DNA from: a virus
Virus record (IMG/VR): IMGVR_UViG_3300029813_000255
Coordinates: 16,612 to 80,611 of that record
Reading direction: 5' to 3' (one strand)
Length of the DNA stretch: 64,000 nucleotides
Positions 1 to 64,000 of this stretch are shown piece by piece (positions within the stretch are counted from its first letter, which is position 1; every line of letters starts with the position of its first letter). Both the position numbers and the translations under genes were made by a program. Below the pieces are notes generated by a model. The model did no database searches. It had not been told where the DNA came from and was given only the letters and a program-made list of their open reading frames with translations.

Positions 1-1305
1 AGATTAGAAATAGCGTCTGACTGTCCTTTTTTCAGTCCAATTATAAGAACAGAATTGGAAGCATTGTACGATAATGAGTTGGAATGTGAGTTTGAATCTA
101 TAAGGTATCAAGCAGTGGGCAATGATTTTTCTGTCCTAAGACGACAAGAACAGGTATGTCCTTACTATCAACAATATCAAGAGTACGGGACATCAGATGT
201 CGTCTTGATGAATTCAGCAATTTGGATGCTTGAGACTCTATCACTTAAAAGAAAGTCTGTAAAGCCAGTTGAAATAATTGACGAAGGTGATGCCTTTTTG
301 GATAGTCTTTCTCTAAAGAAGTCTATCAGTTACAGGCTGCTTGATGGCATAGCAGAGAAGCTGATTAAAGATAAGACAATTGGACAAGAAGAGATAGAAA
401 CTTTTACAGTAATCAAGAATCTGTTCAATGAAGTCACAAAAATAAATTATGAAGGTGATATTAGAGAAGACGAAAAGGAGTTTCTGGAGCAATTTGTAGA
501 GTTTTTAGTTGATATAAGCGATGAAAACAGCGGTAAATATTCAGATATACTTGAGTTTTTGGACGTGTGTTATGTATCAATCAAGGATAGACAAATTGAA
601 TATTTCATACCAGAGCCAAAGATAGTTGTTAAGAGACTGTTAGGTTTGAGTGCTAAGAAGATGTTGTTTATGTCTGCTACGTTCCAATCAGAGAAAATTC
701 TTGAAGATATTTTTGGCTTTGATAATTTCTGCTTTATCGAAGGTGAGCCAAAGTTTCCTGGTACGGTATATCCGAAGCGATTAGAAACTGAACGTAGAGT
801 TACTTATAAAAATTGGAAGCATAAGGAGTTTAAGAATCTTTATTGGAGAAACCTAATTAATGCAATTAAGCAGTCCACAAAACCATGTATGATACCAGTT
901 CACGCTTTTAAGTACCTACCTGAAGCTATTCGTGAAAAGTTGGGAGGGCAAGGAACATTGAGAACAAAAGATGGAAATATTACATTTTCAACAGTAATGA
1001 AACGAGGCGTGGACTTGAAGGATGATCAGTGTAGAAGTATTGTAATGCTTAAATTTCCATTTCCAAACATGCAGGAACCGATCCTAAAGGCGATGCGACT
1101 GAAATTAGGCGATGAAAATTTCTGGCGGTATTATCACGACATTGCTAAGCGGGAGTTCATACAGACAATAGGAAGAGGTGTGAGACACAAAGATGACTGG
1201 GTTGAATTGTGGTCACCAGATCGAACAGTTCTGGGCTTTCTTGAGAATTTATGGAAAGGTAAGATTGATTGGAATGGAAAGGAGCAATTAAAAGTAGAGA
1301 TATAG
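1..1305 (+). CDS. XPD/DinG (Rad3)-family SF2 helicase, 5'-truncated at window edge
   Basis: Frame open from base 1; CPYY (FeS cysteine), IIDEGD (motif II), MSAT (III), RGVDL (V), KFPFP, QTIGRGVRHKDD (VI). Confidence 0.85.
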   Translation, partial: RLEIASDCPFFSPIIRTELEALYDNELECEFESIRYQAVGNDFSVLRRQEQVCPYYQQYQEYGTSDVVLMNSAIWMLETLSLKRKSVKPVEIIDEGDAFLDSLSLKKSISYRLLDGIAEKLIKDKTIGQEEIETFTVIKNLFNEVTKINYEGDIREDEKEFLEQFVEFLVDISDENSGKYSDILEFLDVCYVSIKDRQIEYFIPEPKIVVKRLLGLSAKKMLFMSATFQSEKILEDIFGFDNFCFIEGEPKFPGTVYPKRLETERRVTYKNWKHKEFKNLYWRNLINAIKQSTKPCMIPVHAFKYLPEAIREKLGGQGTLRTKDGNITFSTVMKRGVDLKDDQCRSIVMLKFPFPNMQEPILKAMRLKLGDENFWRYYHDIAKREFIQTIGRGVRHKDDWVELWSPDRTVLGFLENLWKGKIDWNGKEQLKVEI

Positions 1306-1308
1306 AAA

Positions 1309-1686
1309 ATGATAGAAAAGAAAATAGTACTATCATTAATGATAGTACTATTTGTGATATTTATATATGTAGTAATTTCCATTATTACATACCCAACCGA
1401 AGATTTGATAGCATACGAATGTCCAGAAGACAATAAAGTGCAATTTGAAGACCATAAAGTTATGTATGTTGTAGTAGATATGCAGTCAAGACCCTGTAAG
1501 GATATGCTAATTGAAATTATTTGTAATAGTAAAATACAACACAATGTTACACAAATTGATGGTAGTTGTTTATTTAGACAGAGTGGATATTCTAACTACA
1601 CGATAAGAGTTTATAACAAAACTATGAGTGCGCAGAAAGAGTTTAATATATATCCACTTAAAGCTTGTTATTTGCTTGTTACGTGA
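1309..1686 (+). CDS. Small membrane-anchored hypothetical protein
   Basis: N-terminal hydrophobic helix followed by a soluble domain. Confidence 0.55.
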   Translation: MIEKKIVLSLMIVLFVIFIYVVISIITYPTEDLIAYECPEDNKVQFEDHKVMYVVVDMQSRPCKDMLIEIICNSKIQHNVTQIDGSCLFRQSGYSNYTIRVYNKTMSAQKEFNIYPLKACYLLVT

Positions 1687-1717
1687 TAGATACAACAAAA
1701 GAAAAAGAGCAAAAATA

Positions 1718-2443
1718 ATGCGTACCATCACAAACACTATCCAAACTACTTTTTCATCAAGCTTGGAGACGCGAGCTTTATATTTGTATGATTGCTATGT
1801 CGGTATAAGTAAAAATAACAAACATGGCAATTACCTTGATGTGGGATGTGGTTATGGAGTTAATTCATCTATTTTCGGACAAGACTTTAATACCGTTTCT
1901 TGTCTCGATCTTAGTACTGAAAATTTGAATGAATGCAGAAGACGTATCACTTCGGAGAACAATAAAAAATCATTCTTTATAAGAGGTGATGCGCAGTCAC
2001 TACCTTTCAAACCCGATTGTTTTGATTTAATTTCAGCTTTCTCACTTATTGAGCATGTCACAGATAAACGAGCAATGCTAAGTAATCTTTTAAGTGTGTT
2101 AAAGAAAGATGGCGAGCTTGTGCTTCAATTTCCAAATAAGTATTTCTTTGTGGAGTTACATACAGGCTTACCTGTTTATTTTATTGTCCCATCTTTTATA
2201 AAACCTTGGTTTCTTAGGAAAATAGGCTATGAGAGACTGTTGGAGATAAATATTCCTACGATAAAAGAGATAAAAAGGATAATAGAAGGTTTAAGTGTTT
2301 CAGTCACGATAAGAAAATCTAAGGTGATATATCCAATAGAAACGATTCCGCGTGAATTGAGGTGGATATACAGAATTTTGAAAAAGCTAAAAGTACTGGA
2401 TTTAGTACCTATGGGATGGATAGTATGTATTAGGAAAGCCTGA
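1718..2443 (+). CDS. Class I SAM-dependent methyltransferase (Methyltransf_11-like)
   Basis: YLDVGCGYG motif I, GDAQSLPF, FDLISAFSLIEHV; start moved to ATG 1718. Confidence 0.85.
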   Translation: MRTITNTIQTTFSSSLETRALYLYDCYVGISKNNKHGNYLDVGCGYGVNSSIFGQDFNTVSCLDLSTENLNECRRRITSENNKKSFFIRGDAQSLPFKPDCFDLISAFSLIEHVTDKRAMLSNLLSVLKKDGELVLQFPNKYFFVELHTGLPVYFIVPSFIKPWFLRKIGYERLLEINIPTIKEIKRIIEGLSVSVTIRKSKVIYPIETIPRELRWIYRILKKLKVLDLVPMGWIVCIRKA

Positions 2444-2657
2444 AAGGTAATTTTTCAGACTACAAAGGAGAAAAAAAATGATAGAAAAAATATTGTTATA
2501 TATATTTATGGCGATGTGGGTAGGTAGTATAATTAGTTGCTTTACAATAGGAGTTCTTATGGAAGATCATAAAAAGTTAGAAAAAAATGCAATATTACCT
2601 GTAATTATCGGTATAATAACAACTTTTGTGATAACAACACAATGGTGGTAAAAACAA

Positions 2658-3647
2658 ATGAAAACAAAAATAGCGTTTGTATATTATGGAGATAGTACAT
2701 TCGTAGAACAGGACTATAATATCCTATCTAAGTCCTTTGAAGTTCGTAAAGTGCAATTTGCTGGTATCAAGAGTATTTACGATATATACAAAGCAACGAA
2801 GTGGGCAGATGTATCTTTCTGCTGGTTTGCGGATGTGTGGTCATTCATTGCAGTTGTATCTGCGAAACTATTAAAAAAGAAGTCAGTTGTAGTTATAGGT
2901 GGTTATGATGTTGAATGTGTAAAAGAGATTGAATACGGCATGTGTACAAAACCGTGGTGGCGTAGGTGGATGCGTACTTACACATTAAAGAACGCTACAA
3001 TGCTTTTAGCGGTATCTGAATACACAGCACAAAAAACGCACCTGTTTGTTTATAAAGATGCACGTAAACTAAGTGTTGTTTACAACGGTATAAATATAAA
3101 CTATTTTGTACCAAAAGGCAAAAAAGAAAATATTGTATTAACGGTTGCTTCGGGTGGCAACAATGATATAATCAGATTAAAAGGGCTTGATACTTTTGTC
3201 AAAATTGCAAAATACGTACGGAATACAAAATTTGTTGTAGTGGGATTAGATGAGAAAACCAGATACGAATTAAGTAAAATAGCTATTAGCGATAACATAA
3301 AACTATTAGGTAAGCTTCCGCAAGATGAACTTCTAAAATGGTATCAACGTGCAAAAGTGTATTGTCAACTATCTAAAGTAGAGAGTTTTGGTATGTCGTT
3401 AGCAGAAGCAATGTCGTGTGGATGTGTACCTGTTGTTCATGGTGTAGGTGGAATGCCAGAAGTGGAATGTCATACAGGAATTGAAGTAATGTTAGTTGCG
3501 AATTCTAAAATGGTTGCACATAGTATACGTGAAGCATTACATATAGCAAATGATTTAAAAGGAGTAGAAGCAAGAGAACACATACAATATTGTTTTTCTA
3601 TTGAAGAACGCGAACGGAAATTAGTACAAATATTGGAGGAAATATAA
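2658..3647 (+). CDS. GT4-family (GT-B) glycosyltransferase
   Basis: AVSEYT, VYNGI, KGLD, ESFGMSLAEAMSCGCVPV (EX7E). Confidence 0.92.
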   Translation: MKTKIAFVYYGDSTFVEQDYNILSKSFEVRKVQFAGIKSIYDIYKATKWADVSFCWFADVWSFIAVVSAKLLKKKSVVVIGGYDVECVKEIEYGMCTKPWWRRWMRTYTLKNATMLLAVSEYTAQKTHLFVYKDARKLSVVYNGININYFVPKGKKENIVLTVASGGNNDIIRLKGLDTFVKIAKYVRNTKFVVVGLDEKTRYELSKIAISDNIKLLGKLPQDELLKWYQRAKVYCQLSKVESFGMSLAEAMSCGCVPVVHGVGGMPEVECHTGIEVMLVANSKMVAHSIREALHIANDLKGVEAREHIQYCFSIEERERKLVQILEEI

Positions 3648-3648
3648 A

Positions 3649-4698
3649 ATGAAACCGTTAGTAAGTATAGTCATACCTGCTTTTAATGCCGAAAAATACA
3701 TAAGAGAAGCCGTGCTCTCTGTATATAAACAATATTATTCACCTTTTGAAGTTATTGTGGTTAATGACGGATCAACTGATAAAACAAAAGAATTTTTGTT
3801 AGATTCAGAGATGTTGCAAGTAACGGGTGATACATTGAACGTAATAGAATTGCCTAAAAACGAAGGCGCCGGAAATGCTTTGCGAGTCGGTTTTGAAGCA
3901 GCTAAAGGTGATTATGTGTGTTGGCTTTCAGCAGACGATAAATTTGTGGATGTAAATAAAACAAAGAAACAAGTAAAAGTAATGCAACAAACAAATGCCG
4001 ACTGGTCGTACTATCCACAATTTCAAATGGGTGCAACAGTTAAGGATTCTAAGAAGGTAGTATCGCATTGCATTCCACACATTTCGTTCTTAGACGATAA
4101 AATCGAACGTGATAGCGGACTACTTTTCTTATCGTTATTATTTCACAATCCTATAAACGGCAGTACAACAATGTTCAAACGTGAAACTCTCAAAAACTTC
4201 GGTACTTTTGATAGCACTTTGAAACGCGCGGATGCTGATGGTGATCTTTGGCTACGATATGCTGTTTTAGGTGCAAAAGTAGTACGTGTAGAAGGAGGTT
4301 CGATTTTATATCGTACTCATTCCGCACAACTATCTAAAGATACAGAAGCGATGCTTTATGGTACAGAAATAACAAGATGTCGTGCTTTGAAATCAATCGA
4401 AGATACTACTTATTGTTTTGATGCTCTCTTAAATAAAAACAAATGGTTGCTATATGGTATGTTTACATTGCAACAATATAAGAAACGTCCTTTTGTGAGT
4501 AGAATGTTATGTTTACATGTGATAAGACATAGTGCGATGTACTCTTCTATGTTTGTGCGGTTTTGTGATAAGATTTTTAGAAAAGTGGATATGTACATTG
4601 AAAACATTCTTGATTGGGCACGATTTGAATGTGAATTAGAAAGAGCGATGGTATCGGATGAATACAAAAAGCATTTAGAGAGATTTAACAACAAATGA
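3649..4698 (+). CDS. GT2-family (GT-A) glycosyltransferase
   Basis: VSIVIPAFN, VVNDGSTD, WLSADD, DGDLWLR. Confidence 0.92.
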   Translation: MKPLVSIVIPAFNAEKYIREAVLSVYKQYYSPFEVIVVNDGSTDKTKEFLLDSEMLQVTGDTLNVIELPKNEGAGNALRVGFEAAKGDYVCWLSADDKFVDVNKTKKQVKVMQQTNADWSYYPQFQMGATVKDSKKVVSHCIPHISFLDDKIERDSGLLFLSLLFHNPINGSTTMFKRETLKNFGTFDSTLKRADADGDLWLRYAVLGAKVVRVEGGSILYRTHSAQLSKDTEAMLYGTEITRCRALKSIEDTTYCFDALLNKNKWLLYGMFTLQQYKKRPFVSRMLCLHVIRHSAMYSSMFVRFCDKIFRKVDMYIENILDWARFECELERAMVSDEYKKHLERFNNK

Positions 4699-5678
4699 AG
4701 AAAATACTAAGTATCATAGGAAACCGACCGAACACACTCAAATGGAGTGTATTATCACTTGAACTACGAAAAGTGTTTAAAGAAGTGGTTATTCACACGG
4801 GACAGCATTACGATTACAATATGGATGGTAGCTTCTTTAAAGATATGCACTTAAGTAAACCAGATTACTTCTTAGAAGTGGGGTCGGCGACACACGGTAA
4901 ACAAACGGGAGAGATGCTATCACAAATCGAAGCTATTTTATTGCAAGAAGAGCCAGATTGTGCTATTGTCTTCGGAGATACAAACACAACTTTAGCGGGT
5001 GCGTTAGCAGCGTCTAAGCTAAACATAAAAGTAGCGCATGTAGAAGCGGGGGTGCGGTCTTTTAACATGAAGATGCCAGAAGAGTTGAACCGTGTATTAG
5101 TAGACAACTCTTCAGATTACTTGTTTTGTCCTACACAAAAAGCGTTGTTCAATTTAGAATACATGGAAGGTAAGAAACATCTTTGTTACTGTGGAGATGT
5201 TCTGGTGGATTTAGTACATAAATATGCGTTTACTAACCATTCTGATATATTAAATGAGTTAAATACCAAAAGAGGGAAATATTATGTTGTTACAATACAC
5301 AGAGAGGAGAATACAACACAAAAAGAGCATTTTGAAAACATCATTAAAGATTTGTTTGGTTTGAAGTTTCCTGTTATTTTTCCATGTCATCCCCGTACAT
5401 ATAAGAAGATCGTGGAATGGGACTTGTTAGATGAATGGTTTTTTCATGACGTTTGTGTCTATGAACCATTAAGTTACACAGACATGCTCTATTTAATACA
5501 AAACGCGAGACGTGTATACACGGATTCCGGTGGTGTGCAACGTGAAGCACTTATCTTAGATGTGCCATGTACGGTATTACGAAAAGAAACCGAATGGGAC
5601 GGTTTGAAAGACGATCATATGTTTAACAAAACAGGTGCATGTAAAGCTATTGTCACGACTTTAAAGGAGGTGTTATAA
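4695..5678 (+). CDS. wecB: UDP-N-acetylglucosamine 2-epimerase (non-hydrolysing)
   Basis: HTGQHYD, GDTNTTLAGA, HVEAGVRS, MPEELNR, TDSGGVQREA. Confidence 0.93.
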   Translation: MKKILSIIGNRPNTLKWSVLSLELRKVFKEVVIHTGQHYDYNMDGSFFKDMHLSKPDYFLEVGSATHGKQTGEMLSQIEAILLQEEPDCAIVFGDTNTTLAGALAASKLNIKVAHVEAGVRSFNMKMPEELNRVLVDNSSDYLFCPTQKALFNLEYMEGKKHLCYCGDVLVDLVHKYAFTNHSDILNELNTKRGKYYVVTIHREENTTQKEHFENIIKDLFGLKFPVIFPCHPRTYKKIVEWDLLDEWFFHDVCVYEPLSYTDMLYLIQNARRVYTDSGGVQREALILDVPCTVLRKETEWDGLKDDHMFNKTGACKAIVTTLKEVL

Positions 5679-6899
5679 GTGAAAATCGTATTGATTAATC
5701 CACCAAGTCAATATTTAGAGAATGACGCTGCATATCCGCCAATGGGTTTGATGTATTTGGCTACACCTTTAGAAAAAGCAGGGCATGAAGTAGAGATATT
5801 GGATTTGACAGCTACAGTAAATTGGAAGCAAAAAGTACAATCGGTAGAAGCGGATTTGTTTGGTATCACCTGCGTTACTCCTAACTATCCAACAGTAAAA
5901 GAGATATGCCATTTATTGCCTGGAGAAATACCGAAAATGGTTGGCGGTGCACATCCTACTTTTATGCCGTATGATGTATTTAACGATTTAAAAGGATGTA
6001 CTGTGGTAAAAGGTGAAGCAGACAATATGATAGTAGATATAGTAAATGATGTCAAAGAAGGTAATCTTTTCGGTATTTATAACGGCATCCCTAATAAACC
6101 TGCACGCCACTTTTTAGCTAACAAACCTGCACGCCACTTAGTAGATTTACATAAATATACTCCAGGTGGAGAGAAGGCAACACCTGTTTATACTTCACGG
6201 GGATGTCCATATAATTGTACTTTTTGCTCAAAAATCACTGGAAACTATCCTCATATGTTTCATATTTCTCAGATAATTGGAGAAATAGAAGAGGTAAAAG
6301 AGATAGGATTTAATAATATTGTATTTGGCGATGACAATATAGCAGCACGTCCTTTGCATCTAAAAGCGTTATTGGGAGCAGTAGTGCCGTTAGATATAAC
6401 ATTTAGGTTGAATATGGATTCACGTCATATTACAACGGATATGCTTAAACAAGCAAAAGAAGCAGGTTGCACAGAAATAAGCATGGGTATTGAATCCGGT
6501 AGTCAAAAAATGTTAAACGCTATGAATAAACAAACAATAGTAGAAAGAAACAAAAGAGCAATAGAAATGATAAAAGAAGCAGAGATCGTAGCGAAAGCGT
6601 ATTTCATGGTGAATTTTCCGGGCGAAACCGAAACCACAGTACAAGAAACTATAGACTTCATACGAGGAACACAACCAGATAAAAGCTTTCTTTCCGCGTT
6701 TGCACCGCTTCCAGGTAGCTACGTATTTAAGCATCCTGCAGAATATGGTATCACGTGGATGTCATCGGATTGGAGTGATTACTATTTAGTGGGTAAAGAA
6801 TTCGTACCATGTTTTATGTCTGAAGGATTAAGTATTAGAAATCAAACACGTTTTTATCAGACTTTACAGTGCGCAATTGAAATGGAGGAACAAAAATGA
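5679..6899 (+). CDS. Cobalamin-binding radical SAM protein (class B methylase-like)
   Basis: PPMGLMYLA and VGGAHPT B12-binding region; SRGCPYNCTFC (CX3CX2C); GIESGSQ, PGET. Confidence 0.9.
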   Translation: MKIVLINPPSQYLENDAAYPPMGLMYLATPLEKAGHEVEILDLTATVNWKQKVQSVEADLFGITCVTPNYPTVKEICHLLPGEIPKMVGGAHPTFMPYDVFNDLKGCTVVKGEADNMIVDIVNDVKEGNLFGIYNGIPNKPARHFLANKPARHLVDLHKYTPGGEKATPVYTSRGCPYNCTFCSKITGNYPHMFHISQIIGEIEEVKEIGFNNIVFGDDNIAARPLHLKALLGAVVPLDITFRLNMDSRHITTDMLKQAKEAGCTEISMGIESGSQKMLNAMNKQTIVERNKRAIEMIKEAEIVAKAYFMVNFPGETETTVQETIDFIRGTQPDKSFLSAFAPLPGSYVFKHPAEYGITWMSSDWSDYYLVGKEFVPCFMSEGLSIRNQTRFYQTLQCAIEMEEQK

Positions 6900-7819
6900 A
6901 AAAAATCTTAGTATTGGGTGGTGCAGGAGTAGTAGGACGACATTTAGTACGTGCATTACGAGAGATAGATGAATATGAAGTGTGGGTTTTTGATCGTGTG
7001 AGGAAAACCGAAGAGAATTACATTCGAGGTGACATTGTAGATTATTATAGTATATCGAAAGCGTTTAGTCGAGTGCAACCAGATATAGTAGTGCATTTGG
7101 CGGGTATGGTCTCACGTTGGGAATGTGAAGAGACACCCATATTAGCTATACAAACAAACATAACAGGTATGTTCAATGTATGTTCACTTTCGTTACGGTA
7201 TGGCGCAAGGTTGCTTTATTCTGGTACCTCAGAGGAATATGGTTCGGAGTTTGAAGACGGTGCAATCGTAACAGAAGAAACTCCTTTGGGTGCGGCAACA
7301 AATGTATATTGTCTAACGAAACGAAATGCAGATGAAATGGTACATTATTTTGCACACGCTAAACAATTAAGAGCAACGACTATGCGGTTCTTTATGTTTT
7401 ATGGTACAGATGATGAACTCACGGACTATCGCTGTGCTATTACGAGATTTGTGCACGATGCACTACAAAACAAAACGTTGTTGGTACATGAAGGCACGGA
7501 ACGTAGTTGGTGTTATATGCCAAATGCGATAGAAGCAATACAAAAGATAATTGAACGTAAGCAAAAAGAAAACTACGAAATATTTAATATTGGTAAAGAA
7601 GACCCTGTTACAGCAGAAGATTTAGCAGAGATGATAATATATCGAGTGGGTGCAGGGAGAATTGAGATGATACCAGCAGAAAGCACAATAACGCCGATAA
7701 AGCGAGGAAGTTTTGAAAAGGCGAAACGAGAATTAGGATGGGAAGCTACTACATATTTAGGTGATGGATTAGACGAAGTAGTTCGATGGATGAAAACGAA
7801 AATCGAAATAAGACTATGA
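6896..7819 (+). CDS. NAD-dependent nucleotide-sugar epimerase/dehydratase (extended SDR)
   Basis: LVLGGAGVVG, VVHLAG, SEEYG, YCLTK (YxxxK). Confidence 0.92.
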   Translation: MKKILVLGGAGVVGRHLVRALREIDEYEVWVFDRVRKTEENYIRGDIVDYYSISKAFSRVQPDIVVHLAGMVSRWECEETPILAIQTNITGMFNVCSLSLRYGARLLYSGTSEEYGSEFEDGAIVTEETPLGAATNVYCLTKRNADEMVHYFAHAKQLRATTMRFFMFYGTDDELTDYRCAITRFVHDALQNKTLLVHEGTERSWCYMPNAIEAIQKIIERKQKENYEIFNIGKEDPVTAEDLAEMIIYRVGAGRIEMIPAESTITPIKRGSFEKAKRELGWEATTYLGDGLDEVVRWMKTKIEIRL

Positions 7820-8142
7820 GACAAATAACTGGTAGGATTTGGTTAGGACGCTTGAAAGTAACATTTACACGTGTAAGTATGTACTTCTCGTATGTTAACT
7901 TTCTTTTATTGATTATGACGTTTTACAGTATAACAGGTTACAAATACGCTTCTTTATGGTTGTTTGCTTTAGTTGGTATAGTTGGTATTATAACTATGGG
8001 ATTGATTGACTATTTTGTTATGCTTCCATCCGAACAGGCTTTTATGAATCAACAGTTTGCACGCCATCAAAATCCAATATATGAAGATGTAAAGTACATC
8101 CGCAACGCTTTAGAAACAAAAAATGAGAAAAAAGATGAATGA
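7816..8142 (+). CDS. Small two-TM membrane protein
   Basis: Two hydrophobic segments; start coupled to the epimerase stop. Confidence 0.55.
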   Translation: MRQITGRIWLGRLKVTFTRVSMYFSYVNFLLLIMTFYSITGYKYASLWLFALVGIVGIITMGLIDYFVMLPSEQAFMNQQFARHQNPIYEDVKYIRNALETKNEKKDE

Positions 8143-8587
8143 ATGTAGAACAGTAAAATCTATTATAGTATATACAAAAACAAACGGATTCTGTACTTTT
8201 CTTAGTTCATATGGATATGTATATGTAAGAGAGAATATTGACAGGATTATTATGTCAGATTGGAAAGATTTTCTACGGTTGGTGTACTGTAACTATACAG
8301 ACTTGAACGGTTATCGTATCGTGGAAAACAATGACTCAATAAAAGTACGTAGGTTTGTAGAAGAGGAGAAGGAGACGTAATAACCAAATGGTACTTCCAA
8401 ATTTAGAAGGGTATTACAAAGAACGTGATAGATTAGTACGGGAAACAGAAATGGACTACATAGATGCTTGCAATTAAGCATGGCGCACAGAAATTGATAA
8501 GAAAAAAGAGAAAGGAACAAGGTATTAATAAAAAAGAAACGTTGGAATCCTTGTTCTTTATTATTTGTGTTGGATTAGTTGGATTAA

Positions 8588-8899
8588 CTAATACCCAGCG
8601 CCTCCACCACCGGTGCCGCCGAATCCACCTCTGATGTAGTATATGATTAGACCAGCCAGAACAGCTATTACTACGATCACCATCATTGACCATCCGGTAT
8701 TCATAATGGCAGTGATTTTTGTGAGTGCCGTATAGAATATACTACCACTCGTTATCTTTGCTATTCCATATATTTCGTTCACAACGTATACGGAGATTAC
8801 ACCTATCACTACAACGAAGAATATACCCATGGCTACGTCCTGTAGTTCTGCCATAGCTTTAACATCTTTGTGGAATTTTTCTATTGTATCTTTTATCAT
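8588..8899 (-). CDS. Putative major capsid protein of spindle-shaped-virus type (two hydrophobic helices) with class III signal peptide
   Basis: Own TATA (8941-8952, - strand) and GGAGGTGA SD (8905-8912) place the start at 8899; leader MIKDTIEKFHKDVKA|MAELQD; mature 88-aa hydrophobic helix-loop-helix with Gly-rich tail; T-rich tract downstream. Confidence 0.65.
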   Translation of the reverse strand: MIKDTIEKFHKDVKAMAELQDVAMGIFFVVVIGVISVYVVNEIYGIAKITSGSIFYTALTKITAIMNTGWSMMVIVVIAVLAGLIIYYIRGGFGGTGGGGAGY

Positions 8900-8962
8900 G
8901 TTGTTCACCTCCGCTTACAAATATATAGAAAAAAACATACTATATAAACTTTTAACAAAAAA

Positions 8963-9559
8963 ATGAAATTCAAAACCCTATTTGCTCTTTTTCTTAGTGC
9001 GTCAATTATTAAACTATTGTTCGCGGCGACCATAAATTCACCGCATATAGTCTTCGATGAGACAATTTTATTTATTGAATCTCAAACTATATGGCACAAT
9101 CACAGTTACTTCGGTGGAAGATTATTTGAATTTCCTCAGTATCCGCCTCTTTATCCTCTGCTTATCAGTCCAACAGCCGTTTTTACTGATGTAGTGCAAT
9201 CTTTTAAAGCGATTTTAGTAATAAACTGTTTTATCTCAAGCACGGTAATCTTTCCTGTGTATTATCTTGCAAAGGAATACCTACCTGAACGCGAAACACA
9301 GTTTACAGTCATCTTGATGTGTATATTACCATCATGTTTTCTCTATTCTTATGCTGTAATGTGTGAGAACTTGTTCGTACCATTATTTTTCTGTTCAATA
9401 TACTTTATAAAGAAGAGCATAGACGAGGATAGTTTCAGAAATAATACTCTAACAGGTGTTTTTATATCACTTACGGTTTTAACAAAACTAACTGGTTTGG
9501 TTCTGGTAGGAGTTTATGTTATAGTTAAAATATTTATGTATTTTAAAAGGATAGAATAA
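8963..9559 (+). CDS. GT-C (ArnT/PMT-like) membrane glycosyltransferase, N-terminal part
   Basis: FDE after TM1, YPPLYPLL, MCENLF, LTKLTG; polytopic. Confidence 0.78.
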   Translation: MKFKTLFALFLSASIIKLLFAATINSPHIVFDETILFIESQTIWHNHSYFGGRLFEFPQYPPLYPLLISPTAVFTDVVQSFKAILVINCFISSTVIFPVYYLAKEYLPERETQFTVILMCILPSCFLYSYAVMCENLFVPLFFCSIYFIKKSIDEDSFRNNTLTGVFISLTVLTKLTGLVLVGVYVIVKIFMYFKRIE

Positions 9560-10498
9560 ATGAAAAATAATACACTTTTTGGACTTCTTATAATCGTTCT
9601 TGTAATCATTATGTACTTCTTTCTAAATGCTTCTCACTATGGTACTTCTTCTCACTCAACCATAACAGGGTATGGAACAGGACGATTTACAACACAATTT
9701 TTTCCGCTTTTACTTGCACAGACTTTGTACCTTTCTCTGGCAGGAGCCGGAATAGCGTTCTTACTTTTTTTCGGTAAGCTCAAACAGTTCAAATTGTTCT
9801 GGTTAATAATTATTAGCTCGTTTATATTCATTGCTTATGCAATGCCTACTATGGGCGTTCACGGACGATATGTGGACGTGTTTGTCCCTTTGATGATAAT
9901 AGGTGCATTTGCATATAAGGAAGGAAATAAACTACGTTTATTGCAAGGTTTTACACTTATTCTCGTATCAATACCAATGTTCTGCTTGTTTTGGAGAGAT
10001 ACAATAAATACTTTCTCTAATATCTATGTACTTATTCCATATATTCAGTATCTCTATGTACCATATATATTTTTAGTGTTTCTTTTTTTGACATCAATGA
10101 CTGTTAAAGATAGAAAGAGAATTGCAACGATAACGTTTGTACTTTTACTCATAACGTTCACAGCGGGAAACGTTACAAACTTTCAATATCTTAATCAAGC
10201 TTCGGATAACGCTTACGAGCACAGTTTAATAGGAAGGTATATCAATGAAAACAAGAACGTTGACGTAACCTTTGACAAGGATAACTTTGAAGATTGGTGG
10301 GGCACGTACTGTTTACTGAATTACTACAACTCAGGATACATACCAGTGGAAGATACTGAAAACATGACAGGCAACTACTTCATTTCGTCAAAGACACTGC
10401 CTTGCGATGTATTAGTAACAAATAAAAAATTCTGTTTAGTAGAAGAAGATAATAGTACAGAACTGTTATATCTATATAGGATAGGAAGAAAATGCTAA
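9560..10498 (+). CDS. Polytopic membrane protein, probable C-terminal part of the GT-C glycosyltransferase
   Basis: In-frame TAA-ATG junction with the preceding ORF; HGRYVDVFVP (RY motif of GT-C C-halves); soluble C-terminal domain. Confidence 0.6.
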   Translation: MKNNTLFGLLIIVLVIIMYFFLNASHYGTSSHSTITGYGTGRFTTQFFPLLLAQTLYLSLAGAGIAFLLFFGKLKQFKLFWLIIISSFIFIAYAMPTMGVHGRYVDVFVPLMIIGAFAYKEGNKLRLLQGFTLILVSIPMFCLFWRDTINTFSNIYVLIPYIQYLYVPYIFLVFLFLTSMTVKDRKRIATITFVLLLITFTAGNVTNFQYLNQASDNAYEHSLIGRYINENKNVDVTFDKDNFEDWWGTYCLLNYYNSGYIPVEDTENMTGNYFISSKTLPCDVLVTNKKFCLVEEDNSTELLYLYRIGRKC

Positions 10499-10926
10499 AA
10501 ACAACCGTTGTATTGCTTTGCTTCTTGTTTGCTTCATATTTTGACATTAAAACAAGAGAAGTCAGTAACAATTTGTGGGTGATCGTGTTTCCATCAGGAC
10601 TGTTATTTTTCAGCTATGCGTTACTTCTTTCGTTTTTCACAGTCTTAACCTCGTTCTTAATAACAGCGACCTTTGCTTTAGGATGCTGGAAATTTAAACA
10701 ATTCGGTGGAGCGGATACAAAAGCGATCATAATAATAGGCTTGTTCTATCCATACTGGATGTACGGTGTACCTTTTGCTATTTTAGCTACTTCAATAGGT
10801 TGTGCTGTACTCATTATTTTTTATGGTATCCAAAAGAAGTTTCATTTTAAGGAGCACTATCCTTTAATCCCATTCTTTACAGTTGGTTTGATCCTACTGC
10901 AAACATTAAGGTTTATAAACTATTAA
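10492..10926 (+). CDS. Prepilin peptidase (A24 family, PibD/FlaK-like aspartic peptidase)
   Basis: ASYFDIKTREVSN (first catalytic Asp) and FGGADTK (GxGD-type second Asp); multiple TM helices. Confidence 0.88.
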   Translation: MLKTTVVLLCFLFASYFDIKTREVSNNLWVIVFPSGLLFFSYALLLSFFTVLTSFLITATFALGCWKFKQFGGADTKAIIIIGLFYPYWMYGVPFAILATSIGCAVLIIFYGIQKKFHFKEHYPLIPFFTVGLILLQTLRFINY

Positions 10927-10931
10927 TAGGA

Positions 10932-11156
10932 ATGAGTATTATTATGGAAAACGAAAGCACGGAAGTAAAGAAAATGAACAAAGCGACAATAATAGGTTTG
11001 GTAGTGGTAGTACTATTCTTTATACTACCTATAGCCAATGGAAACTCTGTCATTCCGAGCTGTATATCAGAGATAGAAGTAGGTGAGTTCATAGGTGGTA
11101 TATTGAACTACTGGATAACAGTAGTGAAGACAATAATTGCAACCGTGAAGTGGTAA
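10932..11156 (+). CDS. Small membrane protein
   Basis: Hydrophobic N-terminal segment; TATA-like AAGGTTTATAAA at 10908. Confidence 0.5.
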   Translation: MSIIMENESTEVKKMNKATIIGLVVVVLFFILPIANGNSVIPSCISEIEVGEFIGGILNYWITVVKTIIATVKW

Positions 11157-11217
11157 GCAGAAAAAGAGCGGAGCGAAGCGTAGCGATAAAAGATTGATGG
11201 GAGTGAGTTAAAATTTC

Positions 11218-11292
11218 AGGAGTTACCGATCAGTAACTCCTACCGACACAATAGGAAAGATACTTCTTAGGAGTTACCGATCAGTAACTCCT
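11218..11292. repeat. Two identical 24-bp palindromes AGGAGTTACcgatcaGTAACTCCT, 51-bp period
   Basis: Copies at 11218-11241 and 11269-11292; the second overlaps the stop of the wHTH gene. Confidence 0.95.
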
Positions 11293-11901
11293 AAAAATAT
11301 CCATTATTTTCTTTAGTTGTTTTGGTTTGAGTGCTGATCTGTAAACCACTTTTCCTTTTGCTAATCTGAACGTTATAAATAGTCCTGCTTCTTTAAGTTT
11401 TTTCAAATGCTTTTTTGTCATACATTCTTTGACATTAAATTTTTTCATAAACTTTTTTATTGTTATTTCTCCTTCTTCTAACAGTATTTCTATTACTTCA
11501 ATTGCATAATTTTGTTTTAGTATCTTAGTTATAGTTTCTTTATTTTCATTATAAGATACTGGACTTTTTGGTTTTTCAGAAGCAAAAAAGTTTATTGCAT
11601 CTATCTCCAAAAAGTTTTTGAGTTTAAAGCTACGTCCTTCTTTATCGAGAGTAAATGCTATTCTTTTCTCGTGTGTTTTCTTGTTTATTGAATAAGTTAT
11701 ATATGTTCCTCTTTGTTTTGCGTCAGTTGTATTTATAGGTTCGCGTGCTTTATTAGACCAATTCTCTTCAATAGTAGGGCTTAGTTTCGATAAGTCGTTA
11801 TAATGGTCAATCCCTTTGTTATCAATCCAGTGCCCTAACTTAGTTGCTCCTTCGGGAAAGATAATATTAGGATTCCTGCTTTTGCTTTTCTGAATTTTCA
11901 T
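11281..11901 (-). CDS. C-terminal winged-HTH protein (candidate Rep/regulator), paralog of 45454-46134
   Basis: YAIEVIEILLEEGEIT...HLKKLKEAGLF wHTH; shares MKIxKS start and VxYN motif with the paralog. Confidence 0.7.
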   Translation of the reverse strand: MKIQKSKSRNPNIIFPEGATKLGHWIDNKGIDHYNDLSKLSPTIEENWSNKAREPINTTDAKQRGTYITYSINKKTHEKRIAFTLDKEGRSFKLKNFLEIDAINFFASEKPKSPVSYNENKETITKILKQNYAIEVIEILLEEGEITIKKFMKKFNVKECMTKKHLKKLKEAGLFITFRLAKGKVVYRSALKPKQLKKIMDIFRSY

Positions 11902-12103
11902 TCTTTTTCTCTCGAACTTCTTCTAATACCTGACCAATAAACCAAGAATCCAATCCTTTGCCTAATAGGTCATATTCTTGCATCAATTCAAATATTTGTG
12001 CAGGTACTTTGATGTATATCTGCATTATTTTTTTTCTACTGTTCATCCTTTTTCTCAACTGCTCCTTTTTCCGGGCATCGTTTTCGTCCCCGCACTGAAT
12101 CAC
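11867..12103 (-). CDS. Small RHH/CopG-like protein, paralog of 45282-45485 (true start probably 12046)
   Basis: QIYIKVPAQIFELMQEYDLL..GLDSWF vs QVYLRVPVFVFDEMQKHGLL..GLDAWF. Confidence 0.6.
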   Translation of the reverse strand: MIQCGDENDARKKEQLRKRMNSRKKIMQIYIKVPAQIFELMQEYDLLGKGLDSWFIGQVLEEVREKKNENSEKQKQES

Positions 12104-12159
12104 TGAATTGTAGCTACTAATAAGATATTTAAGTCACAGATATATAAAGGTTTAATAAG

Positions 12160-12336
12160 ATGAACGAAAAAATAGAAGAAATAAGAATAAGTGATGTAGA
12201 AACTATAAATAAAATAAAAGCACTACAGAAACACAGAGAGAAATACATTACAAAAGGGAAGAAAGTAACAAAAAGGAAGATAGTACAAGAGTGTGTTAGG
12301 TTTGTGTATAATAATTATTATTTTGAGAAACGATAA
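12160..12336 (+). CDS. Small basic protein (58 aa, not in ORF track), possibly DNA-binding
   Basis: Open frame MNEKIEEIRISDVETINKIK...YFEKR, divergent from the wHTH module. Confidence 0.45.
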   Translation: MNEKIEEIRISDVETINKIKALQKHREKYITKGKKVTKRKIVQECVRFVYNNYYFEKR

Positions 12337-12342
12337 AGTAAG

Positions 12343-12861
12343 ATGAATTACAAAGGACATTTAATTACAGGTCTTTTTTGTTTCTGTACTCTCTCTGTAG
12401 CTCTCTTTATGTTTTCGTACCAAACATTTTGCTTTAATGATATACCTATATGGTTTATTGTATGTCTGTTTGCATCACTCGTACCCGACCTTGACCATAA
12501 AGCCAGTAAGATACATGAATGGGCTTATTTGTGTTCAATCTTTTCGGGTTGCAGTATATATCTTGTTACAGGCAAAGTATATCAAGCAGTAATAATCACG
12601 GTATTGCTCTTACTTATTATCTTTTCTCTCTCTAAATTAAAGCATCGTGGTGTTACGCATAGTGTGGTTGGTTTTGTTGTATTCACATTGTTATTGTATA
12701 TTGCTTTTTACTTTATTCATCCACATCCGGCTATAATTACGCTGTTTGGAGCGGTTGGATACCTGAGCCATTTAGTTGGTGATTATGTTTCTACGACTAT
12801 GAAAATAAGGAGAAACAAGAAGGAGAAAAGACAGAAGAAGAAAGAAAATAAAAATATTTAA
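12343..12861 (+). CDS. Membrane-bound metal-dependent hydrolase (YdjM-like)
   Basis: KGH, PDLDH, HRGVTHS, GYLSHLVGD. Confidence 0.88.
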   Translation: MNYKGHLITGLFCFCTLSVALFMFSYQTFCFNDIPIWFIVCLFASLVPDLDHKASKIHEWAYLCSIFSGCSIYLVTGKVYQAVIITVLLLLIIFSLSKLKHRGVTHSVVGFVVFTLLLYIAFYFIHPHPAIITLFGAVGYLSHLVGDYVSTTMKIRRNKKEKRQKKKENKNI

Positions 12862-12873
12862 ACCTTTATATAG
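12860..12873 (+). promoter_or_regulatory. TATA promoter class A (AAANNTTTATA); also at 15942, 24513, 26189, 36057, 38999, 44980, 46685, 48940, 55146 and on the - strand at 8941 and 12141
   Basis: Recurrent, mostly intergenic motif directly upstream of operon-initial genes. Confidence 0.75.
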
Positions 12874-13033
12874 AAGAAAATATATTTACGTATTAAAGAT
12901 AAAATGCCTTATATTAAAGACCCTGACTTTCGGGAGATATGCGTACTGGTGGAAATGATAGGAGAAACATCAGAGAATAGCGGAATCACAAAAATGGTAA
13001 ATAAAACAAACAATATCTTGGAGGGATACAAAC

Positions 13034-13855
13034 GTGAATGAGGAAGAGAGCGAAAAAGAATTTGTTGGTGTATGTGAATGCGGCTGCGGACAGCAAGTTA
13101 AACCAGGACAGAGATTCATTCAAGGACATAATGTAAGACTCATTTTATATGAAGTAAAAAAGAAAGCAGCAGAAAAAGGAAATATTACACGTAAGCGAAA
13201 AAGCGAAATTAAGCTTGGTATTCGTCCTCCACCCGAACCGATGCTGTGTGCATGTGGTTGCGGTAAGAAAGCAAAACTTGGAAATAGGTATATTATTGGT
13301 CACAACCAACAAGGTAAACACCATAGTGAAGCGCATAAGAAATATTTATCAGCTATAAATATAGGTGAAAACCATCCAATGTTTGGTACACATCCTTCAG
13401 AAAAGACCAGACAAAAAATGTCAGATTCTCACATAGGAAATCCTGGGTTTTGGACAGGGAAAAAATTTAGTGCTGAACATGTAAAAAATATATCTAAGAC
13501 ACACACAGGAAAAAATGGCGACAAAGGTTCAAACTGGCAAGGCGGAATCTCGTTTTTACCTTATTGTGAAAAGTTTACTAAAGAATTTAAAGAACGGGTT
13601 AGAGATTTCTTTGGAAGGTGTTGTTATCTCTGCGCTAAAAACGAAATAGATAATGGTCGGAAACTTTCAGTACATCACGTTAACTATCAAAAAGATGCTT
13701 GTTGTATAGACGAAGTTAGACCTTTGTTCGTTCCTTTATGCCAAAGTTGCCATTCAAAAGTACACAACGATAGAGATGGATGGGAAAAGTTCTTTACATT
13801 GAGCTTAGATTTTTTGACAGATGGAAAATGTTTTACACCGAAAGGAGATAGGTAA
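13034..13855 (+). CDS. HNH homing endonuclease with NUMOD3-type repeats
   Basis: CECGCG repeats, HPSEKTRQKMS, WQGG, CYLC...LSVHHVNY...LCQSCHSKVH. Confidence 0.88.
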   Translation: MNEEESEKEFVGVCECGCGQQVKPGQRFIQGHNVRLILYEVKKKAAEKGNITRKRKSEIKLGIRPPPEPMLCACGCGKKAKLGNRYIIGHNQQGKHHSEAHKKYLSAINIGENHPMFGTHPSEKTRQKMSDSHIGNPGFWTGKKFSAEHVKNISKTHTGKNGDKGSNWQGGISFLPYCEKFTKEFKERVRDFFGRCCYLCAKNEIDNGRKLSVHHVNYQKDACCIDEVRPLFVPLCQSCHSKVHNDRDGWEKFFTLSLDFLTDGKCFTPKGDR

Positions 13856-13857
13856 GC

Positions 13858-14415
13858 ATGTCAGAAGAATATGAAGATAGCGAAGAAGAATATGTTAGTA
13901 GCGGCGGTGGAATAACGGCTGGTAGTGGAGATATACAAAGACCGCCTGTTGTAGAGCCAGCAATTTCATTCGAAAACGAGTGGGTTAGATTTTTAGCCCT
14001 GTTAAGCGATGATTCTTCTCTTGGTCCGTTGATAAGTTATATTGAAAGTGTTGAACTAACAGATCGGGCAAAGGCGAAACTTCAAATATACATAATAACG
14101 TTGTTAGATAAGGAGTTTGCAATATCAAGGCTTGAAAATCGAGAGGACTACATGAAATTGATGGACGATAAATATATTTTGGATGCTGACTTACCACTGG
14201 GACTGACGAGATTTGATATTACTCCTGAATTTCAACATATTCTTGATCTGGTTAGAATCAAGTTTGGAATCAAAATAAGGAGAAGTATGGGTGCTGGCTT
14301 TGAACGTAAAATAATAGCCACTACAAGGTCTGAGAACGTTAATGAGGAGCGGATAAGAACAAAGGCAGCGAAAGCAGGAACAATTCAAAAGATAAAAGGG
14401 ATGTTTGGAGATTAG
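13858..14415 (+). CDS. Hypothetical protein (morphogenesis block)
   Basis: Long ORF in operon; acidic N-terminus. Confidence 0.6.
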   Translation: MSEEYEDSEEEYVSSGGGITAGSGDIQRPPVVEPAISFENEWVRFLALLSDDSSLGPLISYIESVELTDRAKAKLQIYIITLLDKEFAISRLENREDYMKLMDDKYILDADLPLGLTRFDITPEFQHILDLVRIKFGIKIRRSMGAGFERKIIATTRSENVNEERIRTKAAKAGTIQKIKGMFGD

Positions 14416-14433
14416 TAGGAAGAGATAAAAAAA

Positions 14434-15234
14434 ATGGTAGTTTGTATATCAGAGGGTTATATTTTTGTATTAGTATTGATAATTGCTCTCTTAGCTATTG
14501 CAATAATTTTATTTTACACCAAGATAAAAAGAAACGCACCTGAAGCATTAATTATAGCGAAGGCAAGGGATAAAGGAACACCACTTGCTCTACTTCATTA
14601 TCCTGAGGGAACGATTAGGTTACGTGAGCTTAAAGTTGAGAAAGATGTACCAGGAACATCAACACCATATTTTCTTATTGAGAAAGCAGGTATAAAATTT
14701 AGGAATCCAGACGGACGTAAGGTCGAACGATGGGAAGGCGATATACCTGTTATGAACTATTTTGTAAATATGCCTGAATCAGTAGCGATAACAGATGTAG
14801 TGGCATATTCACAACTCAAAGATCATCTCAAAGTAAAAGGGATGGACATTGAAACTATTGAAGACCTCGCGTTTTTTGTGCTATCTGAGTACGAACGCAC
14901 TGGTGATATGAATGTAGCGATGGAAAGTGCAAAGATTGATAGTGATGAGACAAAGGGTCGGGTCTTGAATTTCCTGAATTATGTTGAAGAACACAGAAAA
15001 GAACTGGAAAGTCTCAAACTTGAGTCTGGAATCTTTACATTCCAGACGGCAATACGTGCTCTGGACGCAACAATAGCTTATACCTCATCGAATGTAGCTC
15101 ACATGAAAAGTGTTATCGAAGCGAGTATCAGGCACCAGCTCGAATCTTCAAGCACTGACATAATGAAATACGGTGTATTTGTTATAATGGTTGCTTTAGG
15201 ACTGGGAACATTCATTATGTTAGCAAAGGGATAG
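14434..15234 (+). CDS. Membrane protein with N- and C-terminal TM helices
   Basis: Hydrophobic termini flanking a soluble domain. Confidence 0.65.
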   Translation: MVVCISEGYIFVLVLIIALLAIAIILFYTKIKRNAPEALIIAKARDKGTPLALLHYPEGTIRLRELKVEKDVPGTSTPYFLIEKAGIKFRNPDGRKVERWEGDIPVMNYFVNMPESVAITDVVAYSQLKDHLKVKGMDIETIEDLAFFVLSEYERTGDMNVAMESAKIDSDETKGRVLNFLNYVEEHRKELESLKLESGIFTFQTAIRALDATIAYTSSNVAHMKSVIEASIRHQLESSSTDIMKYGVFVIMVALGLGTFIMLAKG

Positions 15235-15244
15235 GAACAGAAAA

Positions 15245-15943
15245 ATGGAAATATGCGAAATATGTAAAGAAAAAGGAAGAAGAAACACTAAATTCAAGAA
15301 TAGTATGGGTCTGGGAATACACCTCGGTAAAAAGCATGGAATGAGTTTAGAAGAATATAGAAACACGTATAAGCAAGCAAAACCAATAGAGAAAGAAGAA
15401 GTAGTAGAAGAAATACACGTTGAAGAAGAGGAAGAACACGTACATGACGAACCAGTAGAACCAGTTGTCGAACCGGAAGTAGAATCGGAGAAAGAAATTA
15501 ATGTACCTGAAACCGTAACACCCGAAACCAATGGACTACAGGAAATAAGTGATTATAGTCTATTAGATCCAGGTAATTTTGTAGCTATGTTCAGGTTTGA
15601 AAATACAGGAAACGAGACATACAAAAAAATTATTGGTATAGGAACTGTAATAGAAGATGAAAAAAGCACTGTTTCATCTCTGGTAATCGGTGACGATGGT
15701 TTAATCATTCCTGTGTTTCTGATACCCGAATTTGTTGGAATTGTTGAAATTAACAGTAAAGATTTTGGAAAAGCAGTTAAGAGCGGATGGATAAAACAGA
15801 AGAAGACAATGAAACAAAAGGTAAAGAAAGTATCGCATAGATCAGGATTATTTACACGGAAAAGAAAGTCTGTTACAAAAAACGTTACAAACGAAGAGTT
15901 AGTAGAAGGGTTCTCAAAAATTTTAGCAAGGCGCAAAAGATAA
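15245..15943 (+). CDS. C2H2 zinc-finger protein with acidic linker
   Basis: CEIC...HLGKKH; Glu-rich tract. Confidence 0.6.
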   Translation: MEICEICKEKGRRNTKFKNSMGLGIHLGKKHGMSLEEYRNTYKQAKPIEKEEVVEEIHVEEEEEHVHDEPVEPVVEPEVESEKEINVPETVTPETNGLQEISDYSLLDPGNFVAMFRFENTGNETYKKIIGIGTVIEDEKSTVSSLVIGDDGLIIPVFLIPEFVGIVEINSKDFGKAVKSGWIKQKKTMKQKVKKVSHRSGLFTRKRKSVTKNVTNEELVEGFSKILARRKR

Positions 15944-16028
15944 AGCTTTATATAGAACAAATATTTTTTCTCATATGTACGAATTTAGACTTCATAGAAA
16001 CGCCTAATAAAAAGCGTAGCACGAGAAA

Positions 16029-19000
16029 ATGGAAACCACAAAAAGAGATGGGAAGAGAAAGAAATTATTTCCATTTGGAGACTACGACAAGGACGGCGTA
16101 CCTAATCTAAGAGATTGTGATCCATTTGATTCCGCAAAACATGGTATATCATATGGTCCCAGAGGAAGAAGTATGCCATCTCGTGGAAGAGGTGGAGGAA
16201 CATATACTGTGGGCGGGCAAACTGCAAAATTTGCTGGTGGACGAATTGTAAGTGTAGGTCCCAGTACAGGTGTAAGTAGAGGTGGAGGTAGAGGTGCACC
16301 TTCCGTATATGAAACATTAACACCATACGGACAATCGGTATATCGTGCAACTCGTGGTATGACACCAAGTAAACGTGGAGGTGCTATTGCTACATACGAA
16401 AGGGCACAGCGCGCACCAGGCACACTTACTTCAACGGAACGTGCAATGATCAGATCACATCTTGCTGAGTTTTCTTCTGAATTCAGACGAAAATTTGCTG
16501 AAGTTGAACGTAAGCTTACTCAGGCTGAACTAAAAAAGAAACTGGCAGAGAGAAAGAAGAAAATAATAGCAGAACGTCATGTTATAAAAAAAGGAGTCCC
16601 GTTATTCATACCAGGTGTTCCAAGCCTACTTTATGGAGTCACACCTAAAACAAAGGAGATGATTAGAGGAATAAAACCTAAAATAGTGCCTACAACTGTA
16701 TCGTTGGTTAAAAAGGGTATTAAATTTACTCCTTTTGGAATTGCCACTGCTCCTGCTGTAGCTATTGCAGAAAGAATAAAACCAAAAATAATACCTGCAA
16801 TCAAAGAATACGAAACCTTTGTAAAAACACAAATACGAAAGACGAAAGAACATCCTATGGTTAAACCCTTTATGTATGCAACTACACGCGAGTATATCGA
16901 AGCAACCCCAGAAAAACAGGTTATAATGGCAATAGAATCAGCTAAAGGAAGAGCATTAACAACAAAAGAAAAAGCTGATATACATAAAGACGTTGTAAAA
17001 GGAGAAATAGCGCATGGTAAATATAGAAAGTTATTTGGTTTACCAGCAAAACCAACACCGCGTGAAGTTGAAGCTGGTAAATTCAGAGCAGAAGTTCTAA
17101 CAGGTCAATTAGCTCCTGCAGAAGAACGTTTTGCGAGATTGATTATCGAACCAATGGGATTAGCTGTGAAGGGCGAAAAAGCTAAAGCAAGAGCAGAACA
17201 GGCAAAACGAATAGAAAGCAGTTATAAAATATCTGAAAGTCATATAAAAAAAGAATGGATAAGTCCGAAAGGAGAAGTTGTTTTACCACTAAAAATAAAG
17301 CCAGGTATAGAAACACTTGCCAGAAAAAACCCAGAAAAATACACTACTCCAGAAGGATTCTATAAAAGAGAATACGTTGAACTTACACCGGAAGCACAGA
17401 AATATGCTACTGCATATGAAACATATATAAACGAGTCTGCAAAACTCGGTGAAATGCCAAAAGCACATCCAACAAGACAGTTTGCCGCAGGAGGTGTAAA
17501 AATGCTTGCTGGTCTGCCTTTAATGCCGATTTTTATAGGACGAGTTGCTGCTGAGACTGTCGTCAAACCAACTGCTGCTCCAGGTAAGGCAGTTGCTTTT
17601 GGTACAGGAATGTATAAATACGCTAAAAAAGAGCCTTATGAATTTACCGGATCGGTAGCCGCAATGTGGGGTTTGGGTGGATTCAAAGGTGCTCCTGTGA
17701 AACCTAAAATTGCCGTTGCCAAATTTCCAAAAGCCAAAGCAGTAAGTATTGGTATAGAAAGAGTAATAAGACCGGGATTCTTAAAGAGAGGGGGATATAG
17801 AGAATATTATCCAGGAATTACAATTGGAAAAGGAGGTATAAAAAGGGTTTCAATTGGTAAACCAAAGATCAAAGGGGAAATATACGGAGATAAACCAATT
17901 GAAATAACAACACCTTTTGAAGCAAGATTAGTAGTGAGTGCTATACCAGCAGAAGCAGCGAAAATACTTGAATCGAGAGCGGTATTGCGTTATATTACAA
18001 AAGCAGGGGTAACAGCAAGAGAATTAACACCTGTTATCAGAGAAACGTTAGGACATCATGGATTAACAAAATCTACTAATACAGTAATTAAACTTCTAAA
18101 AAAGGAAAAAGCAGACTTACATGGTTCAATAATGCAAGAAGCTGCAACAAGAAAATATGGTATTACACGCAGGACACCTGCCGATATTGACTTAAAAGTT
18201 GCCGATATGGAAAGATTTGCAAGAAACGCAATCAAAGAAATTAACAAAGCCGAAGGTAGAGAAGCCGTTATACTCAAAGGTAAAAAGGTTATAATCAAGA
18301 AAACAGGCGAAAAATTATTTGATATTCACGGCAAAGGAGAACCTGGATTGTATGGTTCGATTTTTGATGAAGGTTATATGGGTTTAGGAATGAAAGAAGA
18401 TCCATACTTTAAAACGGCCGAAGGATTAAAAACTACTTCACTTTTAAGACAAACAACCAGAAAGTTTACAGCGGCACAAACAATTGCCGCTAAAGTTCGC
18501 GAATTTCCAATGGCTATGAAAGAAGTAGCTGAAGTATTCAGAGGTATGAAATACACACCAAAACTTAAATCAAAGATACTTAAAGGGCATCCAAGAGGTG
18601 ATAAAAGTATAATTTCTGCTGGAACCGATAGATTACAATTCCATCATATTGTTAAAACAGGAAAAGGTGAAACAGGAGTTTTAATGACTTATAATGAGCA
18701 TTTAGCCATTGAAACTGCAATGGGTCGTCTTGGACCAGCAATCGGAAAAGATACTTTATTTCACAAATTATTTAGAGAAAGACCATCTCTTACACCGAAA
18801 GAAATTCAAGATATAATTAGACAAGGAAAATCTAAGCAGGTTCGGAACGAAATTAAATATATCTTAAAGGAAATAAAAGCAAGAGAAACAGGTATTGATC
18901 CTTTCACAATAAAAGGAAGAATAATGCCTGAGCATAAAGGTAGAGTGAAAGATATTGCCGATGCCTACTTTGATAGTAAAGCGATGATAGCAGGATTAAA

Positions 19001-19541
19001 ACATAGAGGTAGAATAGTATCAGCAAGACAAGCAGATATTCATTTAGATAAGTGGTTAGACTCGTGGGGAAAAGATACCGCAAACCATGTTAAAAGTTTG
19101 TATAAAGAGACAATAAAGAAAGAAGGTACTGAAAAAGCGTGGTTAGGTAGTTTTGAAGAGAGACCATATTCTTTATCGAAATCATACAATCTTGTTAGTC
19201 AACTTAGGTATGTTCCACCTATATCAGCTATACCATCAGCTATACCATCAGCTATACCATCAGGACTTGTACCTTCAAAAATACCACCACCGAAGTATCC
19301 GCCTTCAAAAATACCACCACCGAAGTATCCGCCTTCAAAAATACCGCCTTCAAAAATACCACCAATTGTACCGAAAGTGCCACTGAAACTAAAACCGAAA
19401 CCCGAAACGAAAGAGGAAAAAAGACGCAGACTAAAGCGAAAAAGAGAGACATATTACAAATACGGTGAAATTACACCAATCGCAACACCGGAGCAAATAT
19501 TAGGAGGTATCTTCACAAAAGGAAAAAAATGGGGAAAATAA
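16029..19541 (+). CDS. 1170-aa basic protein with internal nucleotidyltransferase-like domain (candidate virion core protein)
   Basis: N-terminal DYDKDGVPNLRDCDP; RG-rich region; hydrophobic middle; HGS...ADIDL, FDIH, RVKDIAD NTase motifs; Pro-rich repeats. Confidence 0.6.
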   Translation: METTKRDGKRKKLFPFGDYDKDGVPNLRDCDPFDSAKHGISYGPRGRSMPSRGRGGGTYTVGGQTAKFAGGRIVSVGPSTGVSRGGGRGAPSVYETLTPYGQSVYRATRGMTPSKRGGAIATYERAQRAPGTLTSTERAMIRSHLAEFSSEFRRKFAEVERKLTQAELKKKLAERKKKIIAERHVIKKGVPLFIPGVPSLLYGVTPKTKEMIRGIKPKIVPTTVSLVKKGIKFTPFGIATAPAVAIAERIKPKIIPAIKEYETFVKTQIRKTKEHPMVKPFMYATTREYIEATPEKQVIMAIESAKGRALTTKEKADIHKDVVKGEIAHGKYRKLFGLPAKPTPREVEAGKFRAEVLTGQLAPAEERFARLIIEPMGLAVKGEKAKARAEQAKRIESSYKISESHIKKEWISPKGEVVLPLKIKPGIETLARKNPEKYTTPEGFYKREYVELTPEAQKYATAYETYINESAKLGEMPKAHPTRQFAAGGVKMLAGLPLMPIFIGRVAAETVVKPTAAPGKAVAFGTGMYKYAKKEPYEFTGSVAAMWGLGGFKGAPVKPKIAVAKFPKAKAVSIGIERVIRPGFLKRGGYREYYPGITIGKGGIKRVSIGKPKIKGEIYGDKPIEITTPFEARLVVSAIPAEAAKILESRAVLRYITKAGVTARELTPVIRETLGHHGLTKSTNTVIKLLKKEKADLHGSIMQEAATRKYGITRRTPADIDLKVADMERFARNAIKEINKAEGREAVILKGKKVIIKKTGEKLFDIHGKGEPGLYGSIFDEGYMGLGMKEDPYFKTAEGLKTTSLLRQTTRKFTAAQTIAAKVREFPMAMKEVAEVFRGMKYTPKLKSKILKGHPRGDKSIISAGTDRLQFHHIVKTGKGETGVLMTYNEHLAIETAMGRLGPAIGKDTLFHKLFRERPSLTPKEIQDIIRQGKSKQVRNEIKYILKEIKARETGIDPFTIKGRIMPEHKGRVKDIADAYFDSKAMIAGLKHRGRIVSARQADIHLDKWLDSWGKDTANHVKSLYKETIKKEGTEKAWLGSFEERPYSLSKSYNLVSQLRYVPPISAIPSAIPSAIPSGLVPSKIPPPKYPPSKIPPPKYPPSKIPPSKIPPIVPKVPLKLKPKPETKEEKRRRLKRKRETYYKYGEITPIATPEQILGGIFTKGKKWGK
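19223..19363 (+). repeat. Coding tandem repeats (12 bp x3, 30 bp x2, 15 bp x2)
   Basis: ATCAGCTATACC x3 (SAIP); CCTTCAAAAATACCACCACCGAAGTATCCG x2 (PSKIPPPKYP). Confidence 0.95.
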
Positions 19542-19816
19542 GAACATTTCTTAGTGACAAAAACGCACAGTCTGGAGGCGTGATTACTTTTGTGGCTGTA
19601 ATTTGTCTATTTTCATTTTTATATATATGCCTTGGCATGTTCATGGATCAAGTTATTACTATGCAGAATACCTTTGATCTACCATGTACGCAAGAACGAA
19701 AGGACGCGCTGGAGACATGCTTTTTATATTGGTATTCGTTGCCCATTCTGGTATTACTGGGGATCGTCACCTGGATGATAAAAAATGCGCTCCGCGCAAA
19801 GTCAGGTTGGGTGTGA
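19529..19816 (+). CDS. Two-TM pilin/minor-capsid-like protein with class III-like leader
   Basis: MGKIRTFLSDKNA|QSGGVITF followed by two hydrophobic helices. Confidence 0.55.
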   Translation: MGKIRTFLSDKNAQSGGVITFVAVICLFSFLYICLGMFMDQVITMQNTFDLPCTQERKDALETCFLYWYSLPILVLLGIVTWMIKNALRAKSGWV

Positions 19817-19823
19817 CAAAGTG

Positions 19824-20126
19824 ATGGATAACAAAGGCTTTGGTATAATAGATGGAGTACTGACACTTACCATAGGCATTGTCGTCACGACCTTTATTGT
19901 CTTCGCAGCCGGTATGGCACTGGACAGCTTTATATTCGAGTTTCAGTCGCTTGAGTTTGTATTAACAGATACTTTTTCAGAAGCAATGGAAGGTGTTAAC
20001 GTACTCGGTGAAATGTTTTATATGATACCAATATTTATGCTGTTCATACTTACAGTATGGTTCTTCGCTGGAATTGTGCGTCGCCACACCTATACAAGAT
20101 ATGACGAAGAAGAGGAAGAGTGGTAA
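19824..20126 (+). CDS. Two-TM pilin/minor-capsid-like protein with class III leader
   Basis: MDNKG|FGIIDGVLTL followed by two hydrophobic helices; start moved to 19824. Confidence 0.6.
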   Translation: MDNKGFGIIDGVLTLTIGIVVTTFIVFAAGMALDSFIFEFQSLEFVLTDTFSEAMEGVNVLGEMFYMIPIFMLFILTVWFFAGIVRRHTYTRYDEEEEEW

Positions 20127-20129
20127 AAA

Positions 20130-20576
20130 ATGGAAAGAAAGAACAACATGGACGCATTACTTCTTGATAAAGAATGGTTACAGCGGAAATATACTAAAGA
20201 AAAATGCAGTGTTGATGATATTGCTAATTTGTTAAAATGCAGTACTCATTCGGTACGCGATGCAATATCCCACCATAATATACTGGTGCATAGTAACAGA
20301 GAAAACGACGTTATTAAACCGTTATATCCAAAGAAGCACAATGAAATGAAAACCATAATAATGTGGCTGTGTGGTCTATGGAGTTTAGGACTCGGATTCC
20401 GAATGTCTTTAGAGCTGTTGCTATCAGATGGTTGGATTCACGTGCCACAGCACCCATTGAACATCTATTTCGATTTTATCCCTCTCTGCGTGTTTGGATT
20501 AATAACAGTATGGTTTCAAACTAAGGAATTGTTTAAGGTGGTACAAAAGAAAGGATGGGTGGATGCAACAGAATGA
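20130..20576 (+). CDS. HTH plus two-TM membrane protein
   Basis: DKEWLQRKY..CSVDDIANLLKCSTHSV HTH; C-terminal hydrophobic segments. Confidence 0.5.
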   Translation: MERKNNMDALLLDKEWLQRKYTKEKCSVDDIANLLKCSTHSVRDAISHHNILVHSNRENDVIKPLYPKKHNEMKTIIMWLCGLWSLGLGFRMSLELLLSDGWIHVPQHPLNIYFDFIPLCVFGLITVWFQTKELFKVVQKKGWVDATE

Positions 20577-23500
20577 GAATGAAATGGCTTTTTGTTGTTG
20601 TGCTTTTGTGTTTTATAATGAGTACAGTTAGTGGTGCTGCTGAATTTAAAGATACTGTACAATATCATACGGCATTATCGGAATCATGGTCTGGAGATGG
20701 AACTATCGTGAACTATCCTGCTGCATATCCATATTCTAAAGCGATAGAGCTTTATTCCGGTGGTTTAAAGTCCGCAACAACTATTAACAAAACTTTAAGC
20801 GACTATTGGTCTTTTTATGTACGTGATCATAGTGGTACCGATTATGGAGATGAATTTTTGGGTGTTTTGTTTTATGATGAAGATGGTGGTTTGATACCAA
20901 GTGGACATATTTCCATGTTTTGGGGGGGTAATGATGCTTATGTTTTACGTGAAGTACACTTAACTACAAATATTCAACATATTGGACATTCTGGTTATAT
21001 AGAATTACAACGTGAAGGTGATCAAATGTATTTACGAGTTGATGGAGTAGATAAAGGTAGTTTAGGACCATGTACGAAAAGACCGGCGTATATGCGAATA
21101 TCTAATAATCGTGCTCACAGCAGTAAGTATATCGCTACTCGTTTTGATTCAATAACCACTGGAGATGGTATTGTGGGTATAGGACACCAAGCTAATCCTT
21201 TACATAGCGTTACAGAAGTTGCAAATAACGAATTGGATGTAGAATGGACATTAAAATCTATACCATTTAGTGAATACACAAATTCGCAATACGATATGAA
21301 AGTAAAACGGGCTACATGGAATGAATTTTATAATGTGACTACTATAAAGGCAGCAGGAGATTCAGTAACTTTACCACGAGGATTTGTTAAATACAATTGG
21401 TCAAGTTTGTTTCAAGCAAATCATTTTGGATTGTATTGGTTTGAAACATATAAAAGTGGTAGCGGAGAACCAGAATTGATAGATCAAGATTGGATTTTCT
21501 ATAAAGATATAGGCGAACCTTCCACAATAAACATAGAAGACACAGAATACGCAATAGGTGAAGCAATGAATATATCTTATTACATAGATTCTCCTGACTT
21601 CGGAGCAAACCAATACAAGATACAGATTTTTGATGCAACGGGACAGCTCAAAGACGAACGTGTTTTGACTATGCAAGCAGCCACAGAGCAAATCACATCT
21701 ACAATAGACTGGGAAGAAGGTATGTTATATGCCGTTTTGGTGAAGGATACGAAACCAGCGATTATAGAAGACCCACCGGAAGATATTATAGATTTAGCTT
21801 ATGACTTTTGCACACTTTCAAATGTAATTTATATTACGGGAAAAGTGTATGATGCTTCCAATGCTGATAATTTAGTTGATGGAACGCTATTAGATAATGT
21901 ATCGTTGAATTGGACACAAGCAGGCACTATTTACAACACTACTTCAGATGCTAACGGCAATTACGAATTTACTGATCCTACTACACTTTTGGAAATAGAA
22001 TGGTTTCAGGATGTTCCGATAACAGTACACGCAGAGAAAACGGGGTACACACACTCAGATTTCGATATGACTATAATTAAAGCGGGACGATACACAGTAG
22101 ATATTTATATGACACCGCCCTACGATTATGAAAACATATCTATTTCGGGTGTTGTCGCCGATGATATATTTCATCAAGCAATACCATATGCCGAAGTACA
22201 TATATGGAATGCTACGTGGTCTAATACAACATATACTAATACGTGGGGTTGGTATGAATTCAATAATCTTACAAACGGCACCTATAACATGTATGCAAAG
22301 AAGGAAACATATAGACAAAGTGGTACAATACAAGTAAGTGCATGGAATATGTCATTAACGTTAGATAGTTGTGATACTTTAGATTACGTGGAATCAACTT
22401 TAGATACCTGTGACAGCGTAACAGGATGGAATTCGGATAATACGTTAACATTAAATACCACTGATTACATAAAAGGAACAGGATCGTTACAGAGTGTAGG
22501 TACAAATACAATGGATTTCAATAAGACTTTTTCCGCTTTCAACTCTAATGTAACAAAGGAGGGATATTTCTATTTCTATTCAAAAATAGACAACACAACA
22601 AATATAAGTTCAGTGAATGTAACAGTCACACTGAGTAGTAATGCAACAGGGACAACAGATACGTTAGTGTGGGAAATAAACAAAACACTTTTTACTGATA
22701 CATGGAATCTTACTTTTTTGGAGTTGTCACAAGCAGTGGAAACGGGTACGTGTGATTTATCAGCAATTCGTTTCTTTGAATTAGAAAGCACAAAATCTGC
22801 GAGTATCACTACAAAAATAGACTTTTTAGCGTTTATCGAATATGTTGATTGGAATTCTAATATTAATCTATCGCTTGATACGTCAGACAAACAAGAAGGT
22901 ACAGCTTCTATATTAGCGAGCGGTAAAGCATGGATACCTGGTTCCTACGATCATTATTTTGGTTGGTCCCCCGGTGGAACAATACCTCCTCCGCCAGATG
23001 TACCCATTCCTGAATATTGGGTTGACCGATATTGGAGTGCACCCCCACCGGGAGCAAACAGTTTTTCATCATCAAATGAACTGGGACGGTTACAAATATG
23101 GTATAAACCTGACCATACAAAAGATCGTGATATTATATTAGCTTCCGGCGATACTACAAATTATTTGTACTGGCAAGATGTTGGTACTGTGGGTTCGTGG
23201 AATTTAGAACGTTTATTCTTTAAAGATGCATATGAAAATGGAACTATGAATTTTGGTGGAATACAATGGTTTGTTTTGTTGGGAAATCGTTCGGGTAGTG
23301 CAGATGCAGAGGATCGTATAGACAATATAGAATTAGTACAAACAGGAGGAACACGTCAAAACTTCTTTTTGGGCAAGTACTACGATTTAACAGTTCATGC
23401 TAAAGATATGGATACCAGGTATACAATTACTTCATTCACAGCTATATTAGATAGTACAACAGTAGTCGAGACAACAACTGGTGCGATTGTTTTTCCGAAT

Positions 23501-24514
23501 GTGACCTATGGTATCTATCCTTTAGAAGTCAGTGCAAATGGTTACTACACAAACAAGCAATACGTTTTTATGGGACAGGATACAGAACAAACAGTCTATC
23601 TCACAAAAATAGAGAATGTCAGTACTACTGGTGTAGGACAAGCTTACGCGCCAATTCCAGTTGAATTTCGTGTAATAAATATAGGTGGAATTCCAAAAAG
23701 TAATGTAAACGTGTCGGCTGTTGGTATTGAAACTACAATGGGTGCATGGTCATGGCTCCAAGATATTTTTGGATATTCAAGTAAGGTGGAGCTTCAAAAC
23801 ACAAGCATGAACGGTACAACTGACAGTATGGGACACTTAACCTTTGTAATGGTAGAAACTATTAAATACAAAATAGACTTCACAAAACCGTCAGAAGGCA
23901 TAAATGAAACCTTGTATTTCTATCCGAAAGAGAAACAATACACAATTGTTGTCACATCTCCCCGTGCGCCAAGTATGATAGATTATGTTGACTGGAATCT
24001 CAGTGTTCAACCTGAAAATTCAACGCATTCAAACCTGACTCTCTTCTACAACGATACTATGGCTCAAACGAGTAATTTGAGGTTCTTTGTTAAAGACGAA
24101 AACAGAAGCGAAATTTACAATCAATCATTTAGTAGTGAAAGTATTATTAGCGTTGGTTACCTCGTGAATAAGTCATCTGGTCAATCGTACTTTTGGGGGT
24201 TTAATGTGACTCACGATGAGTTTGATGAATTCAAAGCGACAAAAGCTATTACTTTCAAGAGTAGGTTGATTGATCTGAAACTCAAACCCGGAAATGAAAA
24301 TTACTACACCTGGATTTCTGTTTGCTTACTTGTTATGATCTCTACATTATTTTCTGCCGTAACGAGTAAATTTGGGTACGTTGTGATTCCGTTTATGGGT
24401 GGATTTTTCTATTGGATTGGCTGGCTGGAAATTTCTGCTGTCATTCTTAGTGTTGTTATGTTTTTCGGAGTCATTTTATATATGGGCAAGAAAGAAAGGG
24501 AGAGTGGACTATAA
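20555..24514 (+). CDS. Large membrane-anchored virion/surface glycoprotein (carboxypeptidase-regulatory-like/PEGA beta domains)
   Basis: Signal peptide, many NxS/T sequons, ITGKVYD/ISGVVAD domains, internal repeat (LDSCD/LDTCD), several C-terminal TM helices. Confidence 0.72.
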   Translation: MGGCNRMRMKWLFVVVLLCFIMSTVSGAAEFKDTVQYHTALSESWSGDGTIVNYPAAYPYSKAIELYSGGLKSATTINKTLSDYWSFYVRDHSGTDYGDEFLGVLFYDEDGGLIPSGHISMFWGGNDAYVLREVHLTTNIQHIGHSGYIELQREGDQMYLRVDGVDKGSLGPCTKRPAYMRISNNRAHSSKYIATRFDSITTGDGIVGIGHQANPLHSVTEVANNELDVEWTLKSIPFSEYTNSQYDMKVKRATWNEFYNVTTIKAAGDSVTLPRGFVKYNWSSLFQANHFGLYWFETYKSGSGEPELIDQDWIFYKDIGEPSTINIEDTEYAIGEAMNISYYIDSPDFGANQYKIQIFDATGQLKDERVLTMQAATEQITSTIDWEEGMLYAVLVKDTKPAIIEDPPEDIIDLAYDFCTLSNVIYITGKVYDASNADNLVDGTLLDNVSLNWTQAGTIYNTTSDANGNYEFTDPTTLLEIEWFQDVPITVHAEKTGYTHSDFDMTIIKAGRYTVDIYMTPPYDYENISISGVVADDIFHQAIPYAEVHIWNATWSNTTYTNTWGWYEFNNLTNGTYNMYAKKETYRQSGTIQVSAWNMSLTLDSCDTLDYVESTLDTCDSVTGWNSDNTLTLNTTDYIKGTGSLQSVGTNTMDFNKTFSAFNSNVTKEGYFYFYSKIDNTTNISSVNVTVTLSSNATGTTDTLVWEINKTLFTDTWNLTFLELSQAVETGTCDLSAIRFFELESTKSASITTKIDFLAFIEYVDWNSNINLSLDTSDKQEGTASILASGKAWIPGSYDHYFGWSPGGTIPPPPDVPIPEYWVDRYWSAPPPGANSFSSSNELGRLQIWYKPDHTKDRDIILASGDTTNYLYWQDVGTVGSWNLERLFFKDAYENGTMNFGGIQWFVLLGNRSGSADAEDRIDNIELVQTGGTRQNFFLGKYYDLTVHAKDMDTRYTITSFTAILDSTTVVETTTGAIVFPNVTYGIYPLEVSANGYYTNKQYVFMGQDTEQTVYLTKIENVSTTGVGQAYAPIPVEFRVINIGGIPKSNVNVSAVGIETTMGAWSWLQDIFGYSSKVELQNTSMNGTTDSMGHLTFVMVETIKYKIDFTKPSEGINETLYFYPKEKQYTIVVTSPRAPSMIDYVDWNLSVQPENSTHSNLTLFYNDTMAQTSNLRFFVKDENRSEIYNQSFSSESIISVGYLVNKSSGQSYFWGFNVTHDEFDEFKATKAITFKSRLIDLKLKPGNENYYTWISVCLLVMISTLFSAVTSKFGYVVIPFMGGFFYWIGWLEISAVILSVVMFFGVILYMGKKERESGL

Positions 24515-24547
24515 ACCTTTATAAATATAAATATCAAAGAATATATA

Positions 24548-25762
24548 ATGACAAAAGTAAAGTGTTTGATATGTGGAAAAGAATTTGATTGGCTACCTCC
24601 TCACTTGAGAATTCATAATATTACTACCAAAGAATATTACAATAGATTTCCAGACGCTAAAATTATGGCAGATAATTTATCTCGTACAGGAGAAAATAAT
24701 CCTGCGTATGGTAAACCTGCATGGAATAAAGGATTAACTAAAGAAACTGATAAAAGAGTTGAGAAATATTCAGGTAGCAGACCAGGTTCAAGACCTGATT
24801 TAAAAGAAAAACAAACAGGGAAAACATTTGAAGAGATTTGGGGTATAGAAAAAGCTACTGAAATAAAAAAAAATATAAGTGAAACAGCTAAAGGAAAATA
24901 TGCCTCTGGTGAGACTATTTCAGAAAGGAAAGGCAAAACAAAGGAAAACGATACTGGATGTAAAAGAACAAGTGAAAAACTTAAAGGAAAACCAAAATCC
25001 GAAGAACACAAAAAAAAGTTGCGAGGAAAAAGAGGTCCAAATGAAAAATTAAAAGGGCGAATAATGTCAGAAGAGACCAGAAGAAAGATGAGCAAAGCGA
25101 AAGACAAACACGCTAAACGAAAAGTTAATTGTAAATACTGCAATAAAGAATTTGTTGCATATCGTTCAGTAATTGAAAGTGGTGTAGGAATTTTTTGTTC
25201 GATAAAATGCAAAGGAAAATACCAAACAGAACTTAATAAAGCTAACATATTAAAAACTAAATGTTCTTATTGCGGTAAAGAGATAACAATTACTCCGTCT
25301 CGAATGAAGGCGCGTACTAATCTTTTTTGTTCAGTAAAATGTAATGCAAAATGGAAATCCGAAAATCTAACTAAAGAAAAATCATATCTATGGAGGGGTG
25401 GAATATCCTTTAAACCATACTGTGAAAAATTTAATAATAATCTGAAAGAACGCGTTCGTACTTTTTTTGGTAGATGCTGTTATCTCTGCGGAAAAAATGA
25501 AATGGAAAATGGAAAAAAGCTTGACGTACATCACGTAAACTATCAAAAAATGGCGTGTTGTTCCGAAGAGATTAGACCTTTATTTGTTCCTTTATGTACA
25601 TCATGTCATGGAAAAACACACGGAAACAGAGAATACTGGAAAGATTTTTTTACTACAAGTTTAGAATACTTAACAGATGGGAAGTGTTTCTATACCAAAG
25701 ATGAAACAAAAGAAAGAATTCACAATATAAATATAGGCGGTGGTTCCCCTGCGCGCATTTGA
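24548..25762 (+). CDS. HNH homing endonuclease (Zn finger, NUMOD3, FCS repeats)
   Basis: CLIC..HLRIH, MSEETRRKMS, FCSxKC repeats, WRGG, CYLC..DVHHVNY..LCTSCHGKTH; own TATA at 24513. Confidence 0.88.
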   Translation: MTKVKCLICGKEFDWLPPHLRIHNITTKEYYNRFPDAKIMADNLSRTGENNPAYGKPAWNKGLTKETDKRVEKYSGSRPGSRPDLKEKQTGKTFEEIWGIEKATEIKKNISETAKGKYASGETISERKGKTKENDTGCKRTSEKLKGKPKSEEHKKKLRGKRGPNEKLKGRIMSEETRRKMSKAKDKHAKRKVNCKYCNKEFVAYRSVIESGVGIFCSIKCKGKYQTELNKANILKTKCSYCGKEITITPSRMKARTNLFCSVKCNAKWKSENLTKEKSYLWRGGISFKPYCEKFNNNLKERVRTFFGRCCYLCGKNEMENGKKLDVHHVNYQKMACCSEEIRPLFVPLCTSCHGKTHGNREYWKDFFTTSLEYLTDGKCFYTKDETKERIHNINIGGGSPARI

Positions 25763-26150
25763 AATTATACTTTTTATCCTGCTTTTACAAGCTTCTGTAG
25801 CGTTCGTAGGCAATATAGACCTATTTAAAGGTAGTGATCACATGGAATATTCTGCGTTAGCTGATAATCGCTATAGTACATGGAACGTTACAGGAGAACT
25901 ATCCGGATACAGTGTTGGGGAAGAAGCTTCAGCATGGGACTACTTTTCAGCTTCGGTAAGTTTCTTGATTGACGGACTGATAATGTTTTTCAAAATTATC
26001 TTTTCTGTGGTCTTTATATATCCGGTACTTGACAAAGTATTCGGACTTCCTTGGCAACTCTCGGCTTTGATACAGGTTGGTATTGTCACTATTTACATAT
26101 GGGGCTTAATGCAATACAAGAGCGGAAAATCTACGAAAATGATGGAATAA
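25740..26150 (+). CDS. Membrane protein (candidate virion protein)
   Basis: N-terminal hydrophobic segment and C-terminal TM helices. Confidence 0.6.
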   Translation: MVPLRAFEIILFILLLQASVAFVGNIDLFKGSDHMEYSALADNRYSTWNVTGELSGYSVGEEASAWDYFSASVSFLIDGLIMFFKIIFSVVFIYPVLDKVFGLPWQLSALIQVGIVTIYIWGLMQYKSGKSTKMME

Positions 26151-26259
26151 AAACTACACCCAAAACAAACCTTTTGTGAAAATATTGAAAAGGTTTATAT
26201 ATACCAATGCTTTACGTTTTCACAATGTTGAAATTAATACTGCGCAAAAGAGGGAGAAA

Positions 26260-29200
26260 ATGAAAGCAAGAAATGTATTTGTAACATTTATATTAGTGAG
26301 TGTTGTATTGGCTTTGTTAGTAAGTGTAAGCGGCGCTACGTGGTGCAACAATGACTATGCTAAGAGGATAAATGTGAGTGTAAATAACACAGGCGGTGCG
26401 GCATTAACTGATTATCAAGTTTATGTGAATTTGAATTCTAATCCAATAAATGAAAGTTCAATTAGAGTGTATAACTCTACAGGATGCACATTGAGGCCAC
26501 ATTGGTGTGAAAACACAACAAGTGGGAATTGCACTAAATTGTGGATAAATTATTCGAGTGTTGCTGCGAGTGCATGGACGAACAATACAGCAATATATTA
26601 TGATAATGCAACAGTGAGTTCTGCAAGTAATATTACTACTACATTCGTGTTTGGTGATGATTTTAGTGTTGATGTTGATGTAAATCTGATAGCAGAGCCT
26701 ACAAATCCAACCAGAATTGTTGATGATGCTTGGGAAGCACTGGCTATAGTTGAACAGTCCGACTTCAATTATGGAGGAGAATATATAAGTTGGTATCGGT
26801 CGAATACCAGCGGGAATCAAGCAGTTGGCTTTGAAAATTCGACAGATGGAATTACATGGAATCCTGATTCAGGAAATCCAATTATTAGTTCTACTGCTCT
26901 TTATGTTTATGTTGTACAAGATGGTGATTGCTTCTATCTTTTTAAAAATACTGATAGTAATGGATATGGATCTATTTATCTATATAATGTTACCGATCAT
27001 ACAAATCCCGTTATTATGAACGGGGGAAATCCTGTATATACCCGCAGTTCAACAACTACTGATTGGGATTGGAGAATATTCAATCCAGGAGTTAGTATTG
27101 ATAGTGACGGTGTATGGCACATGCTACTTGAAGGGCAATCAAATGCAGGAGTATTCCGATTAGGCTATGCTTATTCTAACCTCACAGAAATGAATTGGTC
27201 TAAGCATAGATCAAGTTCGTATGTAATAAATACAGCAGGAAATCCATATTTAAAATATGTACCAGATAGAAATGCTCTTCTCGCGTTGTACGGTGATATA
27301 AGTGGTAGTTATTGGAAGGTCATATCAAGTTGCGCAAATCTATCAGATGATCTTTCTTTGTCCGCAAGTTGGTATTCATCTCTAAACTTTGAAATAGCTC
27401 ATTCTGGAATTCATACCGCAGATCCACATGCAATGTTTAATTTTAACGCTACATATCCTACAATGATTTCATATAATTATAATCAAGCAAGTATATATCA
27501 AACTTATTCGGCATTAGCACTTAATGAATTTTATGATGTTATAACAACAGAGGCATTTGAAAAATGGAATACATATGGTACGTCTACAAATACGGTAAAG
27601 GACGGAATATTAAATATTACATCTGTATCAGATAATTGGGGAATATTCATAGGCAAAACAAGTGTTTCGATGCCAAATATAATTGAGGCGTGGGCAAAAG
27701 TTGCGGCTGCCGATGATCGCGCACGAGTAGCATTTTCATCAGATATAGATACTACTTCTACAAATCTCGTTGCATGGTGGTGGGCACATGGAACCAGCAA
27801 TCCATATGTTGCAGCTTATGTTGGTGGAAGTGGTGGATATACTCAATTAGGAGAAGCATTGAATCATGTAAATTATCATAGATATAAAATAGAATGGATA
27901 TCTGGAATTGCTAATTTCTATTATGATAGTGTATATAAAGCTAATAGAACAACAAACATACCAACATCAGATTTACCGGCGTGGATGCTCTCTGGAACTG
28001 GTGGTGATGTGATAGGCTATTGGGATTGGATATTCGTCCGTAAATACACTTCTGTTGAACCTTCTACTACTTTAGGCAACGAAGAGCAGCAAGCAGGAGG
28101 TACGACACCAATCATCTCAAATGTCCAAAACGGTTCTATTTCTCCAACATCACAATGGATAGACTGGAATGTAAACCAAACAGCACACAACCGCGTATTG
28201 TATTCCAACCAAAGTGATTTGACACCAGCATGGTATTCTACGTGGAATAACAGTACAAATGCACCTAACATTACTTTGAGTGCATTGACTGCAAGTACGC
28301 AATATTGGTATCAAGCGTGGTCGTACAACACAACGAATACTTCGCTAAGTGATAATTCCAGTACATTGAGTTTCACTACAGCAGCTACAGCCGAACCTGT
28401 GATAACACTGCTATCACAAACACCTTCGCAACTATTTCAGAATTCTACTGGTCACTTCAATCAAACATGGGGCATTTCACATAATTCAACAGGACTGAAT
28501 AATTCTACACTCACGTACATTTACCATAACATCTACGATTCTGATGCACATCATTCGTTAAGATTACCAATAAATGATCGTGCTCTACCAGATGGGTGGC
28601 GAGGCGATAACCGAAATGAAAGCGGTGTGACACGGTTGACACAAGAAGGCAACACAACAATCTTTGGTAGTGATTACTGGACATGGAGCGGCTTAGACTA
28701 TAACAAATCACAAATGTCTATTGAAACTGTTAACAGCACATATACAAAAATACATATAAACAGTTCAACACAATGTATGATATTTTCTAACTCATGGTAT
28801 TTAAATCATAAAGAATTAGATTCAGCAGCAAAAACGGTTTACGATATAAAGAAGCAATCTCAGCTACTCGTGGAGATATACGACACTGAAATGATGAGAA
28901 ATAGAGATAGAAACTACACGGTGTCTATTTGGATTGATACAGTTGACAATCCCACTGATATTCTGTATCCAATTGAGATATGGTGGGCAAATGCTTCTTT
29001 TGATCCTACTGCGGGTACTGCATTAACTGCATCGCCATACGCTGTAAAAATGATGGATATGACTGACGACGATTGGGAAACGCGGCAATATAATACCACC
29101 AATTCTCATTATATGCGATTCAATATTTATGCAGGTGCAGACCCTGTTATATTACCAACAAACGAATCATATCTGTTATTCAAACATGATTATCCACGTC

Positions 29201-32200
29201 CGTACAAATTGAACGTTACGAATGTAGCAACGATAACGAATCGCTCTTTTGCACAAACTAACGTCTCATGGACGAGTTCATTTGACCATCCAGCAGTATA
29301 TACACCATATTCATACACACCAAATATATTTTTAACATTTCACCGAGGTAATCAGACATTTGAATCAAAATTATGGGTAGCAGATAATAATAGCTTGTGG
29401 GGTAATTCCAGCTTGGAACAGAGCGATATAGGACAATCAAACTTCCCACCTACACCTGGTAGTTTTGAACATTTCGTTTTCTATGGCTACAACGATACAA
29501 CAATGGATTGTACGTATCGTGGCAACATAAGCGTTTATCTACAGACGGGTAGAGATGCAGACGGTGGTAATTGTACGAATAACCTAACACTTTGCTACAC
29601 GAATGGGACATATGTTGCAACAATAAACAATACGTTCAATACAACAGTAAACGATTATATCAGAACAATAAACTTTAATACTACACCGTACTACTCAACA
29701 ACCGACCTATATACACTCAAACTCGTAACGACAGACGATGAATTCGATAGTGTAACAACAGATTTGCCAGTAGTGTTTTCACTATCGCCGTTGGGTACAA
29801 CGGGTGCATTGTACGACAGCCGACCGTATGCAGGCAGACTAACATTTTGGGGTATCCCAAACATTCCATTTGGATGTACAACAGCAAACAATCCTAATTT
29901 GATAGAGTACAATGCAACCACGGACGAATACATACTTAAAACGTCTTTGCACCAATCACAGTACGGTGACACTTTTTATGCAAATGAAACTACACGGATT
30001 GTCTCATATAATAACGATTCAACACCGTTCTATCGTTGGACCGGTAACCAAGTAACTACGAACATGACTACTACATCATGGAACGCAACGACGCAATCGC
30101 CTGTTACAAGTGCAGAGGAATTTCGGACATACGTATATTCTGATCCATTTTATTCACGAGTTAATGTCAAAAATTCAAACTTATCATATCTTGGGAATGG
30201 TCAGATACCATATCGGGGTGTGTATATCGGCTGTGGTGAAGATGCAGTGATTGATAATAACACGTTTATGCACAACGATCAGGGACTATCGGTCTGGGGT
30301 GGCGGTAATTTCACAATATCGAACAACACAGTCATAGACCCAATTGACCATTCCATCTCTCTATATAATATAAGTGGAAACATTACTGTACGAGATAACG
30401 TCATAACCAGCGATGTCGAAGCTCGTGGCATCTCAACAATACATGGTGGAGCTGGTAACGAATACATCAACAACACTATAACAGGATCAGCACAATCAGG
30501 CTTATATAATCAGTATATTACTGACAGCGTTTTTAGAGATAACACTATGAATAACGTCCAGAACGGTATTGTACTCTCCAAAGAGTGTGATAACATCACC
30601 ATTAAAGATAACAACATCACTGTTGAGATGGATGTGCATGGACATCCTGCATGGGGTATAACAATCATGAGTGGTACTCATAACGTTTACAACAACACGA
30701 TAAATGCCACAAACGGATATGGAATCGTCATGTCCAACTTATACACATCAATACCATGTATCAATTCAATCATGATTAACAATAGCATCAAAACCACGCA
30801 GGGTACACATACAGACGCAGGAGTATTCGCTGATTACGTACTCAATATGAACTCAACAGGGAACATCATTCGCGATCCACAGGACACTACAAACAGTATC
30901 AGTATAAACAACGACATTTCGGACATCCGTATTGAGAACACGGATAACGCTGTCTTTTCAGAAGATAGCGCACATCGTACATACGCATATCTCACTAACT
31001 TTTCGTTATATGCAGATACAAACGAATCATTTAACATTACACAGCGAAACATGACAGCGTTACCTTCAACAGATAAACTCAGCATGTGGAACGTGGAATG
31101 GGATGCAACAGTCAAGTTTAACGCATCTTCAGTGACTGGCGTGAATCCTACGTGGTATAACATAACGAACGCTACGTGGACAACCGAGACAATAGACATA
31201 TACCGAAACAATAGCTTGTTTTCAAATGAAGTAGCCGATGCAAACGGTACAATCACGTACAACTATTCTGATAGTTATTCGCAGAAATATTTTGAATTTC
31301 AAGTACAAAGTGCGGCTGCAAATTACACACCACCTGATCCTACTACTTTAGCAAATACAACCGGTAATTTCTGGGTGAATCATACATGGAATAACGGCAC
31401 AGGAAACATAACCAATTCGTATAACGTTTCTGTTAACTTAACGTGGTATAACACAACTACAAATAAGTACTATAACAATACAGGGCTACCAGCACACAAC
31501 TGGAGTAATGTTACCGTATGGGCATATAATAGTAGTGGAAATGGTACACTAAGCACTGGTAACATTTCACAGAATACGCAAATACCAAACAATGTACCAG
31601 TTTTAAATGGATTGCCTGATAACACCACAGACGAGGATGTAAACCAAACAGATATATTCGATTTGGATAGCTATTTTACTGATGCAGATGGAGATGCACC
31701 AACGTATTTAGTTGAGAGCAATAACCAAAGCGCGTATGTGAGCGTAACAATAAACGCTTCTAATAATGTAAGTTATACCTTAGCAAGTGGTTGGAATGGT
31801 ACCGCATCAGTAGTAATAAATGTTACAGATGGATGGGGGGGTGAAGATAACGACACCTTCTTAATCATAGTGAATGCAGCACCACTTCCTGGGGATTACA
31901 TACCAGATGATCCCACAAATTTGCAAAACACAACAGGCAATTATTGGGTGAATTATACATGGAATGTTGGAGGAGGAAACATAACAGATTCTTATAATGT
32001 GAGTTGGAATTTGACGTGGTATAACACAACCACAGATACATTTATGAAAAAAGAAGTAGGTGCTTCAAATTGGGCTAACATCACGGTATATGCTTTTAAT
32101 TCGAGTGGCAACGGCACACTCAGCACAGGTTATATTTCGGATGAAGTTCAAGCACCTGCTTTTGTGCCGGGTGACTATGTACCGCCTAATCCTACTACGC

Positions 32201-33225
32201 TATTAAATACTACTGGAAACTACTATGTTAACTATACATGGGTTATGGGTGTGCCTGGTAACATAACAGACAGCTATAACGTATCATGGAATCTCAGTTG
32301 GTTTAATGGCACATTAACTGCTTACATGCAAAAGGAAGTGGGTGCGTCAAATTGGGGTAACATAACGGTTTATGCGTTCAACTCAAGTGGGAATGGTAGT
32401 TTAAGCGTAGGAAGTATTTCAGATAATGTACAAGCTCCAGCATACGTACCTGGTGATTATCCACCTGCAACACCAACATTTTTAACAAACACCACAGGAA
32501 ACGGATGGGTAAACTATACGTGGTCTTCAGGTGGTGGTGCAAACGTAACAGATTCATATAATATTTCATGGAACTTATCGTGGCACAACACTACTTTAGT
32601 AACGTACATGAATGATACCGTAGGAGAGTTTGGATGGGCTAACATATCCGTGTGGGCATTCAATTCAAGTGGAAATGGTTCTTTGAGTGTTGGAAGTATA
32701 TCAGATAATACACAAGCGGATGGGGGTATGTTCACTACTTCTATGGGCACAACGCTATACAATTTAATAACATATTACGGTAGTGCCACAAGCACGGCTG
32801 AACAGTTTGGATTAGACATCGGCTCAGTGGATTATATAGCATTGTATAACGGTTCGTTTTACACACACACAATGGGCTTTGCAGCTAATAATTTCACTAC
32901 ATATCATGGTATAGGTTATTATGTGTATTTAAATGCGTCGGGTAGCCCTACATACCAGAGAAACAATATTTCAGATGTGCCTTACAACACACAATTGTTT
33001 AATAGATGGAATACAATCGGTTGGACAAACACAACAGATACAAATGCGGAAAGTGTAGCGAGTTCGATAGGCAGCGCATGTAAATACACGAGTTCGTTGA
33101 ACGCGGATGGAGTTACGTACACTACTCACACGGTTGGATTCACATCAAATAATCATGCAGTTGAGAAGGGCGAAGGTTATTGGGTGTGGGTAAATACAGG
33201 AGTAAATTGGGGAAGGAATAGTTAG
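26260..33225 (+). CDS. Giant secreted multidomain adhesin/glycoprotein (DUF2341-like, beta-propeller, FN3, parallel beta-helix, cadherin-like, 4 repeats)
   Basis: Signal peptide at MKARNVF (26260, downstream of TATA 26189); LTDYQV/LWI/DWIFVRKY; NNT-rich beta-helix; DADGD; very dense NxS/T sequons. Confidence 0.78.
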   Translation: MKARNVFVTFILVSVVLALLVSVSGATWCNNDYAKRINVSVNNTGGAALTDYQVYVNLNSNPINESSIRVYNSTGCTLRPHWCENTTSGNCTKLWINYSSVAASAWTNNTAIYYDNATVSSASNITTTFVFGDDFSVDVDVNLIAEPTNPTRIVDDAWEALAIVEQSDFNYGGEYISWYRSNTSGNQAVGFENSTDGITWNPDSGNPIISSTALYVYVVQDGDCFYLFKNTDSNGYGSIYLYNVTDHTNPVIMNGGNPVYTRSSTTTDWDWRIFNPGVSIDSDGVWHMLLEGQSNAGVFRLGYAYSNLTEMNWSKHRSSSYVINTAGNPYLKYVPDRNALLALYGDISGSYWKVISSCANLSDDLSLSASWYSSLNFEIAHSGIHTADPHAMFNFNATYPTMISYNYNQASIYQTYSALALNEFYDVITTEAFEKWNTYGTSTNTVKDGILNITSVSDNWGIFIGKTSVSMPNIIEAWAKVAAADDRARVAFSSDIDTTSTNLVAWWWAHGTSNPYVAAYVGGSGGYTQLGEALNHVNYHRYKIEWISGIANFYYDSVYKANRTTNIPTSDLPAWMLSGTGGDVIGYWDWIFVRKYTSVEPSTTLGNEEQQAGGTTPIISNVQNGSISPTSQWIDWNVNQTAHNRVLYSNQSDLTPAWYSTWNNSTNAPNITLSALTASTQYWYQAWSYNTTNTSLSDNSSTLSFTTAATAEPVITLLSQTPSQLFQNSTGHFNQTWGISHNSTGLNNSTLTYIYHNIYDSDAHHSLRLPINDRALPDGWRGDNRNESGVTRLTQEGNTTIFGSDYWTWSGLDYNKSQMSIETVNSTYTKIHINSSTQCMIFSNSWYLNHKELDSAAKTVYDIKKQSQLLVEIYDTEMMRNRDRNYTVSIWIDTVDNPTDILYPIEIWWANASFDPTAGTALTASPYAVKMMDMTDDDWETRQYNTTNSHYMRFNIYAGADPVILPTNESYLLFKHDYPRPYKLNVTNVATITNRSFAQTNVSWTSSFDHPAVYTPYSYTPNIFLTFHRGNQTFESKLWVADNNSLWGNSSLEQSDIGQSNFPPTPGSFEHFVFYGYNDTTMDCTYRGNISVYLQTGRDADGGNCTNNLTLCYTNGTYVATINNTFNTTVNDYIRTINFNTTPYYSTTDLYTLKLVTTDDEFDSVTTDLPVVFSLSPLGTTGALYDSRPYAGRLTFWGIPNIPFGCTTANNPNLIEYNATTDEYILKTSLHQSQYGDTFYANETTRIVSYNNDSTPFYRWTGNQVTTNMTTTSWNATTQSPVTSAEEFRTYVYSDPFYSRVNVKNSNLSYLGNGQIPYRGVYIGCGEDAVIDNNTFMHNDQGLSVWGGGNFTISNNTVIDPIDHSISLYNISGNITVRDNVITSDVEARGISTIHGGAGNEYINNTITGSAQSGLYNQYITDSVFRDNTMNNVQNGIVLSKECDNITIKDNNITVEMDVHGHPAWGITIMSGTHNVYNNTINATNGYGIVMSNLYTSIPCINSIMINNSIKTTQGTHTDAGVFADYVLNMNSTGNIIRDPQDTTNSISINNDISDIRIENTDNAVFSEDSAHRTYAYLTNFSLYADTNESFNITQRNMTALPSTDKLSMWNVEWDATVKFNASSVTGVNPTWYNITNATWTTETIDIYRNNSLFSNEVADANGTITYNYSDSYSQKYFEFQVQSAAANYTPPDPTTLANTTGNFWVNHTWNNGTGNITNSYNVSVNLTWYNTTTNKYYNNTGLPAHNWSNVTVWAYNSSGNGTLSTGNISQNTQIPNNVPVLNGLPDNTTDEDVNQTDIFDLDSYFTDADGDAPTYLVESNNQSAYVSVTINASNNVSYTLASGWNGTASVVINVTDGWGGEDNDTFLIIVNAAPLPGDYIPDDPTNLQNTTGNYWVNYTWNVGGGNITDSYNVSWNLTWYNTTTDTFMKKEVGASNWANITVYAFNSSGNGTLSTGYISDEVQAPAFVPGDYVPPNPTTLLNTTGNYYVNYTWVMGVPGNITDSYNVSWNLSWFNGTLTAYMQKEVGASNWGNITVYAFNSSGNGSLSVGSISDNVQAPAYVPGDYPPATPTFLTNTTGNGWVNYTWSSGGGANVTDSYNISWNLSWHNTTLVTYMNDTVGEFGWANISVWAFNSSGNGSLSVGSISDNTQADGGMFTTSMGTTLYNLITYYGSATSTAEQFGLDIGSVDYIALYNGSFYTHTMGFAANNFTTYHGIGYYVYLNASGSPTYQRNNISDVPYNTQLFNRWNTIGWTNTTDTNAESVASSIGSACKYTSSLNADGVTYTTHTVGFTSNNHAVEKGEGYWVWVNTGVNWGRNS
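31321..32720 (+). repeat. Four ~90-aa repeats (YxPPxPTxLxNTTGNxWVNYTW...AFNSSGNG) in the giant adhesin
   Basis: Units start near 31321, 31894, 32173 and 32455. Confidence 0.9.
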
Positions 33226-33538
33226 GAAGCGAGAATGTATATAATACACATAGTAGGAATAGGTGTAGTGATTGGAATACTACTTGTGTGGGGATTAGAA
33301 CGTTATGATACACGAGAATATCGAAAGAATTTCAAACGTAACTTAAAGGAGTTAGAAAAACAATGATAGTTCATAAAGAAAACGAGTTAATGAGTATTTT
33401 AGAAAGAGTTACAACGGAAACGGACGAAGACCCTAACGTATGGAAGAAGGAAGAAGATTTTTACAACAAACACGGAAGGTTCTAAAAGTGAAACAAATAT
33501 TGTATATAGAGAGAATAAAGAAAGAGAAGGAAATATAA

Positions 33539-33802
33539 ATGCCAGCAAAAAAATATTCATATAGAGAACAAGATAGACGCGATGCAATACGATTAGCATT
33601 GCAACAAGCAAAAGGACGGGACGTTATCGTACAAAACAGGAAGTTGAAAGCAGAAGTAAATCGGCACGCTAAATTTTTTGAAGCATTAAAAAATGGAAAG
33701 GTCATCCCAAAACACATATACGATATAACGTTTAAGCGTGATTATCGTGGATTCATTAAGGATATAGAAAAATTTATTGGTAGGAAAGCATACGAAACAT
33801 GA
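33539..33802 (+). CDS. Small basic hypothetical protein
   Basis: ORF coupled to the next gene. Confidence 0.5.
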   Translation: MPAKKYSYREQDRRDAIRLALQQAKGRDVIVQNRKLKAEVNRHAKFFEALKNGKVIPKHIYDITFKRDYRGFIKDIEKFIGRKAYET

Positions 33803-34566
33803 AAAAAATATTGTATCTAATAGGAATAATAGCCTCCGTAATCTTTGTAAGCTGTCTAATAGGTTTAGTTTTCGCCTTACCAAATCCACATTCATTATCA
33901 GGACGTGTGTATGACAACATAGGCAATCCTATTAGTGATGTTGAAATAGTCTTAACTAATCAGCGCACAGAAGGACAGCTTTACGTAAAAACAAATCAAT
34001 GGGGCGAGTACCAACAGGATGCGTACAACCTACCAGAAGGTTACAAAAACGGCGATACAATCCATTATTACGCTCGTTTCAAAGGCTATAAATTAGAAGA
34101 GGCTGCTACAATAGATATTGCTAAGGGGGGTACGAAACTTAATTTTGTATTTCCATTCTGTTTAGGATTCATCACACCTAAAGGTACATATCCTTCTATT
34201 GCAGGCACGCACAAAGGCATAATCATACCAAGTGCAACTATAAACGTTTCACACATAGAAACACGTGCGTGTGAAGGTACAGGAGGACACGCTAAGTACG
34301 TTAAGATAACAGGTGACATTAGTTCAGAAGCAGTATGGAATGGCTATAACGACGAGTATCACACCTTAGAATTTGATGTACCCTTTACGTTAGAAAAAGG
34401 TAAAACGTACACATACGAGATTAAGACTGGTTCTTATCCACAAATTATACATCTGAGCGAGTTGGAAGTACCAGCGGGTGTAATCACGTGTACTGAATTT
34501 GTGGACACCAACGGAAAAGTTTATAAAGAAGGAATACCTTCTATATTGTTAGGAGAAGAGATATGA
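33799..34566 (+). CDS. Secreted protein: carboxypeptidase-regulatory-like domain plus C-terminal domain typical of ANME-1-type surface proteins
   Basis: PHSLSGRVYD..GEYQQDA; YPSIAGTH..GTGGH..TGSYPQIIH..CTEFVDTNGK. Confidence 0.7.
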   Translation: MKKILYLIGIIASVIFVSCLIGLVFALPNPHSLSGRVYDNIGNPISDVEIVLTNQRTEGQLYVKTNQWGEYQQDAYNLPEGYKNGDTIHYYARFKGYKLEEAATIDIAKGGTKLNFVFPFCLGFITPKGTYPSIAGTHKGIIIPSATINVSHIETRACEGTGGHAKYVKITGDISSEAVWNGYNDEYHTLEFDVPFTLEKGKTYTYEIKTGSYPQIIHLSELEVPAGVITCTEFVDTNGKVYKEGIPSILLGEEI

Positions 34567-35297
34567 ACAAAATGATATGGATGTTTGATATTTTAGCAGT
34601 GGTATTTATATTTTTGAGTATCTGTATAGGACTATCAGTAGCGCAGCCTTTACCTTATTCATTGTCAGGGCACATCTTAGATAATGAAAGTGAATACATT
34701 GTAGGTGCTGAAATCACATTGATAAACGAACGTACAAACGACACTTTAGAACTTGTAAGCACAACAAACGGAGAATACCAACAGGATGCTTATAATTTCG
34801 CATTCCATTATCTTAATGGCGACACAATAAGATATAACGTGACTTATGGCGACATAGGAGCAGTTGAACTCAATGATATAGATATTACGAAAGGAGGTAC
34901 GAAATTAGATATTACATTGACAGAAGAGGACAGTCCTGAAACCACACCTAATCCAACACCCAAGAATAAAGCACCACGTAAAACTACAGCGCATATGTAC
35001 GATGATACAGACGGTGACGGTGTTTCTGATACCGAAGAACGTGTAAGAGGATGGGATAAAGACGATCCATGTATTCCCAATTCAGATTCTTTTGCGTGTA
35101 AAAGTAAAAGTACACCTCAATTGACACCAGAAGTTTTCTCGCCTCTCAAAGAAGAACCCACACCAATACCAATGGTTAAAGCGACACCACGACAACCACC
35201 AAAAGTAATAGAATCACCAAAAAAGATGCCTGGATTTATTGGATTAGAGTTCTTAGCTGTTGTTATATTGTTTTTATATAAAAGGAGAAGGAGGTGA
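34563..35297 (+). CDS. PGF-CTERM surface protein with carboxypeptidase-regulatory-like domain
   Basis: PYSLSGH..GEYQQDA; DTDGDG; P/T linker; MPGF + TM + KRRR. Confidence 0.8.
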   Translation: MNKMIWMFDILAVVFIFLSICIGLSVAQPLPYSLSGHILDNESEYIVGAEITLINERTNDTLELVSTTNGEYQQDAYNFAFHYLNGDTIRYNVTYGDIGAVELNDIDITKGGTKLDITLTEEDSPETTPNPTPKNKAPRKTTAHMYDDTDGDGVSDTEERVRGWDKDDPCIPNSDSFACKSKSTPQLTPEVFSPLKEEPTPIPMVKATPRQPPKVIESPKKMPGFIGLEFLAVVILFLYKRRRR

Positions 35298-35510
35298 TAA
35301 AATGGTAGGATTGAAAGAAGACGATCACGTCAAGATCAAGAAAAAATGTATTGGTTGTCGGGAAAAAGCATATAATTTTCTTTTGGTAAAAAAGGTATAG
35401 TAAGAAAAATAGAAAGAGAGAATGGTAAATGCATATATGTTGTAGAAGTAGATAAGCGTTTATATACCTTTACACGTCAAGCAATAGTTAAAAAGTAGGA
35501 AGAAAAAAAA

Positions 35511-35702
35511 ATGAACACACGAATAAAAGAATACATCTTAAGTAAATGTGTAAAACAGAAAAAAGAACGTGATTTGCTGCCGCAAGTAACAAGGAAATTC
35601 GGTGTTACAAACGGTATAGCACAACAGTACATACGTAAATTAAAGAGCGAGGGATTATTGTACGTACCAGAAAAGAACACATTAAAAACAATAAATATGT
35701 AG
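35511..35702 (+). CDS. Small winged-helix protein
   Basis: IRKLKSEGLLYVPEKNTLK wing motif. Confidence 0.55.
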   Translation: MNTRIKEYILSKCVKQKKERDLLPQVTRKFGVTNGIAQQYIRKLKSEGLLYVPEKNTLKTINM

Positions 35703-35713
35703 GAGGTGACAAC

Positions 35714-35923
35714 ATGCTAATAAAAGGAAGAAAATTTAACGGGGAATTGTACCAAAATGAAGGATATGCAACTACGAAAGTAGAAGCAGAACGCAGGAAG
35801 AAGAAACTACAAGATCAAGGATTTAAAGTGCGTATAGTAAAACAAAAAGGAACAACCGTAATTGGTGCAACAAGCAAAGCCTATGGTAAAACGAACTATT
35901 TTATATATGCAAAGGCAAAATGA
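35714..35923 (+). CDS. Small basic protein (SPOR-like fold, related to 39022-39234)
   Basis: GGAGGTGA SD; KVEAERRKKKLQDQGFKVRIV. Confidence 0.5.
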   Translation: MLIKGRKFNGELYQNEGYATTKVEAERRKKKLQDQGFKVRIVKQKGTTVIGATSKAYGKTNYFIYAKAK

Positions 35924-36261
35924 GATAAACAAATGACACAGGATATAAAAACAGAAATGGAAGCTAAGGCGAAACGAGGTGAAATAGAAGGAGTATCTAA
36001 ACGTGCTATCTTTGACAAGGATGGAAACCTTTTTCTTGATTACTTTTGAAATAGGTAAAACTTTATATAGAAAGAAAAACAATGAATCCACGTGGTAAAG
36101 TTTGGGATGTAAAAAATGATAGAAACAGGAATCATTAACATAGGGTTTGCATTAATCGCAGTATTAGTAATAGCTAATCTATATTATGCGATCCGAATAG
36201 TAGATAAAAAATCCGATATTTTCTTATTTCTTGAGAAAGAAGAAACAGAGGAAAGTATAAC

Positions 36262-36858
36262 GTGGAATCAAAAGTAGTAGTCTTATTAGGACTCTGTGTA
36301 ATTTTAGGATTTGCAATAAACGGAGTTACTGCTTTGGATACACCTTATTCACTCTCAGGACATGTCTATGATAATAGTAGTAATCCGTTAGTTGGTGTAA
36401 ACATTAAACTCACTAATATGAACAGTACCAATGTAATATATGCAACATCAACCAGTGGAGGTGAATACCAACAGGATGCAGCTAATTTTGTATTAGGATA
36501 CAACAATAGCGATATTATCCAATATTACTGCACTTACGGTGTTGACTCGGTTACGTATAATGCAAGCATAGATACGAGTGGAGGGGGAACACTACTTGAT
36601 ATGTATATAAATGTTACTCCTATTACTCCTATTGATGATATTCCTATGACAATCGGGGACTTTGCGAAAGATATAATGACACCTATTTTCAGTTTCTTTG
36701 CCATATTAATAATAGCAGCCTTTACAGGTGTAATTATTTATACCATTAAGTATGGAATCAAAATAGACATACTAACGAAACTGACATTAGGCTTCACTTT
36801 TGCTGTAATAATACTACTATTAGCTTTATATATAGGAGAAACGTTTAGTTCATTTTAG
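36262..36858 (+). CDS. Membrane-anchored protein with carboxypeptidase-regulatory-like domain
   Basis: PYSLSGHVYD..GEYQQDA; two C-terminal TMs. Confidence 0.7.
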   Translation: MESKVVVLLGLCVILGFAINGVTALDTPYSLSGHVYDNSSNPLVGVNIKLTNMNSTNVIYATSTSGGEYQQDAANFVLGYNNSDIIQYYCTYGVDSVTYNASIDTSGGGTLLDMYINVTPITPIDDIPMTIGDFAKDIMTPIFSFFAILIIAAFTGVIIYTIKYGIKIDILTKLTLGFTFAVIILLLALYIGETFSSF

Positions 36859-37562
36859 TGAGTCGAAGAATGAAAATAGCAAAAGAAATATTAAAACTAA
36901 GCATAATCATATTTGTACTAATAACCTTAGTTACTGTTTCTTTTGCTGCTATACAGACAATAGGATCATCAAACGGTATTAATAATGCAACGCTAACCGG
37001 GGATATTACTTCAGGGGCACCTCCACCTGCTGAAGTTTGGTTTGAATACGGAGGTAAAACGGGGTGTTATTTACATCATTCTGAGCATCTAACTGTAAAT
37101 GCAACCGGAAATTTCATAATTAACATCTCAGGTTTTCCGCTCATATTGGAGCAGACATACTATTATAGAGCAGCGGGCAACGTATCTGGCAATGTTACAC
37201 ACGGCGGCGAAATGTCGTTTACTCTGGACCCTGCCGAAGATATGCCCGAAAAGAACTTTGGAAAGCATTTTGAAGAACTTAAAGAAAGCAGGTTTAATCT
37301 TACAAGATTAGCTACTGTTCTTCCGAAGACATGGACCGACATTATACTTGAAACCAGGATATTTTACGGGATGTTTTTCGGGATGATATTTTTAGCGTTA
37401 TGGATAAGACAAGAGGATGTCGGAATACCTGCACTGCTCGGAATGCTAATAGGAGGGACACTGTGGTACTGGTTACCGCCTGAGTGGATGAATCTTGTAC
37501 AATCGCTCTTTATAGTATCTTTTGCTGCACTTATATATGCTATAATAAAAGGGAGAAAATAA
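36858..37562 (+). CDS. FN3-like domain plus C-terminal TM helices (virion membrane protein)
   Basis: NATLTG, VWFEYG, TYYYRA; C-terminal TMs. Confidence 0.65.
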   Translation: MSRRMKIAKEILKLSIIIFVLITLVTVSFAAIQTIGSSNGINNATLTGDITSGAPPPAEVWFEYGGKTGCYLHHSEHLTVNATGNFIINISGFPLILEQTYYYRAAGNVSGNVTHGGEMSFTLDPAEDMPEKNFGKHFEELKESRFNLTRLATVLPKTWTDIILETRIFYGMFFGMIFLALWIRQEDVGIPALLGMLIGGTLWYWLPPEWMNLVQSLFIVSFAALIYAIIKGRK

Positions 37563-37563
37563 G

Positions 37564-37875
37564 ATGAAAGACGAAAAAAGGAAACACGTACCATTTTCGA
37601 TTGAAGTAAAGATAAGAGACTCAAAAGGAAGGACGGTCTGGAAATGGCGTGAAAGTCGTGGTAACCTTCTGTTTGGATTAAAAAAAACTAACGAGTATGC
37701 AGAAACATTACTTGGAATAGACAATAAACAACTACCGAGATCAGAGCCAGAGCCAGATACTAATATTAGGAGAGTCGAACCGAGAAACATTACATTCATT
37801 GAACGCGCTTTTGGAAAAATTGAACCAATCGAACCAATATTTGGAGTGAATAAAAAAGGAGGTGAGAGAAGATGA
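37564..37875 (+). CDS. Hypothetical protein
   Basis: ORF in operon. Confidence 0.5.
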   Translation: MKDEKRKHVPFSIEVKIRDSKGRTVWKWRESRGNLLFGLKKTNEYAETLLGIDNKQLPRSEPEPDTNIRRVEPRNITFIERAFGKIEPIEPIFGVNKKGGERR

Positions 37876-38123
37876 AATCTATTGGAATGGCGATTGTATT
37901 TACAGCGGTTGTCTTCATATTATTCATGGGTATTAGCATGATAAGTCAAATACCGGAACCAGATTCTGGAACAGAGGAATACACTCAATTTGAAAGCCTC
38001 GCTAAGATAGCAAATATTGGATATATAGGCTTCTATGCAGTCCTACTAATAATAATGGCAATTGCTATAATAATGGCACTGCAAATAGGATCAAAGAAAG
38101 GGAGCAGGAGAAGCAGATGGTGA
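37872..38123 (+). CDS. Two-helix hydrophobic protein (minor capsid-like)
   Basis: GGAGGTGA SD; two hydrophobic helices with acidic loop and basic tail. Confidence 0.55.
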   Translation: MKSIGMAIVFTAVVFILFMGISMISQIPEPDSGTEEYTQFESLAKIANIGYIGFYAVLLIIMAIAIIMALQIGSKKGSRRSRW

Positions 38124-38983
38124 AAACAAATGACATTGTAAAAATTAGTATAACAATAATGTTATTAACGTTAGCAGTGAGCAATAGCACAGCACTGACC
38201 ACTCCTTATTCTCTGAGTGGACACATCTATGATTCAGACGGTACAACACCTATTGTAGGCGCGAGTATCTCATTTACCAACCAGAACTCGTCAGAGGTGA
38301 TCTACGCTACCAGTACAACCAATGGAGAGTACCAACAGGATGCTGCTAATTTTGCATCAGGATACTATGATAACAATACAATACAATACCAAACAACCTA
38401 CTTTACACAATCCAATACTACCGCAGCAAACATAACTGTTTCAAGTGGAGGAACGTTACTCAACATTGTATTAAGTGCAGCTACTGGCGGTGCAAGTAAT
38501 ATAACGGCTGAAATAGGTAGCAGGTACATAAAATGGAGTTGGAATTCAAGTGGTAGTGTTGCAGTGTACATAGATGGTATATTCGTAACAAACACAACCT
38601 TAAATTATTACATTCTCTCAGATTTGAATCCACGTGAAACACACACAATTGCATTATGCAGTCCGAGTGGAGCTGTCTATGACAGTTCAAGTGACAGAAC
38701 CTTTTACCCCGAAATCTTATTCTACATCATCTTTCTTCTCGCGGGATTACTGCTAATAGCAGAAGTCATTGTAACTTTTATGCCGCAAAAAATGATTGGT
38801 ATTGTCTTAGGTGCTTTGGCTTTTATAATGGGTATTTTTGGCTTTTACATGGCTTATCCATACCACTTCTCAATTATGGCTTATTTATGTATTACAATAG
38901 CAGTCATAGCATTGATATGGATTATACTGATTATATTTAGTTTAATAGTACGCGAACCAGATGACTTTGGGTTGGACTTATGA
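38117..38983 (+). CDS. Membrane protein with carboxypeptidase-regulatory-like and FN3-like domains
   Basis: PYSLSGHIYD..GEYQQDA; YIKWSW; three C-terminal TMs. Confidence 0.7.
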   Translation: MVKTNDIVKISITIMLLTLAVSNSTALTTPYSLSGHIYDSDGTTPIVGASISFTNQNSSEVIYATSTTNGEYQQDAANFASGYYDNNTIQYQTTYFTQSNTTAANITVSSGGTLLNIVLSAATGGASNITAEIGSRYIKWSWNSSGSVAVYIDGIFVTNTTLNYYILSDLNPRETHTIALCSPSGAVYDSSSDRTFYPEILFYIIFLLAGLLLIAEVIVTFMPQKMIGIVLGALAFIMGIFGFYMAYPYHFSIMAYLCITIAVIALIWIILIIFSLIVREPDDFGLDL

Positions 38984-39245
38984 TGAGAAAAAAACCATAA
39001 ATCTTTATATAGACTAAAAATATGTCTATAACAGAAGTAAGAAAAAGGAGGGTAAAAATGATAAAGCGAAATATGTTTACTACCAAGAAATTTGGTGGGA
39101 AAACATGGCTTTTTTGTATGAGTGGCGACAAAAAAATCGTTGAATCCAAAACGAAACGGATGCAACAGGACGGATACAAAACGAAACTCCTGAAGAGCGG
39201 AAATAAATGGGATTTGTGGATTAGTCAGGATTAGGGCGCGACCAG

Positions 39246-39683
39246 ATGACAATCTTAGACAAAATAAGAGAACAGAGAGAACAAAGAGAAGTCATCAAGA
39301 CAGTAGAGGAAGCTAAGCTAAGGAAAAAGAAACCACAGATAGAAAAGGAATTAGAGAAAGAAGCTATAGAACTTGCCAAAGAACTTGAAGTAACTTTCGA
39401 TGAAGCATTGATCTACGTCAAGAATGAAAAGAAGAAAGAACACAGACAAAAAATAGCACATGAACGACAGGAACAATTTGCTACAAAAGGCAAGAAAATC
39501 TTACGTGGATTGGAAGATTGGGGTGCAAGAGCAAACCAACCGCTGAAACCACAACCACATGATATAGAAACAACGACAGAAATACAGCCGGAAGTAAAAA
39601 CAAAAGATGTAAAGCAACCTATACCTACGAAAAGAGAGAAACCAAAGAACTTCTTTGAAACATGTAAGGAGGTTAACAAATGA
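39246..39683 (+). CDS. Coiled-coil hypothetical protein
   Basis: E/K-rich helical ORF. Confidence 0.55.
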   Translation: MTILDKIREQREQREVIKTVEEAKLRKKKPQIEKELEKEAIELAKELEVTFDEALIYVKNEKKKEHRQKIAHERQEQFATKGKKILRGLEDWGARANQPLKPQPHDIETTTEIQPEVKTKDVKQPIPTKREKPKNFFETCKEVNK

Positions 39684-40228
39684 AAAAGAAAAGAAACAAA
39701 CATAATAAAAAATGTTATGTAGTAGAAAGAGCATTTGGTCATAGCTCAGCACTCCCAACGTTCGGCGATGCCGATGGAGACGGTGTACCAAACTTTTTTG
39801 ATTGCCAACCCAGAAATCCTTATAAAGATGGTATTCTTAGGGATGTTGGCGAAGCTGTGAAAACAAGAGTTAAGCATGAAGTCGGTGACGTAAAAGAGCG
39901 TGTAATAGAGGAAATCGCTGGAGAAAAAAAGAGAGCAGAACGATTAGAGATTGAAGAAGTTGAAGAAGAAGCGTATCTTAGGGAACGAAAAAAAGCAGCA
40001 GAAGAAGAAGCGCGAATAAAAGCCAGAGCCAGAATTGAAAGACATAAAGAAGCAGAAGAAGAACGAAAATCAAGACGGCGAGAAGCCATTAGAGAAGAAG
40101 CAGAAGCACGAAGATCATTTCAACGCAGATCCAGAGTTCGACCCAAAGTCCGACCACTCACAAAACCCATAACCGAAAAAACCGAAAAAGCTCACATACC
40201 ATATACCAGTCGCAGAATTTATACATAG
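39680..40228 (+). CDS. Basic coiled-coil protein with DxDxDGVPN motif
   Basis: FGDADGDGVPNFFDCQP, matching the N-terminal motif of the 1170-aa protein. Confidence 0.6.
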   Translation: MKKKRNKHNKKCYVVERAFGHSSALPTFGDADGDGVPNFFDCQPRNPYKDGILRDVGEAVKTRVKHEVGDVKERVIEEIAGEKKRAERLEIEEVEEEAYLRERKKAAEEEARIKARARIERHKEAEEERKSRRREAIREEAEARRSFQRRSRVRPKVRPLTKPITEKTEKAHIPYTSRRIYT

Positions 40229-40246
40229 TGAATATTAGGTAAAAAA

Positions 40247-40885
40247 ATGAAACCAACCAGTAAAATGCGAAAATTGGGAGAGAGAACAATTGAAGTATTA
40301 GAGTACGGTGGACAAAGAACAAAAAAAATAAAGCGAATCGTATACAGTAAACCTACACTGGTAAAAGGACATCCTACTTATTGGTTTAAACTGGTAAATG
40401 ATATATGGAAAAATACAACCAAAAAAGGCATAAAAAGTGGGATCGTAGTAACTAAGAATGAATTTGAAAAACTACATGAGAAACTGCAAACAAATAATTC
40501 AAAACATGGTAGAGAAAAGGTAAAAGTAAATGGATATACCAAACATAAATGGCGATGTCCAAAGTGTGGAAGAGCAGCACCTGACGATTTTTGTATCGTA
40601 CACGGTGATGTTACTGCTGTGGATATAACAAAAAACGCAAAGATACGGAAAATGGCTCTTGAATACTCTACAAAAACAGAAAAAATCGAAAAAGAACGAA
40701 AACGAAAAGATATTATTGGTAAGCAAGTTAGTATTACACAAGTCAAAAAGAGACAAGCACAACGTACAAAAAGAGCACGTTCAATGGACTCCAAGAAACG
40801 AGCTAAACGAGTTGTAAAAGCAGGTAGATACCATTTATGGCTGAAACATCCTGAGAGGTACGATATTGAAGGAGTGGATACATAA
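40247..40885 (+). CDS. Basic protein with Zn-ribbon
   Basis: CPKCG..FCIVH; K/R-rich C-terminus. Confidence 0.55.
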   Translation: MKPTSKMRKLGERTIEVLEYGGQRTKKIKRIVYSKPTLVKGHPTYWFKLVNDIWKNTTKKGIKSGIVVTKNEFEKLHEKLQTNNSKHGREKVKVNGYTKHKWRCPKCGRAAPDDFCIVHGDVTAVDITKNAKIRKMALEYSTKTEKIEKERKRKDIIGKQVSITQVKKRQAQRTKRARSMDSKKRAKRVVKAGRYHLWLKHPERYDIEGVDT

Positions 40886-41087
40886 GGAGGTGATATAAAT
40901 GGTAAGATATGTAGTAACAGGATATATAAAAATCAAAGGATACAGAGATACAATAACAAATCCTTTAACTAAGGAAGAAGCACAAGAGCGTAAAAAGTCT
41001 TTACAGAGAGAATTGAAAGAATCAATACCAAGATACAGATGGGTAAAAGCACTGCGTATAGAAAAAGCAAAGTAGGAGGTGACATAA

Positions 41088-41336
41088 ATGGGAGAAATAG
41101 TAAAAGATAAATTAGGAAAAAAAGTAAAAGTTGATAGAGTATCAGGGTATCTCTACTTTACAAAAGGAGACCCAATAAGCATATACAGAGCGAAGATGCA
41201 GCACAAAGGACGCAGCAAATCAAAACAAGCACACATACTTGTAACAAAGACAAGTGTACCGCGTACAAAAGGATATATGTTTTATTTGGATAAATCAGGC
41301 TGCCTCGCGCGAGCCAGAATGGGAAAGAAGAAATGA
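41088..41336 (+). CDS. CC1-like small chromatin protein
   Basis: Internal duplication RVSGYLYFTK..RAKM / RTKGYMFYLDK..RARM; GGAGGTGA SD. Confidence 0.65.
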   Translation: MGEIVKDKLGKKVKVDRVSGYLYFTKGDPISIYRAKMQHKGRSKSKQAHILVTKTSVPRTKGYMFYLDKSGCLARARMGKKK

Positions 41337-41649
41337 CCAAAACATTTAAATATAAGGAAAAATATGGAGTCAAATGGATTAGTGAAGACGGTAAAACTTG
41401 GTTTGCAAATACACAAAGCGATGCTTTTGACAGTGGTATATGGAGTGGAGTTACAACTGAACAACTAAACGATCCAAAATACCTTGCCAAGATATCAGCG
41501 AGTAAAATCTACTGGAACAAATATGTGTAAGAAAAAAATAGGAAAAATAATAGATGTTAAAGTAAAGGGCAACATACTAAGATTTGTTAACATACATAAA
41601 GGTAGTAAAGATGAATTTTCAATTGTTATCGAATCTGGACATATAAAAG

Positions 41650-42573
41650 ATGCAACTAACAAGCCAAGAACTACATAATGCTGGAATGACCATCGTCAGA
41701 TTTGCATCAACAGCAAGAACGCTGGTCAGAAAGAACGTATCCTCAGCGCACGCCACGACCATTTCAAAGAAGACAGGCGAAGCTATTGACAACTGGTTAA
41801 GAAAGCAAACAGGACACATTATTTATGGATCGTTACCAAGTTATAGACAGTCATTTCAAGCCAGAAAACCGGTGGACTTAGACTTAGTTGTGGATGACTT
41901 AAAAGAAGCTGCAACCGAAATACTTGAACTTTTCAAAAAGACATCTAAAAAAGAGTCTCGAATCAAACAAACAAAATATGGATATTGTATCCAGACTAAG
42001 ACAAATGGAGCGTGGATAACAGCGGTGGATATACACAAACTCGGTACATATCACCGTAAGTATGTTCATGGTAGTACTCTCGAACCTTACAAAAAAGACA
42101 AACTCATTATCCAAAGAATAACAGACCAGGTGTTACGAAAAGCTGATTCGGTAATGGAACAACGAATTATCAAACCTAAACGACACTTAAAAGACGTAGT
42201 GGACTTTATTAACATATCAAAGCTACTTATTGAGTCCAAAGAGATAAGACAATTAGCCAAGATAGCGAAAGGTAAAAAAGTAAAAGAGGCGAACCAGATT
42301 CTTGTAGAAGCAAAGGAAGCAAGAGACGCATTGAAAATATGGGAGCAATACGCACGCGCAATCAAAGATTACGGTAAGAAACACAGGATCAAGAAAGCTG
42401 TAATACCACCTCAAAAGAAAGAACAATTCATTGCCTTTGCTAAGTCGAATCCTAAAATCGCTGTTGAGAACTTGATGTTTACCAATGGTAGCATTGAAAA
42501 AGTTGAGAAAATGCCGAAGCAAAAAGAAGATTTTTTTAGAAGTGTGTTTTTAGAAGTAAAAAATAGGAGGTGA
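41650..42573 (+). CDS. Nucleotidyltransferase-fold protein
   Basis: IIYGS..PVDLDLVV, AVDIH, RHLKDVVD; matches the domain in 16029-19541. Confidence 0.68.
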   Translation: MQLTSQELHNAGMTIVRFASTARTLVRKNVSSAHATTISKKTGEAIDNWLRKQTGHIIYGSLPSYRQSFQARKPVDLDLVVDDLKEAATEILELFKKTSKKESRIKQTKYGYCIQTKTNGAWITAVDIHKLGTYHRKYVHGSTLEPYKKDKLIIQRITDQVLRKADSVMEQRIIKPKRHLKDVVDFINISKLLIESKEIRQLAKIAKGKKVKEANQILVEAKEARDALKIWEQYARAIKDYGKKHRIKKAVIPPQKKEQFIAFAKSNPKIAVENLMFTNGSIEKVEKMPKQKEDFFRSVFLEVKNRR

Positions 42574-42900
42574 AACGAATGGCAAAGAAACGAATCAATT
42601 ATAAAAAATTAACACCCGCTCAAGCGCAAAAAATGATTGATGAATCAAAAGGAATGACCAAAGCAAAATGGGAAAAATTATGGGCTATAGCACATGGGAG
42701 AAATAGATAGTATAGGTGATATAAATGGTAGCAAAACGAATCAGTACAATGTCTATTACAGAAATTAAGGAAGAAAGGAAAGCAATCAATGTTAAATTGG
42801 ATGAGCCAAAACGAAAGGTATTCTCAAAGAGTACACAAGCACTATTGGCACGTGATAAAAAGCTTTTGATCAGATTAACAAAATTGCGAAATGATAGGAG

Positions 42901-43149
42901 ATGACAAGAATGGTAAAGAAAAAATTATGGATTCAATCCGCGACCCTAAAAGAAGGTACACTTAGCAGGCAGTTAGGTATCCCTATCAAGGATAACATAC
43001 CTGTAACACTATTGAAAGCGATAAGAGATGCTGACATAGGTGAGACAATAAAAAATCCAACAAAGAAAGGTAAGAAGCAGTTCAAAGTTACGAAACTATT
43101 GAAACAGCGAAGTGTTTTAGCTCTGACCTTGAAAGGGTTTAAGAAGTAG
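42901..43149 (+). CDS. Small basic protein
   Basis: Lys-rich; SD upstream. Confidence 0.55.
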   Translation: MTRMVKKKLWIQSATLKEGTLSRQLGIPIKDNIPVTLLKAIRDADIGETIKNPTKKGKKQFKVTKLLKQRSVLALTLKGFKK

Positions 43150-43152
43150 GAG

Positions 43153-43365
43153 GTGATAAAAATGGCAAAAAAGTTAACAACATCCGAATGTAGAAAACGA
43201 GCACGGAAATATGAAGCAGAATGTAAATGGACAAAAGCATTAGAATGGTACGGTAAAGCAATAAGTCGGTATCCACACCCTATCGGTGCACTTGCTGAAT
43301 TGGATTTAAATAATCTTAAAGCGGCGAAACGTGAGGTAGCAGCATTTATCAAAGCAAATAAATAG
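43153..43365 (+). CDS. Small TPR-like helical protein
   Basis: WTKALEWYGKAISRYP; GGAGGTGA SD. Confidence 0.45.
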   Translation: MIKMAKKLTTSECRKRARKYEAECKWTKALEWYGKAISRYPHPIGALAELDLNNLKAAKREVAAFIKANK

Positions 43366-43607
43366 GAGGTGATAAGAATGGTAAAAAGTAAAGAAAAATG
43401 GAACGTTACATTTAAAAGAGAAGGTGGTAAGTGGTCTGTGCCGAAAGTATTTTCAACAGTTGCACTCGCTTTGAAAACAATGCGCTATGACGACAGAGGT
43501 TACAAAATGAGCGGAGAGTACGATGTTGAGATCAGACGAGGTAGGACACGTAAGGGTAAATTGATACGACAATACAAACGGTAACATAAAAATAGAAGAT
43601 GACATAA

Positions 43608-43889
43608 ATGGTAGGACACAAACTAAAATGTGAAATATGTGGGCGTAGAGTAAAATCGTATCTACGTCGTAAAGGAAAATATAAAGACAAATATACTTGC
43701 GATGCGTGCTGGAGTTATGAATGGAAAAAAGAAAAAAAAAACTCAAAGCAACCAACTGGAGTGAAATCTGAATTCCATGCCCCATGTCGCGAAAAATATC
43801 GTATTGCCCTTTCAGCTTTACGCTTTTTATGTAAATTCCATAATTGTGATGCCATTATAAAAGCGATTAGAAAGGACTTGAAAAAATAA
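43608..43889 (+). CDS. Zn-finger protein
   Basis: CEIC and CDAC pairs. Confidence 0.5.
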   Translation: MVGHKLKCEICGRRVKSYLRRKGKYKDKYTCDACWSYEWKKEKKNSKQPTGVKSEFHAPCREKYRIALSALRFLCKFHNCDAIIKAIRKDLKK

Positions 43890-44084
43890 CGATTCTTAAT
43901 TGTGTCATATCCGCTCTCTAACACAACAAAAACTAAGAGTTAATATCAAGTATGGTAGAAGCTATAATATCGCGTGTAACAATGGAATAAGTCTATCTCA
44001 TACCATTTGATATGCGCATAGAAGATAGGAAACAACATACTTATAAAAAAATTGCAGCACATTCATAAAAAAAGTTTAGGCTAT

Positions 44085-44100
44085 CGAAAGTCTTAAATAC
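44085..44100 (+). promoter_or_regulatory. BRE-TATA promoter class B (CGAAA[GT/CT]CTTAAATA); also at 48424, 53346, 58651
   Basis: Near-identical 15-mers in four intergenic gaps. Confidence 0.8.
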
Positions 44101-45281
44101 CTATATTACATTGTGCATAGATATGCACACAATAAAGAAGCTAAAATGGGGAGCAGTTACGGACAGCGGAGTATGCTTGGGATTGGTAGAGATAGCAATA
44201 TACACGATAGGAATGTGATAAAAATGCTAACACGTACAAACCACAAAAGTTTGTATGAAGAAATTTTATCGCGCCCTCAGTCTTGGAATACATTGAACAA
44301 CGCAGAAATGGAAACAATAAAAAAATTTGGAGAAAAATCAAAATGAGCAAAACGATTAGCTTCCCTTTTGAGTGGCGATATGGACACATAAGAAAACTCA
44401 CGAGAGAAGAAAAAAATGAAGCGAACAAGGAAAGGCACCAAGGCAAGAAACACTATCAAAAACCATGTGTACTGTGCGGTGAAGAGGGGCACATCGAATT
44501 TAGAAAAGTAAGTGAAGGCAATAGTTCTCTTATCTGTGAGTCCTGCGCCGAGCAATACGTTTTATCGGCGACAAGATTAATGGAGAAGGGAATAGAATGA
44601 GTAAAGTACTGGAATTTCTATCCGACACTATAAAGAGGAGTAGAGAAAAGGATGAATGAAAAAAGAAAAATAAGCACTATATGGTATTTTGTTGCCATTG
44701 CCGCTGCGGGTTTGTTTTTGGTATATGCCGGATTAGCTATCGCATGGATAATACCTATGGGTGCAGAGAAGTTAGATACGTATTTTAATGCTCCACAAGA
44801 AATTGCAGACGAAAGATTCATAGTAGAGTATCAAGAAACTGGTATTGGTATTTATCACGATAATGTGTTAAATGTAACTTGTTATTCAACAGGTGTAGGA
44901 CTTTCATGTATTCCTGATGGTGAAATAGGAAGAAGATGATGAAAAAACGGAGGAAGAGCACGGAAGGTTGTTATGTATTAAAAGTTTATATAGAATGAAA
45001 TTAAAGCATTTTACAGTGTTGAAATCTTATTTCATGTGTTATAGAGAGGTAGAGAAAAAGAATGGAAAAAATGAAAGAAGAAGGAGTGGAAATAAATAAA
45101 CGACAATGTACAATTTGCGGACACACACTACAAAAACGTAAGCCGGGATATGTATGTAAAAATTGGAACTGTCCTTTGTATTGGAAATTGGGAGTCGGTT
45201 ATGTATTTCAAATAACTGAAGGTGGATATGTTATTAACAACAGACTTCCAATGATAAAAGACGTGTTACGAGTATGGAAAA

Positions 45282-45485
45282 ATGAATGGAAAAAATGACA
45301 ATGGTTTAACTAAGCAAGTCTATCTTAGAGTTCCTGTTTTTGTGTTTGATGAAATGCAAAAGCATGGTTTACTGAATCCTGGATTAGATGCGTGGTTTAC
45401 AGCCGAAATTATGAAACGAATTATGGGTGGAAAAATGGAAGAGAAAAGTAACGATGAAAATAACAAAGTCATCCCCAGCAAGTAA
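45282..45485 (+). CDS. Small RHH/CopG-like protein, paralog of 11867-12103
   Basis: Direct peptide similarity; same gene order. Confidence 0.6.
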   Translation: MNGKNDNGLTKQVYLRVPVFVFDEMQKHGLLNPGLDAWFTAEIMKRIMGGKMEEKSNDENNKVIPSK

Positions 45486-46134
45486 AAGAGTTTCAAACAT
45501 TAGATCGGAAAGAATTAAAGTTGAACTCACCACAGATGACGAACATTTTCGGATAGAAGAAATACCACCTTTTGCAGACTTTCCAGACTCAAAGAAGTAC
45601 AGTTATAAATTTTTAGGATATACAAAAAATAAAAAAGGAGAAACCATACAAACATTCAGTGTAAGAAAAAGAAGGAAGAAAAAAGACGCTCACCTAACAC
45701 TCAAATGGAACGCAACTATTAAACTAAATGATATAACAGACATTAAGGATAATGATAATTATAAATTAGTTACAGTTCATCTCGGACTTCCGAAACCTAC
45801 AATACGAAACTTGAGAAACGAATTTAACAATTTTTTGAACCCAAAAACTTCAGTAAAATATAATCCTGATACAAACAAAATTCTAAAAATTATGGAAACG
45901 GAAAAATATGCTTTTGGAATAATAAAAATGTTATTTGAGAAGGATGAAATATTTACTGAAGAAATAATGGAAAGATTCATTATCACTAAACCAAGTGCAT
46001 TAAAATATCTGACTCAATTAGAGCAACATGAAATAATTGAATCCGACTCAACCAGACATAATAAAAAAGTCTACATGCTTAAACTTGACAAGGATGAATT
46101 AAAGAAGATGATAAAAGAATATTTTAAGTTTTAA
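45454..46134 (+). CDS. C-terminal winged-HTH protein (candidate Rep/regulator), paralog of 11281-11901
   Basis: YAFGIIKMLFEKDEIF..YLTQLEQHEII wHTH; MKITKS start. Confidence 0.7.
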   Translation: MKITKSSPASKRVSNIRSERIKVELTTDDEHFRIEEIPPFADFPDSKKYSYKFLGYTKNKKGETIQTFSVRKRRKKKDAHLTLKWNATIKLNDITDIKDNDNYKLVTVHLGLPKPTIRNLRNEFNNFLNPKTSVKYNPDTNKILKIMETEKYAFGIIKMLFEKDEIFTEEIMERFIITKPSALKYLTQLEQHEIIESDSTRHNKKVYMLKLDKDELKKMIKEYFKF

Positions 46135-46270
46135 AATGAATTAAGTTTTCTTTATTCAAAAAATCACGGAGCTGTAAGATAGTTCTAAAGTAGAATTAAG
46201 TTTTCTTTATTCTACTCCATAATTAATATATACTTATTATGCGGTAGAATTAAGTTTTCTTTATTCTACT
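46135..46270. repeat. Three ~28-bp imperfect palindromes AGTAGAATtaagttttctttATTCTACT, 54-bp period
   Basis: Copies at ~46135-46160 (degenerate), 46189-46216 and 46243-46270, directly after the wHTH stop. Confidence 0.95.
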
Positions 46271-46785
46271 TTTTATCTACACGAACGAAGCACGTAGAGA
46301 AGGTATTGTAAGTAAAAAACCACTTTAAGAGATATTTCAGAATGTTCTATTTTTAATTACTAAATTTAGTACACATCCACTCCTATCATATCATATCGCT
46401 TCGCTCTTTTTTCTGACTTACATAACTAAACAAAAGAAGAAAATTGAAACGGAGCGAAGCGTAGTGTAAGAATATAATTGGAGTAGCTAAATCAGAAAGT
46501 AAGACCTAAATTGGTTGGTAGCTACATACCTAAGCCCACCCTCCACCCCTATATTCTCTCTTAACGAGAGAATAAGAAACAACTACTCTGACAGGTATTT
46601 AACTAATATGGACGATTATAATCAGAAATATAAAACATTAGTACATTGTTTATGTTGGAACGCTTGAGAAGAGATGTTATAAATAAACCTTTATATACAA
46701 CAAAATCATAATAAAATAAAATACTCCAGTAGGTAAATTACACTACAAAGATAAAAAGCGAACTAAAACAAACTTAGATAGCGAA

Positions 46786-47202
46786 ATGGCGTATGGAAAA
46801 GGGAGATCGGATGGGTTCGGTGGAAAGAACCTACATAGTATATATATTACTGAGACCTACTGGGCAGCGTCAATGGGTGCATCTGTCCTCTATTCGACCC
46901 TTATTGGTGGCGAAGTCCTTACACAACGAAAAATTACGGAGTTTATTAAATCTTTCCGTACATTTTTTTTTAATACGTATATTGAGATAGGACAGGATAA
47001 CGAAGACTTGGTGGATAAAATTGAAGACAAGTTCAAGACGCTATCTATATACAGTAAGGTAAGCGGAGGCGAAATAATAATTAACAGAAAGCAGTTGATG
47101 AGCTTGTTAACGTTATGGGATAGCTTTAACATTCAGGTACAGCAGAACCCATTGATGGAAATTATTAAGCATACTGACGTGATGGGAGATAGGGAGTGGT
47201 AG
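46786..47202 (+). CDS. Hypothetical protein coupled to the ATPase
   Basis: Stop abuts the ATPase start; class A TATA at 46685. Confidence 0.6.
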   Translation: MAYGKGRSDGFGGKNLHSIYITETYWAASMGASVLYSTLIGGEVLTQRKITEFIKSFRTFFFNTYIEIGQDNEDLVDKIEDKFKTLSIYSKVSGGEIIINRKQLMSLLTLWDSFNIQVQQNPLMEIIKHTDVMGDREW

Positions 47203-48039
47203 ATGGAGAAACCAAAGAAAAGGATTTTGGAAGAGTCCGACTTTGTTAAGAGTCTCCGAAAAACGTTACACGATGGTTTTGGTAAGTTTATTATTTGCAC
47301 AGGACTACCAGGTACGGGGAAGTCATACTGCGCGATCAGATTACTTGAAATAGTTGATCCTAACTTCTCTGCTGACAATATTGTAGTTGGAGATTGTATG
47401 GGTTTTGTGGATTTGCTTGAAAAAGCGTTGGATGGTACATTCAGTAACGGATCGGCGATTCTGTTTGATGAAGCTGGACTCGGACTTGCTGCGAGGGACT
47501 GGAGCCGAAAACAGAACAAATTAATGGCAACATGTTTTCAATTGATTCGGAAGCAAGGGTTACTAATAACGTTTACTGTGCCTAATTGGTTACAGATAGA
47601 TGTAAACAACAGGAGACTGGCGAACTATTGGATGAGTGCAATAGCAATCAATCGTAAACAGAAACGAGCATATTTTAAGCTGTGGCGGTTGCGCTTTGAT
47701 GAGTACATACCCAAACTTTTCAGATATAATATCAAAGAAAGAGGGCGTGATATTACGCGATGGGACTTTGCGCTTCCACAAAGAGTAGATTTGAAAGTGT
47801 ATGAAGAGAGAAAGGACAAAACGATTGGAAAGTTACTGGAACAGACAAAAAGCATTTTGGAAGATGATGGAGTGAAGGCAGTCGGAAGACCAACTATTGG
47901 AAGTGGGAAAGGAAGCATTGATAAGGTTGATGTCCTTGATTCCTTGAGTGGTGGAATGACACCACAGGAAGTAGCAAACAAACTGGGATGTACGATAGAC
48001 AATATTTATAAGATACGCAGACAGTTGGATGCACAGTGA
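47203..48039 (+). CDS. P-loop ATPase (Zot/viral morphogenesis-packaging type) with C-terminal HTH
   Basis: GLPGTGKS Walker A, ILFDEAG Walker B, IRK, IDVNNRRL; TPQEVANKLGCTIDNIYKI HTH. Confidence 0.8.
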   Translation: MEKPKKRILEESDFVKSLRKTLHDGFGKFIICTGLPGTGKSYCAIRLLEIVDPNFSADNIVVGDCMGFVDLLEKALDGTFSNGSAILFDEAGLGLAARDWSRKQNKLMATCFQLIRKQGLLITFTVPNWLQIDVNNRRLANYWMSAIAINRKQKRAYFKLWRLRFDEYIPKLFRYNIKERGRDITRWDFALPQRVDLKVYEERKDKTIGKLLEQTKSILEDDGVKAVGRPTIGSGKGSIDKVDVLDSLSGGMTPQEVANKLGCTIDNIYKIRRQLDAQ

Positions 48040-48087
48040 GAAAATTTGGTAATAATGATCAGTAGATGCCTGTAAACGGAGTAAAAA

Positions 48088-48366
48088 ATGGGATGGCAGT
48101 TTTGGTCGCAAAGAGAAGAAGATATTTTGAAGAGTAACTACGAAGAGTTGACAACACAAGAAATATGTGCATTGTTAGTAAATCGGTCTATCCATGCAGT
48201 CACATCTAAATTGGATAACATGCAGTTGCGTCCAGGATACAGGACGTGTCGCTATTGCAATTGTACATTTACACCTATAAGAAGAAGTCAAATATATTGT
48301 TGTACGAAATGCAAAGGATTGAAATATCGGGAGAAGCAATTAGCGAAAAGTGAAGTTGTTATCTAA
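48088..48366 (+). CDS. HTH plus Zn-finger protein
   Basis: WSQREEDILK..EICALL..RSIHAV; CRYC, YCCTKC. Confidence 0.6.
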   Translation: MGWQFWSQREEDILKSNYEELTTQEICALLVNRSIHAVTSKLDNMQLRPGYRTCRYCNCTFTPIRRSQIYCCTKCKGLKYREKQLAKSEVVI

Positions 48367-48652
48367 AGTGCTAATAGGACATAAAGAAAAGTTTAGAATG
48401 AAGTGAATAAATATTTAGAGCATCGAAACTCTTAAATACCCTAAATACTTATAGGTATATAGGTGAGAAAAGATGAGTAAGATAAAAAAGAGAGTGGTTT
48501 GGCTGGTAACTGTAGAAGGTAATGTTGATCTTTTTGATTTACTGAAAGAAAGTATAAGAGCACTCGAAATATCGGGGACTAAGGGCAAAGTAAAGGTTAT
48601 TGGAATCAGAGATCAGAAAGTAAAGAGAAAAAAAGACGAGGTGAAATGATAA

Positions 48653-48913
48653 ATGAATTTCATAGACAGAGTAATAAGACGATCGGAAAAGGAAGGTTGG
48701 AATGTGGAGTTGATGCCGTGTCAACCAGTAACTTTTATGTGTAAGAAACATACTTTCAAGCGTGCTGTTTTAGCTAAAGTACATGGTCGAATTCCTAATC
48801 GTGAATGGAAAGAAGCATATAATTTTGGCAAACGGAATAATTGCCATGTTTTGTATGCACACGAAGTAGAAGGACACGAAATACAATTTAAACGTATTTA
48901 TCCTCGTTTTTGA
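48653..48913 (+). CDS. Small protein, possibly degenerate Hjc-like fold
   Basis: EKEGWNV pattern; no catalytic acidic residues. Confidence 0.35.
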   Translation: MNFIDRVIRRSEKEGWNVELMPCQPVTFMCKKHTFKRAVLAKVHGRIPNREWKEAYNFGKRNNCHVLYAHEVEGHEIQFKRIYPRF

Positions 48914-49164
48914 ATTGGACTTATTATCTTTATTCTATTAAACCTTTATATAGAATAAAATTAAAGGTATATTTAGGACAGTAAAAATGGACATAAGAAC
49001 GAAGAAGATTGTAAAAGCAAATAAGGAAAGGAAGCGAGAACGTTTGAAGAGGGATTTAGAGGAGATTAATAGGGAGATTGAGAATTTAGAGGAAGAGATA
49101 AGAGAGGAAAAATAGAAATGTTAAATCTTTATAGAATATATATGATTTTGGAGGGATATAGAAA

Positions 49165-50667
49165 ATGCGATTGAAATTAGAAGAGATAGGATTTGATGAT
49201 GATATATCACCGCGTTTACCAGCAGAATATACAGTTAAGAAATATGTTAATCTTTTACACGGCGGCGCACATTTTCCACCAATAGAAGTACAAAGATTAC
49301 GGTATGAAGATGGCATAGAGAAGATTATTTGTATAAACGGTAGGCATCGTTTAGAAGCATATCGTGTATACAATAATGAACTATCACAGCAAAAACTAAC
49401 AGAGAAAGTATTACCAATAGAGAATGTGGGTGTTACATTTTGGAAAGACGATTGTATATCGAAGGAAGAGTATTTTGAACCATTACTGATACACGCAGCG
49501 AAGGTGAATGATGAACAAGGCAAAACACTCAGTGATACTGACTTAGGTAGTCAAATACTAAAGATATTGAAGAATAGAAAAATAGACGAACTCAAAGGTT
49601 TTGTTACAGTTATGAGCAATGAATTTAAACGCGGAAAAAGTACAATAAGTGAAATGGATACTTCCGAAGGTACTGTTAGTCAAGTATTAGCAAAACGAAG
49701 GATGTCACGTGACGTATTGATTTATAGATTATCTTTGTTGGGGAGGAGTAATGTAGAAATTGGAGAAACTTTTAATTTAGGTGAGCACGCGATTAGGGAG
49801 ATTCGCCAAAAGTTCGGCTCCGAACAAATGGCGATTGTAGAAGAATATGAAAAAGGTATCAAAACGCCTGAAGACATCGCCACATACAAAAGTATGGACA
49901 TCGCAACTACATGGGCGGTGCTTTTGAATAATAATAAAGATAAAGAACGTTTCACTAAATTTGGTACGCAGAAACTATCTAATACGCAACCATTGGATTT
50001 TGATGTATGGAATTTTATACAGCGTGATACACGATTAGGTAAGACATACGCAGGTAACATACCAGGACAGATTGTAATGAACGTGCTGTATCGCTATACA
50101 AAACAGGATAATTTGGTAGTTGATCCAATGGCAGGCGGAGGTGTGACATTAGATACATGCTTGGTAATGAATCGTAAATGTAGAGCATATGATAAAGAAC
50201 CTGTAACAGATGAAATACAGAAATGGAATGTTGGAACTGGTTATCCAGATGAGTGTAAGAATTGTGATCTGATATTTTTAGATCCGCCGTACTACAAGAA
50301 GAAGGAAAAGGATTATGGAGAAGAATCAGTATCAGCGTTGTCACGAGAACAATACTTAGTATTCTTTGATAAGTTAGCGCATGATAGCTATCTAACGTTA
50401 CGACCAAAAGGGTATTTAGCGTTTCTTATGAGTAATTATATTGATTACAAAACACCAGAAGAATCAATATTTGTATTTGATTACTATAAATGTTTTATAA
50501 GTGCAGGATTTACACCTATTATAGAAATACAATGCCCTTTATCAACTGAGCAATATACAGGATTTCAGGTAAATCAAGCAAAAGCATTAGAGAAAATATT
50601 AGTGAGATCAAGAAGCTTGTTTATTTTTCAAAAAATAGAAAGAGGAAGTAAGAATGGGAAGGTATAA
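49165..50667 (+). CDS. ParB-like N-terminal domain fused to DNA N6-A/N4-C methyltransferase
   Basis: FPPIEV, INGRHRLEAY (ParB/Srx); central HTH; VVDPMAGGG (motif I); IFLDPPYY (motif IV). Confidence 0.85.
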   Translation: MRLKLEEIGFDDDISPRLPAEYTVKKYVNLLHGGAHFPPIEVQRLRYEDGIEKIICINGRHRLEAYRVYNNELSQQKLTEKVLPIENVGVTFWKDDCISKEEYFEPLLIHAAKVNDEQGKTLSDTDLGSQILKILKNRKIDELKGFVTVMSNEFKRGKSTISEMDTSEGTVSQVLAKRRMSRDVLIYRLSLLGRSNVEIGETFNLGEHAIREIRQKFGSEQMAIVEEYEKGIKTPEDIATYKSMDIATTWAVLLNNNKDKERFTKFGTQKLSNTQPLDFDVWNFIQRDTRLGKTYAGNIPGQIVMNVLYRYTKQDNLVVDPMAGGGVTLDTCLVMNRKCRAYDKEPVTDEIQKWNVGTGYPDECKNCDLIFLDPPYYKKKEKDYGEESVSALSREQYLVFFDKLAHDSYLTLRPKGYLAFLMSNYIDYKTPEESIFVFDYYKCFISAGFTPIIEIQCPLSTEQYTGFQVNQAKALEKILVRSRSLFIFQKIERGSKNGKV

Positions 50668-51094
50668 TAGTTCAGATTTACATAATAGATTCTCAGATTG
50701 GCATTATCAAAAATGCGAAAAATCTGCAACCATGACTGATGTAGATAGATTATGGATTGAAGAACGAAACCACGAAATTGTTATGGTTATGGAACTCAAA
50801 TATTATGATGAAATAGGAGGAGGTTCTTTAACACTTTCTCAACAAATTATGATGCTGTTTTTTGAGAAACATAAAATACCTTTTGTTATAGTTAAAATAA
50901 AGGCAAAAAGAGCTGATTCGAGTGATTCGAGTGATTGGACAGATTTAAAAGAATTTGAATTGATACACGAGGCTTCAGGATTTAAAAGGCTTTATTCAGA
51001 AGAAGAGTTTATTAAGGTAATTAATAATTTGAAGTGGTTTTCTGAAAAACTAAAGGAACGAACTCCCGAAAGGCTGCCTTGGGACTTAGGTTAA
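50654..51094 (+). CDS. PD-(D/E)xK nuclease-like protein
   Basis: TDVD...MELK...SQ pattern. Confidence 0.55.
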   Translation: MGRYNSSDLHNRFSDWHYQKCEKSATMTDVDRLWIEERNHEIVMVMELKYYDEIGGGSLTLSQQIMMLFFEKHKIPFVIVKIKAKRADSSDSSDWTDLKEFELIHEASGFKRLYSEEEFIKVINNLKWFSEKLKERTPERLPWDLG

Positions 51095-51095
51095 A

Positions 51096-52238
51096 ATGAA
51101 TAAGATAAATTTATTCTCATGGCAATCACAAGCCATAAAAAATTGGATAAAAAATAAAGGACAGGGTTATATTGAAGCACCAACCGGAGCAGGAAAGACT
51201 TACTTGGGTCTGAAACTAATACAAAAAGAGTATTTATCGCCTTTTCTTATTATAGTGCCAACGATTGAGCTAAAAAACCAGTGGAAACAACGAATAAAGA
51301 AGTATTTTACAGATGCAGTTGTACGGGGGATTGGAGGAGGCGAAAAATATGTAGGTTTTACTAATACTCTTGATCCTTCACAGCAGAAGGTTATAGTAGC
51401 AGTCATAAATTCGATAAGGCAGGATCAGTTCAAGACAAAAACACTTATCCTTGACGAGATTCACCATTACACGCTTTTGGCAAGAGTAAACTATCAAATA
51501 TGGAATAATATTGAATATAAGTATGTCATGGGTCTTAGTGCCACTCCTATACCTGATAGACTTAGCGAAGAGGAGTCAGGGTGGGATATACCTTTAGTAT
51601 TTCAATATACTCTTTCAGATGCTTACAAAGATCATGTGCTTTTAAAGCCAGAGATAGCAATGAAAGGACTTGACTTAGAAGACTATGAGCTAAATGAATA
51701 TAATGAACTTACAGAGAAGATAAAGGATTTTGACAACTTTGCTGACTTTCAAAATACACCGCCTTGGTTTAAGCGAGTTGTAGGAATGAGAAATGAAATA
51801 CTGTTTGACTCAAAGAAGAAGTTAGAAGTATTGGAAGAAATTTTAAGTTCCAACGACTTTAAGAAGGCGATAGTCTTTACAGAAAGGATTGATACAGCGG
51901 AAGAAATATCAAACAAAATAATACACGAATTAGGGATCGAATGTTTATGTCTTCACAGTAAGGTCAAGAAAGGAATACGTAGAGAAGCGGTAGATAGATT
52001 TGTCAATACAGATTATCCTATTGTTTTGACTACAGCGCATCTCTTTGAAGAGGGAATGGATATACCAGAAGTGGACTTAGTTATTCTTTATTCGTACAGT
52101 TCTACGAAGCGACAGGCGATACAGAGGATTGGGCGTGCTTTACACAATCATAGTAACGTACCAAAGATTTATATATTGTTTTATAAGGACACAAAGGAAT
52201 CTTTTAATGCAAGAAAGATTAGAGGATTGTTTGAATGA
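51096..52238 (+). CDS. XPB/Rad25-like SF2 helicase
   Basis: APTGAGKT, LDEIHH, GLSATP, EGMDIP, QRIGR. Confidence 0.92.
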   Translation: MNKINLFSWQSQAIKNWIKNKGQGYIEAPTGAGKTYLGLKLIQKEYLSPFLIIVPTIELKNQWKQRIKKYFTDAVVRGIGGGEKYVGFTNTLDPSQQKVIVAVINSIRQDQFKTKTLILDEIHHYTLLARVNYQIWNNIEYKYVMGLSATPIPDRLSEEESGWDIPLVFQYTLSDAYKDHVLLKPEIAMKGLDLEDYELNEYNELTEKIKDFDNFADFQNTPPWFKRVVGMRNEILFDSKKKLEVLEEILSSNDFKKAIVFTERIDTAEEISNKIIHELGIECLCLHSKVKKGIRREAVDRFVNTDYPIVLTTAHLFEEGMDIPEVDLVILYSYSSTKRQAIQRIGRALHNHSNVPKIYILFYKDTKESFNARKIRGLFE

Positions 52239-52432
52239 AAACAAGAGAATTTTATCAGATATATGTAGATGGAGAATGGAAAGAGGACGTAGAGACAGAA
52301 GAGGAAGTAAAAGAGAAGATTGAATACTGGATTAATCATAATAATTATCTTGAAGATGAATTGTTGGATACAGTATTTGAAGCAGTTGTAAGTACTATAA
52401 CAATAAAATTCGCTGTAAAAGAGGTTGTTTGA

Positions 52433-52642
52433 ATGACCGAAAATATGGAATATATTAGGAAAAGGTATAAAGTGCCTGCAAAACGTGGGATGAAGGTTAT
52501 AGCTCAGGGACACAATGGAATAATTGTAGGAGCGAGAAATGGATATTTACGGATTAGAATAGAAGGTGAAAAAAATATTTTGTCATTTCATCCGACATGG
52601 GAAATGGAATATTTGGAAGACGAATGGAAGATAGGAGTTTAA
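52433..52642 (+). CDS. Small SH3-like hypothetical protein
   Basis: YKVPAKRGMKV..GIIVG..YLRIRI..FHPTW. Confidence 0.55.
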   Translation: MTENMEYIRKRYKVPAKRGMKVIAQGHNGIIVGARNGYLRIRIEGEKNILSFHPTWEMEYLEDEWKIGV

Positions 52643-53023
52643 TAATGTCCGGATACGAAGAACTAACAGCAGAACAGATAATGCTTTTAGCTAAAATGGT
52701 ATTATCTGGTGTTATTGTGATTATGTTAAGTAGGGTGATCCCAGCGATATTGGAATATAAGAGTATGAGGTTACTCGAAGTGAAGATAATATCTAAGTCG
52801 TGTAGTGAGAGTAACGATGAAACGAGTACCTACAAAAAGGTTTTAGATTGGGTTCAAAAAAGGATGAGACCAAAGAATAGTTATAATCCTTATGTTCCCA
52901 ATAATAAAGAACTGGTAAGAGAACTGAAATGAGAAGTCTTGGTAAGTTAAAGGCATGGATAAACGAAAACAGTGTTGAAGTACATGGTATCAAAGTAATC
53001 TCTGTAGCTTCAGTAATAAAGAA

Positions 53024-53059
53024 GATTGAAGAGATTGAAGAGATTGAAGAGATTGAAGA
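53024..53059 (+). repeat. 9-bp tandem repeat GATTGAAGA x4 (IEE repeats in a small ORF)
   Basis: Direct reading. Confidence 0.9.
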
Positions 53060-55210
53060 GGGTTAAAAAATGATTTCGATAGACAGACTACATAAACGGG
53101 TACAATTGAATACTTATCTGTTTACGATAGAAAATTATTATGCTTATTGGAAGCAAAGCATCCGACCAGATGAAACACTGGTTAATATTGGAAGCTTTTA
53201 TTGGCGAGAACGCCATTGTAATGGATGGAATGAGTTTCTTAAAAAAAGGATTATAAAAATGAGTAAAAACCATTAACACATATAACCAATATGGATAACA
53301 ACATAACTTTTAATAGACCAATGCTTAAAGTTTTCTTTGAGTGAACGAAACTCTTAAATATCCCCCTACTATTGTATTAACATGGAAACACCTGAGAAGC
53401 GCGGTACTCCCGCGCAGGGAAGCACCAGAAATGATGTAGATTTGAATTGGGAATTTTTGAAACATATACAAGAAGCAAGAGGTGAACAATAAAATGAGCA
53501 AACAAATACAATTAATTGGATTAGCGTTCTTGCTTACGATATTTGGTACTGTATGGGGTTATGTGCTTGCAGAGATGTATATGGGGATTCAGTTGTTAAT
53601 GTCAGAAATGGGTTTTGTATTGGATATTGCAGGAGGTTTGTTATAATGGTACGAACAAGTCACGATGAGATAATAGAGAAGCTCAGAGCTACACCACTTT
53701 GGCAGGCAATAAGTAATGACGATATGGAGTTGGCTAAAAGATTGATAGATGAGGAGGGACAAAAGTAATGACTTATAACACAAAACATCCAGAATTAGAA
53801 GATGGCGAGATGTTTCTTAGCAATATGCTTAAAGCTGAATATTACAGAGTAAGATGGAACACTAAGAGAAGAGGTAGCGTAGCATATAACGAGAACGGAA
53901 ATATTATAAAAGGGTACGTTCCGGTGTTTGTACAAAAACAAGAGTATGATGAAAGGATGAGGAGGTATAAAGCGCAATGACATTACTCCAAGACTTAATC
54001 ATAAAACGAGAAGCATTGATTAGAGAAGCATCAGACATAGAAGATAGAATAGAATACATTGTCAAACGCGGAGATGAGTTTGATATAGATGTGTTTTGTC
54101 AAACGGATAGAGGGGAAGAAGTCAAATGAGCGAAATAAATAAGAAGCTACGTGCAATAGAAGGAAAATGTGTAAGATGCCACAAAGTTTGGAATCTTACT
54201 CTTTTACGCGAACGAAATGATTGTGTCCCTGGTAAATGTCCTCTTTGCAACGGAATGTTGGAGCCTGTTGGATATATGGAAGTGAGCAAATAATGTACGA
54301 CCATAAACTCAAATTCAAAACAAAATTGGAAACTTACATAGATACCAAAGCATCCACAAAGACAGAAAAAAGAGAATACATCAAGAAGCTGTTGCGTGAC
54401 AAAGAATACAGTCAACAATTATTGTACACGAAAGCGATTAACAGGGAGATTGAAATTGAAGTGCTGCGAGAGATGTTGTTGGAGGACGTGAAATGATAAA
54501 GGAGAAGTAGAATGGTAATAGAAAAGTTTTTACGTCTGTTAGGAATCCATAAATGCCATTGGTGTAAGAAATATATATTACCTTGGGAAGATTTTTGTGG
54601 ATACATACATCAGGAAATGATACCTGATGGGAAACCACATACTATACATGCTAAATGGATTACGCATGTTGGTAAATGTACAGAAGAGGACATCAAACAT
54701 AACAGAGGAACAGTAAAATGATATACACAATAAAGATGTGTGCTGTCAAAGGCGGTACACTACGTTCATGGTGACATAAATGAGTATGGGAATAGAATTT
54801 TATATTAATGGTAGTACATGGTACGGTCCACCGTGGTATAGTTTCCTAATTATGGTTTTTATTTTTTTAATCATAATTTTTGGATCAGGATTTATGGCTA
54901 AATTAGTAATTAGTTTTTTACGCGAGAGAAAAGATAGAATACGGGAAGAAAAAAAAATCTAAATGAACAAAATAAAAGACAAGATCGAAATGCTGATGGA
55001 AAGTGATACGATACCTGACATACTCATATTTTTAGCGTTAATTTCTACTTTTGTGAATCTACTTGTTTTTGCATACCTTATATCATTTTTATATCCATGA
55101 ATAAAAAGGGGACGGTTTCTTTACATAATGAAAGAGCAATTCTTAAAAGCTTTATATAGAAAGAAAGGTATCATATTTACTATTATCAAAAGAAAGGAGG
55201 GTTATGAAAA

Positions 55211-55822
55211 ATGAGAGTATTATTGTATGCAAGAGTAAGTACAGATGAACAGAAAACAAACGAAGATCAAATTGCTGAATTAAGAAAATATTGTGAACTG
55301 TATAAGCACGAAATTTTGATTGAATATCAAGATAAAGAAAGTGGACTGACAACAGAAAGGAAAGAATTACAGCGGATGTTATCGAATATTAAGGAAAATG
55401 CAAGCGGAATAGATGGTGTGTTGGTGTGGAGATTTGATAGATTGAGCAGAAGTTTAATGGATTTGAACAATATCGCGAAATTTTTAAACGAGCACGGTTT
55501 GCAACTAATCTCGATGCACGAGCAAATTGATACCAGTAAACCGGAAGGGAAGTTATTATTTAATCTGTTGGGATCTATTGCTGAGTTTGAAATTGAGACT
55601 ATTAAAGTAAGGACAGAATTGGGATTGAAACGTGCGAAACGAGAAGGTAAATTATGCCACCGCCCGCGTAAAGAGATAGATGTGGAATTTGTAAAGAAGA
55701 AGTTGGAGCAGAATAATTTGACTGAAGTAGCAAACATGTTGAAAATGACTCGTGTTACACTTAAGAAGAGATTAACAGAAGCAGGTGTTGAATTACAACG
55801 AGGTGCAAAAATAGTAAAATGA
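55211..55822 (+). CDS. Small serine recombinase (resolvase/invertase)
   Basis: YARVST catalytic Ser, DRLSRS, IAEFE, C-terminal HTH. Confidence 0.93.
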   Translation: MRVLLYARVSTDEQKTNEDQIAELRKYCELYKHEILIEYQDKESGLTTERKELQRMLSNIKENASGIDGVLVWRFDRLSRSLMDLNNIAKFLNEHGLQLISMHEQIDTSKPEGKLLFNLLGSIAEFEIETIKVRTELGLKRAKREGKLCHRPRKEIDVEFVKKKLEQNNLTEVANMLKMTRVTLKKRLTEAGVELQRGAKIVK

Positions 55823-56145
55823 CTACACATAAGAATACTTGGAAAGGTTTAGAACGTAGAATATGTGAGAAATGTTTTGGAGGTCGCAGAACGCCTCTTA
55901 GTGGCAGTAATTCGCAGCACGGAACTTCTGCTGATTGTATTGAAGTAAGTCCAGAATTTCAGAAGTTTTACTTTGAGATACGTATGAGACAGAATTTTGC
56001 ACATCATACCATGTTCAAAGATGATGTCGAAGCACCAGCAAATAAAGAGGATAAGATACCTGTGCTGATTACGCATAGGAAACACGAAAAAGGGGCTTTA
56101 GTGATTTTGAGAATGGATGACTTTCTGGAGTTGATAAAAAAATGA
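55819..56145 (+). CDS. PD-(D/E)xK Holliday-junction-resolvase-like protein
   Basis: WKGLERRI, RTPLSG, ADC, FEIR, KIPVL, DDFL. Confidence 0.65.
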   Translation: MTTHKNTWKGLERRICEKCFGGRRTPLSGSNSQHGTSADCIEVSPEFQKFYFEIRMRQNFAHHTMFKDDVEAPANKEDKIPVLITHRKHEKGALVILRMDDFLELIKK

Positions 56146-57509
56146 AACATAAAATAATATGCGGGGACGCAATAGAAGAAATGAAGAAGCTGTCTGAGAA
56201 CAGTATTGATGCTTGTGTTACTGACCCACCTTATAATTTAACGTCTGTTACGAAACGCTTTCAACATTCTAATAGAGAAAACGAAAAATATGCTACGAAC
56301 GCTGAACATGGTTATGGGAGAATGTTAAGAGCCAGTATGGGCGGGTTTATGGGTAAAGAATGGGATGGTACTGGTATTTCGTTTGATGTAAAGTTGTGGG
56401 AAGAAGTATATCGTGTGTTAAAACCAGGTGCTCACATCTTAGTTTTCGGCGGTACACGCACTTATCATAGAATGGTATGTGCTGTAGAGGATGCTGGATT
56501 TGAATGTAGAGATATGATTAATTGGGTGTACGGAAGCGGTTTTCCGAAATCGTTAGATATTGCTAAGAGTTTAGACAAGATAAATGGTAAAGAGCGAGAA
56601 GAGTTTGAAAATCCATTAAAAGCAAAACAAACTTCATCGCACGGTAAGACGATAGCATTAAACGCAAAAAATGGTGTTGGTATAATATCTCCGATTCCTG
56701 TATCAGAAGAAGCAATCCAATGGTCAGGATGGGGTTCAAATTTAAAACCGAGTCACGAACCAATTTTGCTTGCACGCAAACCAATAAGCGAGCGTAACAT
56801 AGCGAGCAACGTGCTTAGGTGGGGTGTCGGGGGAATTAATGTGGATGGATGCCGCATACCTTTTCAAGGCAAAAAAGATATAGGAGATGTGAATAGATTT
56901 ACTGGTTTAAAACCATATTCAGTAGAGAAGGGATGGAATAATAATAATTTAATAGTAAATGAATATGATGCAAGTAAAGGGCGTTTCCCTTCAAACATGA
57001 TACTTAGCTGCTCCTGCAAAGATGATGAGCTTGTAGAAGGTAAAGTAGGCAAACCTAAAATCAGACACCACCTTTCTGGTATCGAAAGAATAAACATAGA
57101 AAGTGCTAATTTTAAACGCATAAATTCAATGGATTACAATGATAAAGGAACAATCCACACCAACCCGAACTGCGTGTGCAGAATGTTGGATGAGCAGAGT
57201 GGAGATTTGAATCGTACAAAACAACGTAATTATACTTATGAAAACAAAGGAGGATGGAAACAAACGAGTAAAGTTAAAAATTTGATAGATTATGGTGATA
57301 AGGGGGGCTGTAGCAGATTTTTCTACCAAGCAAAAGCATCACAAGCCGAAAGATGGTTCTACTGCACGATTTGTAAACAAGCATATCCAATGAAAGAAAG
57401 AGACAAGCATATATACGAGAGATACGAATTGAAGGAAAGTACACCACAAAATATAAAAGAGGAAATAGAAAAACATTTAAATACCAGTAAAGCTAATAGT
57501 ATATTATGA
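56142..57509 (+). CDS. Beta-class DNA methyltransferase, N-terminal (catalytic) fragment
   Basis: TDPPYN, VYRVLKPG, WVYGSGFPKS, LKPSHEPI, GRFPSN, SRFFYQAKAS; lacks motifs X and I. Confidence 0.88.
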   Translation: MKHKIICGDAIEEMKKLSENSIDACVTDPPYNLTSVTKRFQHSNRENEKYATNAEHGYGRMLRASMGGFMGKEWDGTGISFDVKLWEEVYRVLKPGAHILVFGGTRTYHRMVCAVEDAGFECRDMINWVYGSGFPKSLDIAKSLDKINGKEREEFENPLKAKQTSSHGKTIALNAKNGVGIISPIPVSEEAIQWSGWGSNLKPSHEPILLARKPISERNIASNVLRWGVGGINVDGCRIPFQGKKDIGDVNRFTGLKPYSVEKGWNNNNLIVNEYDASKGRFPSNMILSCSCKDDELVEGKVGKPKIRHHLSGIERINIESANFKRINSMDYNDKGTIHTNPNCVCRMLDEQSGDLNRTKQRNYTYENKGGWKQTSKVKNLIDYGDKGGCSRFFYQAKASQAERWFYCTICKQAYPMKERDKHIYERYELKESTPQNIKEEIEKHLNTSKANSIL

Positions 57510-58282
57510 GTCATAATCAATATAAAATCAGGACTTTCATTTGCGTAGGATGCGGAATACGCGTTACAAAGAGAGTTCCAAAAAATAGAAAATATTGCTG
57601 CCATGAATGTTATTTACATTCAAAACATCCAAATCGAAAAACAGGAAAGATAGTTAAATGTGATTGGTGTGGAAAAGAAATCTATAAGTGTAAAAGCGCA
57701 TTAAAACATTCTAAAAATTATTTTTGCAATCTTGAATGTGCTAATAAATATCAATCAAGGAATAAGGATAAATATATTTGTAAAACTTGCGGTAACGTTT
57801 TTTATCGCTCTCCATATTGGAAGTCACATGGATACATTCTTAAATATTGTTCAATGAAATGTAGAAATAATAGCAAAGACTGGCATAAAGTTTGCATTAA
57901 TGGGAATCTTATTCAACAGAAAAAGAAAGGGCTAAATGCAATAGAATTGAAAGGGAGAGCAATACTTCAAGAGGCGGGACTTGAATTAGAAAAAGATTTT
58001 ATGGAACAGACACTAATAAACAAAAAATTTTTAGTAGATATTTTTATCCCAAAATATAAGTTAGTGATACAATGGGACGGGGATTATTGGCACTGTCATC
58101 CAAAGTTTAAGAATCCTGATAAAAGACAAATAAAGAGGAGAGAACTCGACAAATCGCAAGATAAATATCTTAAAAAGTGTGGTTTTACCGTGTTACGATT
58201 TTGGGAATTTGAGATAAAGAGGGAGGTGAAAGGAATTGATTATATCAAAAGAACAATACAAAAAGTTACCGGAGAAACATAA
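57506..58282 (+). mobile_element. DUF559/Vsr-like homing endonuclease with Cys-rich repeats, inserted in the MTase gene
   Basis: CxxC/YCSxxC repeats; VDIFIP, WDGDYWH, DKSQD, VLRFWE; overlaps both MTase halves. Confidence 0.85.
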
Positions 58283-58577
58283 ACAATATTTTAGAAACAT
58301 AAAGGAAAAAGATACTCTTATATTCCATCCCACAGTTAAACCAGAATCTTTAATTTCCTATCTTGTTAGGCTTGTAACACCACCAAACGGTACGGTGTTA
58401 GACCTGTTTATGGGTACGGGTACAACTTTAGTAGCAGCGGAAAAAGAAGGCTTCAATTCGATTAGTATTGATAGCAATTTAGAATATTGTGAAATTGCAG
58501 AAAGAAGATTAGGTGATGTAACAAGACAAGGAAAAATAGACAGAGAACATTCAACAATTGAAAGAGTGGGGTTTTAA
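58236..58577 (+). CDS. DNA methyltransferase C-terminal (SAM-binding) fragment
   Basis: HPTVKP (motif X), VLDLFMGTGTT (motif I); TTG start with GGAGGTGA SD at 58222-58229. Confidence 0.88.
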   Translation: MIISKEQYKKLPEKHKQYFRNIKEKDTLIFHPTVKPESLISYLVRLVTPPNGTVLDLFMGTGTTLVAAEKEGFNSISIDSNLEYCEIAERRLGDVTRQGKIDREHSTIERVGF

Positions 58578-58689
58578 AGTGAAAACACAGCAGATGACAA
58601 ACACTTGTTACCCAAAGTACTAACAGGACTTAAACTTTTTTTATAGCTATCGAAAGTCTTAAATACTCTCGTGATATATGTATATTCAG

Positions 58690-59197
58690 TGAGGACGGGT
58701 GGGGAAAACACCTGATCTGAGTAGAAGGGGAAACCCGGAAACAGCATGTTATGCTCATATGAATCTTTTTTCCTGGGACCTGAAAGCAGGTATCTCATAC
58801 GGAGAAAAAATTCACAAAAAGCAGTTATGCTTATGGCAATGGAAACTTTCTCGCCATCCCGTTACACAGGGCGACAAAACAAAAAGAGAGGGACTGGCAC
58901 GGATGCGTGTCAGTGGAAACAAAAAAGACAAATAATGAAGCCGATGAGGCGGATACATTTGAATCTTTGGAGAAGTATGACTCTAAATGAGCTCAACTCC
59001 TGGAACGCTAACTATTAATGGCTATGGTTTATGGTGGGTTTGGTATAAAAAAAGATCCAAACACAGTTAACTACTAAGGGACATAGCTCAGGAGAAATCA
59101 TGCTTCTTTATTATATTTACATTTTTTCCAAGTAGGTGTGCAAATTCAGATTGGGCTATCTGTTCTCACTACCAGATTTGAAGCATCAAACTTACTT
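58690..59197 (+). ncRNA. Candidate structured non-coding RNA region
   Basis: Downstream of class B promoter 58651; dense hairpins (58698-58712, 58727-58736 GAAA loop, 58778-58791, 58851-58874, 58893-58914, 59126-59201); only weak ORFs. Confidence 0.45.
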
Positions 59198-59265
59198 GGA
59201 AGAATTTTTGGAGGACTTGGCAAACTGCAGTTAAAAGCGAGTAGGTTCGATTCCTACTTCTTCCA
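59198..59265 (+). tRNA. tRNA-like element with shrunken anticodon arm (atypical or pseudo-tRNA)
   Basis: Acceptor GGAAGAA/TTCTTCC-A, D-arm TTTG..CAAA, T-arm GTAGG-TTCGATT-CCTAC; only 16 nt between D and T arms. Confidence 0.55.
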
Positions 59266-59303
59266 TGCAGCTATAAGCTGTTAAATAGGAGTAGTGAGGA
59301 CAA

Positions 59304-59732
59304 ATGGAATTGAATGAAAATCGAAATTTAGGTGGTGTATGGAGAGAAGAGTCTTTTCTAAGTAATCGCGAAGAAGTACCAGAAGAACAACCAAAACGAG
59401 AGAAAATTATTTTCTTTCTTGGCGAACGAAAAGTAGAGCCACAGAATACAGTAATATTTGAGAACGGAACATTTTTTGTGGAGCGTACTGCCGAGTGCTT
59501 AATAGTAAGACCAAAGATAGCGAAGGAGTATCTGAAGCTGGTAAGAGGTAGGAGAATGGTTAAGTTTGAGCGAAAAGCAAAAGATATATTGCTACCTACA
59601 GTAGCAGAGGATTCTGAACAGTGGTTTAAAGAGAAGTATGTAGAGTCAAGTAAGGGAAATCATCAAGGGCGATTTATACGAGAAATCTGGAAGTATAAAA
59701 ACGAAGTTTTCAGCGAGGTGGTGTTAGGATGA
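59304..59732 (+). CDS. Hypothetical protein
   Basis: ORF with SD. Confidence 0.55.
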   Translation: MELNENRNLGGVWREESFLSNREEVPEEQPKREKIIFFLGERKVEPQNTVIFENGTFFVERTAECLIVRPKIAKEYLKLVRGRRMVKFERKAKDILLPTVAEDSEQWFKEKYVESSKGNHQGRFIREIWKYKNEVFSEVVLG

Positions 59733-59831
59733 TAGAAAAAGGAATTGAGACTCAAGCTGATATATCTGATGCTCATATTAGGTATTATGAAGAGTTGGAG
59801 ATGTTTGGGAATTTAGAGCTGGAGGAGCAAG

Positions 59832-60125
59832 ATGAATAATAACAACGGATCAATAAAAGAACTCAAAATATCTGTCCAGAGAGACGGTTCTCAGAAACGA
59901 GTCAGTACGTGGAAATTCTTTCCAAACTTGGGTTTCTGCTTCAGAACGTCTGGTTATAACTGGAAAGATTTTGAGTACGATCAAGCAATGAAAATATGCA
60001 AACGGATTATGAATGCGGCAAAGACTGATCGTAGTATTCAATTGACGGGTACGATGATTGATGAGTTGGAGAAGGAAGATAGAGTGAGTAAGCTGTTTAG
60101 TGGAGAGAAGATAGTTTTGGGGTGA
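59832..60125 (+). CDS. Hypothetical protein
   Basis: ORF with SD. Confidence 0.5.
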   Translation: MNNNNGSIKELKISVQRDGSQKRVSTWKFFPNLGFCFRTSGYNWKDFEYDQAMKICKRIMNAAKTDRSIQLTGTMIDELEKEDRVSKLFSGEKIVLG

Positions 60126-60219
60126 AACGAAAAATTTAGGAGGCGATATGAGAAAAATGGAAAATGTTTGTAATTGGGAGCGAAAAAGGACTAAACTAAA
60201 TAAAAACCGTTCGATAGCG

Positions 60220-61266
60220 ATGTCGAAGAAGATATTGCCCTTGATTATTGCCGCAGTGCTATCTATATCGCTGGCGGGTGTAACGATAGCGGCGGAAGAC
60301 TTTGGCTGTGCCTGTCATTCAGATATTTCTGAGAACTTTACGACTTCTTTGCACTACACCGGCGCGGGAATGATGGGTGAATATGAGCGATACGCGGCAG
60401 GGCATTTCGGAATAGACATGAACGAGTATTATTCAAAGTGGAACTGCTCTAACTGTCATGTCACCACCTGCGAAAAGTGCCATGAAGGTAAGCATGATGC
60501 TTTTAAAGAGATAACCATTGATACGTGTGATAAATGCCACAAAAAGAAGCAGACAGCGACCTTTATTGGAGACATGCCAGCGCATAAGAAAAAAGGACCT
60601 CACGCGGACATCCATTATGAGAAGGGGCTTACGTGTATGGACTGTCATAATGCTGAAGAGCTGCACGGTGATGGAACCCAGTACAGTAGCCAGCTTGAAG
60701 CAGTCACGACAAAGTGTGAAGACTGCCACAACAGTCCTGGAAAGACAGTCAAGGACATGCCCGTAACGCAGTATTCAACCAATATAGTATCACACAAGAT
60801 GCATGAGGATGAACTCGACTGCACAGCTTGCCATTCTGGATGGTCATTAACGTGTAACAACTGCCATATGGATACCCGGAAAGGTACTCAACCAGTGTCT
60901 GACGAGTTTTATCTTGGCGTGGCAGCCGATGGCAAGATAAAACCGTTCATCAAGATGGAGGCTATATATAACGATGAGTCGTACATGGGATATGGCGAGT
61001 GGTTCTCGCATACAGTAACAGATGATGCAAAAGACTGCGTATTCTGCCACGAAAACTCGGAAGTACTCTGTGAAGGTTGTGAAGGCCAAATGCTTGGTAA
61101 AGGTGGTTCGTTCATACCACAAGATACGATAGATAAGGTTTTAGCCGTAAAAATACCAGCGGCAGCGGCAACACCAGCAGCAACACCAACACCACCAGGC
61201 TTTGAGCTGATATTTGCGGTAGTTGCAATCACAGTGGTTGTGTATCTTGCAAAGAGGAGACTTTAG
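60220..61266 (+). CDS. Multiheme cytochrome c (8 CxxCH) with signal peptide and PGF-CTERM anchor
   Basis: CSNCH, CEKCH, CDKCH, CMDCH, CEDCH, CTACH, CNNCH, CVFCH, plus CACH and CEGCE; PPGF + TM + KRR; start moved to MSKKIL. Confidence 0.93.
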   Translation: MSKKILPLIIAAVLSISLAGVTIAAEDFGCACHSDISENFTTSLHYTGAGMMGEYERYAAGHFGIDMNEYYSKWNCSNCHVTTCEKCHEGKHDAFKEITIDTCDKCHKKKQTATFIGDMPAHKKKGPHADIHYEKGLTCMDCHNAEELHGDGTQYSSQLEAVTTKCEDCHNSPGKTVKDMPVTQYSTNIVSHKMHEDELDCTACHSGWSLTCNNCHMDTRKGTQPVSDEFYLGVAADGKIKPFIKMEAIYNDESYMGYGEWFSHTVTDDAKDCVFCHENSEVLCEGCEGQMLGKGGSFIPQDTIDKVLAVKIPAAAATPAATPTPPGFELIFAVVAITVVVYLAKRRL

Positions 61267-61279
61267 TTAAACAATGGCG

Positions 61280-61320
61280 AGGGTCATGGCGGACTTGGCC
61301 TTGACCCTATTTTTTTTTTT
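61280..61320 (+). terminator. Hairpin plus poly-T terminator after the cytochrome
   Basis: AGGGTCA...TGACCCT followed by T11. Confidence 0.8.
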
Positions 61321-61359
61321 AGTGCAGTAAAAAAATCCGAGCGATAGACACTATAAGTC

Positions 61360-61389
61360 ACGTACCTCGGTCTTTAGACCGAGGTACGT
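61360..61389. repeat. Perfect 13-bp inverted repeat with TTTA loop (resembles an IS200/IS605 end)
   Basis: ACGTACCTCGGTC-TTTA-GACCGAGGTACGT. Confidence 0.75.
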
Positions 61390-61464
61390 AGTCTCTACGT
61401 GATTAGGCGGCTTTGAAAAAATGGAAGAAAAAAGCAGAAGTTATGAGTAAAGTTAAATGAAAAA

Positions 61465-62409
61465 ATGACACTACAAAAAAAGTACATTCCGGAAACATGG
61501 GATGAAATAATTGGTCAGTCTGAAGTAGTTCCCACCCTACGGCAGTACACCAGTATCGGAGAACTGCCGCACCTCCTTTTTGCAGGGACATCAGGCGTAG
61601 GTAAGACTGCCTGCGCTTATGTTCTTGCAAAAGAATTAGGTGTATCGTTGATTGAGCTGAATGCAAGTGATGAAAGAGGAATTGATACAATTCGGGGGAA
61701 GCTGAAGACGCTTTTGTTCACTTCGGGAGAGAGAATCATTCTTATGGACGAAGCGGATGCGGTAACTCCGGACGGACAAGCTGCTCTCAGACGACCTATG
61801 GAGCAGGCGTTACAAAGAACTAACAACCGGCTTATTTTGACTGTGAACAGACCGTGGAAAATTATTGATGCTATCAGTTCAAGATGCACGAATTTCTACT
61901 TCAAACCGCTTAGCAAAGAAGCATTAACAACAATAGCTTATCGCGTTTTAAAGCGTGAAGGATTGAAATTTAGCAGTAAGGAAGAGATAAAACAGATTGT
62001 TAATGCTTTGGTTACACATTCACAAGGAGATGCAAGGAAGCTACTTGATGTAATAGATTCTTATTCACATTCTAAAGAGTCACTACTTCAATATATCCAG
62101 AAAAAAAATGCAGAAGTTAATCAAATAAAAGAGATATTTCAGGCGAGTATTTCAGGAGACTGGTCTGAGTCTCTTATGAAGCTGGAGAGCTGGTTAATTC
62201 AACAACCTACAATGAATAGCTCGGAAATTATAGAAATGTTTTATGCTGAAGTGAAAGACCTTGATATAGCTTCTTTGTACAAGTTTCAGGTATATCAGCG
62301 GTTAGCGGATACAGAAAGAGCATTAAAGTTACAAACATCGCCTCTTGTACAAATAAGTGGTTTTCTTGCAAGTGTTATGGCAATAACACATTTTAAAGGA
62401 GGTGAATAA
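61465..62409 (+). CDS. rfcS: Replication factor C small subunit (clamp loader)
   Basis: KYIP..WDEIIGQ, PHLLFAGTSGVGKT, ELNASDERGID, DEAD, AISSRC, GDARK. Confidence 0.93.
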   Translation: MTLQKKYIPETWDEIIGQSEVVPTLRQYTSIGELPHLLFAGTSGVGKTACAYVLAKELGVSLIELNASDERGIDTIRGKLKTLLFTSGERIILMDEADAVTPDGQAALRRPMEQALQRTNNRLILTVNRPWKIIDAISSRCTNFYFKPLSKEALTTIAYRVLKREGLKFSSKEEIKQIVNALVTHSQGDARKLLDVIDSYSHSKESLLQYIQKKNAEVNQIKEIFQASISGDWSESLMKLESWLIQQPTMNSSEIIEMFYAEVKDLDIASLYKFQVYQRLADTERALKLQTSPLVQISGFLASVMAITHFKGGE

Positions 62410-62577
62410 AATGTTAGAAGAAATGTTAGAAATACTTAAAGAAATGAATGATAGTACGATTTATGAGCGCTTAGCAAAGGGGTATAGAAAAATGTATCTT
62501 GCTCTTATATCAGAGGGATTTAGTAAAGAAGAAGCTATGAGTATTTGTACTGCACAAGGATTAAATATAAAATTAAA

Positions 62578-63291
62578 ATGATAAACATACTACCACTTTC
62601 TCCGTCAAGTTTTTTAACTTTTCAAACTTGCCCTTACAAATTTTGGTGCAGTAAAGACCCAAAAATAATACCTTTACCACAGAAAGACAATATCTACGCA
62701 TTTTTCGGAAGAAACTTGCATAAGCTCATACAAGAATACTATATTAAGGTTATGCAAACCAAGGAGTTTGAGATTGATAATATTCATCCTACTTTGAGTG
62801 ATGTCATAGGTGAACAAACGCCTATTCTTGGTATTGAGAACATTAACAAGGGCTATACAACGCATCTCAGAAATTTTGAGGATTTTGAGGAAGACAGGAT
62901 TAAGAACGAGTGGAAAGTCTTAGGTGTAGAAAAAAGGATTGTTAACAATGGTTTAAAAGGGTTTATAGATGCCATATTTCAGGATAAAGAAGATAAGATA
63001 ATTGTAGTGGATTGGAAGACTGGTAAGTGGAAAGACGATTTTTTAATCCAGGGATATATCTATAAGCTACTTTCCAAAGCAGACAAAGTAATGTTTTTTC
63101 ATAGTTTAAATGGTGTTGAACATAATTTGACTGCTAAGGATTTGATGAAAGGCAAGGGTATGGCTCAAATTATTTTGGATCAGATAAAACAGGGTGTAAA
63201 TGAGAAGAGAAAGAACAGATTTTGTGGAGACTGTGAGTACAGCCTTGTATGTGGTCTTTCAGAAGTGGGAATGAAATTAGAGGAGGTGTAA
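62578..63291 (+). CDS. Cas4/AddB-like PD-(D/E)xK exonuclease with FeS cysteines
   Basis: LSPS..CPYKF, GRNLH, GFIDA, VDWKTG, QGYIY, CGDCEY..C. Confidence 0.88.
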   Translation: MINILPLSPSSFLTFQTCPYKFWCSKDPKIIPLPQKDNIYAFFGRNLHKLIQEYYIKVMQTKEFEIDNIHPTLSDVIGEQTPILGIENINKGYTTHLRNFEDFEEDRIKNEWKVLGVEKRIVNNGLKGFIDAIFQDKEDKIIVVDWKTGKWKDDFLIQGYIYKLLSKADKVMFFHSLNGVEHNLTAKDLMKGKGMAQIILDQIKQGVNEKRKNRFCGDCEYSLVCGLSEVGMKLEEV

Positions 63292-64000
63292 AGAATGAGA
63301 ACTATTAGACTTAATCGAAAAAACCACGTATTGTATGTTGGAGGTAGTAGTGAAAATATTGATGCTCTTAATAATATTACTTTGCTATATGATGTCAGTC
63401 ATGTACATGGGAGTGATGGTTGGTACGAGATATGCAATGGGAATGTAACATTAGGATTCGTTACAGATGTGGAAAATGTAGAAGAGAGATGGTAATAATG
63501 AAGAAACAACTAAATGGTGAAGAGATAGATTTTCCTCTACTTTCTTCCTTAAATGTTACATATATCCATGAAACACGTGAGTTTATTGATATTTATCGGA
63601 AATCTCATGGAAAGTATCAGCAAATATTGTTTAAAGTAAAAAGGCACAGAGGAAGGTTAGCGAGAAATAATGAAGTTGAGCGATGAAGAAATAGATTGCG
63701 ATTAGACGATTGTTGGTATTCACGACTATAAACAGTTTAGCTATTATAATATTAGCTTATCATATCTTCAATTAAGAAAGAGGTGTGAAGAATGAGTGAA
63801 GAAATCGAACTAAAAATGGAATTGAACAAAAGAAAATCAAATTTATGGAATTTCTATCTAACGAAAAAGAAAAAATCGAGAAAATCCGACGAGAAGGAGG
63901 AGTTTATGATTTCAAATACGGACAATATATAATTGATGAAATTCATAATATCACGATAATGTATATGGAAGTGTATAAAGAATGATAAGAAATCTAACAT

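Follow-up and report, generated by a model that had tools for sequence, protein, structure and literature searches.

Does a virus that encodes its own prepilin-type peptidase use it to mature its capsid? The question is raised by a terminally redundant viral genome of 80.6 kb (IMG/VR record IMGVR_UViG_3300029813_000255), of which we analysed a stretch of 64,000 nucleotides (positions 16,612 to 80,611, hereafter the window). Here the start codons of a gene for a 103-residue protein with a charged leader and of a gene for an A24 peptidase are 1593 nt apart. The reading that we tentatively favour is that the 103-residue protein is a VP1-like capsid precursor of a large spindle-type archaeal virus, and that its leader is cut by an A24 peptidase whose activity the viral enzyme supplies or boosts.

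A two-helix protein with a charged leader

The features of the locus are given by position and strand, with the basis of each assignment in brackets.

8588..8899, minus strand: putative major capsid protein precursor, a VP1-like two-helix hairpin of 103 aa (ORF, homologues, profile comparison)
8855..8899, minus strand: charged leader, codons 1-15, ending D12-V-K14-A15, with the proposed cut at A15/M16 (family alignment)
8906..8948, minus strand: expression signals of the capsid-like gene, TTTATATA at 8948-8941 and GGAGGTG at 8912-8906 (direct reading)
8501..8540, minus strand: T-rich tract 3′ of the capsid-like gene stop, likely an archaeal terminator (direct reading)
8963..10498, plus strand: PMT_2/ArnT-like GT-C glycosyltransferase spanning two ORFs that abut, 8963-9559 and 9560-10498 (Pfam PMT_2, E 4e-11)
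10492..10926, plus strand: A24 (prepilin/class III signal) aspartyl peptidase, 144 aa (Pfam PF01478, FlaK alignment)
7786..8142, plus strand: membrane protein, 118 aa (orthologues lie immediately upstream of the capsid-like homologue in related loci L018, L019 and L022)
1628..7819, plus strand: sugar-modification genes, comprising a methyltransferase, GT1, GT2, UDP-GlcNAc 2-epimerase, B12-radical SAM and NAD-epimerase (Pfam)

The capsid-like gene stands alone on the minus strand with its own TATA element, Shine–Dalgarno (SD) sequence and T-rich terminator, as the sequence-only reading of this DNA had described. Its product starts at the ATG at 8899-8897 and its N-terminus reads MIKDTIEKFHKDVKA/MAELQDVAMG... 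(slashes mark known or proposed cuts). The SD sequence GGAGGTG is spaced 7 nt from the ATG, and T-runs follow the stop at 8539-8530 and 8510-8501. An alternative GTG 9 nt 5′ of the ATG falls within the SD sequence, and close homologues start at the ATG. Hydropathy and two AlphaFold runs place the long helices at residues 2-46/50 and 53/54-89. Both are hydrophobic and are joined by a short polar loop, as expected of a VP1-like capsid protein, and the C-terminal tail is Gly-rich and disordered (AlphaFold, pLDDT 73). Type IV pilins and archaellins have one N-terminal helix and a globular, mostly β domain, whereas the models show a helix-loop-helix with a disordered tail, which argues against an ordinary one-helix pilin; the protein also has no match among the pilin and archaellin families of Pfam.

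The leader site is conserved as D-x-[KR]-[GA] among 37 distinct members of the capsid-like family. Of these, 35 have G or A at -1 and 30 have Asp at -4; K or R occupies -2 or -3 in 28 and position +3 is D or E in 27, with Gln at +1 in 13 of the 37. Two members are leaderless. Upstream of the site the leaders vary freely in length from 13 to 50 aa, and this combination of a fixed site with a leader free in length and sequence would suit a removed propeptide. Leaders in the family are mostly net positive, that of the window having a net charge of only +1, and the C-terminal tails are basic. A D-x-x-[GA] site with K, R or H at -2 or -3, ahead of an N-proximal helix, is present in 4 of the 29 such proteins of this genome; a shuffled control gave a mean of 0.32, and at least four were reached in 1 of 2000 shuffles.

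The proposal that this is a class III (prepilin) leader survives in part. The leader is short and charged, and K14-A15 supply the K/R at -2 and G/A/S at -1 that define such signals. The hydrophobic stretch does not follow the cut directly, being separated from it by a MAELQDV spacer that contains E18 and D21; a similar spacer, EATN, occurs in SSV1 VP1, a protein that is cut in virions. Judged from its sequence, the site would not be a canonical class III signal, with a seven-residue polar acidic spacer and Asp at -4. To our knowledge a conserved Asp at -4 is no recognised feature of class III signals, and we assume that the site would probably fail the FlaFind pattern.

The closest parallel is the processing of SSV1 VP1, the mature N-terminus of which is the Glu after KLTKG (KLTKG/E). 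Deletion of KLTKG kills the virus and E66A/Q is tolerated, and the 2017 genetics paper that established this termed the maturing protease unknown (PMC5748691). In one hhalign comparison A15 aligned with G71 in the open frame of SSV1 VP1, directly ahead of the N-terminus sequenced for the mature protein. A second comparison, extended two residues back, would give this same register, and a third is off by one residue. The mature N-terminus of VP1 follows the pattern [KR][KR][GA]/E in all six fuselloviruses checked, and the capsid protein of Halorubrum virus BLv25 has DTRG/Q ahead of its first helix.

The same motif could instead be structural. The capsid subunit would then retain its leader, D-x-[KR]-[GA] would act as a hinge or a helix cap where a basic DNA-binding arm meets helix 1, and the peptidase would have other clients. 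The authors of the SSV19 structure, assuming that the Arg-rich VP1 N-terminus is kept in the virion, read it as a DNA-binding arm (PMC9351363). In our AlphaFold models the leader and helix 1 form a single unbroken helix, and relatives carry the motif without a viral peptidase. The clients might be host pilins or archaellins, for example in host-surface remodelling, or three other proteins of this virus.

19529..19816, plus strand: two-helix protein, 95 aa, leader ...FLSDKNA/QSGG, possible paralogue of the capsid-like protein and second substrate (hhalign P 0.002, 90 columns)
19824..20126, plus strand: two-helix protein, 100 aa, start MDNKG/FGIIDG, class III-like N-terminus (sequence, leader scan)
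10932..11156, plus strand: small ORF after the peptidase gene, internal start MNKA/TIIGLVVVV, possible further substrate (sequence)

The second and third of these are closer to canonical class III substrates than the 103-residue protein is, because their hydrophobic core comes directly after the cut. Orthologues of 19824-20126 start MSEVMKA/MIV and MSRLIEG/LIA, and hhalign finds no similarity between it and the capsid-like family; 10932-11156 has no protein family match. The orthologue of 19529-19816 in locus L017 reads GDRKG/QVG, and the gene follows the capsid-like gene in L015-L020. Outside the window, at genome 14460-15218, a protein of 252 aa with the start MVDKKG/F was rejected as a firm substrate, as its sole homologue starts MKKERIV and lacks the site. 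Against retention of the leader, however, the aligned SSV1 site is cut in virions and the five residues upstream of it are essential (PMC5748691), the variable leader above a fixed site looks like a propeptide, and a net charge of +1 would be poor for binding DNA. We consider it unlikely that the leader is kept, while treating this as a serious alternative to cleavage.

The A24 peptidase and its neighbourhood

The peptidase, with both catalytic Asp residues and 1.6 kb from the capsid-like gene, is borne out by Pfam, alignment with FlaK and conservation. The product of 10492-10926 matches PF01478 (Peptidase_A24) with E 6.8e-12 and 46.2 bits (cut-off 26.5), and with 46.9 bits in a whole-genome scan. 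Catalytic residues D18 (YFDIKTREV; codon 10543-10545) and D75 (FGGADTK; codon 10714-10716), at the places of the D-[IL]-K/R-x-R-x-[IV] and GxGD-type motifs of the A24 family, align with the FlaK (3S0X) motifs SVQDFRSREI and IGGGDGK, and both are invariant in seven sequences, the viral peptidase and six homologues of 72-85% identity. An FGGADxKA core is common to the viral peptidase and archaeal A24 enzymes of the class Syntropharchaeia (GGAD). A capsid-family member and a peptidase homologue are each recorded on two ENA contigs (longest 60,473 bp). Within our partial coverage of the literature, we met no report of an archaeal virus that encodes an A24 peptidase. On sequence and position, the enzyme is a candidate capsid-maturing protease, and it may be what cuts the 103-residue precursor.

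At 19 related loci the 10 kb around the capsid-like homologue hold no A24 gene, which tells against the stronger form of the proposal. In L007 and L019, ORFs 3′ of GT-C were considered as diverged peptidases and rejected, having no Pfam A24 match. The conserved neighbour of the capsid-like gene is the GT-C glycosyltransferase and not the peptidase: a GT-C orthologue is found directly downstream of the capsid-like gene in eight related loci, in L007 and L008 as one 515-aa ORF. This conserved pairing points to virus-directed capsid glycosylation.

Cleavage might also be the work of a host enzyme only, either of family A24 or a protease of another kind, with the viral peptidase as an unrelated auxiliary gene that landed beside a glycosylation cassette. 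The site is kept in the 19 loci that have no viral peptidase within 10 kb, and the core shared with Syntropharchaeia enzymes fits recent capture. An A24 enzyme is encoded in 58 of 79 genomes of that class, so the viral copy would be dispensable if the host belongs to it; on the same count we rejected, for the one class tested, the idea of a host lineage without an A24 peptidase. The genome of Ca. Syntrophoarchaeum butanivorans is one in which no A24 peptidase was found. We nevertheless regard an incidental viral peptidase as improbable, since the gene is intact in seven variants at 72-85% identity, it ends a cassette that flanks the capsid-like gene and its start overlaps the GT-C stop by 7 nt, and the D-x-x-[GA] leader is common to four proteins of this genome.

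Capsid identity and type of virus

Two further genes bear on the kind of virus and on its capsid.

37872..38123, plus strand: leaderless two-helix protein, 83 aa, distant paralogue of the capsid-like protein (phmmer, hhalign)
47203..48039, plus strand: DnaA-like AAA+ ATPase of the type of spindle-shaped viruses (phrog_5484, E 1.5e-13)

In a tblastn search of 50,697 records with the ATPase, only Halorubrum spindle-shaped virus BLv25 and Haloferax LSV-48N matched. The leaderless protein matches nine capsid-family members by phmmer (E 4e-5 to 4e-3) and the family by hhalign (P 0.0014, 81 columns).

HMMER finds 22 homologues of the 103-residue protein. It is matched by phrog_16261, annotated 'virion structural protein' (E 1e-4), as are 8 of 19 family members (best E 2e-6), and it is the sole protein scanned in the genome with a PHROG match of that annotation. 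This PHROG is absent from SSV1, His1 and PAV1, and also gives a match in the Methanosarcina acetivorans control genome. Comparison of the family with spindle-virus capsid proteins by hhalign gave P 4e-4 over 93 columns for SSV1 VP1, 0.0015 for the PAV1 capsid protein, 0.016 for BLv25 and 0.056 for His1. SSV1 VP1, SSV1 VP3 and the PAV1 capsid protein ranked above all 19 foreign decoys, which were membrane proteins of other viruses (each at least 0.043). The hhalign probabilities are 13-34%, and sequence comparison leaves homology to VP1 not statistically secure. Using a six-sequence VP1 alignment as the profile brought no gain over the single sequence (P 0.0023).

Other comparisons locate the protein less sharply. 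HMMER searches with PF06281 (VP1_VP3) and PF25665 (His1_capsid), run to thresholds as loose as E 10, gave no hit to the protein, to 19 members of its family or to the complete genome. A search of the 50,697 phage and virus records by tblastn gave no match to the protein, and IMG/VR scans with the protein, the A24 peptidase and alignments of each returned no relatives. In structure, SSV19 VP1 ranks second in a Foldseek search of the PDB, at E 3.5, and VIA-align of the two aligns 65 of 69 residues at an rmsd of 3.5 Å with a Z of 5.4, which is ordinary for a helical hairpin. The nearest named ESM-Atlas clusters, VP1-like (score 0.86) and His1-capsid (0.85), are leads only. A Foldseek search of viral structures with a single-sequence model returned helical, non-specific matches and was discarded as identification.

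Genomic position adds to these similarities. The capsid-like gene heads the structural block in L015-L020, and among the ORFs of the virus that were scanned, Pfam gave no HK97, double-jelly-roll or terminase domain. In Ca. S. butanivorans a homologue lies beside an integrase in a stretch of about 10 kb with few other candidates, which is probably a provirus. It is the one provirus of the capsid-like family found in a named genome, and belongs to the class Syntropharchaeia.

The capsid-like assignment stands on the PHROG match, the ranking above decoys, its place in the structural module of related viruses and the lack of another capsid type among the ORFs scanned. This evidence, weak but convergent, makes the 103-residue protein the best capsid candidate of an apparently large spindle-type archaeal virus. 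That it is instead a GT-C membrane partner or substrate, or an egress or immunity membrane protein, with another hairpin or an unrecognised fold as the capsid, is very unlikely: the GT-C gene is its most conserved neighbour, no Pfam capsid family matches it and the structural block of the genome holds further two-helix proteins, but the PHROG match, the decoy ranking, the lead position in the block and the homologue in the integrase-bearing stretch speak for a capsid protein, which a glycosyltransferase neighbour would also fit, given the glycosylation described for the capsid proteins of SSV1.

In the mechanism that we infer, from capsid role and cleavage to the identity of the protease and glycosylation, the precursor of our preferred reading would insert in the host membrane as a helical hairpin with both ends cytoplasmic and the short loop outside. 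This orientation is in line with the basic C-terminal tails and mostly net-positive leaders of the family, and with SSV19, whose VP1 has its two termini inside and its loop outside (PMC9351363). Immediately ahead of helix 1, the 15-residue leader ending D-V-K-A would present a class III (prepilin-like) site on the cytoplasmic face. A membrane A24 aspartyl peptidase would cut at A15/M16, the viral 144-aa enzyme supplying or boosting the activity, and smaller relatives would rely on a host A24 enzyme. The adjoining GT-C glycosyltransferase would probably glycosylate the exposed loop. The mature hairpin and its leaderless paralogue 37872-38123 would form the capsid, with the basic Gly-rich C-terminal tail towards the DNA.

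A pilus-like virion extrusion system, with which the sequence-only reading had ended, was rejected. Pfam finds neither a PilB/FlaI ATPase nor a PilC/FlaJ platform in nearly all ORFs of at least 100 aa in the 80.6-kb genome, which leaves extrusion unsupported, and the mature protein would be a hairpin and not a pilin.

Comparison with known systems

All six fusellovirus VP1s checked carry [KR][KR][GA] directly ahead of the mature N-terminus, a distant euryarchaeal capsid-like family has the same site and here an A24 gene lies beside the capsid-like gene, which together frame a concrete hypothesis. In spindle-shaped archaeal viruses at large, SSV1 with its VP1 among them, the capsid proteins may be class III substrates matured by A24 peptidases; small viruses would use host PibD, FlaK or EppA, and this virus would have acquired a copy of its own, shortened it and placed it with the GT-C gene in an island for capsid maturation. 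We offer this generalization as a possibility only. We found no proposal in the literature searched that the VP1 protease is a class III signal peptidase, and a 2022 SSV1 minireview mentions neither protease nor peptidase. If true, the hypothesis would name the VP1 protease and give prepilin peptidases the role of host factors for an entire lineage of viruses, and it is cheaply testable with existing Sulfolobus tools (PibD assays, pibD mutants).

The virus has much in common with the group compared in the Tepeuvirus PBV144 paper: a genome size in the tens of kb (Tepeuvirus PBV144 has 72.6 kb; the group presumably spans 45-100 kb), an RNA-primed family B polymerase, a thymidylate synthase gene, a structural and an enzymatic arm, more than one hydrophobic helical capsid-like protein and a multiheme cytochrome with PGF-CTERM, which we read as a sign of a methane- or alkane-oxidising host. 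By sequence, its capsid-like protein matches no record in the phage and virus collection or IMG/VR. The main text of the paper does not mention 'peptidase' or 'pilin'.

Compared with archaeal class III signals (PibD, FlaK, EppA), the leader is likewise short and charged and has K/R at -2 followed by G/A, the proposed site likewise lies next to a membrane helix, at its cytoplasmic side, and the viral enzyme has both catalytic Asp motifs of that class. EppA substrates have Gln at +1, as do 13 of the 37 homologues, and PibD accepts non-pilin substrates such as sugar-binding proteins. The differences are the seven-residue polar spacer, the Asp at -4 and a mature hairpin in place of a pilin with a globular domain, and the viral peptidase has no accompanying genes for a filament ATPase or platform. 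At 144 aa, the viral enzyme contrasts with open frames of about 240-330 aa in most Syntropharchaeia genomes. In size it resembles the TadV/CpaA-type prepilin peptidases, which lack the methyltransferase domain and have a minimal A24 core of about 140-170 aa; those enzymes are bacterial and lie in Tad pilus loci, whereas this one is viral with an archaeal-like core.

SSV1 VP1 and the 103-residue protein are both hydrophobic two-helix hairpins, roughly 70-90 residues long, whose loop is polar (Thr/Ser/Gly) and whose N-terminal extension ends [KR][GA] just ahead of helix 1. Each genome also encodes a leaderless paralogue, 37872-38123 relating to the capsid-like protein as VP3 does to VP1, and the nearby glycosylation genes would fit the glycosylation reported for the SSV1 capsid. 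The two proteins differ in that profile similarity is weak (P 4e-4) with none at the HMMER level, and in that the family here has a conserved Asp at -4 and an acidic +3 where SSV1 VP1 has Glu at +1, and the 103-residue protein has a Gly-rich basic C-terminal tail that SSV1 VP1 lacks. In contrast to SSV1, the host here is euryarchaeal and the genome five times larger; SSV1 has no protease gene, whereas this virus encodes an A24 peptidase of its own.

Architecture of the capsid-like locus

The sequence-only reading described a minus-strand gene with its own signals, encoding a capsid-like protein with a prepilin leader next to a virus-encoded prepilin peptidase. All the described parts are present.

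8588-8899, minus strand: capsid-like gene, 103 aa; leader codons 1-15, proposed cut A15/M16
8963-10498, plus strand: GT-C (PMT_2/ArnT-like) glycosyltransferase, in two abutting ORFs
10492-10926, plus strand: A24 peptidase, 144 aa
1628-7819: sugar-modification genes

The capsid-like gene has an ATG at 8899, GGAGGTG 7 nt upstream, TTTATATA at 8948-8941 and T-runs past the stop. Its product starts with a charged leader of 15 residues that ends D-V-K-A, continues through two long helices and finishes in a Gly-rich tail whose last residue is Tyr. An exhaustive HMMER search recovered 22 homologs of about 100-115 aa, and a further 19 loci came from scanning JGI metagenomes and species genomes. From residue 36 on, one ENA protein, P0003 (161 aa, on a 721-bp contig), shares 91% identity with the window protein; it lacks the first helix and carries an unrelated hydrophilic 93-residue N terminus. 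Either recombination or chimeric assembly accounts for it.

The peptidase belongs to family A24 (E 7e-12): D18 and D75 align with the two catalytic motifs of FlaK and are invariant across six homologs of 72-85% identity. Its ORF shares 7 nt with the 3' end of GT-C, whose own start lies 63 bp away from the oppositely oriented capsid-like gene. The conserved neighbour of the capsid-like gene is the glycosyltransferase and not the peptidase: GT-C lies directly downstream in eight loci, and a gene for a 118-aa membrane protein lies upstream in three. In two related loci, L007 (10314-11861) and L008 (453-1997), GT-C is a single 515-aa ORF. This virus and loci L018, L019 and L021 have two ORFs of about 200 and 312 aa, which abut or overlap, with the break at a similar position each time; the arrangement appears to be a natural two-subunit form and not a broken gene. 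Together with its neighbours and the sugar-modification genes, GT-C looks like part of a capsid-maturation island, in which we infer that a conserved T-S-G-S loop is the likely sugar acceptor.

Identity of the capsid-like protein and its virus

We consider it probable that the gene encodes a capsid protein; each piece of evidence is weak, and all point in one direction. The PHROG family phrog_16261 ('virion structural protein') is matched by 8 of 19 family members (best E 2e-6), and none of six other small membrane proteins of the genome matches a structural PHROG. HMMER shows no link from the family to Pfam VP1_VP3 or His1_capsid. Calibrated hhalign comparison places it nearest SSV1 VP1 (P 4e-4 over 93 columns), SSV1 VP3 (0.0014) and the PAV1 capsid protein (0.0015), with 19 decoy membrane proteins of SSV1, His1, PAV1, BLv25 and LSV-48N all at P 0.043 or worse. 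Among named ESM-Atlas clusters the closest are those of VP1-like and His1-capsid proteins, which serve as leads only, and in a Foldseek search of the whole PDB SSV19 VP1 ranks second (E 3.5, Z 5.4), which for a hairpin may be chance level. In four related contigs the capsid-like gene is directly followed by orthologs of 19529-19816, 19824-20126, the 1319-aa protein and 25740-26150, which puts it at the head of a structural block. The last two adjoin in the related loci, but in the window one of the NUMOD3/HNH-type homing endonuclease-like genes that are scattered through the genome (13034-13855 and 24548-25762) separates them.

The IMG/VR virus record spans 80,611 bp with 141-bp direct terminal repeats, the window covering 16612-80611. 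It encodes a family B polymerase, primase-like and clamp-like proteins, RFC-like ATPases, helicases, a thymidylate synthase-like protein and three giant proteins (1170, 1319 and 2349 aa), among which beta-helix, Ig and DUF2341 domains occur. None of the ORFs scanned showed an HK97, double-jelly-roll, terminase or portal domain. Among 50,697 virus records, an AAA+ ATPase (47203-48039) that matches a DnaA-like PHROG has matches only in Halorubrum spindle-shaped virus BLv25 and lemon-shaped Haloferax virus LSV-48N. Large spindle-shaped viruses carrying polymerase B genes are known from ANME-1 archaea (PMC9894754).

33799-34566, 34563-35297, 36262-36858 and 38117-38983: the genome's four CarboxypepD_reg paralogs, secreted, each a signal-like helix followed by P-Y-S-L-S-G-H-[VI]-Y-D; probably virion fibre or adhesion proteins
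37872-38123: 83-aa leaderless distant paralog of the capsid-like protein, matching nine family members (phmmer)
60148-61266: multiheme cytochrome c with a PGF-CTERM anchor/sorting signal, within a stretch of raised G+C (0.44 against about 0.35)

The cytochrome gene looks like a host-derived auxiliary gene, and with its PGF-CTERM signal hints at a methane- or alkane-oxidising euryarchaeal host. The proteins at 16029-19541 (1170 aa, without a Pfam match) and 39680-40228 share an N-terminal motif, G-D-x-D-x-D-G-V-P-N-x-x-D-C-x-P, resembling a calcium-binding repeat.

Ca. Syntrophoarchaeum butanivorans (locus L006, LYOR01000001.1) gives the family one host lineage: there a family gene shares roughly 10 kb of sequence with the tyrosine integrase beside it, a primase-like protein of 1015 aa and two large basic proteins. 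This stretch looks like a provirus, a small integrated relative; within that class, just 2 genomes out of 79 carry the family.

The proposed cleavage site and the candidate enzyme

Across 37 distinct leader-bearing family members, the leaders vary from 13 to 50 aa and show no sequence relation, yet converge on one site, typically DRRG/QMDA, DKRG/QMDA, DTRG/AMDA, DKHG/IADL or DHRA/QTDA.

Residues around the proposed cut in the 37 leader-bearing members
-4: Asp, 30/37
-2 or -3: Lys/Arg, 28/37
-1: Gly/Ala, 35/37
+1: Gln, 13/37
+3: Asp/Glu, 27/37

Within the genome, D-x-x-[GA] with a basic residue just upstream occurs in 4 of 29 proteins with an N-proximal helix, against an average of 0.32 in shuffles (P about 5e-4). 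Two of the four have orthologs retaining such sites (GDRKG/Q and MKA/M); in a third the motif is not conserved. A24 peptidases cut on the cytoplasmic side. The basic C-tails and mostly positive leaders of the family, taken with the SSV19 VP1 structure, in which both termini point inward (PMC9351363), place the site on the cytoplasmic face.

For this cut the obvious candidate is the viral peptidase. Its pairing with the capsid-like gene is not general: in none of the 19 loci do the 10 kb around the homolog contain an A24 gene. Two ENA contigs are recorded for a capsid-family member and likewise for a peptidase homolog, the longest being 60,473 bp in each case, so that the two almost certainly share that contig. 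We surveyed the Syntropharchaeia because this class holds the family's one provirus in a named genome, and found a full-length A24 enzyme in 58 of 79 genomes. An FGGADxKA motif is common to these enzymes and the viral one. On our reading the family would normally be served by a host A24 enzyme, and this large virus would have acquired its own copy, in trimmed form, as an auxiliary gene.

A capsid protein with a class III leader, predicted to be cleaved, is a plausible reading, and a new one within the literature searchable. The further proposal of pilus-style virion extrusion finds no support, because no ORF scanned encodes a filament ATPase or a platform protein and the mature product is not of pilin type.

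Comparison with spindle-virus capsid proteins

Two features of the capsid-like protein are atypical of pilins and archaellins: its polar spacer of 7 residues, some of them acidic, and the Asp at -4. In fusellovirus VP1, [KR][KR][GA] just ahead of a conserved Glu was tallied for six of six genes (L002:12567-13001 and L033-L037), the sites reading TKG/E in SSV1 and ASV1, RKG/E in SMF1, KKA/E in SSV2 and RRA/E in SSV19 and SSVRH. One hhalign run sets window A15 on the SSV1 Gly that precedes the mature Glu; a second implies this register if extended back two residues, and a third is off by one residue. Lethal deletion ahead of the cut combined with tolerance of Glu substitution is the pattern expected of a class III signal peptidase. 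In SSV1, loss of the five residues preceding the mature Glu is lethal and substitution of the Glu is tolerated, the sequenced N terminus of virion VP1 is the Glu after the KG, and the protease is unknown (PMC5748691). When a pibD disruption mutant of S. islandicus was exposed to an SSV9 variant, it grew without defect, and neither new virus nor replication of the viral genome was seen, which the authors explain by loss of pilins (PMC7217056).

The leaders of SSV2 and SSV19 VP1 are only 14 and 11 residues long and look like textbook class III signals, the BLv25 capsid protein (L025:1012-1368) has a 46-residue extension ending DTRG/Q ahead of helix 1, and His1 VP21 (L004:7341-7562) has just MVEIDDG/V, with the basic residue absent. 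The capsid-like protein and its leaderless paralog at 37872-38123 mirror the VP1 and VP3 pair of SSV1.

Follow-up and report, generated by a model that had tools for sequence, protein, structure and literature searches.

The window, a stretch of 64 kb, is part of an 80.6-kb virus record that has a 141-bp end repeat. The virus genome is circular, about 80 kb long and complete with end repeats, and from its promoters and genes we judge the virus to be archaeal. We identified in it two copies of one gene cassette (module A on the reverse strand and module B on the forward strand), which are the only two in the 80.6-kb genome; between them lies a block of forward-strand genes, and the modules face outward from it. 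The first-pass annotation had proposed two paralogous units of this composition (a small protein, a wHTH protein, palindromes and a tail), and both are confirmed, as listed here:

12141-12159, reverse strand: module A promoter (BRE/TATA, AAACCTTTATATA)
11867-12046, reverse strand: small protein A, 59 aa counted from its ATG, with a 35-nt overlap with the start of wHTH-A
11281-11901, reverse strand: wHTH-A, 206 aa, an N-terminal domain and a C-terminal ArsR/MarR-like winged helix
11269-11292: palindrome A, proximal copy (predicted RNA fold, -17.9 kcal/mol)
11218-11241: palindrome A, distal copy (predicted RNA fold, -14.6 kcal/mol)
11153-11205, reverse strand: tail A, with CACTCCCATCA, four tandem NCGCT pentamers, T5 (11161-11165), CTG and CTTAC
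44976-45006, forward strand: module B promoter-like element (AAAAGTTTATATAG; families D12 and I3)
45062-45298, forward strand: zinc-ribbon-like ORF (weak match), 78 aa, the opening gene of the module B unit
45282-45485, forward strand: small protein B (67 aa), homologous to small protein A
45454-46134, forward strand: wHTH-B, 226 aa
46136-46268: palindrome B, three copies (46136-46159, 46191-46214 and 46245-46268)
46135-46785: 651-nt non-coding gap, the longest in the genome (71% A+T), a candidate origin or control region
46378-46421, forward strand: tail B1, with two NCGCT pentamers and T6 at 46407-46412
about 46432-46490, reverse strand: tail B2, in inverted orientation to B1 and in the same orientation as tail A
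47203-48039, forward strand: P-loop ATPase with an HTH at its C-terminus, of the "DnaA-like" type of spindle-shaped viruses (phrog_5484, E 1.5e-13)

A provirus with att sites was considered and rejected, since the virus is complete with end repeats and the flanks are therefore viral. The stretch was absent from the RNA runs searched.

Anatomy of the two modules

The promoter of module A (TTAAACCTTTATATA, ending at about 12141) is of full strength, and its core is identical to forward-strand promoters at 12864, 46689 (the next promoter after the 46135-46785 gap) and 48944. The limit of 12103 given for module A in the first-pass annotation corresponds to an upstream GTG. Palindrome A (AGGAGTTAC-N6-GTAACTCCT) has 9-bp arms and a 6-nt centre, and its two copies are repeated with a period of 51 (two matches, against 0.07 expected); the proximal copy has the stop codon TGA in its centre, and the wHTH-A codons for RSY and the stop occupy its left arm and centre. 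Downstream of the module are only 124 nt of 62-63% A+T, with no AT-rich stretch. The module is inserted between two forward-strand genes, reversed relative to both, and the end of tail A overlaps the stop codon of the convergent forward-strand ORF at 10932-11156. In a related virus, represented by one contig of one run (X5, at a likeness threshold of 80%), position 11143 is joined to 12344 with 30 other letters between, and module A is absent; contigs of runs X1 and X5 skip 12120-12343. Module A is probably an optional, stand-alone copy.

In module B, the 20-nt core of the palindrome (GAATTAAGTTTTCTTTATTC) starts at 46138, 46193 and 46247 (periods of 55 and 54; three matches, against 0.05 expected). 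Palindrome B is imperfect, and its T/T mismatch is retained in all three copies; AATTAATATATA lies within the spacer between copies 2 and 3, and T5 directly follows copy 3. The two modules therefore have different palindromes, as had been claimed, with a period of 51 in A and of 54-55 in B. The most AT-rich 400-nt window starts at 45877, in the module B region, and the inverted pair of tails B1 and B2 flanks an AT-rich centre. Module B marks a border, in this virus and in its relatives, at which the block of structural genes ends and that of replication and DNA metabolism starts: the relatives keep the cassette between a homologue of a structural protein and a helicase gene, the helicase being the sole match when nine window proteins were compared with the relatives by tblastn. 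The ATPase at 47203-48039 lies about 1 kb downstream of module B; it matches DnaA-like and Zot-like families and, weakly, two haloarchaeal viruses, of which one is named as spindle-shaped.

The conserved tail reported earlier for both modules is present (CACTCCyATCA, TATCGCT and CGCTC-T5/6-CTG-CTTAC occur in tails A and B1), and a third, inverted copy, B2, is newly found here, with an exact 15-mer common to A and B2. All five occurrences of CGCTNCGCT in the window fall within the three tails (0.42 expected). These tails are the only three in 80.6 kb; none was found in the relatives, and the tail pattern had no match in IMG/VR or in GTDB genome contigs. Two origins for the tails were rejected after reading by eye: a coding remnant (there is one open frame, without a start, which is not kept in B1) and transposon ends (no target duplication lies beside the tails).

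The proteins and their family

Small proteins A and B share 35% identity (E 3e-13). Between the wHTH proteins the identity is 30% across the C-terminal 91 aa (E 5e-9), and they align over their full length after family members are added; the homology of the C-termini described in the first-pass annotation holds, and its restriction to the C-terminus does not. wHTH-A scored 17.8 bits with Pfam HTH_5 (cut-off 22) and 28.1 with NCBIfam HTH_metalloreg (cut-off 55), and wHTH-B scored 13.3 with the latter (cut-off 55); neither protein reaches the curated sequence cut-offs of ArsR/SmtB (HTH_5). AF2 predicts a winged helix for residues 140-225 of wHTH-B (pLDDT 77-92). In Foldseek, which had been suggested for a comparison with Rep proteins, the best chains were those of CadC, HlyU and SmtB (E 3e-3 to 2e-2), and also MarR-type; Orc1 appears only at rank 48, by way of its winged helix. 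The domain resembles ArsR, MarR, HlyU, TFE, Sta1 and Lrs14 regulators and not initiators in particular, and the fold is generic and does not establish ArsR/SmtB membership. Family scans found no AAA+ or P-loop domain in wHTH-A or wHTH-B; nor did we find an ATPase, nuclease or primase domain in them, or any longer, fused form of the proteins (weak evidence). The N-terminal domain of about 130 aa is modelled at pLDDT <50 and had no usable match in the ESM Atlas (TM ≤0.41). The invariant columns among the 13 full-length wHTH sequences that we aligned are M1, S69, T82, L83, F127, I143, L144, A153, E165, L186 and Y207; the HUH Rep signature is lacking in this alignment, with no conserved H-x-H, and Y207 falls in the wing.

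The small proteins form 18 clusters and are candidate RHH proteins by sequence pattern, in that only their hxhxhP-helix-G/D-helix arrangement fits this fold. None of the eight members compared with Pfam had a match at E up to 10; a PDB profile search gave no RHH chain, and Foldseek no match. The AF2 monomer (pLDDT 63) is extended over residues 10-18 and helical over 19-27 and 33-59, and the predicted homodimer scored 0.38 (against a mark of 0.42), a value that counts neither for nor against a dimer.

We found three close relatives of wHTH-A, and five matches for wHTH-B among 1.84 billion representatives. IMG/VR had no relatives of wHTH-A, of wHTH-B or of the alignment, and no match for either palindrome; tblastn against the GenBank phage and PLSDB plasmid collections gave no match to the wHTH proteins. 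The cassette was found only within a small group of marine-sediment archaeal viruses.

Palindromes in the related loci

In a related subfamily, each of the eight loci that keep downstream DNA has a palindrome of its own 3-5 nt past the wHTH stop codon (seven loci plus the genome-contig locus L012; P0001-P0004, P0006, P0020, P0023 and P0025 are not included), and each is different, which is what the proposed search for homologues with their own downstream array had looked for. A small ORF overlaps the wHTH start in all six metagenome loci whose upstream DNA was examined, and in L012. The repeat periods across loci are 51, 54-55, 58-59 and 67-68, so the earlier description of the spacing as about five helical turns is not kept. 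In the relatives, the palindromes flank spacers of 82-85% A+T; T5 is present within the stems of the L-type palindromes, in either direction.

In a set of 14 palindromes (13 distinct), 93.3% of the cells are paired, and 23 cells are changed on both sides, compared to 8.9 +/- 2.5 in shuffles (0 of 500 shuffles reach 23). One locus has two palindrome copies that differ from each other by compensated changes. The changes in the arms include T-G pairs, which are permitted on the sense strand only; compensatory changes of this kind indicate a hairpin, whether of RNA or of single-stranded DNA, no less than they do a double-stranded operator. The repeats may therefore act as terminators only, the case that the first-pass annotation had named as contrary to its reading. 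The predicted RNA hairpins in the modules range from -9.5 to -17.9 kcal/mol. A terminator scan flags copy 1 of palindrome A, and T5 follows copy 3 of palindrome B; there is no T5 after copy 2 of palindrome A or copies 1-2 of palindrome B. Hairpins are not a general feature here, as the genome contains 14 perfect ones and 20 shuffled genomes contain 8-21. Nothing in Rfam reached the gathering thresholds, with sub-threshold look-alikes of miRNA/sRNA hairpins in two downstream regions. Elsewhere in the genome, palindrome half-sites showed no promoter pattern, and no copy of palindrome A or B was found near promoters.

Strand skew and the function of the cassettes

The detrended cumulative GC skew at fourfold sites (GC4) has its minimum at 46,916 and its maximum at 14249, with a range of 117; after permutation of the genes the range is 62.8 +/- 13.2, and none of 2000 permutations attains 117. 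The AT4 skew moves in the opposite direction, and the same step in skew is seen in the relatives L003 and L008. The step coincides with the border between structural and enzyme genes and may come from gene class or expression, not from replication; HNH-type genes within the structural block show a skew as low as that of the genes beside them (22 G to 19 C, a small control of 41 sites). The skew check proposed earlier speaks for an origin-like module B, at the single minimum, and against module A, which lies near the maximum. Module B combines the operational marks of an origin (AT-rich non-coding DNA, repeats, a replication gene and a skew minimum), and module A does not. Taken together, the longest gap, the most AT-rich window, the skew minimum and the adjoining DnaA-like ATPase are in keeping with an origin or control region at module B; the gap fits either, with gene class confounding the skew.

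In the replicons of ColE2/ColE3 (Rep-ori) and IncFII R1 (repA-CIS-oriR), the origin comes right behind the initiator gene, with which its specificity co-varies, and lambda O acts with dyad iterons. The cassette is like these systems in having dyad repeats right after a DNA-binding gene, repeats that differ between paralogues, and adjoining AT-rich DNA, with cis action plausible; unlike them, it has only two to three repeats and hairpin-type compensated arms, and neither homology nor a primase, AAA+ or two-winged-helix Rep architecture was detected. In archaeal origins, ORB dyad elements flank an AT-rich unwinding stretch beside orc1/cdc6. Here, too, there are dyads 51-68 bp apart (with 82-85% A+T spacers in the relatives), and in module B an adjacent initiator-like ATPase, a skew minimum and inverted tails around an AT-rich centre, but the wHTH proteins lack AAA+, there is no ORB consensus, and module A has no AT-rich spacer. 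Archaeal viruses also encode regulators such as F55 of SSV1 (RHH) and SvtR. With these and with ArsR/SmtB, MarR and Sta1 the cassette shares the winged helix in the C-terminal 85 aa, and a pair of a small and a larger DNA-binding gene, which is common in archaeal viruses; it differs from them in scores below the curated cut-offs, in the additional 130-aa N-terminal part and in sites placed after the gene instead of at a promoter. Module A further resembles phage morons, which are stand-alone promoter-gene-terminator units between genes, in its consensus promoter, T-run, reversed orientation and presence or absence in relatives, but its cargo is paralogous to the core cassette of the same virus and comes with its own repeats.

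Several other explanations have to be weighed. Both modules could be transcription-factor operons, whose palindromes form RNA hairpins in the 3′ UTR that terminate the transcript or make it more stable and insulate the neighbouring unit, with no origin present and the skew step a gene-class effect; we regard this as possible, if on balance unlikely. All structural and sequence matches of the wHTH proteins are indeed transcription factors, each module has its own promoter and a T-run at its end, and the stable hairpins, the sense-strand T-G pairs among the compensatory changes, the T5 after copy 3 of palindrome B, the flagged copy 1 of palindrome A and the T5 on both strands of the L-type palindromes all agree with it. 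However, other operon ends in the genome do without hairpins, no palindrome copy lies close to a promoter, as would be expected of a regulator's site, and the two to three copies, the paralogue-specific sequences and the T/T mismatch kept throughout palindrome B are left unexplained, as is the skew minimum at module B, which would be a coincidence.

The first-pass annotation instead saw co-evolved pairs of initiator and binding site, making two origins of orthogonal specificity at either end of the structural block. Its first element survives, in that protein and site appear co-inherited in all eight loci. Paralogous proteins with different palindromes, both at the edges of the structural block, at which the skew shifts, would suit two origins, but there is a single skew minimum, at B, and module A is near the maximum, has only its short downstream stretch that is not AT-rich, and is missing in the related-virus contig; two origins are very unlikely, and module A is probably not a second one. 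No more credible is a partition-type system, in which the small protein, the wHTH protein or both would bind a centromere-like array and maintain a carrier-state episome. sopC and parS follow sopB and parB; here, arrays of dyad repeats come right after the gene of a DNA-binding protein, and a P-loop ATPase lies 1 kb after module B; but this ATPase is DnaA-like/Zot-like, the repeats number only two to three, and no ParA/Walker-type ATPase was found beside either module by family scan, or by eye in the ORF lists of L003 and L008. We consider it least probable of all that the tails are recombination sites at which the serine recombinase (55211-55822) could invert or excise the 35.3-kb structural block. 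Around this block, tail A forms an inverted repeat with B1 and a direct repeat with B2; the three tails in 80.6 kb are conserved much more strongly than the proteins, which are 20-35% identical; and relatives without tails carry, as read by eye, a tyrosine-recombinase-like ORF upstream of a RusA-like gene, where this virus has the serine recombinase. Yet the tails lack, by eye, the dyad symmetry that small serine recombinases use, no alternative junction occurs among the loose ends and joints listed, an X1 contig crosses the tail A junction as here, and the recombinase gene is 9 kb away. Resolution or packaging, offered earlier as an alternative, falls under this recombination reading.

Our tentative preference is that modules A and B are old paralogues, of which B is the conserved, in-line copy at the best candidate for an origin or control region, and A an optional, extra and reversed cassette. 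The cassette consists of its own promoter, a small basic protein, a wHTH protein of about 210 aa, two to three palindromes of its own that start at the stop codon or at most 5 nt past it, and a T-run. The 651-nt gap of module B would be the best candidate for a replication origin or for a region controlling the switch from early to late, and wHTH-B, made beside this gap, may bind its own dyad repeats in cis. Module A would have a different specificity, and would most likely serve as an additional unit for DNA binding or regulation, perhaps directed against related viruses or working together with them.

Large ANME-associated viruses are known from metagenomes only. We give very little weight to a further reading, in which the cassette is a new, cis-acting type of origin of large spindle-type archaeal viruses, with the gene of an initiator-like winged-helix protein that terminates within its own hairpin array, and in which tails A and B2 recombine, so excising a 35.3-kb self-replicating circle with both cassettes on it. 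If true, such excision would explain the half-size and full-size circular genomes that are reported for ANME-1 spindle viruses in one study (PMC9894754). For spindle-shaped archaeal viruses, another publication states that no origin had been functionally characterised as of 2018 (PMC6080066).

The cassette defines a protein family that is without annotation, and its repeats evolve fast yet are always paired. The cassette at the junction of structural and enzymatic genes, together with the skew minimum, offers origin mapping and binding tests a concrete target of 650 bp. Module A shows that duplication or exchange of these cassettes as stand-alone units is possible, which bears on incompatibility or interference between related viruses.

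Two inverted cassettes in a complete archaeal virus genome

The virus is archaeal: its gene content is of the archaeal-virus kind (an RNA-primed-type family B polymerase, RFC-like and PCNA-like proteins, a prepilin peptidase and a PGF-CTERM cytochrome), and its promoters have the form AAACCTTTATATA. The first 141 bases of the 80,611-bp virus record, of which the window is bases 16,612-80,611, are identical to its last 141, so that the genome is complete, circular or terminally redundant, at about 80,470 bp. The + strand carries nearly all genes, in a two-block layout of large structural-type genes and enzymes; its likeness to the structural and enzymatic “arms” described, in passages of PMC9894754, for large spindle-shaped and head-tailed ANME-1 viruses is one of layout. 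Given the complete record with its identical ends and the shared gene direction, the glycosyltransferase and peptidase genes to the left of module A are viral and not host genes, and an initial suspicion of a provirus with att sites was dropped. Among other features of this genome, four paralogous ORFs (33799-38983) have a CarboxypepD_reg-like start and repeated DNA segments in common (families D3 and D10), and the space that separates the gene of the PGF-CTERM multihaem cytochrome from the RFC-like gene holds a GC-rich perfect palindrome (61360-61389; 11-bp arms, 8-nt loop).

The first-pass annotation had described two inverted cassettes, each with a small protein, a wHTH protein, palindromes and a tail, and we confirmed both, module A on the - strand and module B on the + strand.

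Features of modules A and B
ends near 12141, - strand: module A promoter, full-strength consensus match
11867-12046, - strand: small ORF A, 59 aa counted from ATG
11281-11901, - strand: wHTH-A ORF, 206 aa, 35-nt overlap with small ORF A
11269-11292: palindrome A, gene-proximal copy, AGGAGTTAC-N6-GTAACTCCT, stop codon in its centre
11218-11241: palindrome A, distal copy, period 51 from the proximal copy
44976-45006, + strand: module B promoter-like element
45062-45298, + strand: zinc-ribbon-like ORF
45282-45485, + strand: small ORF B
45454-46134, + strand: wHTH-B ORF, 226 aa
46138, 46193 and 46247: palindrome B, an imperfect palindrome in three copies with the exact core GAATTAAGTTTTCTTTATTC
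46378-46421, + strand: tail B1, a match to tail A
about 46432-46490, - strand: tail B2, a better match to tail A than B1, with an exact 15-mer in common with A

For small ORF A the ATG was preferred over a GTG at 12103 because a database homologue is likewise 59 aa long. Palindrome A has two matches (0.07 expected) and the palindrome B core three (0.05 expected). Apart from module A, the - strand carries a single ORF, 8588-8908; its promoter-like element (8936-8962, - strand) is 85% complementary (pair I3) to the one of module B (44971-44997, + strand).

Identity is 35% (E 3e-13) between small proteins A and B, and 30% over the last 91 residues (E 5e-9) between wHTH-A and wHTH-B, the only two copies in the genome. 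The proposed C-terminal homology stands and is not confined to the C-terminus, since the two proteins become alignable over their full length once relatives are added, A being about 20 residues shorter mid-protein. In A+T content both genes rank with the richest 400-nt windows of the genome (11305-11705 and 45877-46277; 0.74 and 0.76 vs 0.64 overall), and this high A+T may reflect a history different from that of the neighbouring genes.

The C-terminal 85 residues of wHTH-B form a winged helix in the predicted model (pLDDT 77-92), with no confident model for residues 1-44 and 77-137. In a Foldseek search the best structural matches, at E 3e-3 or weaker, were to regulators: CadC, HlyU, SmtB and MarR-type chains. 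Orc1 came only at rank 48. Profile matches were to TFE, Lrs14-like and MarR-type proteins, and family matches to ArsR/SmtB, SdpR, Sta1 and HpaR, each under the curated cut-off; family searches gave no ATPase, nuclease or primase domain, the wHTH alignment contains no conserved HUH motif, and a search for a fused longer form found none. The sequence pattern of the small proteins is compatible with ribbon-helix-helix, a putative assignment that profile searches, structure comparison and modelling did not confirm.

The tail that A and B were said to share is present, and local alignment of tail A, which begins 12 nt beyond the distal palindrome, gave two matching places in module B, B2 (- strand) being a third copy in addition. 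In B, the tail follows the third palindrome copy after 109 nt. At the core of each tail the pentamer NCGCT is repeated, four times in A, twice in B1 and about three times in B2, and CGCTNCGCT occurs five times in the window (0.42 expected), always within the three tails. B1 and B2 face one another across about 40 AT-rich bases; together (46378-46490) they make a roughly 110-bp inverted pair, whose stems CGCTTCGCTC and GAGCGAAGCG are able to pair in a single-strand fold. Around the structural block, A and B1 are inverted and A and B2 direct repeats. Read on its own module's strand, every tail is rich in pyrimidines and finishes with a T-run (T5 or T6) at which archaeal RNA polymerase would be expected to stop. 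We did not find the tail in the related loci described below, nor an exact match to its pattern in IMG/VR or GTDB genome contigs. The stretch Q(I/V)Y(I/L)(K/R)VP is common to small proteins A and B and differs in the tail-less relatives; a division of labour is thus conceivable in which the small proteins would recognise the tail and the wHTH proteins would recognise the palindromes.

Relatives of the cassette and pairing within the palindromes

The wHTH family is very small. There are three relatives of wHTH-A (80-93% identity), and a search of 1.84 billion representatives gave five matches for wHTH-B, of which three are full length (32-58% identity); JGI metagenome contigs, when scanned, contained eight loci, all in one subfamily that is about 32% identical to wHTH-B, and GTDB contigs one further locus (L012). 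The homologue test that the first-pass annotation had proposed gave a clear result, homologues carrying their own downstream arrays: all eight related loci that retain post-gene DNA have a subfamily-specific palindrome, xxGCTTTTTAAA(A/T)TTTAAAAAGCxx, 3-5 nt past the stop, with a second copy 58-59 nt on (five loci) or 67-68 nt on (two loci), the eighth contig ending earlier. A homologous small ORF overlaps the wHTH start in 6/6 metagenome loci whose upstream DNA was examined (three have a second small paralogue), and L012 likewise has a small ORF. Judged by sequence, the cassette is a pairing of DNA-binding-type proteins with their own repeats, inherited together.

In two long loci the cassette is flanked, as module B is, on one side by a homologue of the 1319-aa structural-type protein of the window and on the other by a helicase gene 57-60% identical to that at 51096-52238. 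One of the metagenome loci, L003, also has a truncated second copy of the helicase gene's first 30 codons (9086-9175) in the non-coding region past the cassette. In the window, a small serine recombinase (55211-55822; Pfam Resolvase, E 2.9e-40) precedes a RusA-like gene whose counterparts in L003 and another metagenome locus, L008, are 70-72% identical to it; at the recombinase position these loci have a tyrosine-recombinase-like ORF (L003 14106-14738, L008 11583-12215), and they also have an ORF like a fragment of RNA polymerase subunit A'' (L003 16037-16657, L008 14168-15058), both read by eye.

We counted pairs in 14 palindromes (13 distinct) of the related loci. Pairing is kept in 93.3% of cells, both sides have changed in 4 of 15 pairs, and 23 cells are double-changed vs 8.9 +/- 2.5 in shuffles (0/500 reach 23); the signal is lost when the partner is slid by 1-3 columns. 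For example, two copies of one locus differ in a compensated way (TCGC...GCGA vs TGGC...GCCA), L012 has another compensated version, and in palindrome B a compensated change beside the core, T-A to A-T, sets copy 1 apart from copies 2 and 3, a T/T mismatch being retained in all three. T-G pairs occur at several outer positions of the sense strand; on the opposite strand they would be C-A mismatches. Predicted hairpin energies are -14.6 and -17.9 (A), -9.5 (B copies 2-3) and about -14 kcal/mol (relatives). This pattern says that the dyad symmetry is selected as pairing, so that a hairpin or cruciform would matter, in RNA or in unwound DNA. A plain double-stranded operator read by one protein leaves the compensated differences between two copies in the same genome unexplained.

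Strand skew and the module B gap

We took skews from the fourfold-degenerate sites of + strand genes around the complete circle. In the enzyme block GC4 skew lies between +0.25 and +0.42, in the structural block between -0.07 and +0.21; AT4 skew shifts in the opposite direction. The detrended cumulative GC4 curve has a single minimum at 46,916, just past the module B gap, and a single broad maximum at 14,249 (flat at about 8.4-15.9 kb); its range is 117 vs 62.8 +/- 13.2 with gene order permuted (0/2000 reach 117). Cassettes of relatives show the same step from upstream to downstream (-0.06 to +0.28 in L003, 0.02 to +0.24 in L008). The pattern is as expected for bidirectional replication from B with forks meeting near A, with gene class as a confound: the skew borders are also gene-class borders, so expression or history could yield the same step. 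Two HNH-type genes within the structural block have a skew as low as that of the genes around them (22 G against 19 C, a small control), which points to position rather than gene class as its source.

The module B gap (46135-46785; 651 nt, 71% A+T) is the genome's longest non-coding stretch, and the most AT-rich 400-nt window starts at 45877. The spacer between palindrome B copies 2 and 3 holds the 12-mer AATTAATATATA, exact in four related loci (L003, L005, L006, L012) and in close variants in four others (L002, L004, L007, L008), within spacers of 82-85% A+T; it could be either an unwinding stretch or a TATA box. After the gap come a 138-aa ORF and then a P-loop ATPase with a C-terminal HTH, which matches a PHROG named “DnaA-like replication initiation protein” (E 1.5e-13) and, weakly, two haloarchaeal viruses, one named spindle-shaped. 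These features give module B the appearance of an origin or a control region. GTAAGA also occurs in the gap and in the post-wHTH non-coding stretches of 4/6 relatives (L003, 8675-9399; L004; L006; L008) at 4-9 per kb vs 0.6-1.6 overall, in small counts, and not in the short stretches of L002 and L005; the relatives' stretches also contain other palindromes and ATGTATAAA repeats.

Probable optional presence of module A and readings of the two modules

At module A only 124 nt separate the wHTH gene from the convergent ORF 10932-11156, the palindrome spacer is 63% A+T, and the best 100-nt window reaches 61% A+T, a value that 76% of the genome's 100-nt windows equal or exceed. We compared contigs of four public sequencing runs with 8000-14000 (likeness threshold 80%). 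In one contig of run X5, 11143 is joined to 12344 with 30 other letters between, so the whole module is missing and the two flanking + strand genes are direct neighbours; a contig of run X1 has it in the same place at about 91% identity. Contigs of X1 and X5 skip 12120-12343, which holds a 58-aa + strand ORF (12160-12336) beside the module, so this spot is variable among relatives. Module A is likely an indel among them, though not certainly, because these are single contigs at an 80% threshold, and with its own full-strength promoter and T-run it resembles a self-contained unit that has been inserted between genes.

With its short gap, unremarkable A+T, position near the skew maximum with no minimum there, and likely absence from a relative, module A does not look like an origin. 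The two origins that had been proposed are accordingly very improbable, the single skew minimum being at B, and we give as little credence to a role of the modules in partition; recombination is similarly remote. The main rival, which we consider rather unlikely, is that the two modules are ordinary regulator operons, with hairpins that terminate the transcript or make it more stable; the regulator-type matches of wHTH-B and the T-run of each tail favour it. Perfect hairpins are not enriched genome-wide (14 vs 8-21 in 20 shuffles), so hairpins are not the virus's general operon-ending device. Our tentative preference, held at somewhat less than even odds, is that module B would mark an origin or early-late control region at which wHTH-B would act in cis, module A being an optional copy with a second specificity.

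In plasmid replicons such as ColE2/E3 and R1 the origin is placed after the initiator gene, and lambda O with its iterons and archaeal ORB-DUE origins offer further parallels; the cassette is similar to each of the three in layout only, and no test of membership placed it in any of them. Literature searches on ANME-1 viromes and spindle-virus origins gave no description of it; “winged,” “ribbon-helix-helix” and “origin of replication” are absent from the passages of PMC9894754 consulted, and PMC6080066 states that functional characterisation was lacking for every SSV origin as of 2018. With its function as we infer it from sequence, the cassette would provide, for a virus group about which little is known, a concrete origin candidate together with a protein family that has no annotation.

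What the first reader, a model, noticed from the sequence alone, without database searches (positions are those of the whole stretch)
56142..58577. Homing endonuclease splits a methyltransferase without intron or intein, leaving apparent docking tails
Seen: the catalytic half (DPPY) stops at 57509. A DUF559-type endonuclease overlaps it (ATGA). The SAM-binding half (HPTVKP, DLFMGTG) restarts from a TTG whose perfect GGAGGTGA SD lies inside the endonuclease gene. At the break each half carries extra peptide: ...YERYELKESTPQNIKEEIEKHL and MIISKEQYKKLPEKHKQYFRNIK..., both short strand-plus-amphipathic-helix patterns. There are no Hint motifs (no terminal HN-C/S/T) and no space for intron RNA. Established: free-standing endonucleases can fracture genes whose halves reassemble (phage Aeh1 nrdA/mobE). 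Inference: the element carries a dedicated heterodimerising peptide pair plus a restart signal, a splicing-free way to be harmless and a possible natural protein-docking tool.
Basis: partly seen in the sequence, partly recalled or inferred. Interest (0 to 1): 0.78.

Follow-up and report, generated by a model that had tools for sequence, protein, structure and literature searches.

The report
Mobile nuclease cassette splitting a methylase
A selfish DNA-cutting gene has split this virus's DNA methylase gene in two and brought two short conserved peptide ends, one for each half. The same pair occurs in dozens of other split methylase genes, so it probably lets the halves work together; the trick is published for two other phage genes but apparently not for methylases.

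Summary
The beta-class DNA methyltransferase (PF01555) is split into a 455-aa DPPY half and a 113-aa SAM-binding half by a free-standing Vsr/DUF559-type endonuclease. No intron or intein is present.

The two "tails" are absent from the 119 closest relatives listed. They recur, gap-free, in 44 distinct tail/head pairs, and 76 of 106 other endonuclease loci carry a tail and/or head.
- Tail motif: Y.L+...P.....EI..(L)L.
- Head motif: M.IS.EQY.KLP..L...F.

Cassettes 100% identical in DNA sit in methylase genes whose flanks are only 30-80% identical, so tail + nuclease + head move as one ~0.9-kb unit.

A homologous pair (hhalign E 5e-10 for heads) flanks unrelated HNH nucleases at a second site in the same enzyme family. 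The pair persists after nuclease loss.

Physical docking of the tails is not shown; the two AlphaFold models are uninformative. The Shine-Dalgarno site is local to this window, not part of the element.

The closest known cases are Aeh1 mobE/nrdA tails (Crona 2011) and the T4 MobA element (2022 preprint), so this is a new variant of a known kind.

Earlier notes of this scan describe the same kind of cassette on other DNA.

A sub-class elsewhere, not in this window, adds a covarying hairpin plus a stop-led 5-9-nt gap.

The parts
56142..57413 (+). Native part of the methyltransferase N-fragment: catalytic DPPY (56223), target-recognition region, AKASQAER, and a CxxC..H zinc-finger-like linker.
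   Evidence: PF01555 positions 1-110. Profile of 14 intact homologues aligned at positions 2-422, 626 bits. Alignment A1.
57414..57509 (+). Element-derived C-terminal tail of the N-fragment, plus TGA. The conserved 19-residue core Y.LK...P.....EI...L is at 57423-57479.
   Evidence: Absent from intact homologues. The same gap-free core is found in 44 distinct cassettes.
57506..58282 (+). Free-standing homing endonuclease gene (258 aa). Three CxxC...CxxC zinc modules lie at 57542-57862 and a Vsr/DUF559 (EDxHD-type) nuclease domain at about 57911-58234.
   Evidence: PF04480 33 bits, Vsr. All 21 invariant family columns are present. Profile versus PDB: 3hrl 8e-8, I-Bth0305I 3r3p 2e-4, Vsr 2e-4. 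106 related loci.
58222..58229 (+). GGAGGTGA Shine-Dalgarno-like site, 6 nt before the TTG start of the C-fragment and inside the endonuclease gene.
   Evidence: Sequence. Not conserved in the family: 12 of 28 cassettes have an SD-like site.
58236..58295 (+). Element-derived N-terminal head of the C-fragment (TTG start). The conserved 17-residue core IS.EQY.KLP..(H)...F is at 58242-58292. The first 47 nt overlap the endonuclease 3' end in another frame.
   Evidence: Aligns from Met1 with the ATG-started heads of 14 other cassettes. hhalign to site-2 heads gives E 5e-10.
58296..58577 (+). Native part of the methyltransferase C-fragment: the linker remnant N..EK..L.F, motif X HPTVKP (58326-58343), and SAM-binding DLFMGTG (58401-58421).
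   Evidence: PF01555 positions 141-220, 75.6 bits. Profile of intact homologues, 156 bits.

Best explanation
The region holds a mobile homing-endonuclease cassette of about 0.9 kb. It consists of a C-terminal tail-coding segment, a Vsr/DUF559-type endonuclease gene with three zinc-ribbon modules, and an N-terminal head-coding segment with its own start codon. It has inserted into the linker between the AKAS..ER motif and motif X (HPTVKP) of a beta-class N6A/N4C DNA methyltransferase.

Shown:
- The cassette moves as one unit between different methyltransferase genes.
- The tail and head are element-borne and conserved at the protein level.
- A homologous pair is used at a second site with unrelated HNH nucleases.
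- The pair survives loss of the nuclease.

Inferred:
- The endonuclease cuts cassette-free methylase alleles near the conserved motif-X coding DNA.
- Repair then copies the cassette in.
- The two halves are translated separately. The N-half ends with the tail. The nuclease is coupled through ATGA. The C-half starts at TTG behind GGAGGTGA.
- The halves re-form the single Rossmann-like sheet of the enzyme.
- The tail (strand plus amphipathic helix) and head (strand plus helices) act as assembly adaptors that make the insertion harmless, as the mobE-derived tails do for Aeh1 NrdA.
For: (1) Anatomy and domains.

(2) Recurrence. 76 of 106 other loci with this endonuclease have a tail and/or head next to PF01555 halves, and 56 have both by regular expression. 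There are 44 distinct tail/head core pairs, all gap-free (19 and 17 residues), from DNA of 26-53% GC.

(3) Mobility. L034 versus L035/L036 is 100% identical from the ERN codons to about 9 codons past HPT (about 0.9 kb), with flanks at 40-70%. L043 versus L044 shows the same pattern. In the window the cassette is 30.3% GC against 38.1% and 35.1% in the flanking methylase parts.

(4) Selection. Head L9 is invariant with 5 codons, P10 is in 43/44 with 4 codons, and S2 and F17 are invariant. pN/pS is 0.35 beyond the overlap with the nuclease. Tail Y1/L3/E14/I15/L19 are kept in 38-41 of 44 with mixed codons, and pN/pS is 0.65.

(5) Not native. No tail or head is found in the 119 closest relatives listed.
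- Only two long proteins among the 120 best listed in a search of 5.8 billion clusters have tail and head contiguous (P0172, P0173). P0172's junction keeps the Phe that precedes the head's Met in most cassettes, which reads as a nuclease deletion.

(6) Portability.
- A second site lies after GR[FW]PANLIL in 18 viral loci, and in the loci inspected the tail is EY.L+D..TP.QL..LA.W. Nucleases of three HNH Pfam families (HNH, HNH_2, HNH_3+NUMOD3) lie between, followed by a head M+I.E..Y+.MP..L+.LF.
- hhalign of heads gives 96.6% probability, E 5e-10, in register from Met1. Tails give E 8e-4.
- L247 keeps both peptides and the split with no nuclease between.

(7) Precedent: PMC3045599 (tails essential in Aeh1 NrdA), and bioRxiv 10.1101/2022.08.31.505936 (MobA adds a C-terminal and an N-terminal extension that are always retained).
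Against: - No direct evidence exists that the window's halves are expressed, associate or methylate DNA.
- No sequencing run was listed.
- AlphaFold2 models are inconclusive. In P0172 (site-1 tail and head contiguous) pLDDT is about 55 in the tail and 70-76 in the head. In the L247 read-through (site 2) there is one long helix across the junction at 65-74. Neither shows a docked pair, and contacts cannot be inspected.
- Net charges are only weakly opposite: tail -0.9, head +0.9, and strictly opposite signs in 18 of 44.
- Tail similarity between sites is weak (probability 25%).
- The first 7-14 head codons overlap the nuclease 3' end, so part of the head's conservation is dual-coding.
- In Aeh1 the tails were not needed for the halves to bind each other.
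- The window's cassette is only 56% identical to its nearest endonuclease relative, and its junctions differ from the common ones.
Confidence: 0.6

Rival explanations
1. Dead gene. The endonuclease simply destroyed a dispensable methyltransferase. The halves are not functional, and the tails are carried along only because they lie inside the co-converted tract.
For: - Function is untested, and phage methylases are often dispensable.
- The window has another PF01555-like gene.
- Homing elements spread even if mildly harmful.
- Identical cassettes in different flanks show recent invasion, so the flanking halves may not yet have decayed.
Against: - Both halves in the window keep every motif and open frames.
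- Tail and head residues are conserved with synonymous turnover across 44 distinct cassettes and a two-fold GC range.
- The head always supplies a start codon exactly where the C-half needs one.
- The split with both peptides persists without the nuclease in L247, and site-2 C-fragments starting with the head fill dozens of 50%-identity clusters.
- C-parts of related cassettes show dN/dS of 0.03-0.26.
Confidence: 0.12
2. Native linker. Tail and head are the two halves of a small native domain of one methyltransferase subfamily. The endonuclease merely inserted in its middle, and flanking exon sequence is co-converted during homing.
For: - P0172 and P0173 have tail and head contiguous.
- MAFFT lines the tail/head up loosely with the CxxC..H.H linker of the window's clade, and HMMER aligns ORF3 from profile position 407 while ORF1 runs to 422.
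Against: - That resemblance is not significant (shuffle p about 0.3).
- Only 2 contiguous cases are known against more than 70 nuclease-bearing ones, and both look like deletion scars.
- A homologous pair flanks other nucleases at a different place in the fold.
- The window's ORF1 has both its own complete native linker start and the tail.
Confidence: 0.08
3. The peptides serve the element rather than the enzyme. For example, they could tune translation of the nuclease through coupling at the tail's stop and overlap with the head. They could keep the cassette allele immune to cleavage, or bind the nuclease, without helping the halves assemble.
For: - The tail's stop abuts or overlaps the nuclease start (ATGA here), and the head overlaps the nuclease 3' end by 20-47 nt.
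- Class I cassettes mostly carry a variant motif X (HCTTKP, HPTVKS/N, NPCVKP), which fits immunity.
- MobE expression is regulated by RNA structure (PMC3045599).
Against: - The pair is kept with unrelated nucleases, and after nuclease loss in L247, P0172 and P0173.
- Conservation is at the residue level, with hydrophobic positions spaced as in strand plus amphipathic helix. DNA-level roles do not predict that.
- The window's motif X is canonical.
Confidence: 0.15

Closest known systems
Aeromonas phage Aeh1 nrdA-a / mobE / nrdA-b 'genes in pieces' (Friedrich 2007; Crona et al. 2011, PMC3045599)
   Same: A free-standing homing endonuclease splits an enzyme gene without an intron or intein. The nuclease gene overlaps the downstream half. 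The insert differs in GC. [quoted passage not shown] Those authors showed the tails are essential and proposed this as a general mechanism.
   Different: The host gene is a methyltransferase rather than RNR, and the nuclease is Vsr/DUF559 rather than HNH. The tails here are short (about 20 residues) and conserved across dozens of host genes, two sites and several nuclease families. Crona et al. expected such tails to be idiosyncratic and undetectable by similarity. Function is untested here.
T4-type MobA element splitting topoisomerase gene 39/60 (Bonocora 2011, from my own knowledge; Manning and Atkins, bioRxiv 10.1101/2022.08.31.505936)
   Same: The mobile element consists of a C-terminal extension, an endonuclease and an N-terminal extension. 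The extensions are always retained. The endonuclease can be lost, pseudogenised or swapped (VSR, GIY-YIG). Secondary fusions occur. Class II relatives of the window's cassette also have a stop-led gap next to the N-terminal piece.
   Different: The MobA extensions are about 44 aa and tied to one site in one gene, and its bypass gap is 50 nt. The window's cassette has no gap. The gap in its class II relatives is 5-9 nt, with a hairpin 5' of the stop, and is unproven as a bypass.
Fractured genes: split inteins flanking a free-standing Vsr-like (I-Bth0305I family) endonuclease (Dassa et al. 2009, PMC2677866; Taylor et al. 2011, PMC3239194)
   Same: The nuclease belongs to the same superfamily (3r3p matched at 2e-4). 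The gene order is the same: N-half + short extension, nuclease, short extension + C-half. These were also found mainly in metagenomes.
   Different: No intein is present. The tail (19-31 aa) and head (about 20 aa) are far too short for a Hint fold. They lack Cys/Ser1 and the terminal HN+Cys/Ser/Thr, and no Pfam intein family is hit. No peptide bond can be restored.
ShiLan insertion: hidden out-of-frame HNH inside an actinophage DNA methylase (Arsenault et al. 2025, PMC11855218)
   Same: [quoted passage not shown]
   Different: In ShiLan the insert stays in frame with the methylase, which remains one polypeptide. Here the gene is split into two polypeptides with adaptor peptides.

Membership tests
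Homing-endonuclease cassettes that split a gene and supply C-/N-terminal extensions (mobE/nrdA, mobA/gene 39-60 kind) | A free-standing endonuclease ORF lies between two halves of a gene that is contiguous in relatives. | tested here: met
   14 aligned intact homologues of 466-608 aa. The halves match profile positions 2-422 and 407-516.
Homing-endonuclease cassettes that split a gene and supply C-/N-terminal extensions (mobE/nrdA, mobA/gene 39-60 kind) | Extensions are absent from uninterrupted homologues and are inherited with the endonuclease. | tested here: met
   Absent in the 119 closest relatives listed. Cassettes 100% identical, including tail and head, sit in divergent flanks. 44 distinct conserved pairs.
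Homing-endonuclease cassettes that split a gene and supply C-/N-terminal extensions (mobE/nrdA, mobA/gene 39-60 kind) | No RNA or protein splicing. | tested here: met
   Rfam E-value scan is empty of intron families. No intein/Hint Pfam hit. ORFs overlap, leaving no non-coding room. RNA-level proof was not available; no run was listed.
Homing-endonuclease cassettes that split a gene and supply C-/N-terminal extensions (mobE/nrdA, mobA/gene 39-60 kind) | The split product is active and the extensions are needed for activity or assembly. | not testable with these tools
   Only indirect evidence: purifying selection and retention after nuclease loss. AlphaFold models are inconclusive.
Vsr-like / DUF559 (EDxHD, I-Bth0305I-type) homing endonucleases | Vsr-fold nuclease domain with conserved acidic/His catalytic residues. 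| tested here: met
   PF04480 33 bits (cut-off 20.6). Invariant E147, D178, H196 and D215 are present in the window protein. PDB profile hits to 3hrl, 3r3p, 1cw0.
Vsr-like / DUF559 (EDxHD, I-Bth0305I-type) homing endonucleases | Site-specific cleavage of the element-free allele, leading to homing. | tested here: inconclusive
   Mobility is inferred from identical cassettes in different genes. The cleavage site and activity cannot be tested here.
Fractured genes with split inteins | An N-intein (about 100 aa, Cys/Ser1) ends the N-half, and a C-intein (about 35-40 aa, ending HN + Cys/Ser/Thr) starts the C-half. | tested here: not met
   The tail is 31 aa and the head about 20 aa, with no nucleophile or HN motif and no intein family.
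Intron-encoded homing endonuclease (group I / II) | Catalytic intron RNA around the ORF. | tested here: not met
   no intron family at E up to 1. ORF overlaps leave no flanking RNA.
Beta-class N6-adenine / N4-cytosine DNA methyltransferase (PF01555) | Motif order IV (DPPY) - target recognition region - X (HPTxKP) - I (FxGxG), and the fold of CcrM/M.RsrI. | tested here: met
   The model of the fused relative P0172 matches 6pbd, 8urk, 1eg2, 1boo and 1g60.

The most novel reading that the evidence does not exclude
The tail/head pair is an autonomous, portable protein-assembly adaptor. It is a natural 'split-protein connector' of about 20 + 20 residues that works at different positions of an enzyme. 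Homing endonucleases of unrelated families have repeatedly recruited it to make gene-splitting insertions harmless.

Its class II relatives (not in this window) add a second device: a covarying hairpin plus a stop-led 5-9-nt gap. Ribosomes may cross this gap by a short hop from the Thr codon to the next RCN codon, which would restore the exact HPTVKP motif.
Probability: 0.4. Interest if true: 0.78.

Novelty: new variant of a known kind. Interest (0 to 1): 0.6.

Why it matters
Free-standing homing endonucleases are thought to avoid coding sequence unless protected by an intron or intein. A third solution is to split the gene and supply assembly peptides. It has one experimental proof (Aeh1 NrdA) and one comparative study (T4 MobA). 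In both, the peptides are specific to one gene and site.

Here the peptides are conserved and recognisable by sequence. They are shared by at least four nuclease Pfam families (DUF559, HNH, HNH_2, HNH_3) and two sites. They are also abundant: 263 endonuclease matches in one metagenome collection, of which most of the 80 inspected carry the tail and/or head.

That makes the hypothesis directly testable, by deleting or transplanting the pair. If the pair docks on its own, it would be a compact natural tool for reassembling split proteins. It also shows that phage and archaeal-virus methylases, which act as counter-defence genes, are a major playground of such elements.

Tried and rejected
Genomic context was obtained through the search for related loci and the DNA search instead.
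- Sequencing runs: none was listed, so RNA-level absence of splicing and expression could not be checked.
- Tails as degenerate duplicates of the native zinc-finger-like linker: the local alignment score is no better than shuffles (p about 0.3). The idea is not rejected but is unsupported.
- Code reassignment as the reason for the in-frame stop in class II relatives: rejected, because all three stop codons occur at the same place and neighbouring genes are open.
- SD as part of the cassette: rejected (12 of 28).
- Opposite charges as in the NrdA tails: weak.
- AlphaFold2 of P0172 and of the L247 read-through: moderate or low confidence at the tails, and no contact information is returned. A multimer or a joined window construct could not be submitted.
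- Head motif elsewhere in the fetched loci: none outside the expected position.
- Crude NG86 dN/dS on whole tail and head regions is saturated. It was replaced by pN/pS on the gap-free cores.
- Literature: four full-text searches found no description of this methylase cassette. The library is incomplete.
Full report
**1. Observation**

The window is part of an 80.6-kb IMG/VR virus record with direct terminal repeats. A neighbouring gene carries an archaeal PGF-CTERM-like end.

- ORF 56142-57509 (455 aa) matches PF01555 positions 1-110 and has DPPY.
- Its TGA overlaps the ATG of ORF 57506-58282 as ATGA. That 258-aa ORF has three CxxC...CxxC modules followed by a DUF559/Vsr domain.
- ORF 58236-58577 (113 aa) starts at TTG, six bases after GGAGGTGA, and matches PF01555 positions 141-220.
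- ORF1 and ORF3 share a frame, but 17 stops lie between them.
- No Pfam intein family is hit and no Rfam intron family is found.

**2. The tails against intact relatives**

The closest relatives listed, besides the window's own ORF1, are 119 proteins with E down to 1e-142, nearly all intact.
- They read ..AKASQ.ERWFYC.IC...Y.M.....H.H.....K(Y/F)..LEFHPTQKP.. without interruption.
- ORF1 follows this through ..DKHI and then has 31 unrelated residues.
- ORF3 has about 20 unrelated residues and then rejoins at N..EK..L.FHPTVKP.
- None of the 119 carries either motif.
- A loose resemblance of the tails to the native linker is not significant (p about 0.3).

**3. A recurrent cassette**

The endonuclease has 48 protein relatives. 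It also has 26 viral, 80 listed metagenomic (263 matched) and 13 genomic loci.
- In 76 of 106 loci it lies inside a PF01555 gene, with a tail upstream and/or a head downstream.
- The host genes are very different: N-parts range from 369 to 988 aa, and GC ranges from 26 to 53%.
- Across 44 distinct cassettes the tail core (19 residues) and head core (17 residues) align without a gap.
- In the other 30 loci the nuclease follows an intact methylase, sits in another context, or the contig is cut.

**4. It moves as a unit**

L034 and L035/L036 are 100% identical over about 0.9 kb, from the ERN codons before the tail to about 9 codons past HPT. The flanking methylase sequence is 40-70% identical. 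L043/L044 repeat the pattern. In the window the cassette has 30.3% GC, against 38.1% and 35.1% for the methylase parts.

The window's junctions differ from the common ones, where the whole AKAS-to-HPT linker is replaced. Here the tail core, nuclease and head core sit inside the clade's own zinc-finger-like linker.

**5. Selection**

- Head positions S2, L9 and F17 are invariant and P10 is present in 43/44. L9 uses five codons.
- pN/pS is 0.35 in the part beyond the overlap with the nuclease gene.
- The tail keeps Y/F1, L3, E14, I15 and L19 in 38-41 of 44 with mixed codons, and pN/pS is 0.65.
- The conserved positions are hydrophobic, spaced as in a strand plus an amphipathic helix.
- Charge complementarity is weak.

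**6. Forms without the nuclease**

A profile of head + C-part searched against longer proteins found only two with tail and head contiguous, P0172 (507 aa) and P0173.
- P0172's junction keeps the Phe that precedes the head's Met in most cassettes, as expected for a deletion of the nuclease gene.
- An exhaustive phmmer of P0173 found no further contiguous case among the best 150.

**7. A second site**

That phmmer search revealed many 170-250-aa methylase C-fragments that begin with a head-like motif.
- Context was recovered for 18 viral loci.
- The N-part ends right after GR[FW]PANLIL with EY.L+D..TP.QL..LA.W..EN.
- HNH endonucleases follow: Pfam HNH and HNH_2, HNH_3 + NUMOD3 in L231, and a 53-aa stub that reads as an HNH remnant but has no Pfam hit in L136.
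- Then comes M+I.E..Y+.MP..L+.LF.KLPNPGSDEV.
- hhalign of site-1 versus site-2 heads gives 96.6% probability, E 5e-10, over 21 columns in register from Met1. Tails give E 8e-4 at 25% probability.
- L247 has the same tail and head, one stop and 16 nt between them, and no nuclease.

A homologous pair thus serves different nucleases at different places in the fold. A site-specific structural remnant would not do this.

**8. Mechanism**

The enzyme is beta-class: the model of P0172 matches CcrM, M.BceJIV, M.RsrI, M.PvuII and M.MboIIA.
- From established knowledge of this fold, motifs IV-VIII and motifs X and I-III contribute to one mixed sheet.
- The halves therefore share a large interface, and split methyltransferases can reassemble.
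- I infer separate translation of the halves, with assembly aided by the tail and head.

The two AlphaFold models neither support nor refute direct docking.
- P0172: tail helix at pLDDT about 55, and head strand plus two short helices at 70-76.
- L247 read-through: one long helix at 65-74.

The nuclease retains all 21 family-invariant columns and belongs to the Vsr/I-Bth0305I superfamily. Most class I cassettes carry a variant motif X. This hints that the target is the canonical motif-X coding DNA, but that is an inference.

**9. What is known**

- Crona et al. 2011 (PMC3045599) showed that tails acquired with mobE are essential for the split Aeh1 NrdA. They predicted such tails elsewhere but expected them to be undetectable by similarity.
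- A 2022 preprint (10.1101/2022.08.31.505936) describes the MobA element as C-terminal extension + HNH + N-terminal extension + bypass. The nuclease can be lost or swapped and the tails are retained.
- Dassa 2009 described Vsr-like nucleases between split inteins.
- I found no description of the methylase cassette.
- Earlier notes of this scan report the same kind of cassette on other DNA. They agree with my reading, but they are not independent evidence.

**10. Class II relatives (not this window)**

In 20 distinct site-1 cassettes the head ORF ends ..N.HPT-stop. Counting the stop codon, 5-9 nt then separate the Thr codon from VKP....
- All three stop codons occur at that place.
- The downstream frame is shifted in about half of the cassettes.
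- The codon before Val is always RCN or ATG.
- An 8-bp hairpin has the His-Pro codons as its 3' arm and is strongly supported. 96% of cells pair, there are 31 double-sided changes against 8.9 +/- 2.9 in shuffles (0/500), and slid controls reach only 40-58%.
- A synonymous CAC to CAT change is matched by a Val to Met change in the other arm.
- C-parts of related class II pairs show dN/dS of 0.03-0.26.

A short translational hop, hairpin-bridged reinitiation, or a dead C-part remain open.

**11. Verdict**

The element-borne, conserved and portable nature of the tails is shown. Their docking function is likely but untested. This is a new, widespread variant of a known kind.

Noticed in passing
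L005:4764-4883, L007:857-976, L009:4728-4847, L010:4758-4877 and 16 more loci (alignment A9): Class II site-1 cassettes have a head ORF that ends HPT-stop, followed by a gap and then VKP; counting the stop codon, 5-9 nt separate the Thr codon from VKP. They also have a covarying 8-bp hairpin whose 3' arm is the His-Pro codons, and an AAGGAGG just 5' of it. This may be a short translational hop, reinitiation, or a dead C-part. The feature is absent from the window.
   Followed up: partly
L247-L262, L136:2304-4570, L231:2555-4984: There is a second split site in PF01555 methylases, after GR[FW]PANLIL. It has HNH-type nucleases between a homologous tail and head. L247 keeps the split and both peptides with no nuclease.
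   Followed up: partly
L014:2283-4783: The endonuclease sits just after an intact methylase. Both the methylase and the endonuclease end with the same ~14-residue C-terminus (..QLSSDDF.DL(L/I)I). The cassette seems to have inserted near the 3' end and carries a replacement end for the host gene.
   Followed up: no
P0126 (317 aa): An endonuclease relative is fused in frame at its C-terminus to the N-terminal ~70 residues of a Dam-family (PF05869) methylase. The nuclease family therefore also invades another methylase family.
   Followed up: no
L231:4333-4758: A second HNH-like ORF (141 aa) lies out of frame inside the C-fragment, in the AKAS-to-HPT linker region. It recalls the 'hidden HNH' ShiLan insertion.
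   Followed up: no
P0297, P0306: Some intact relatives carry a ~90-residue insert in the same AKAS-to-HPT linker. Others have CxxC..CxC inserts there. This linker is a hot spot for insertions.
   Followed up: no
window 49930-50433 (G000:C1:66541-67044): A second, weak PF01555-like match with permuted motif order lies in a 501-aa open frame of the same virus.
   Followed up: no
window 55211-56145: A serine resolvase (PF00239, 203 aa) and an unassigned 108-aa ORF lie directly upstream of the split methylase, with overlapping stops and starts.
   Followed up: no
window 60148-61266: A multi-heme (CxxCH) protein has a signal peptide and a PGF-type C-terminal anchor, which points to an archaeal host. 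An earlier first-reader note also records it.
   Followed up: no
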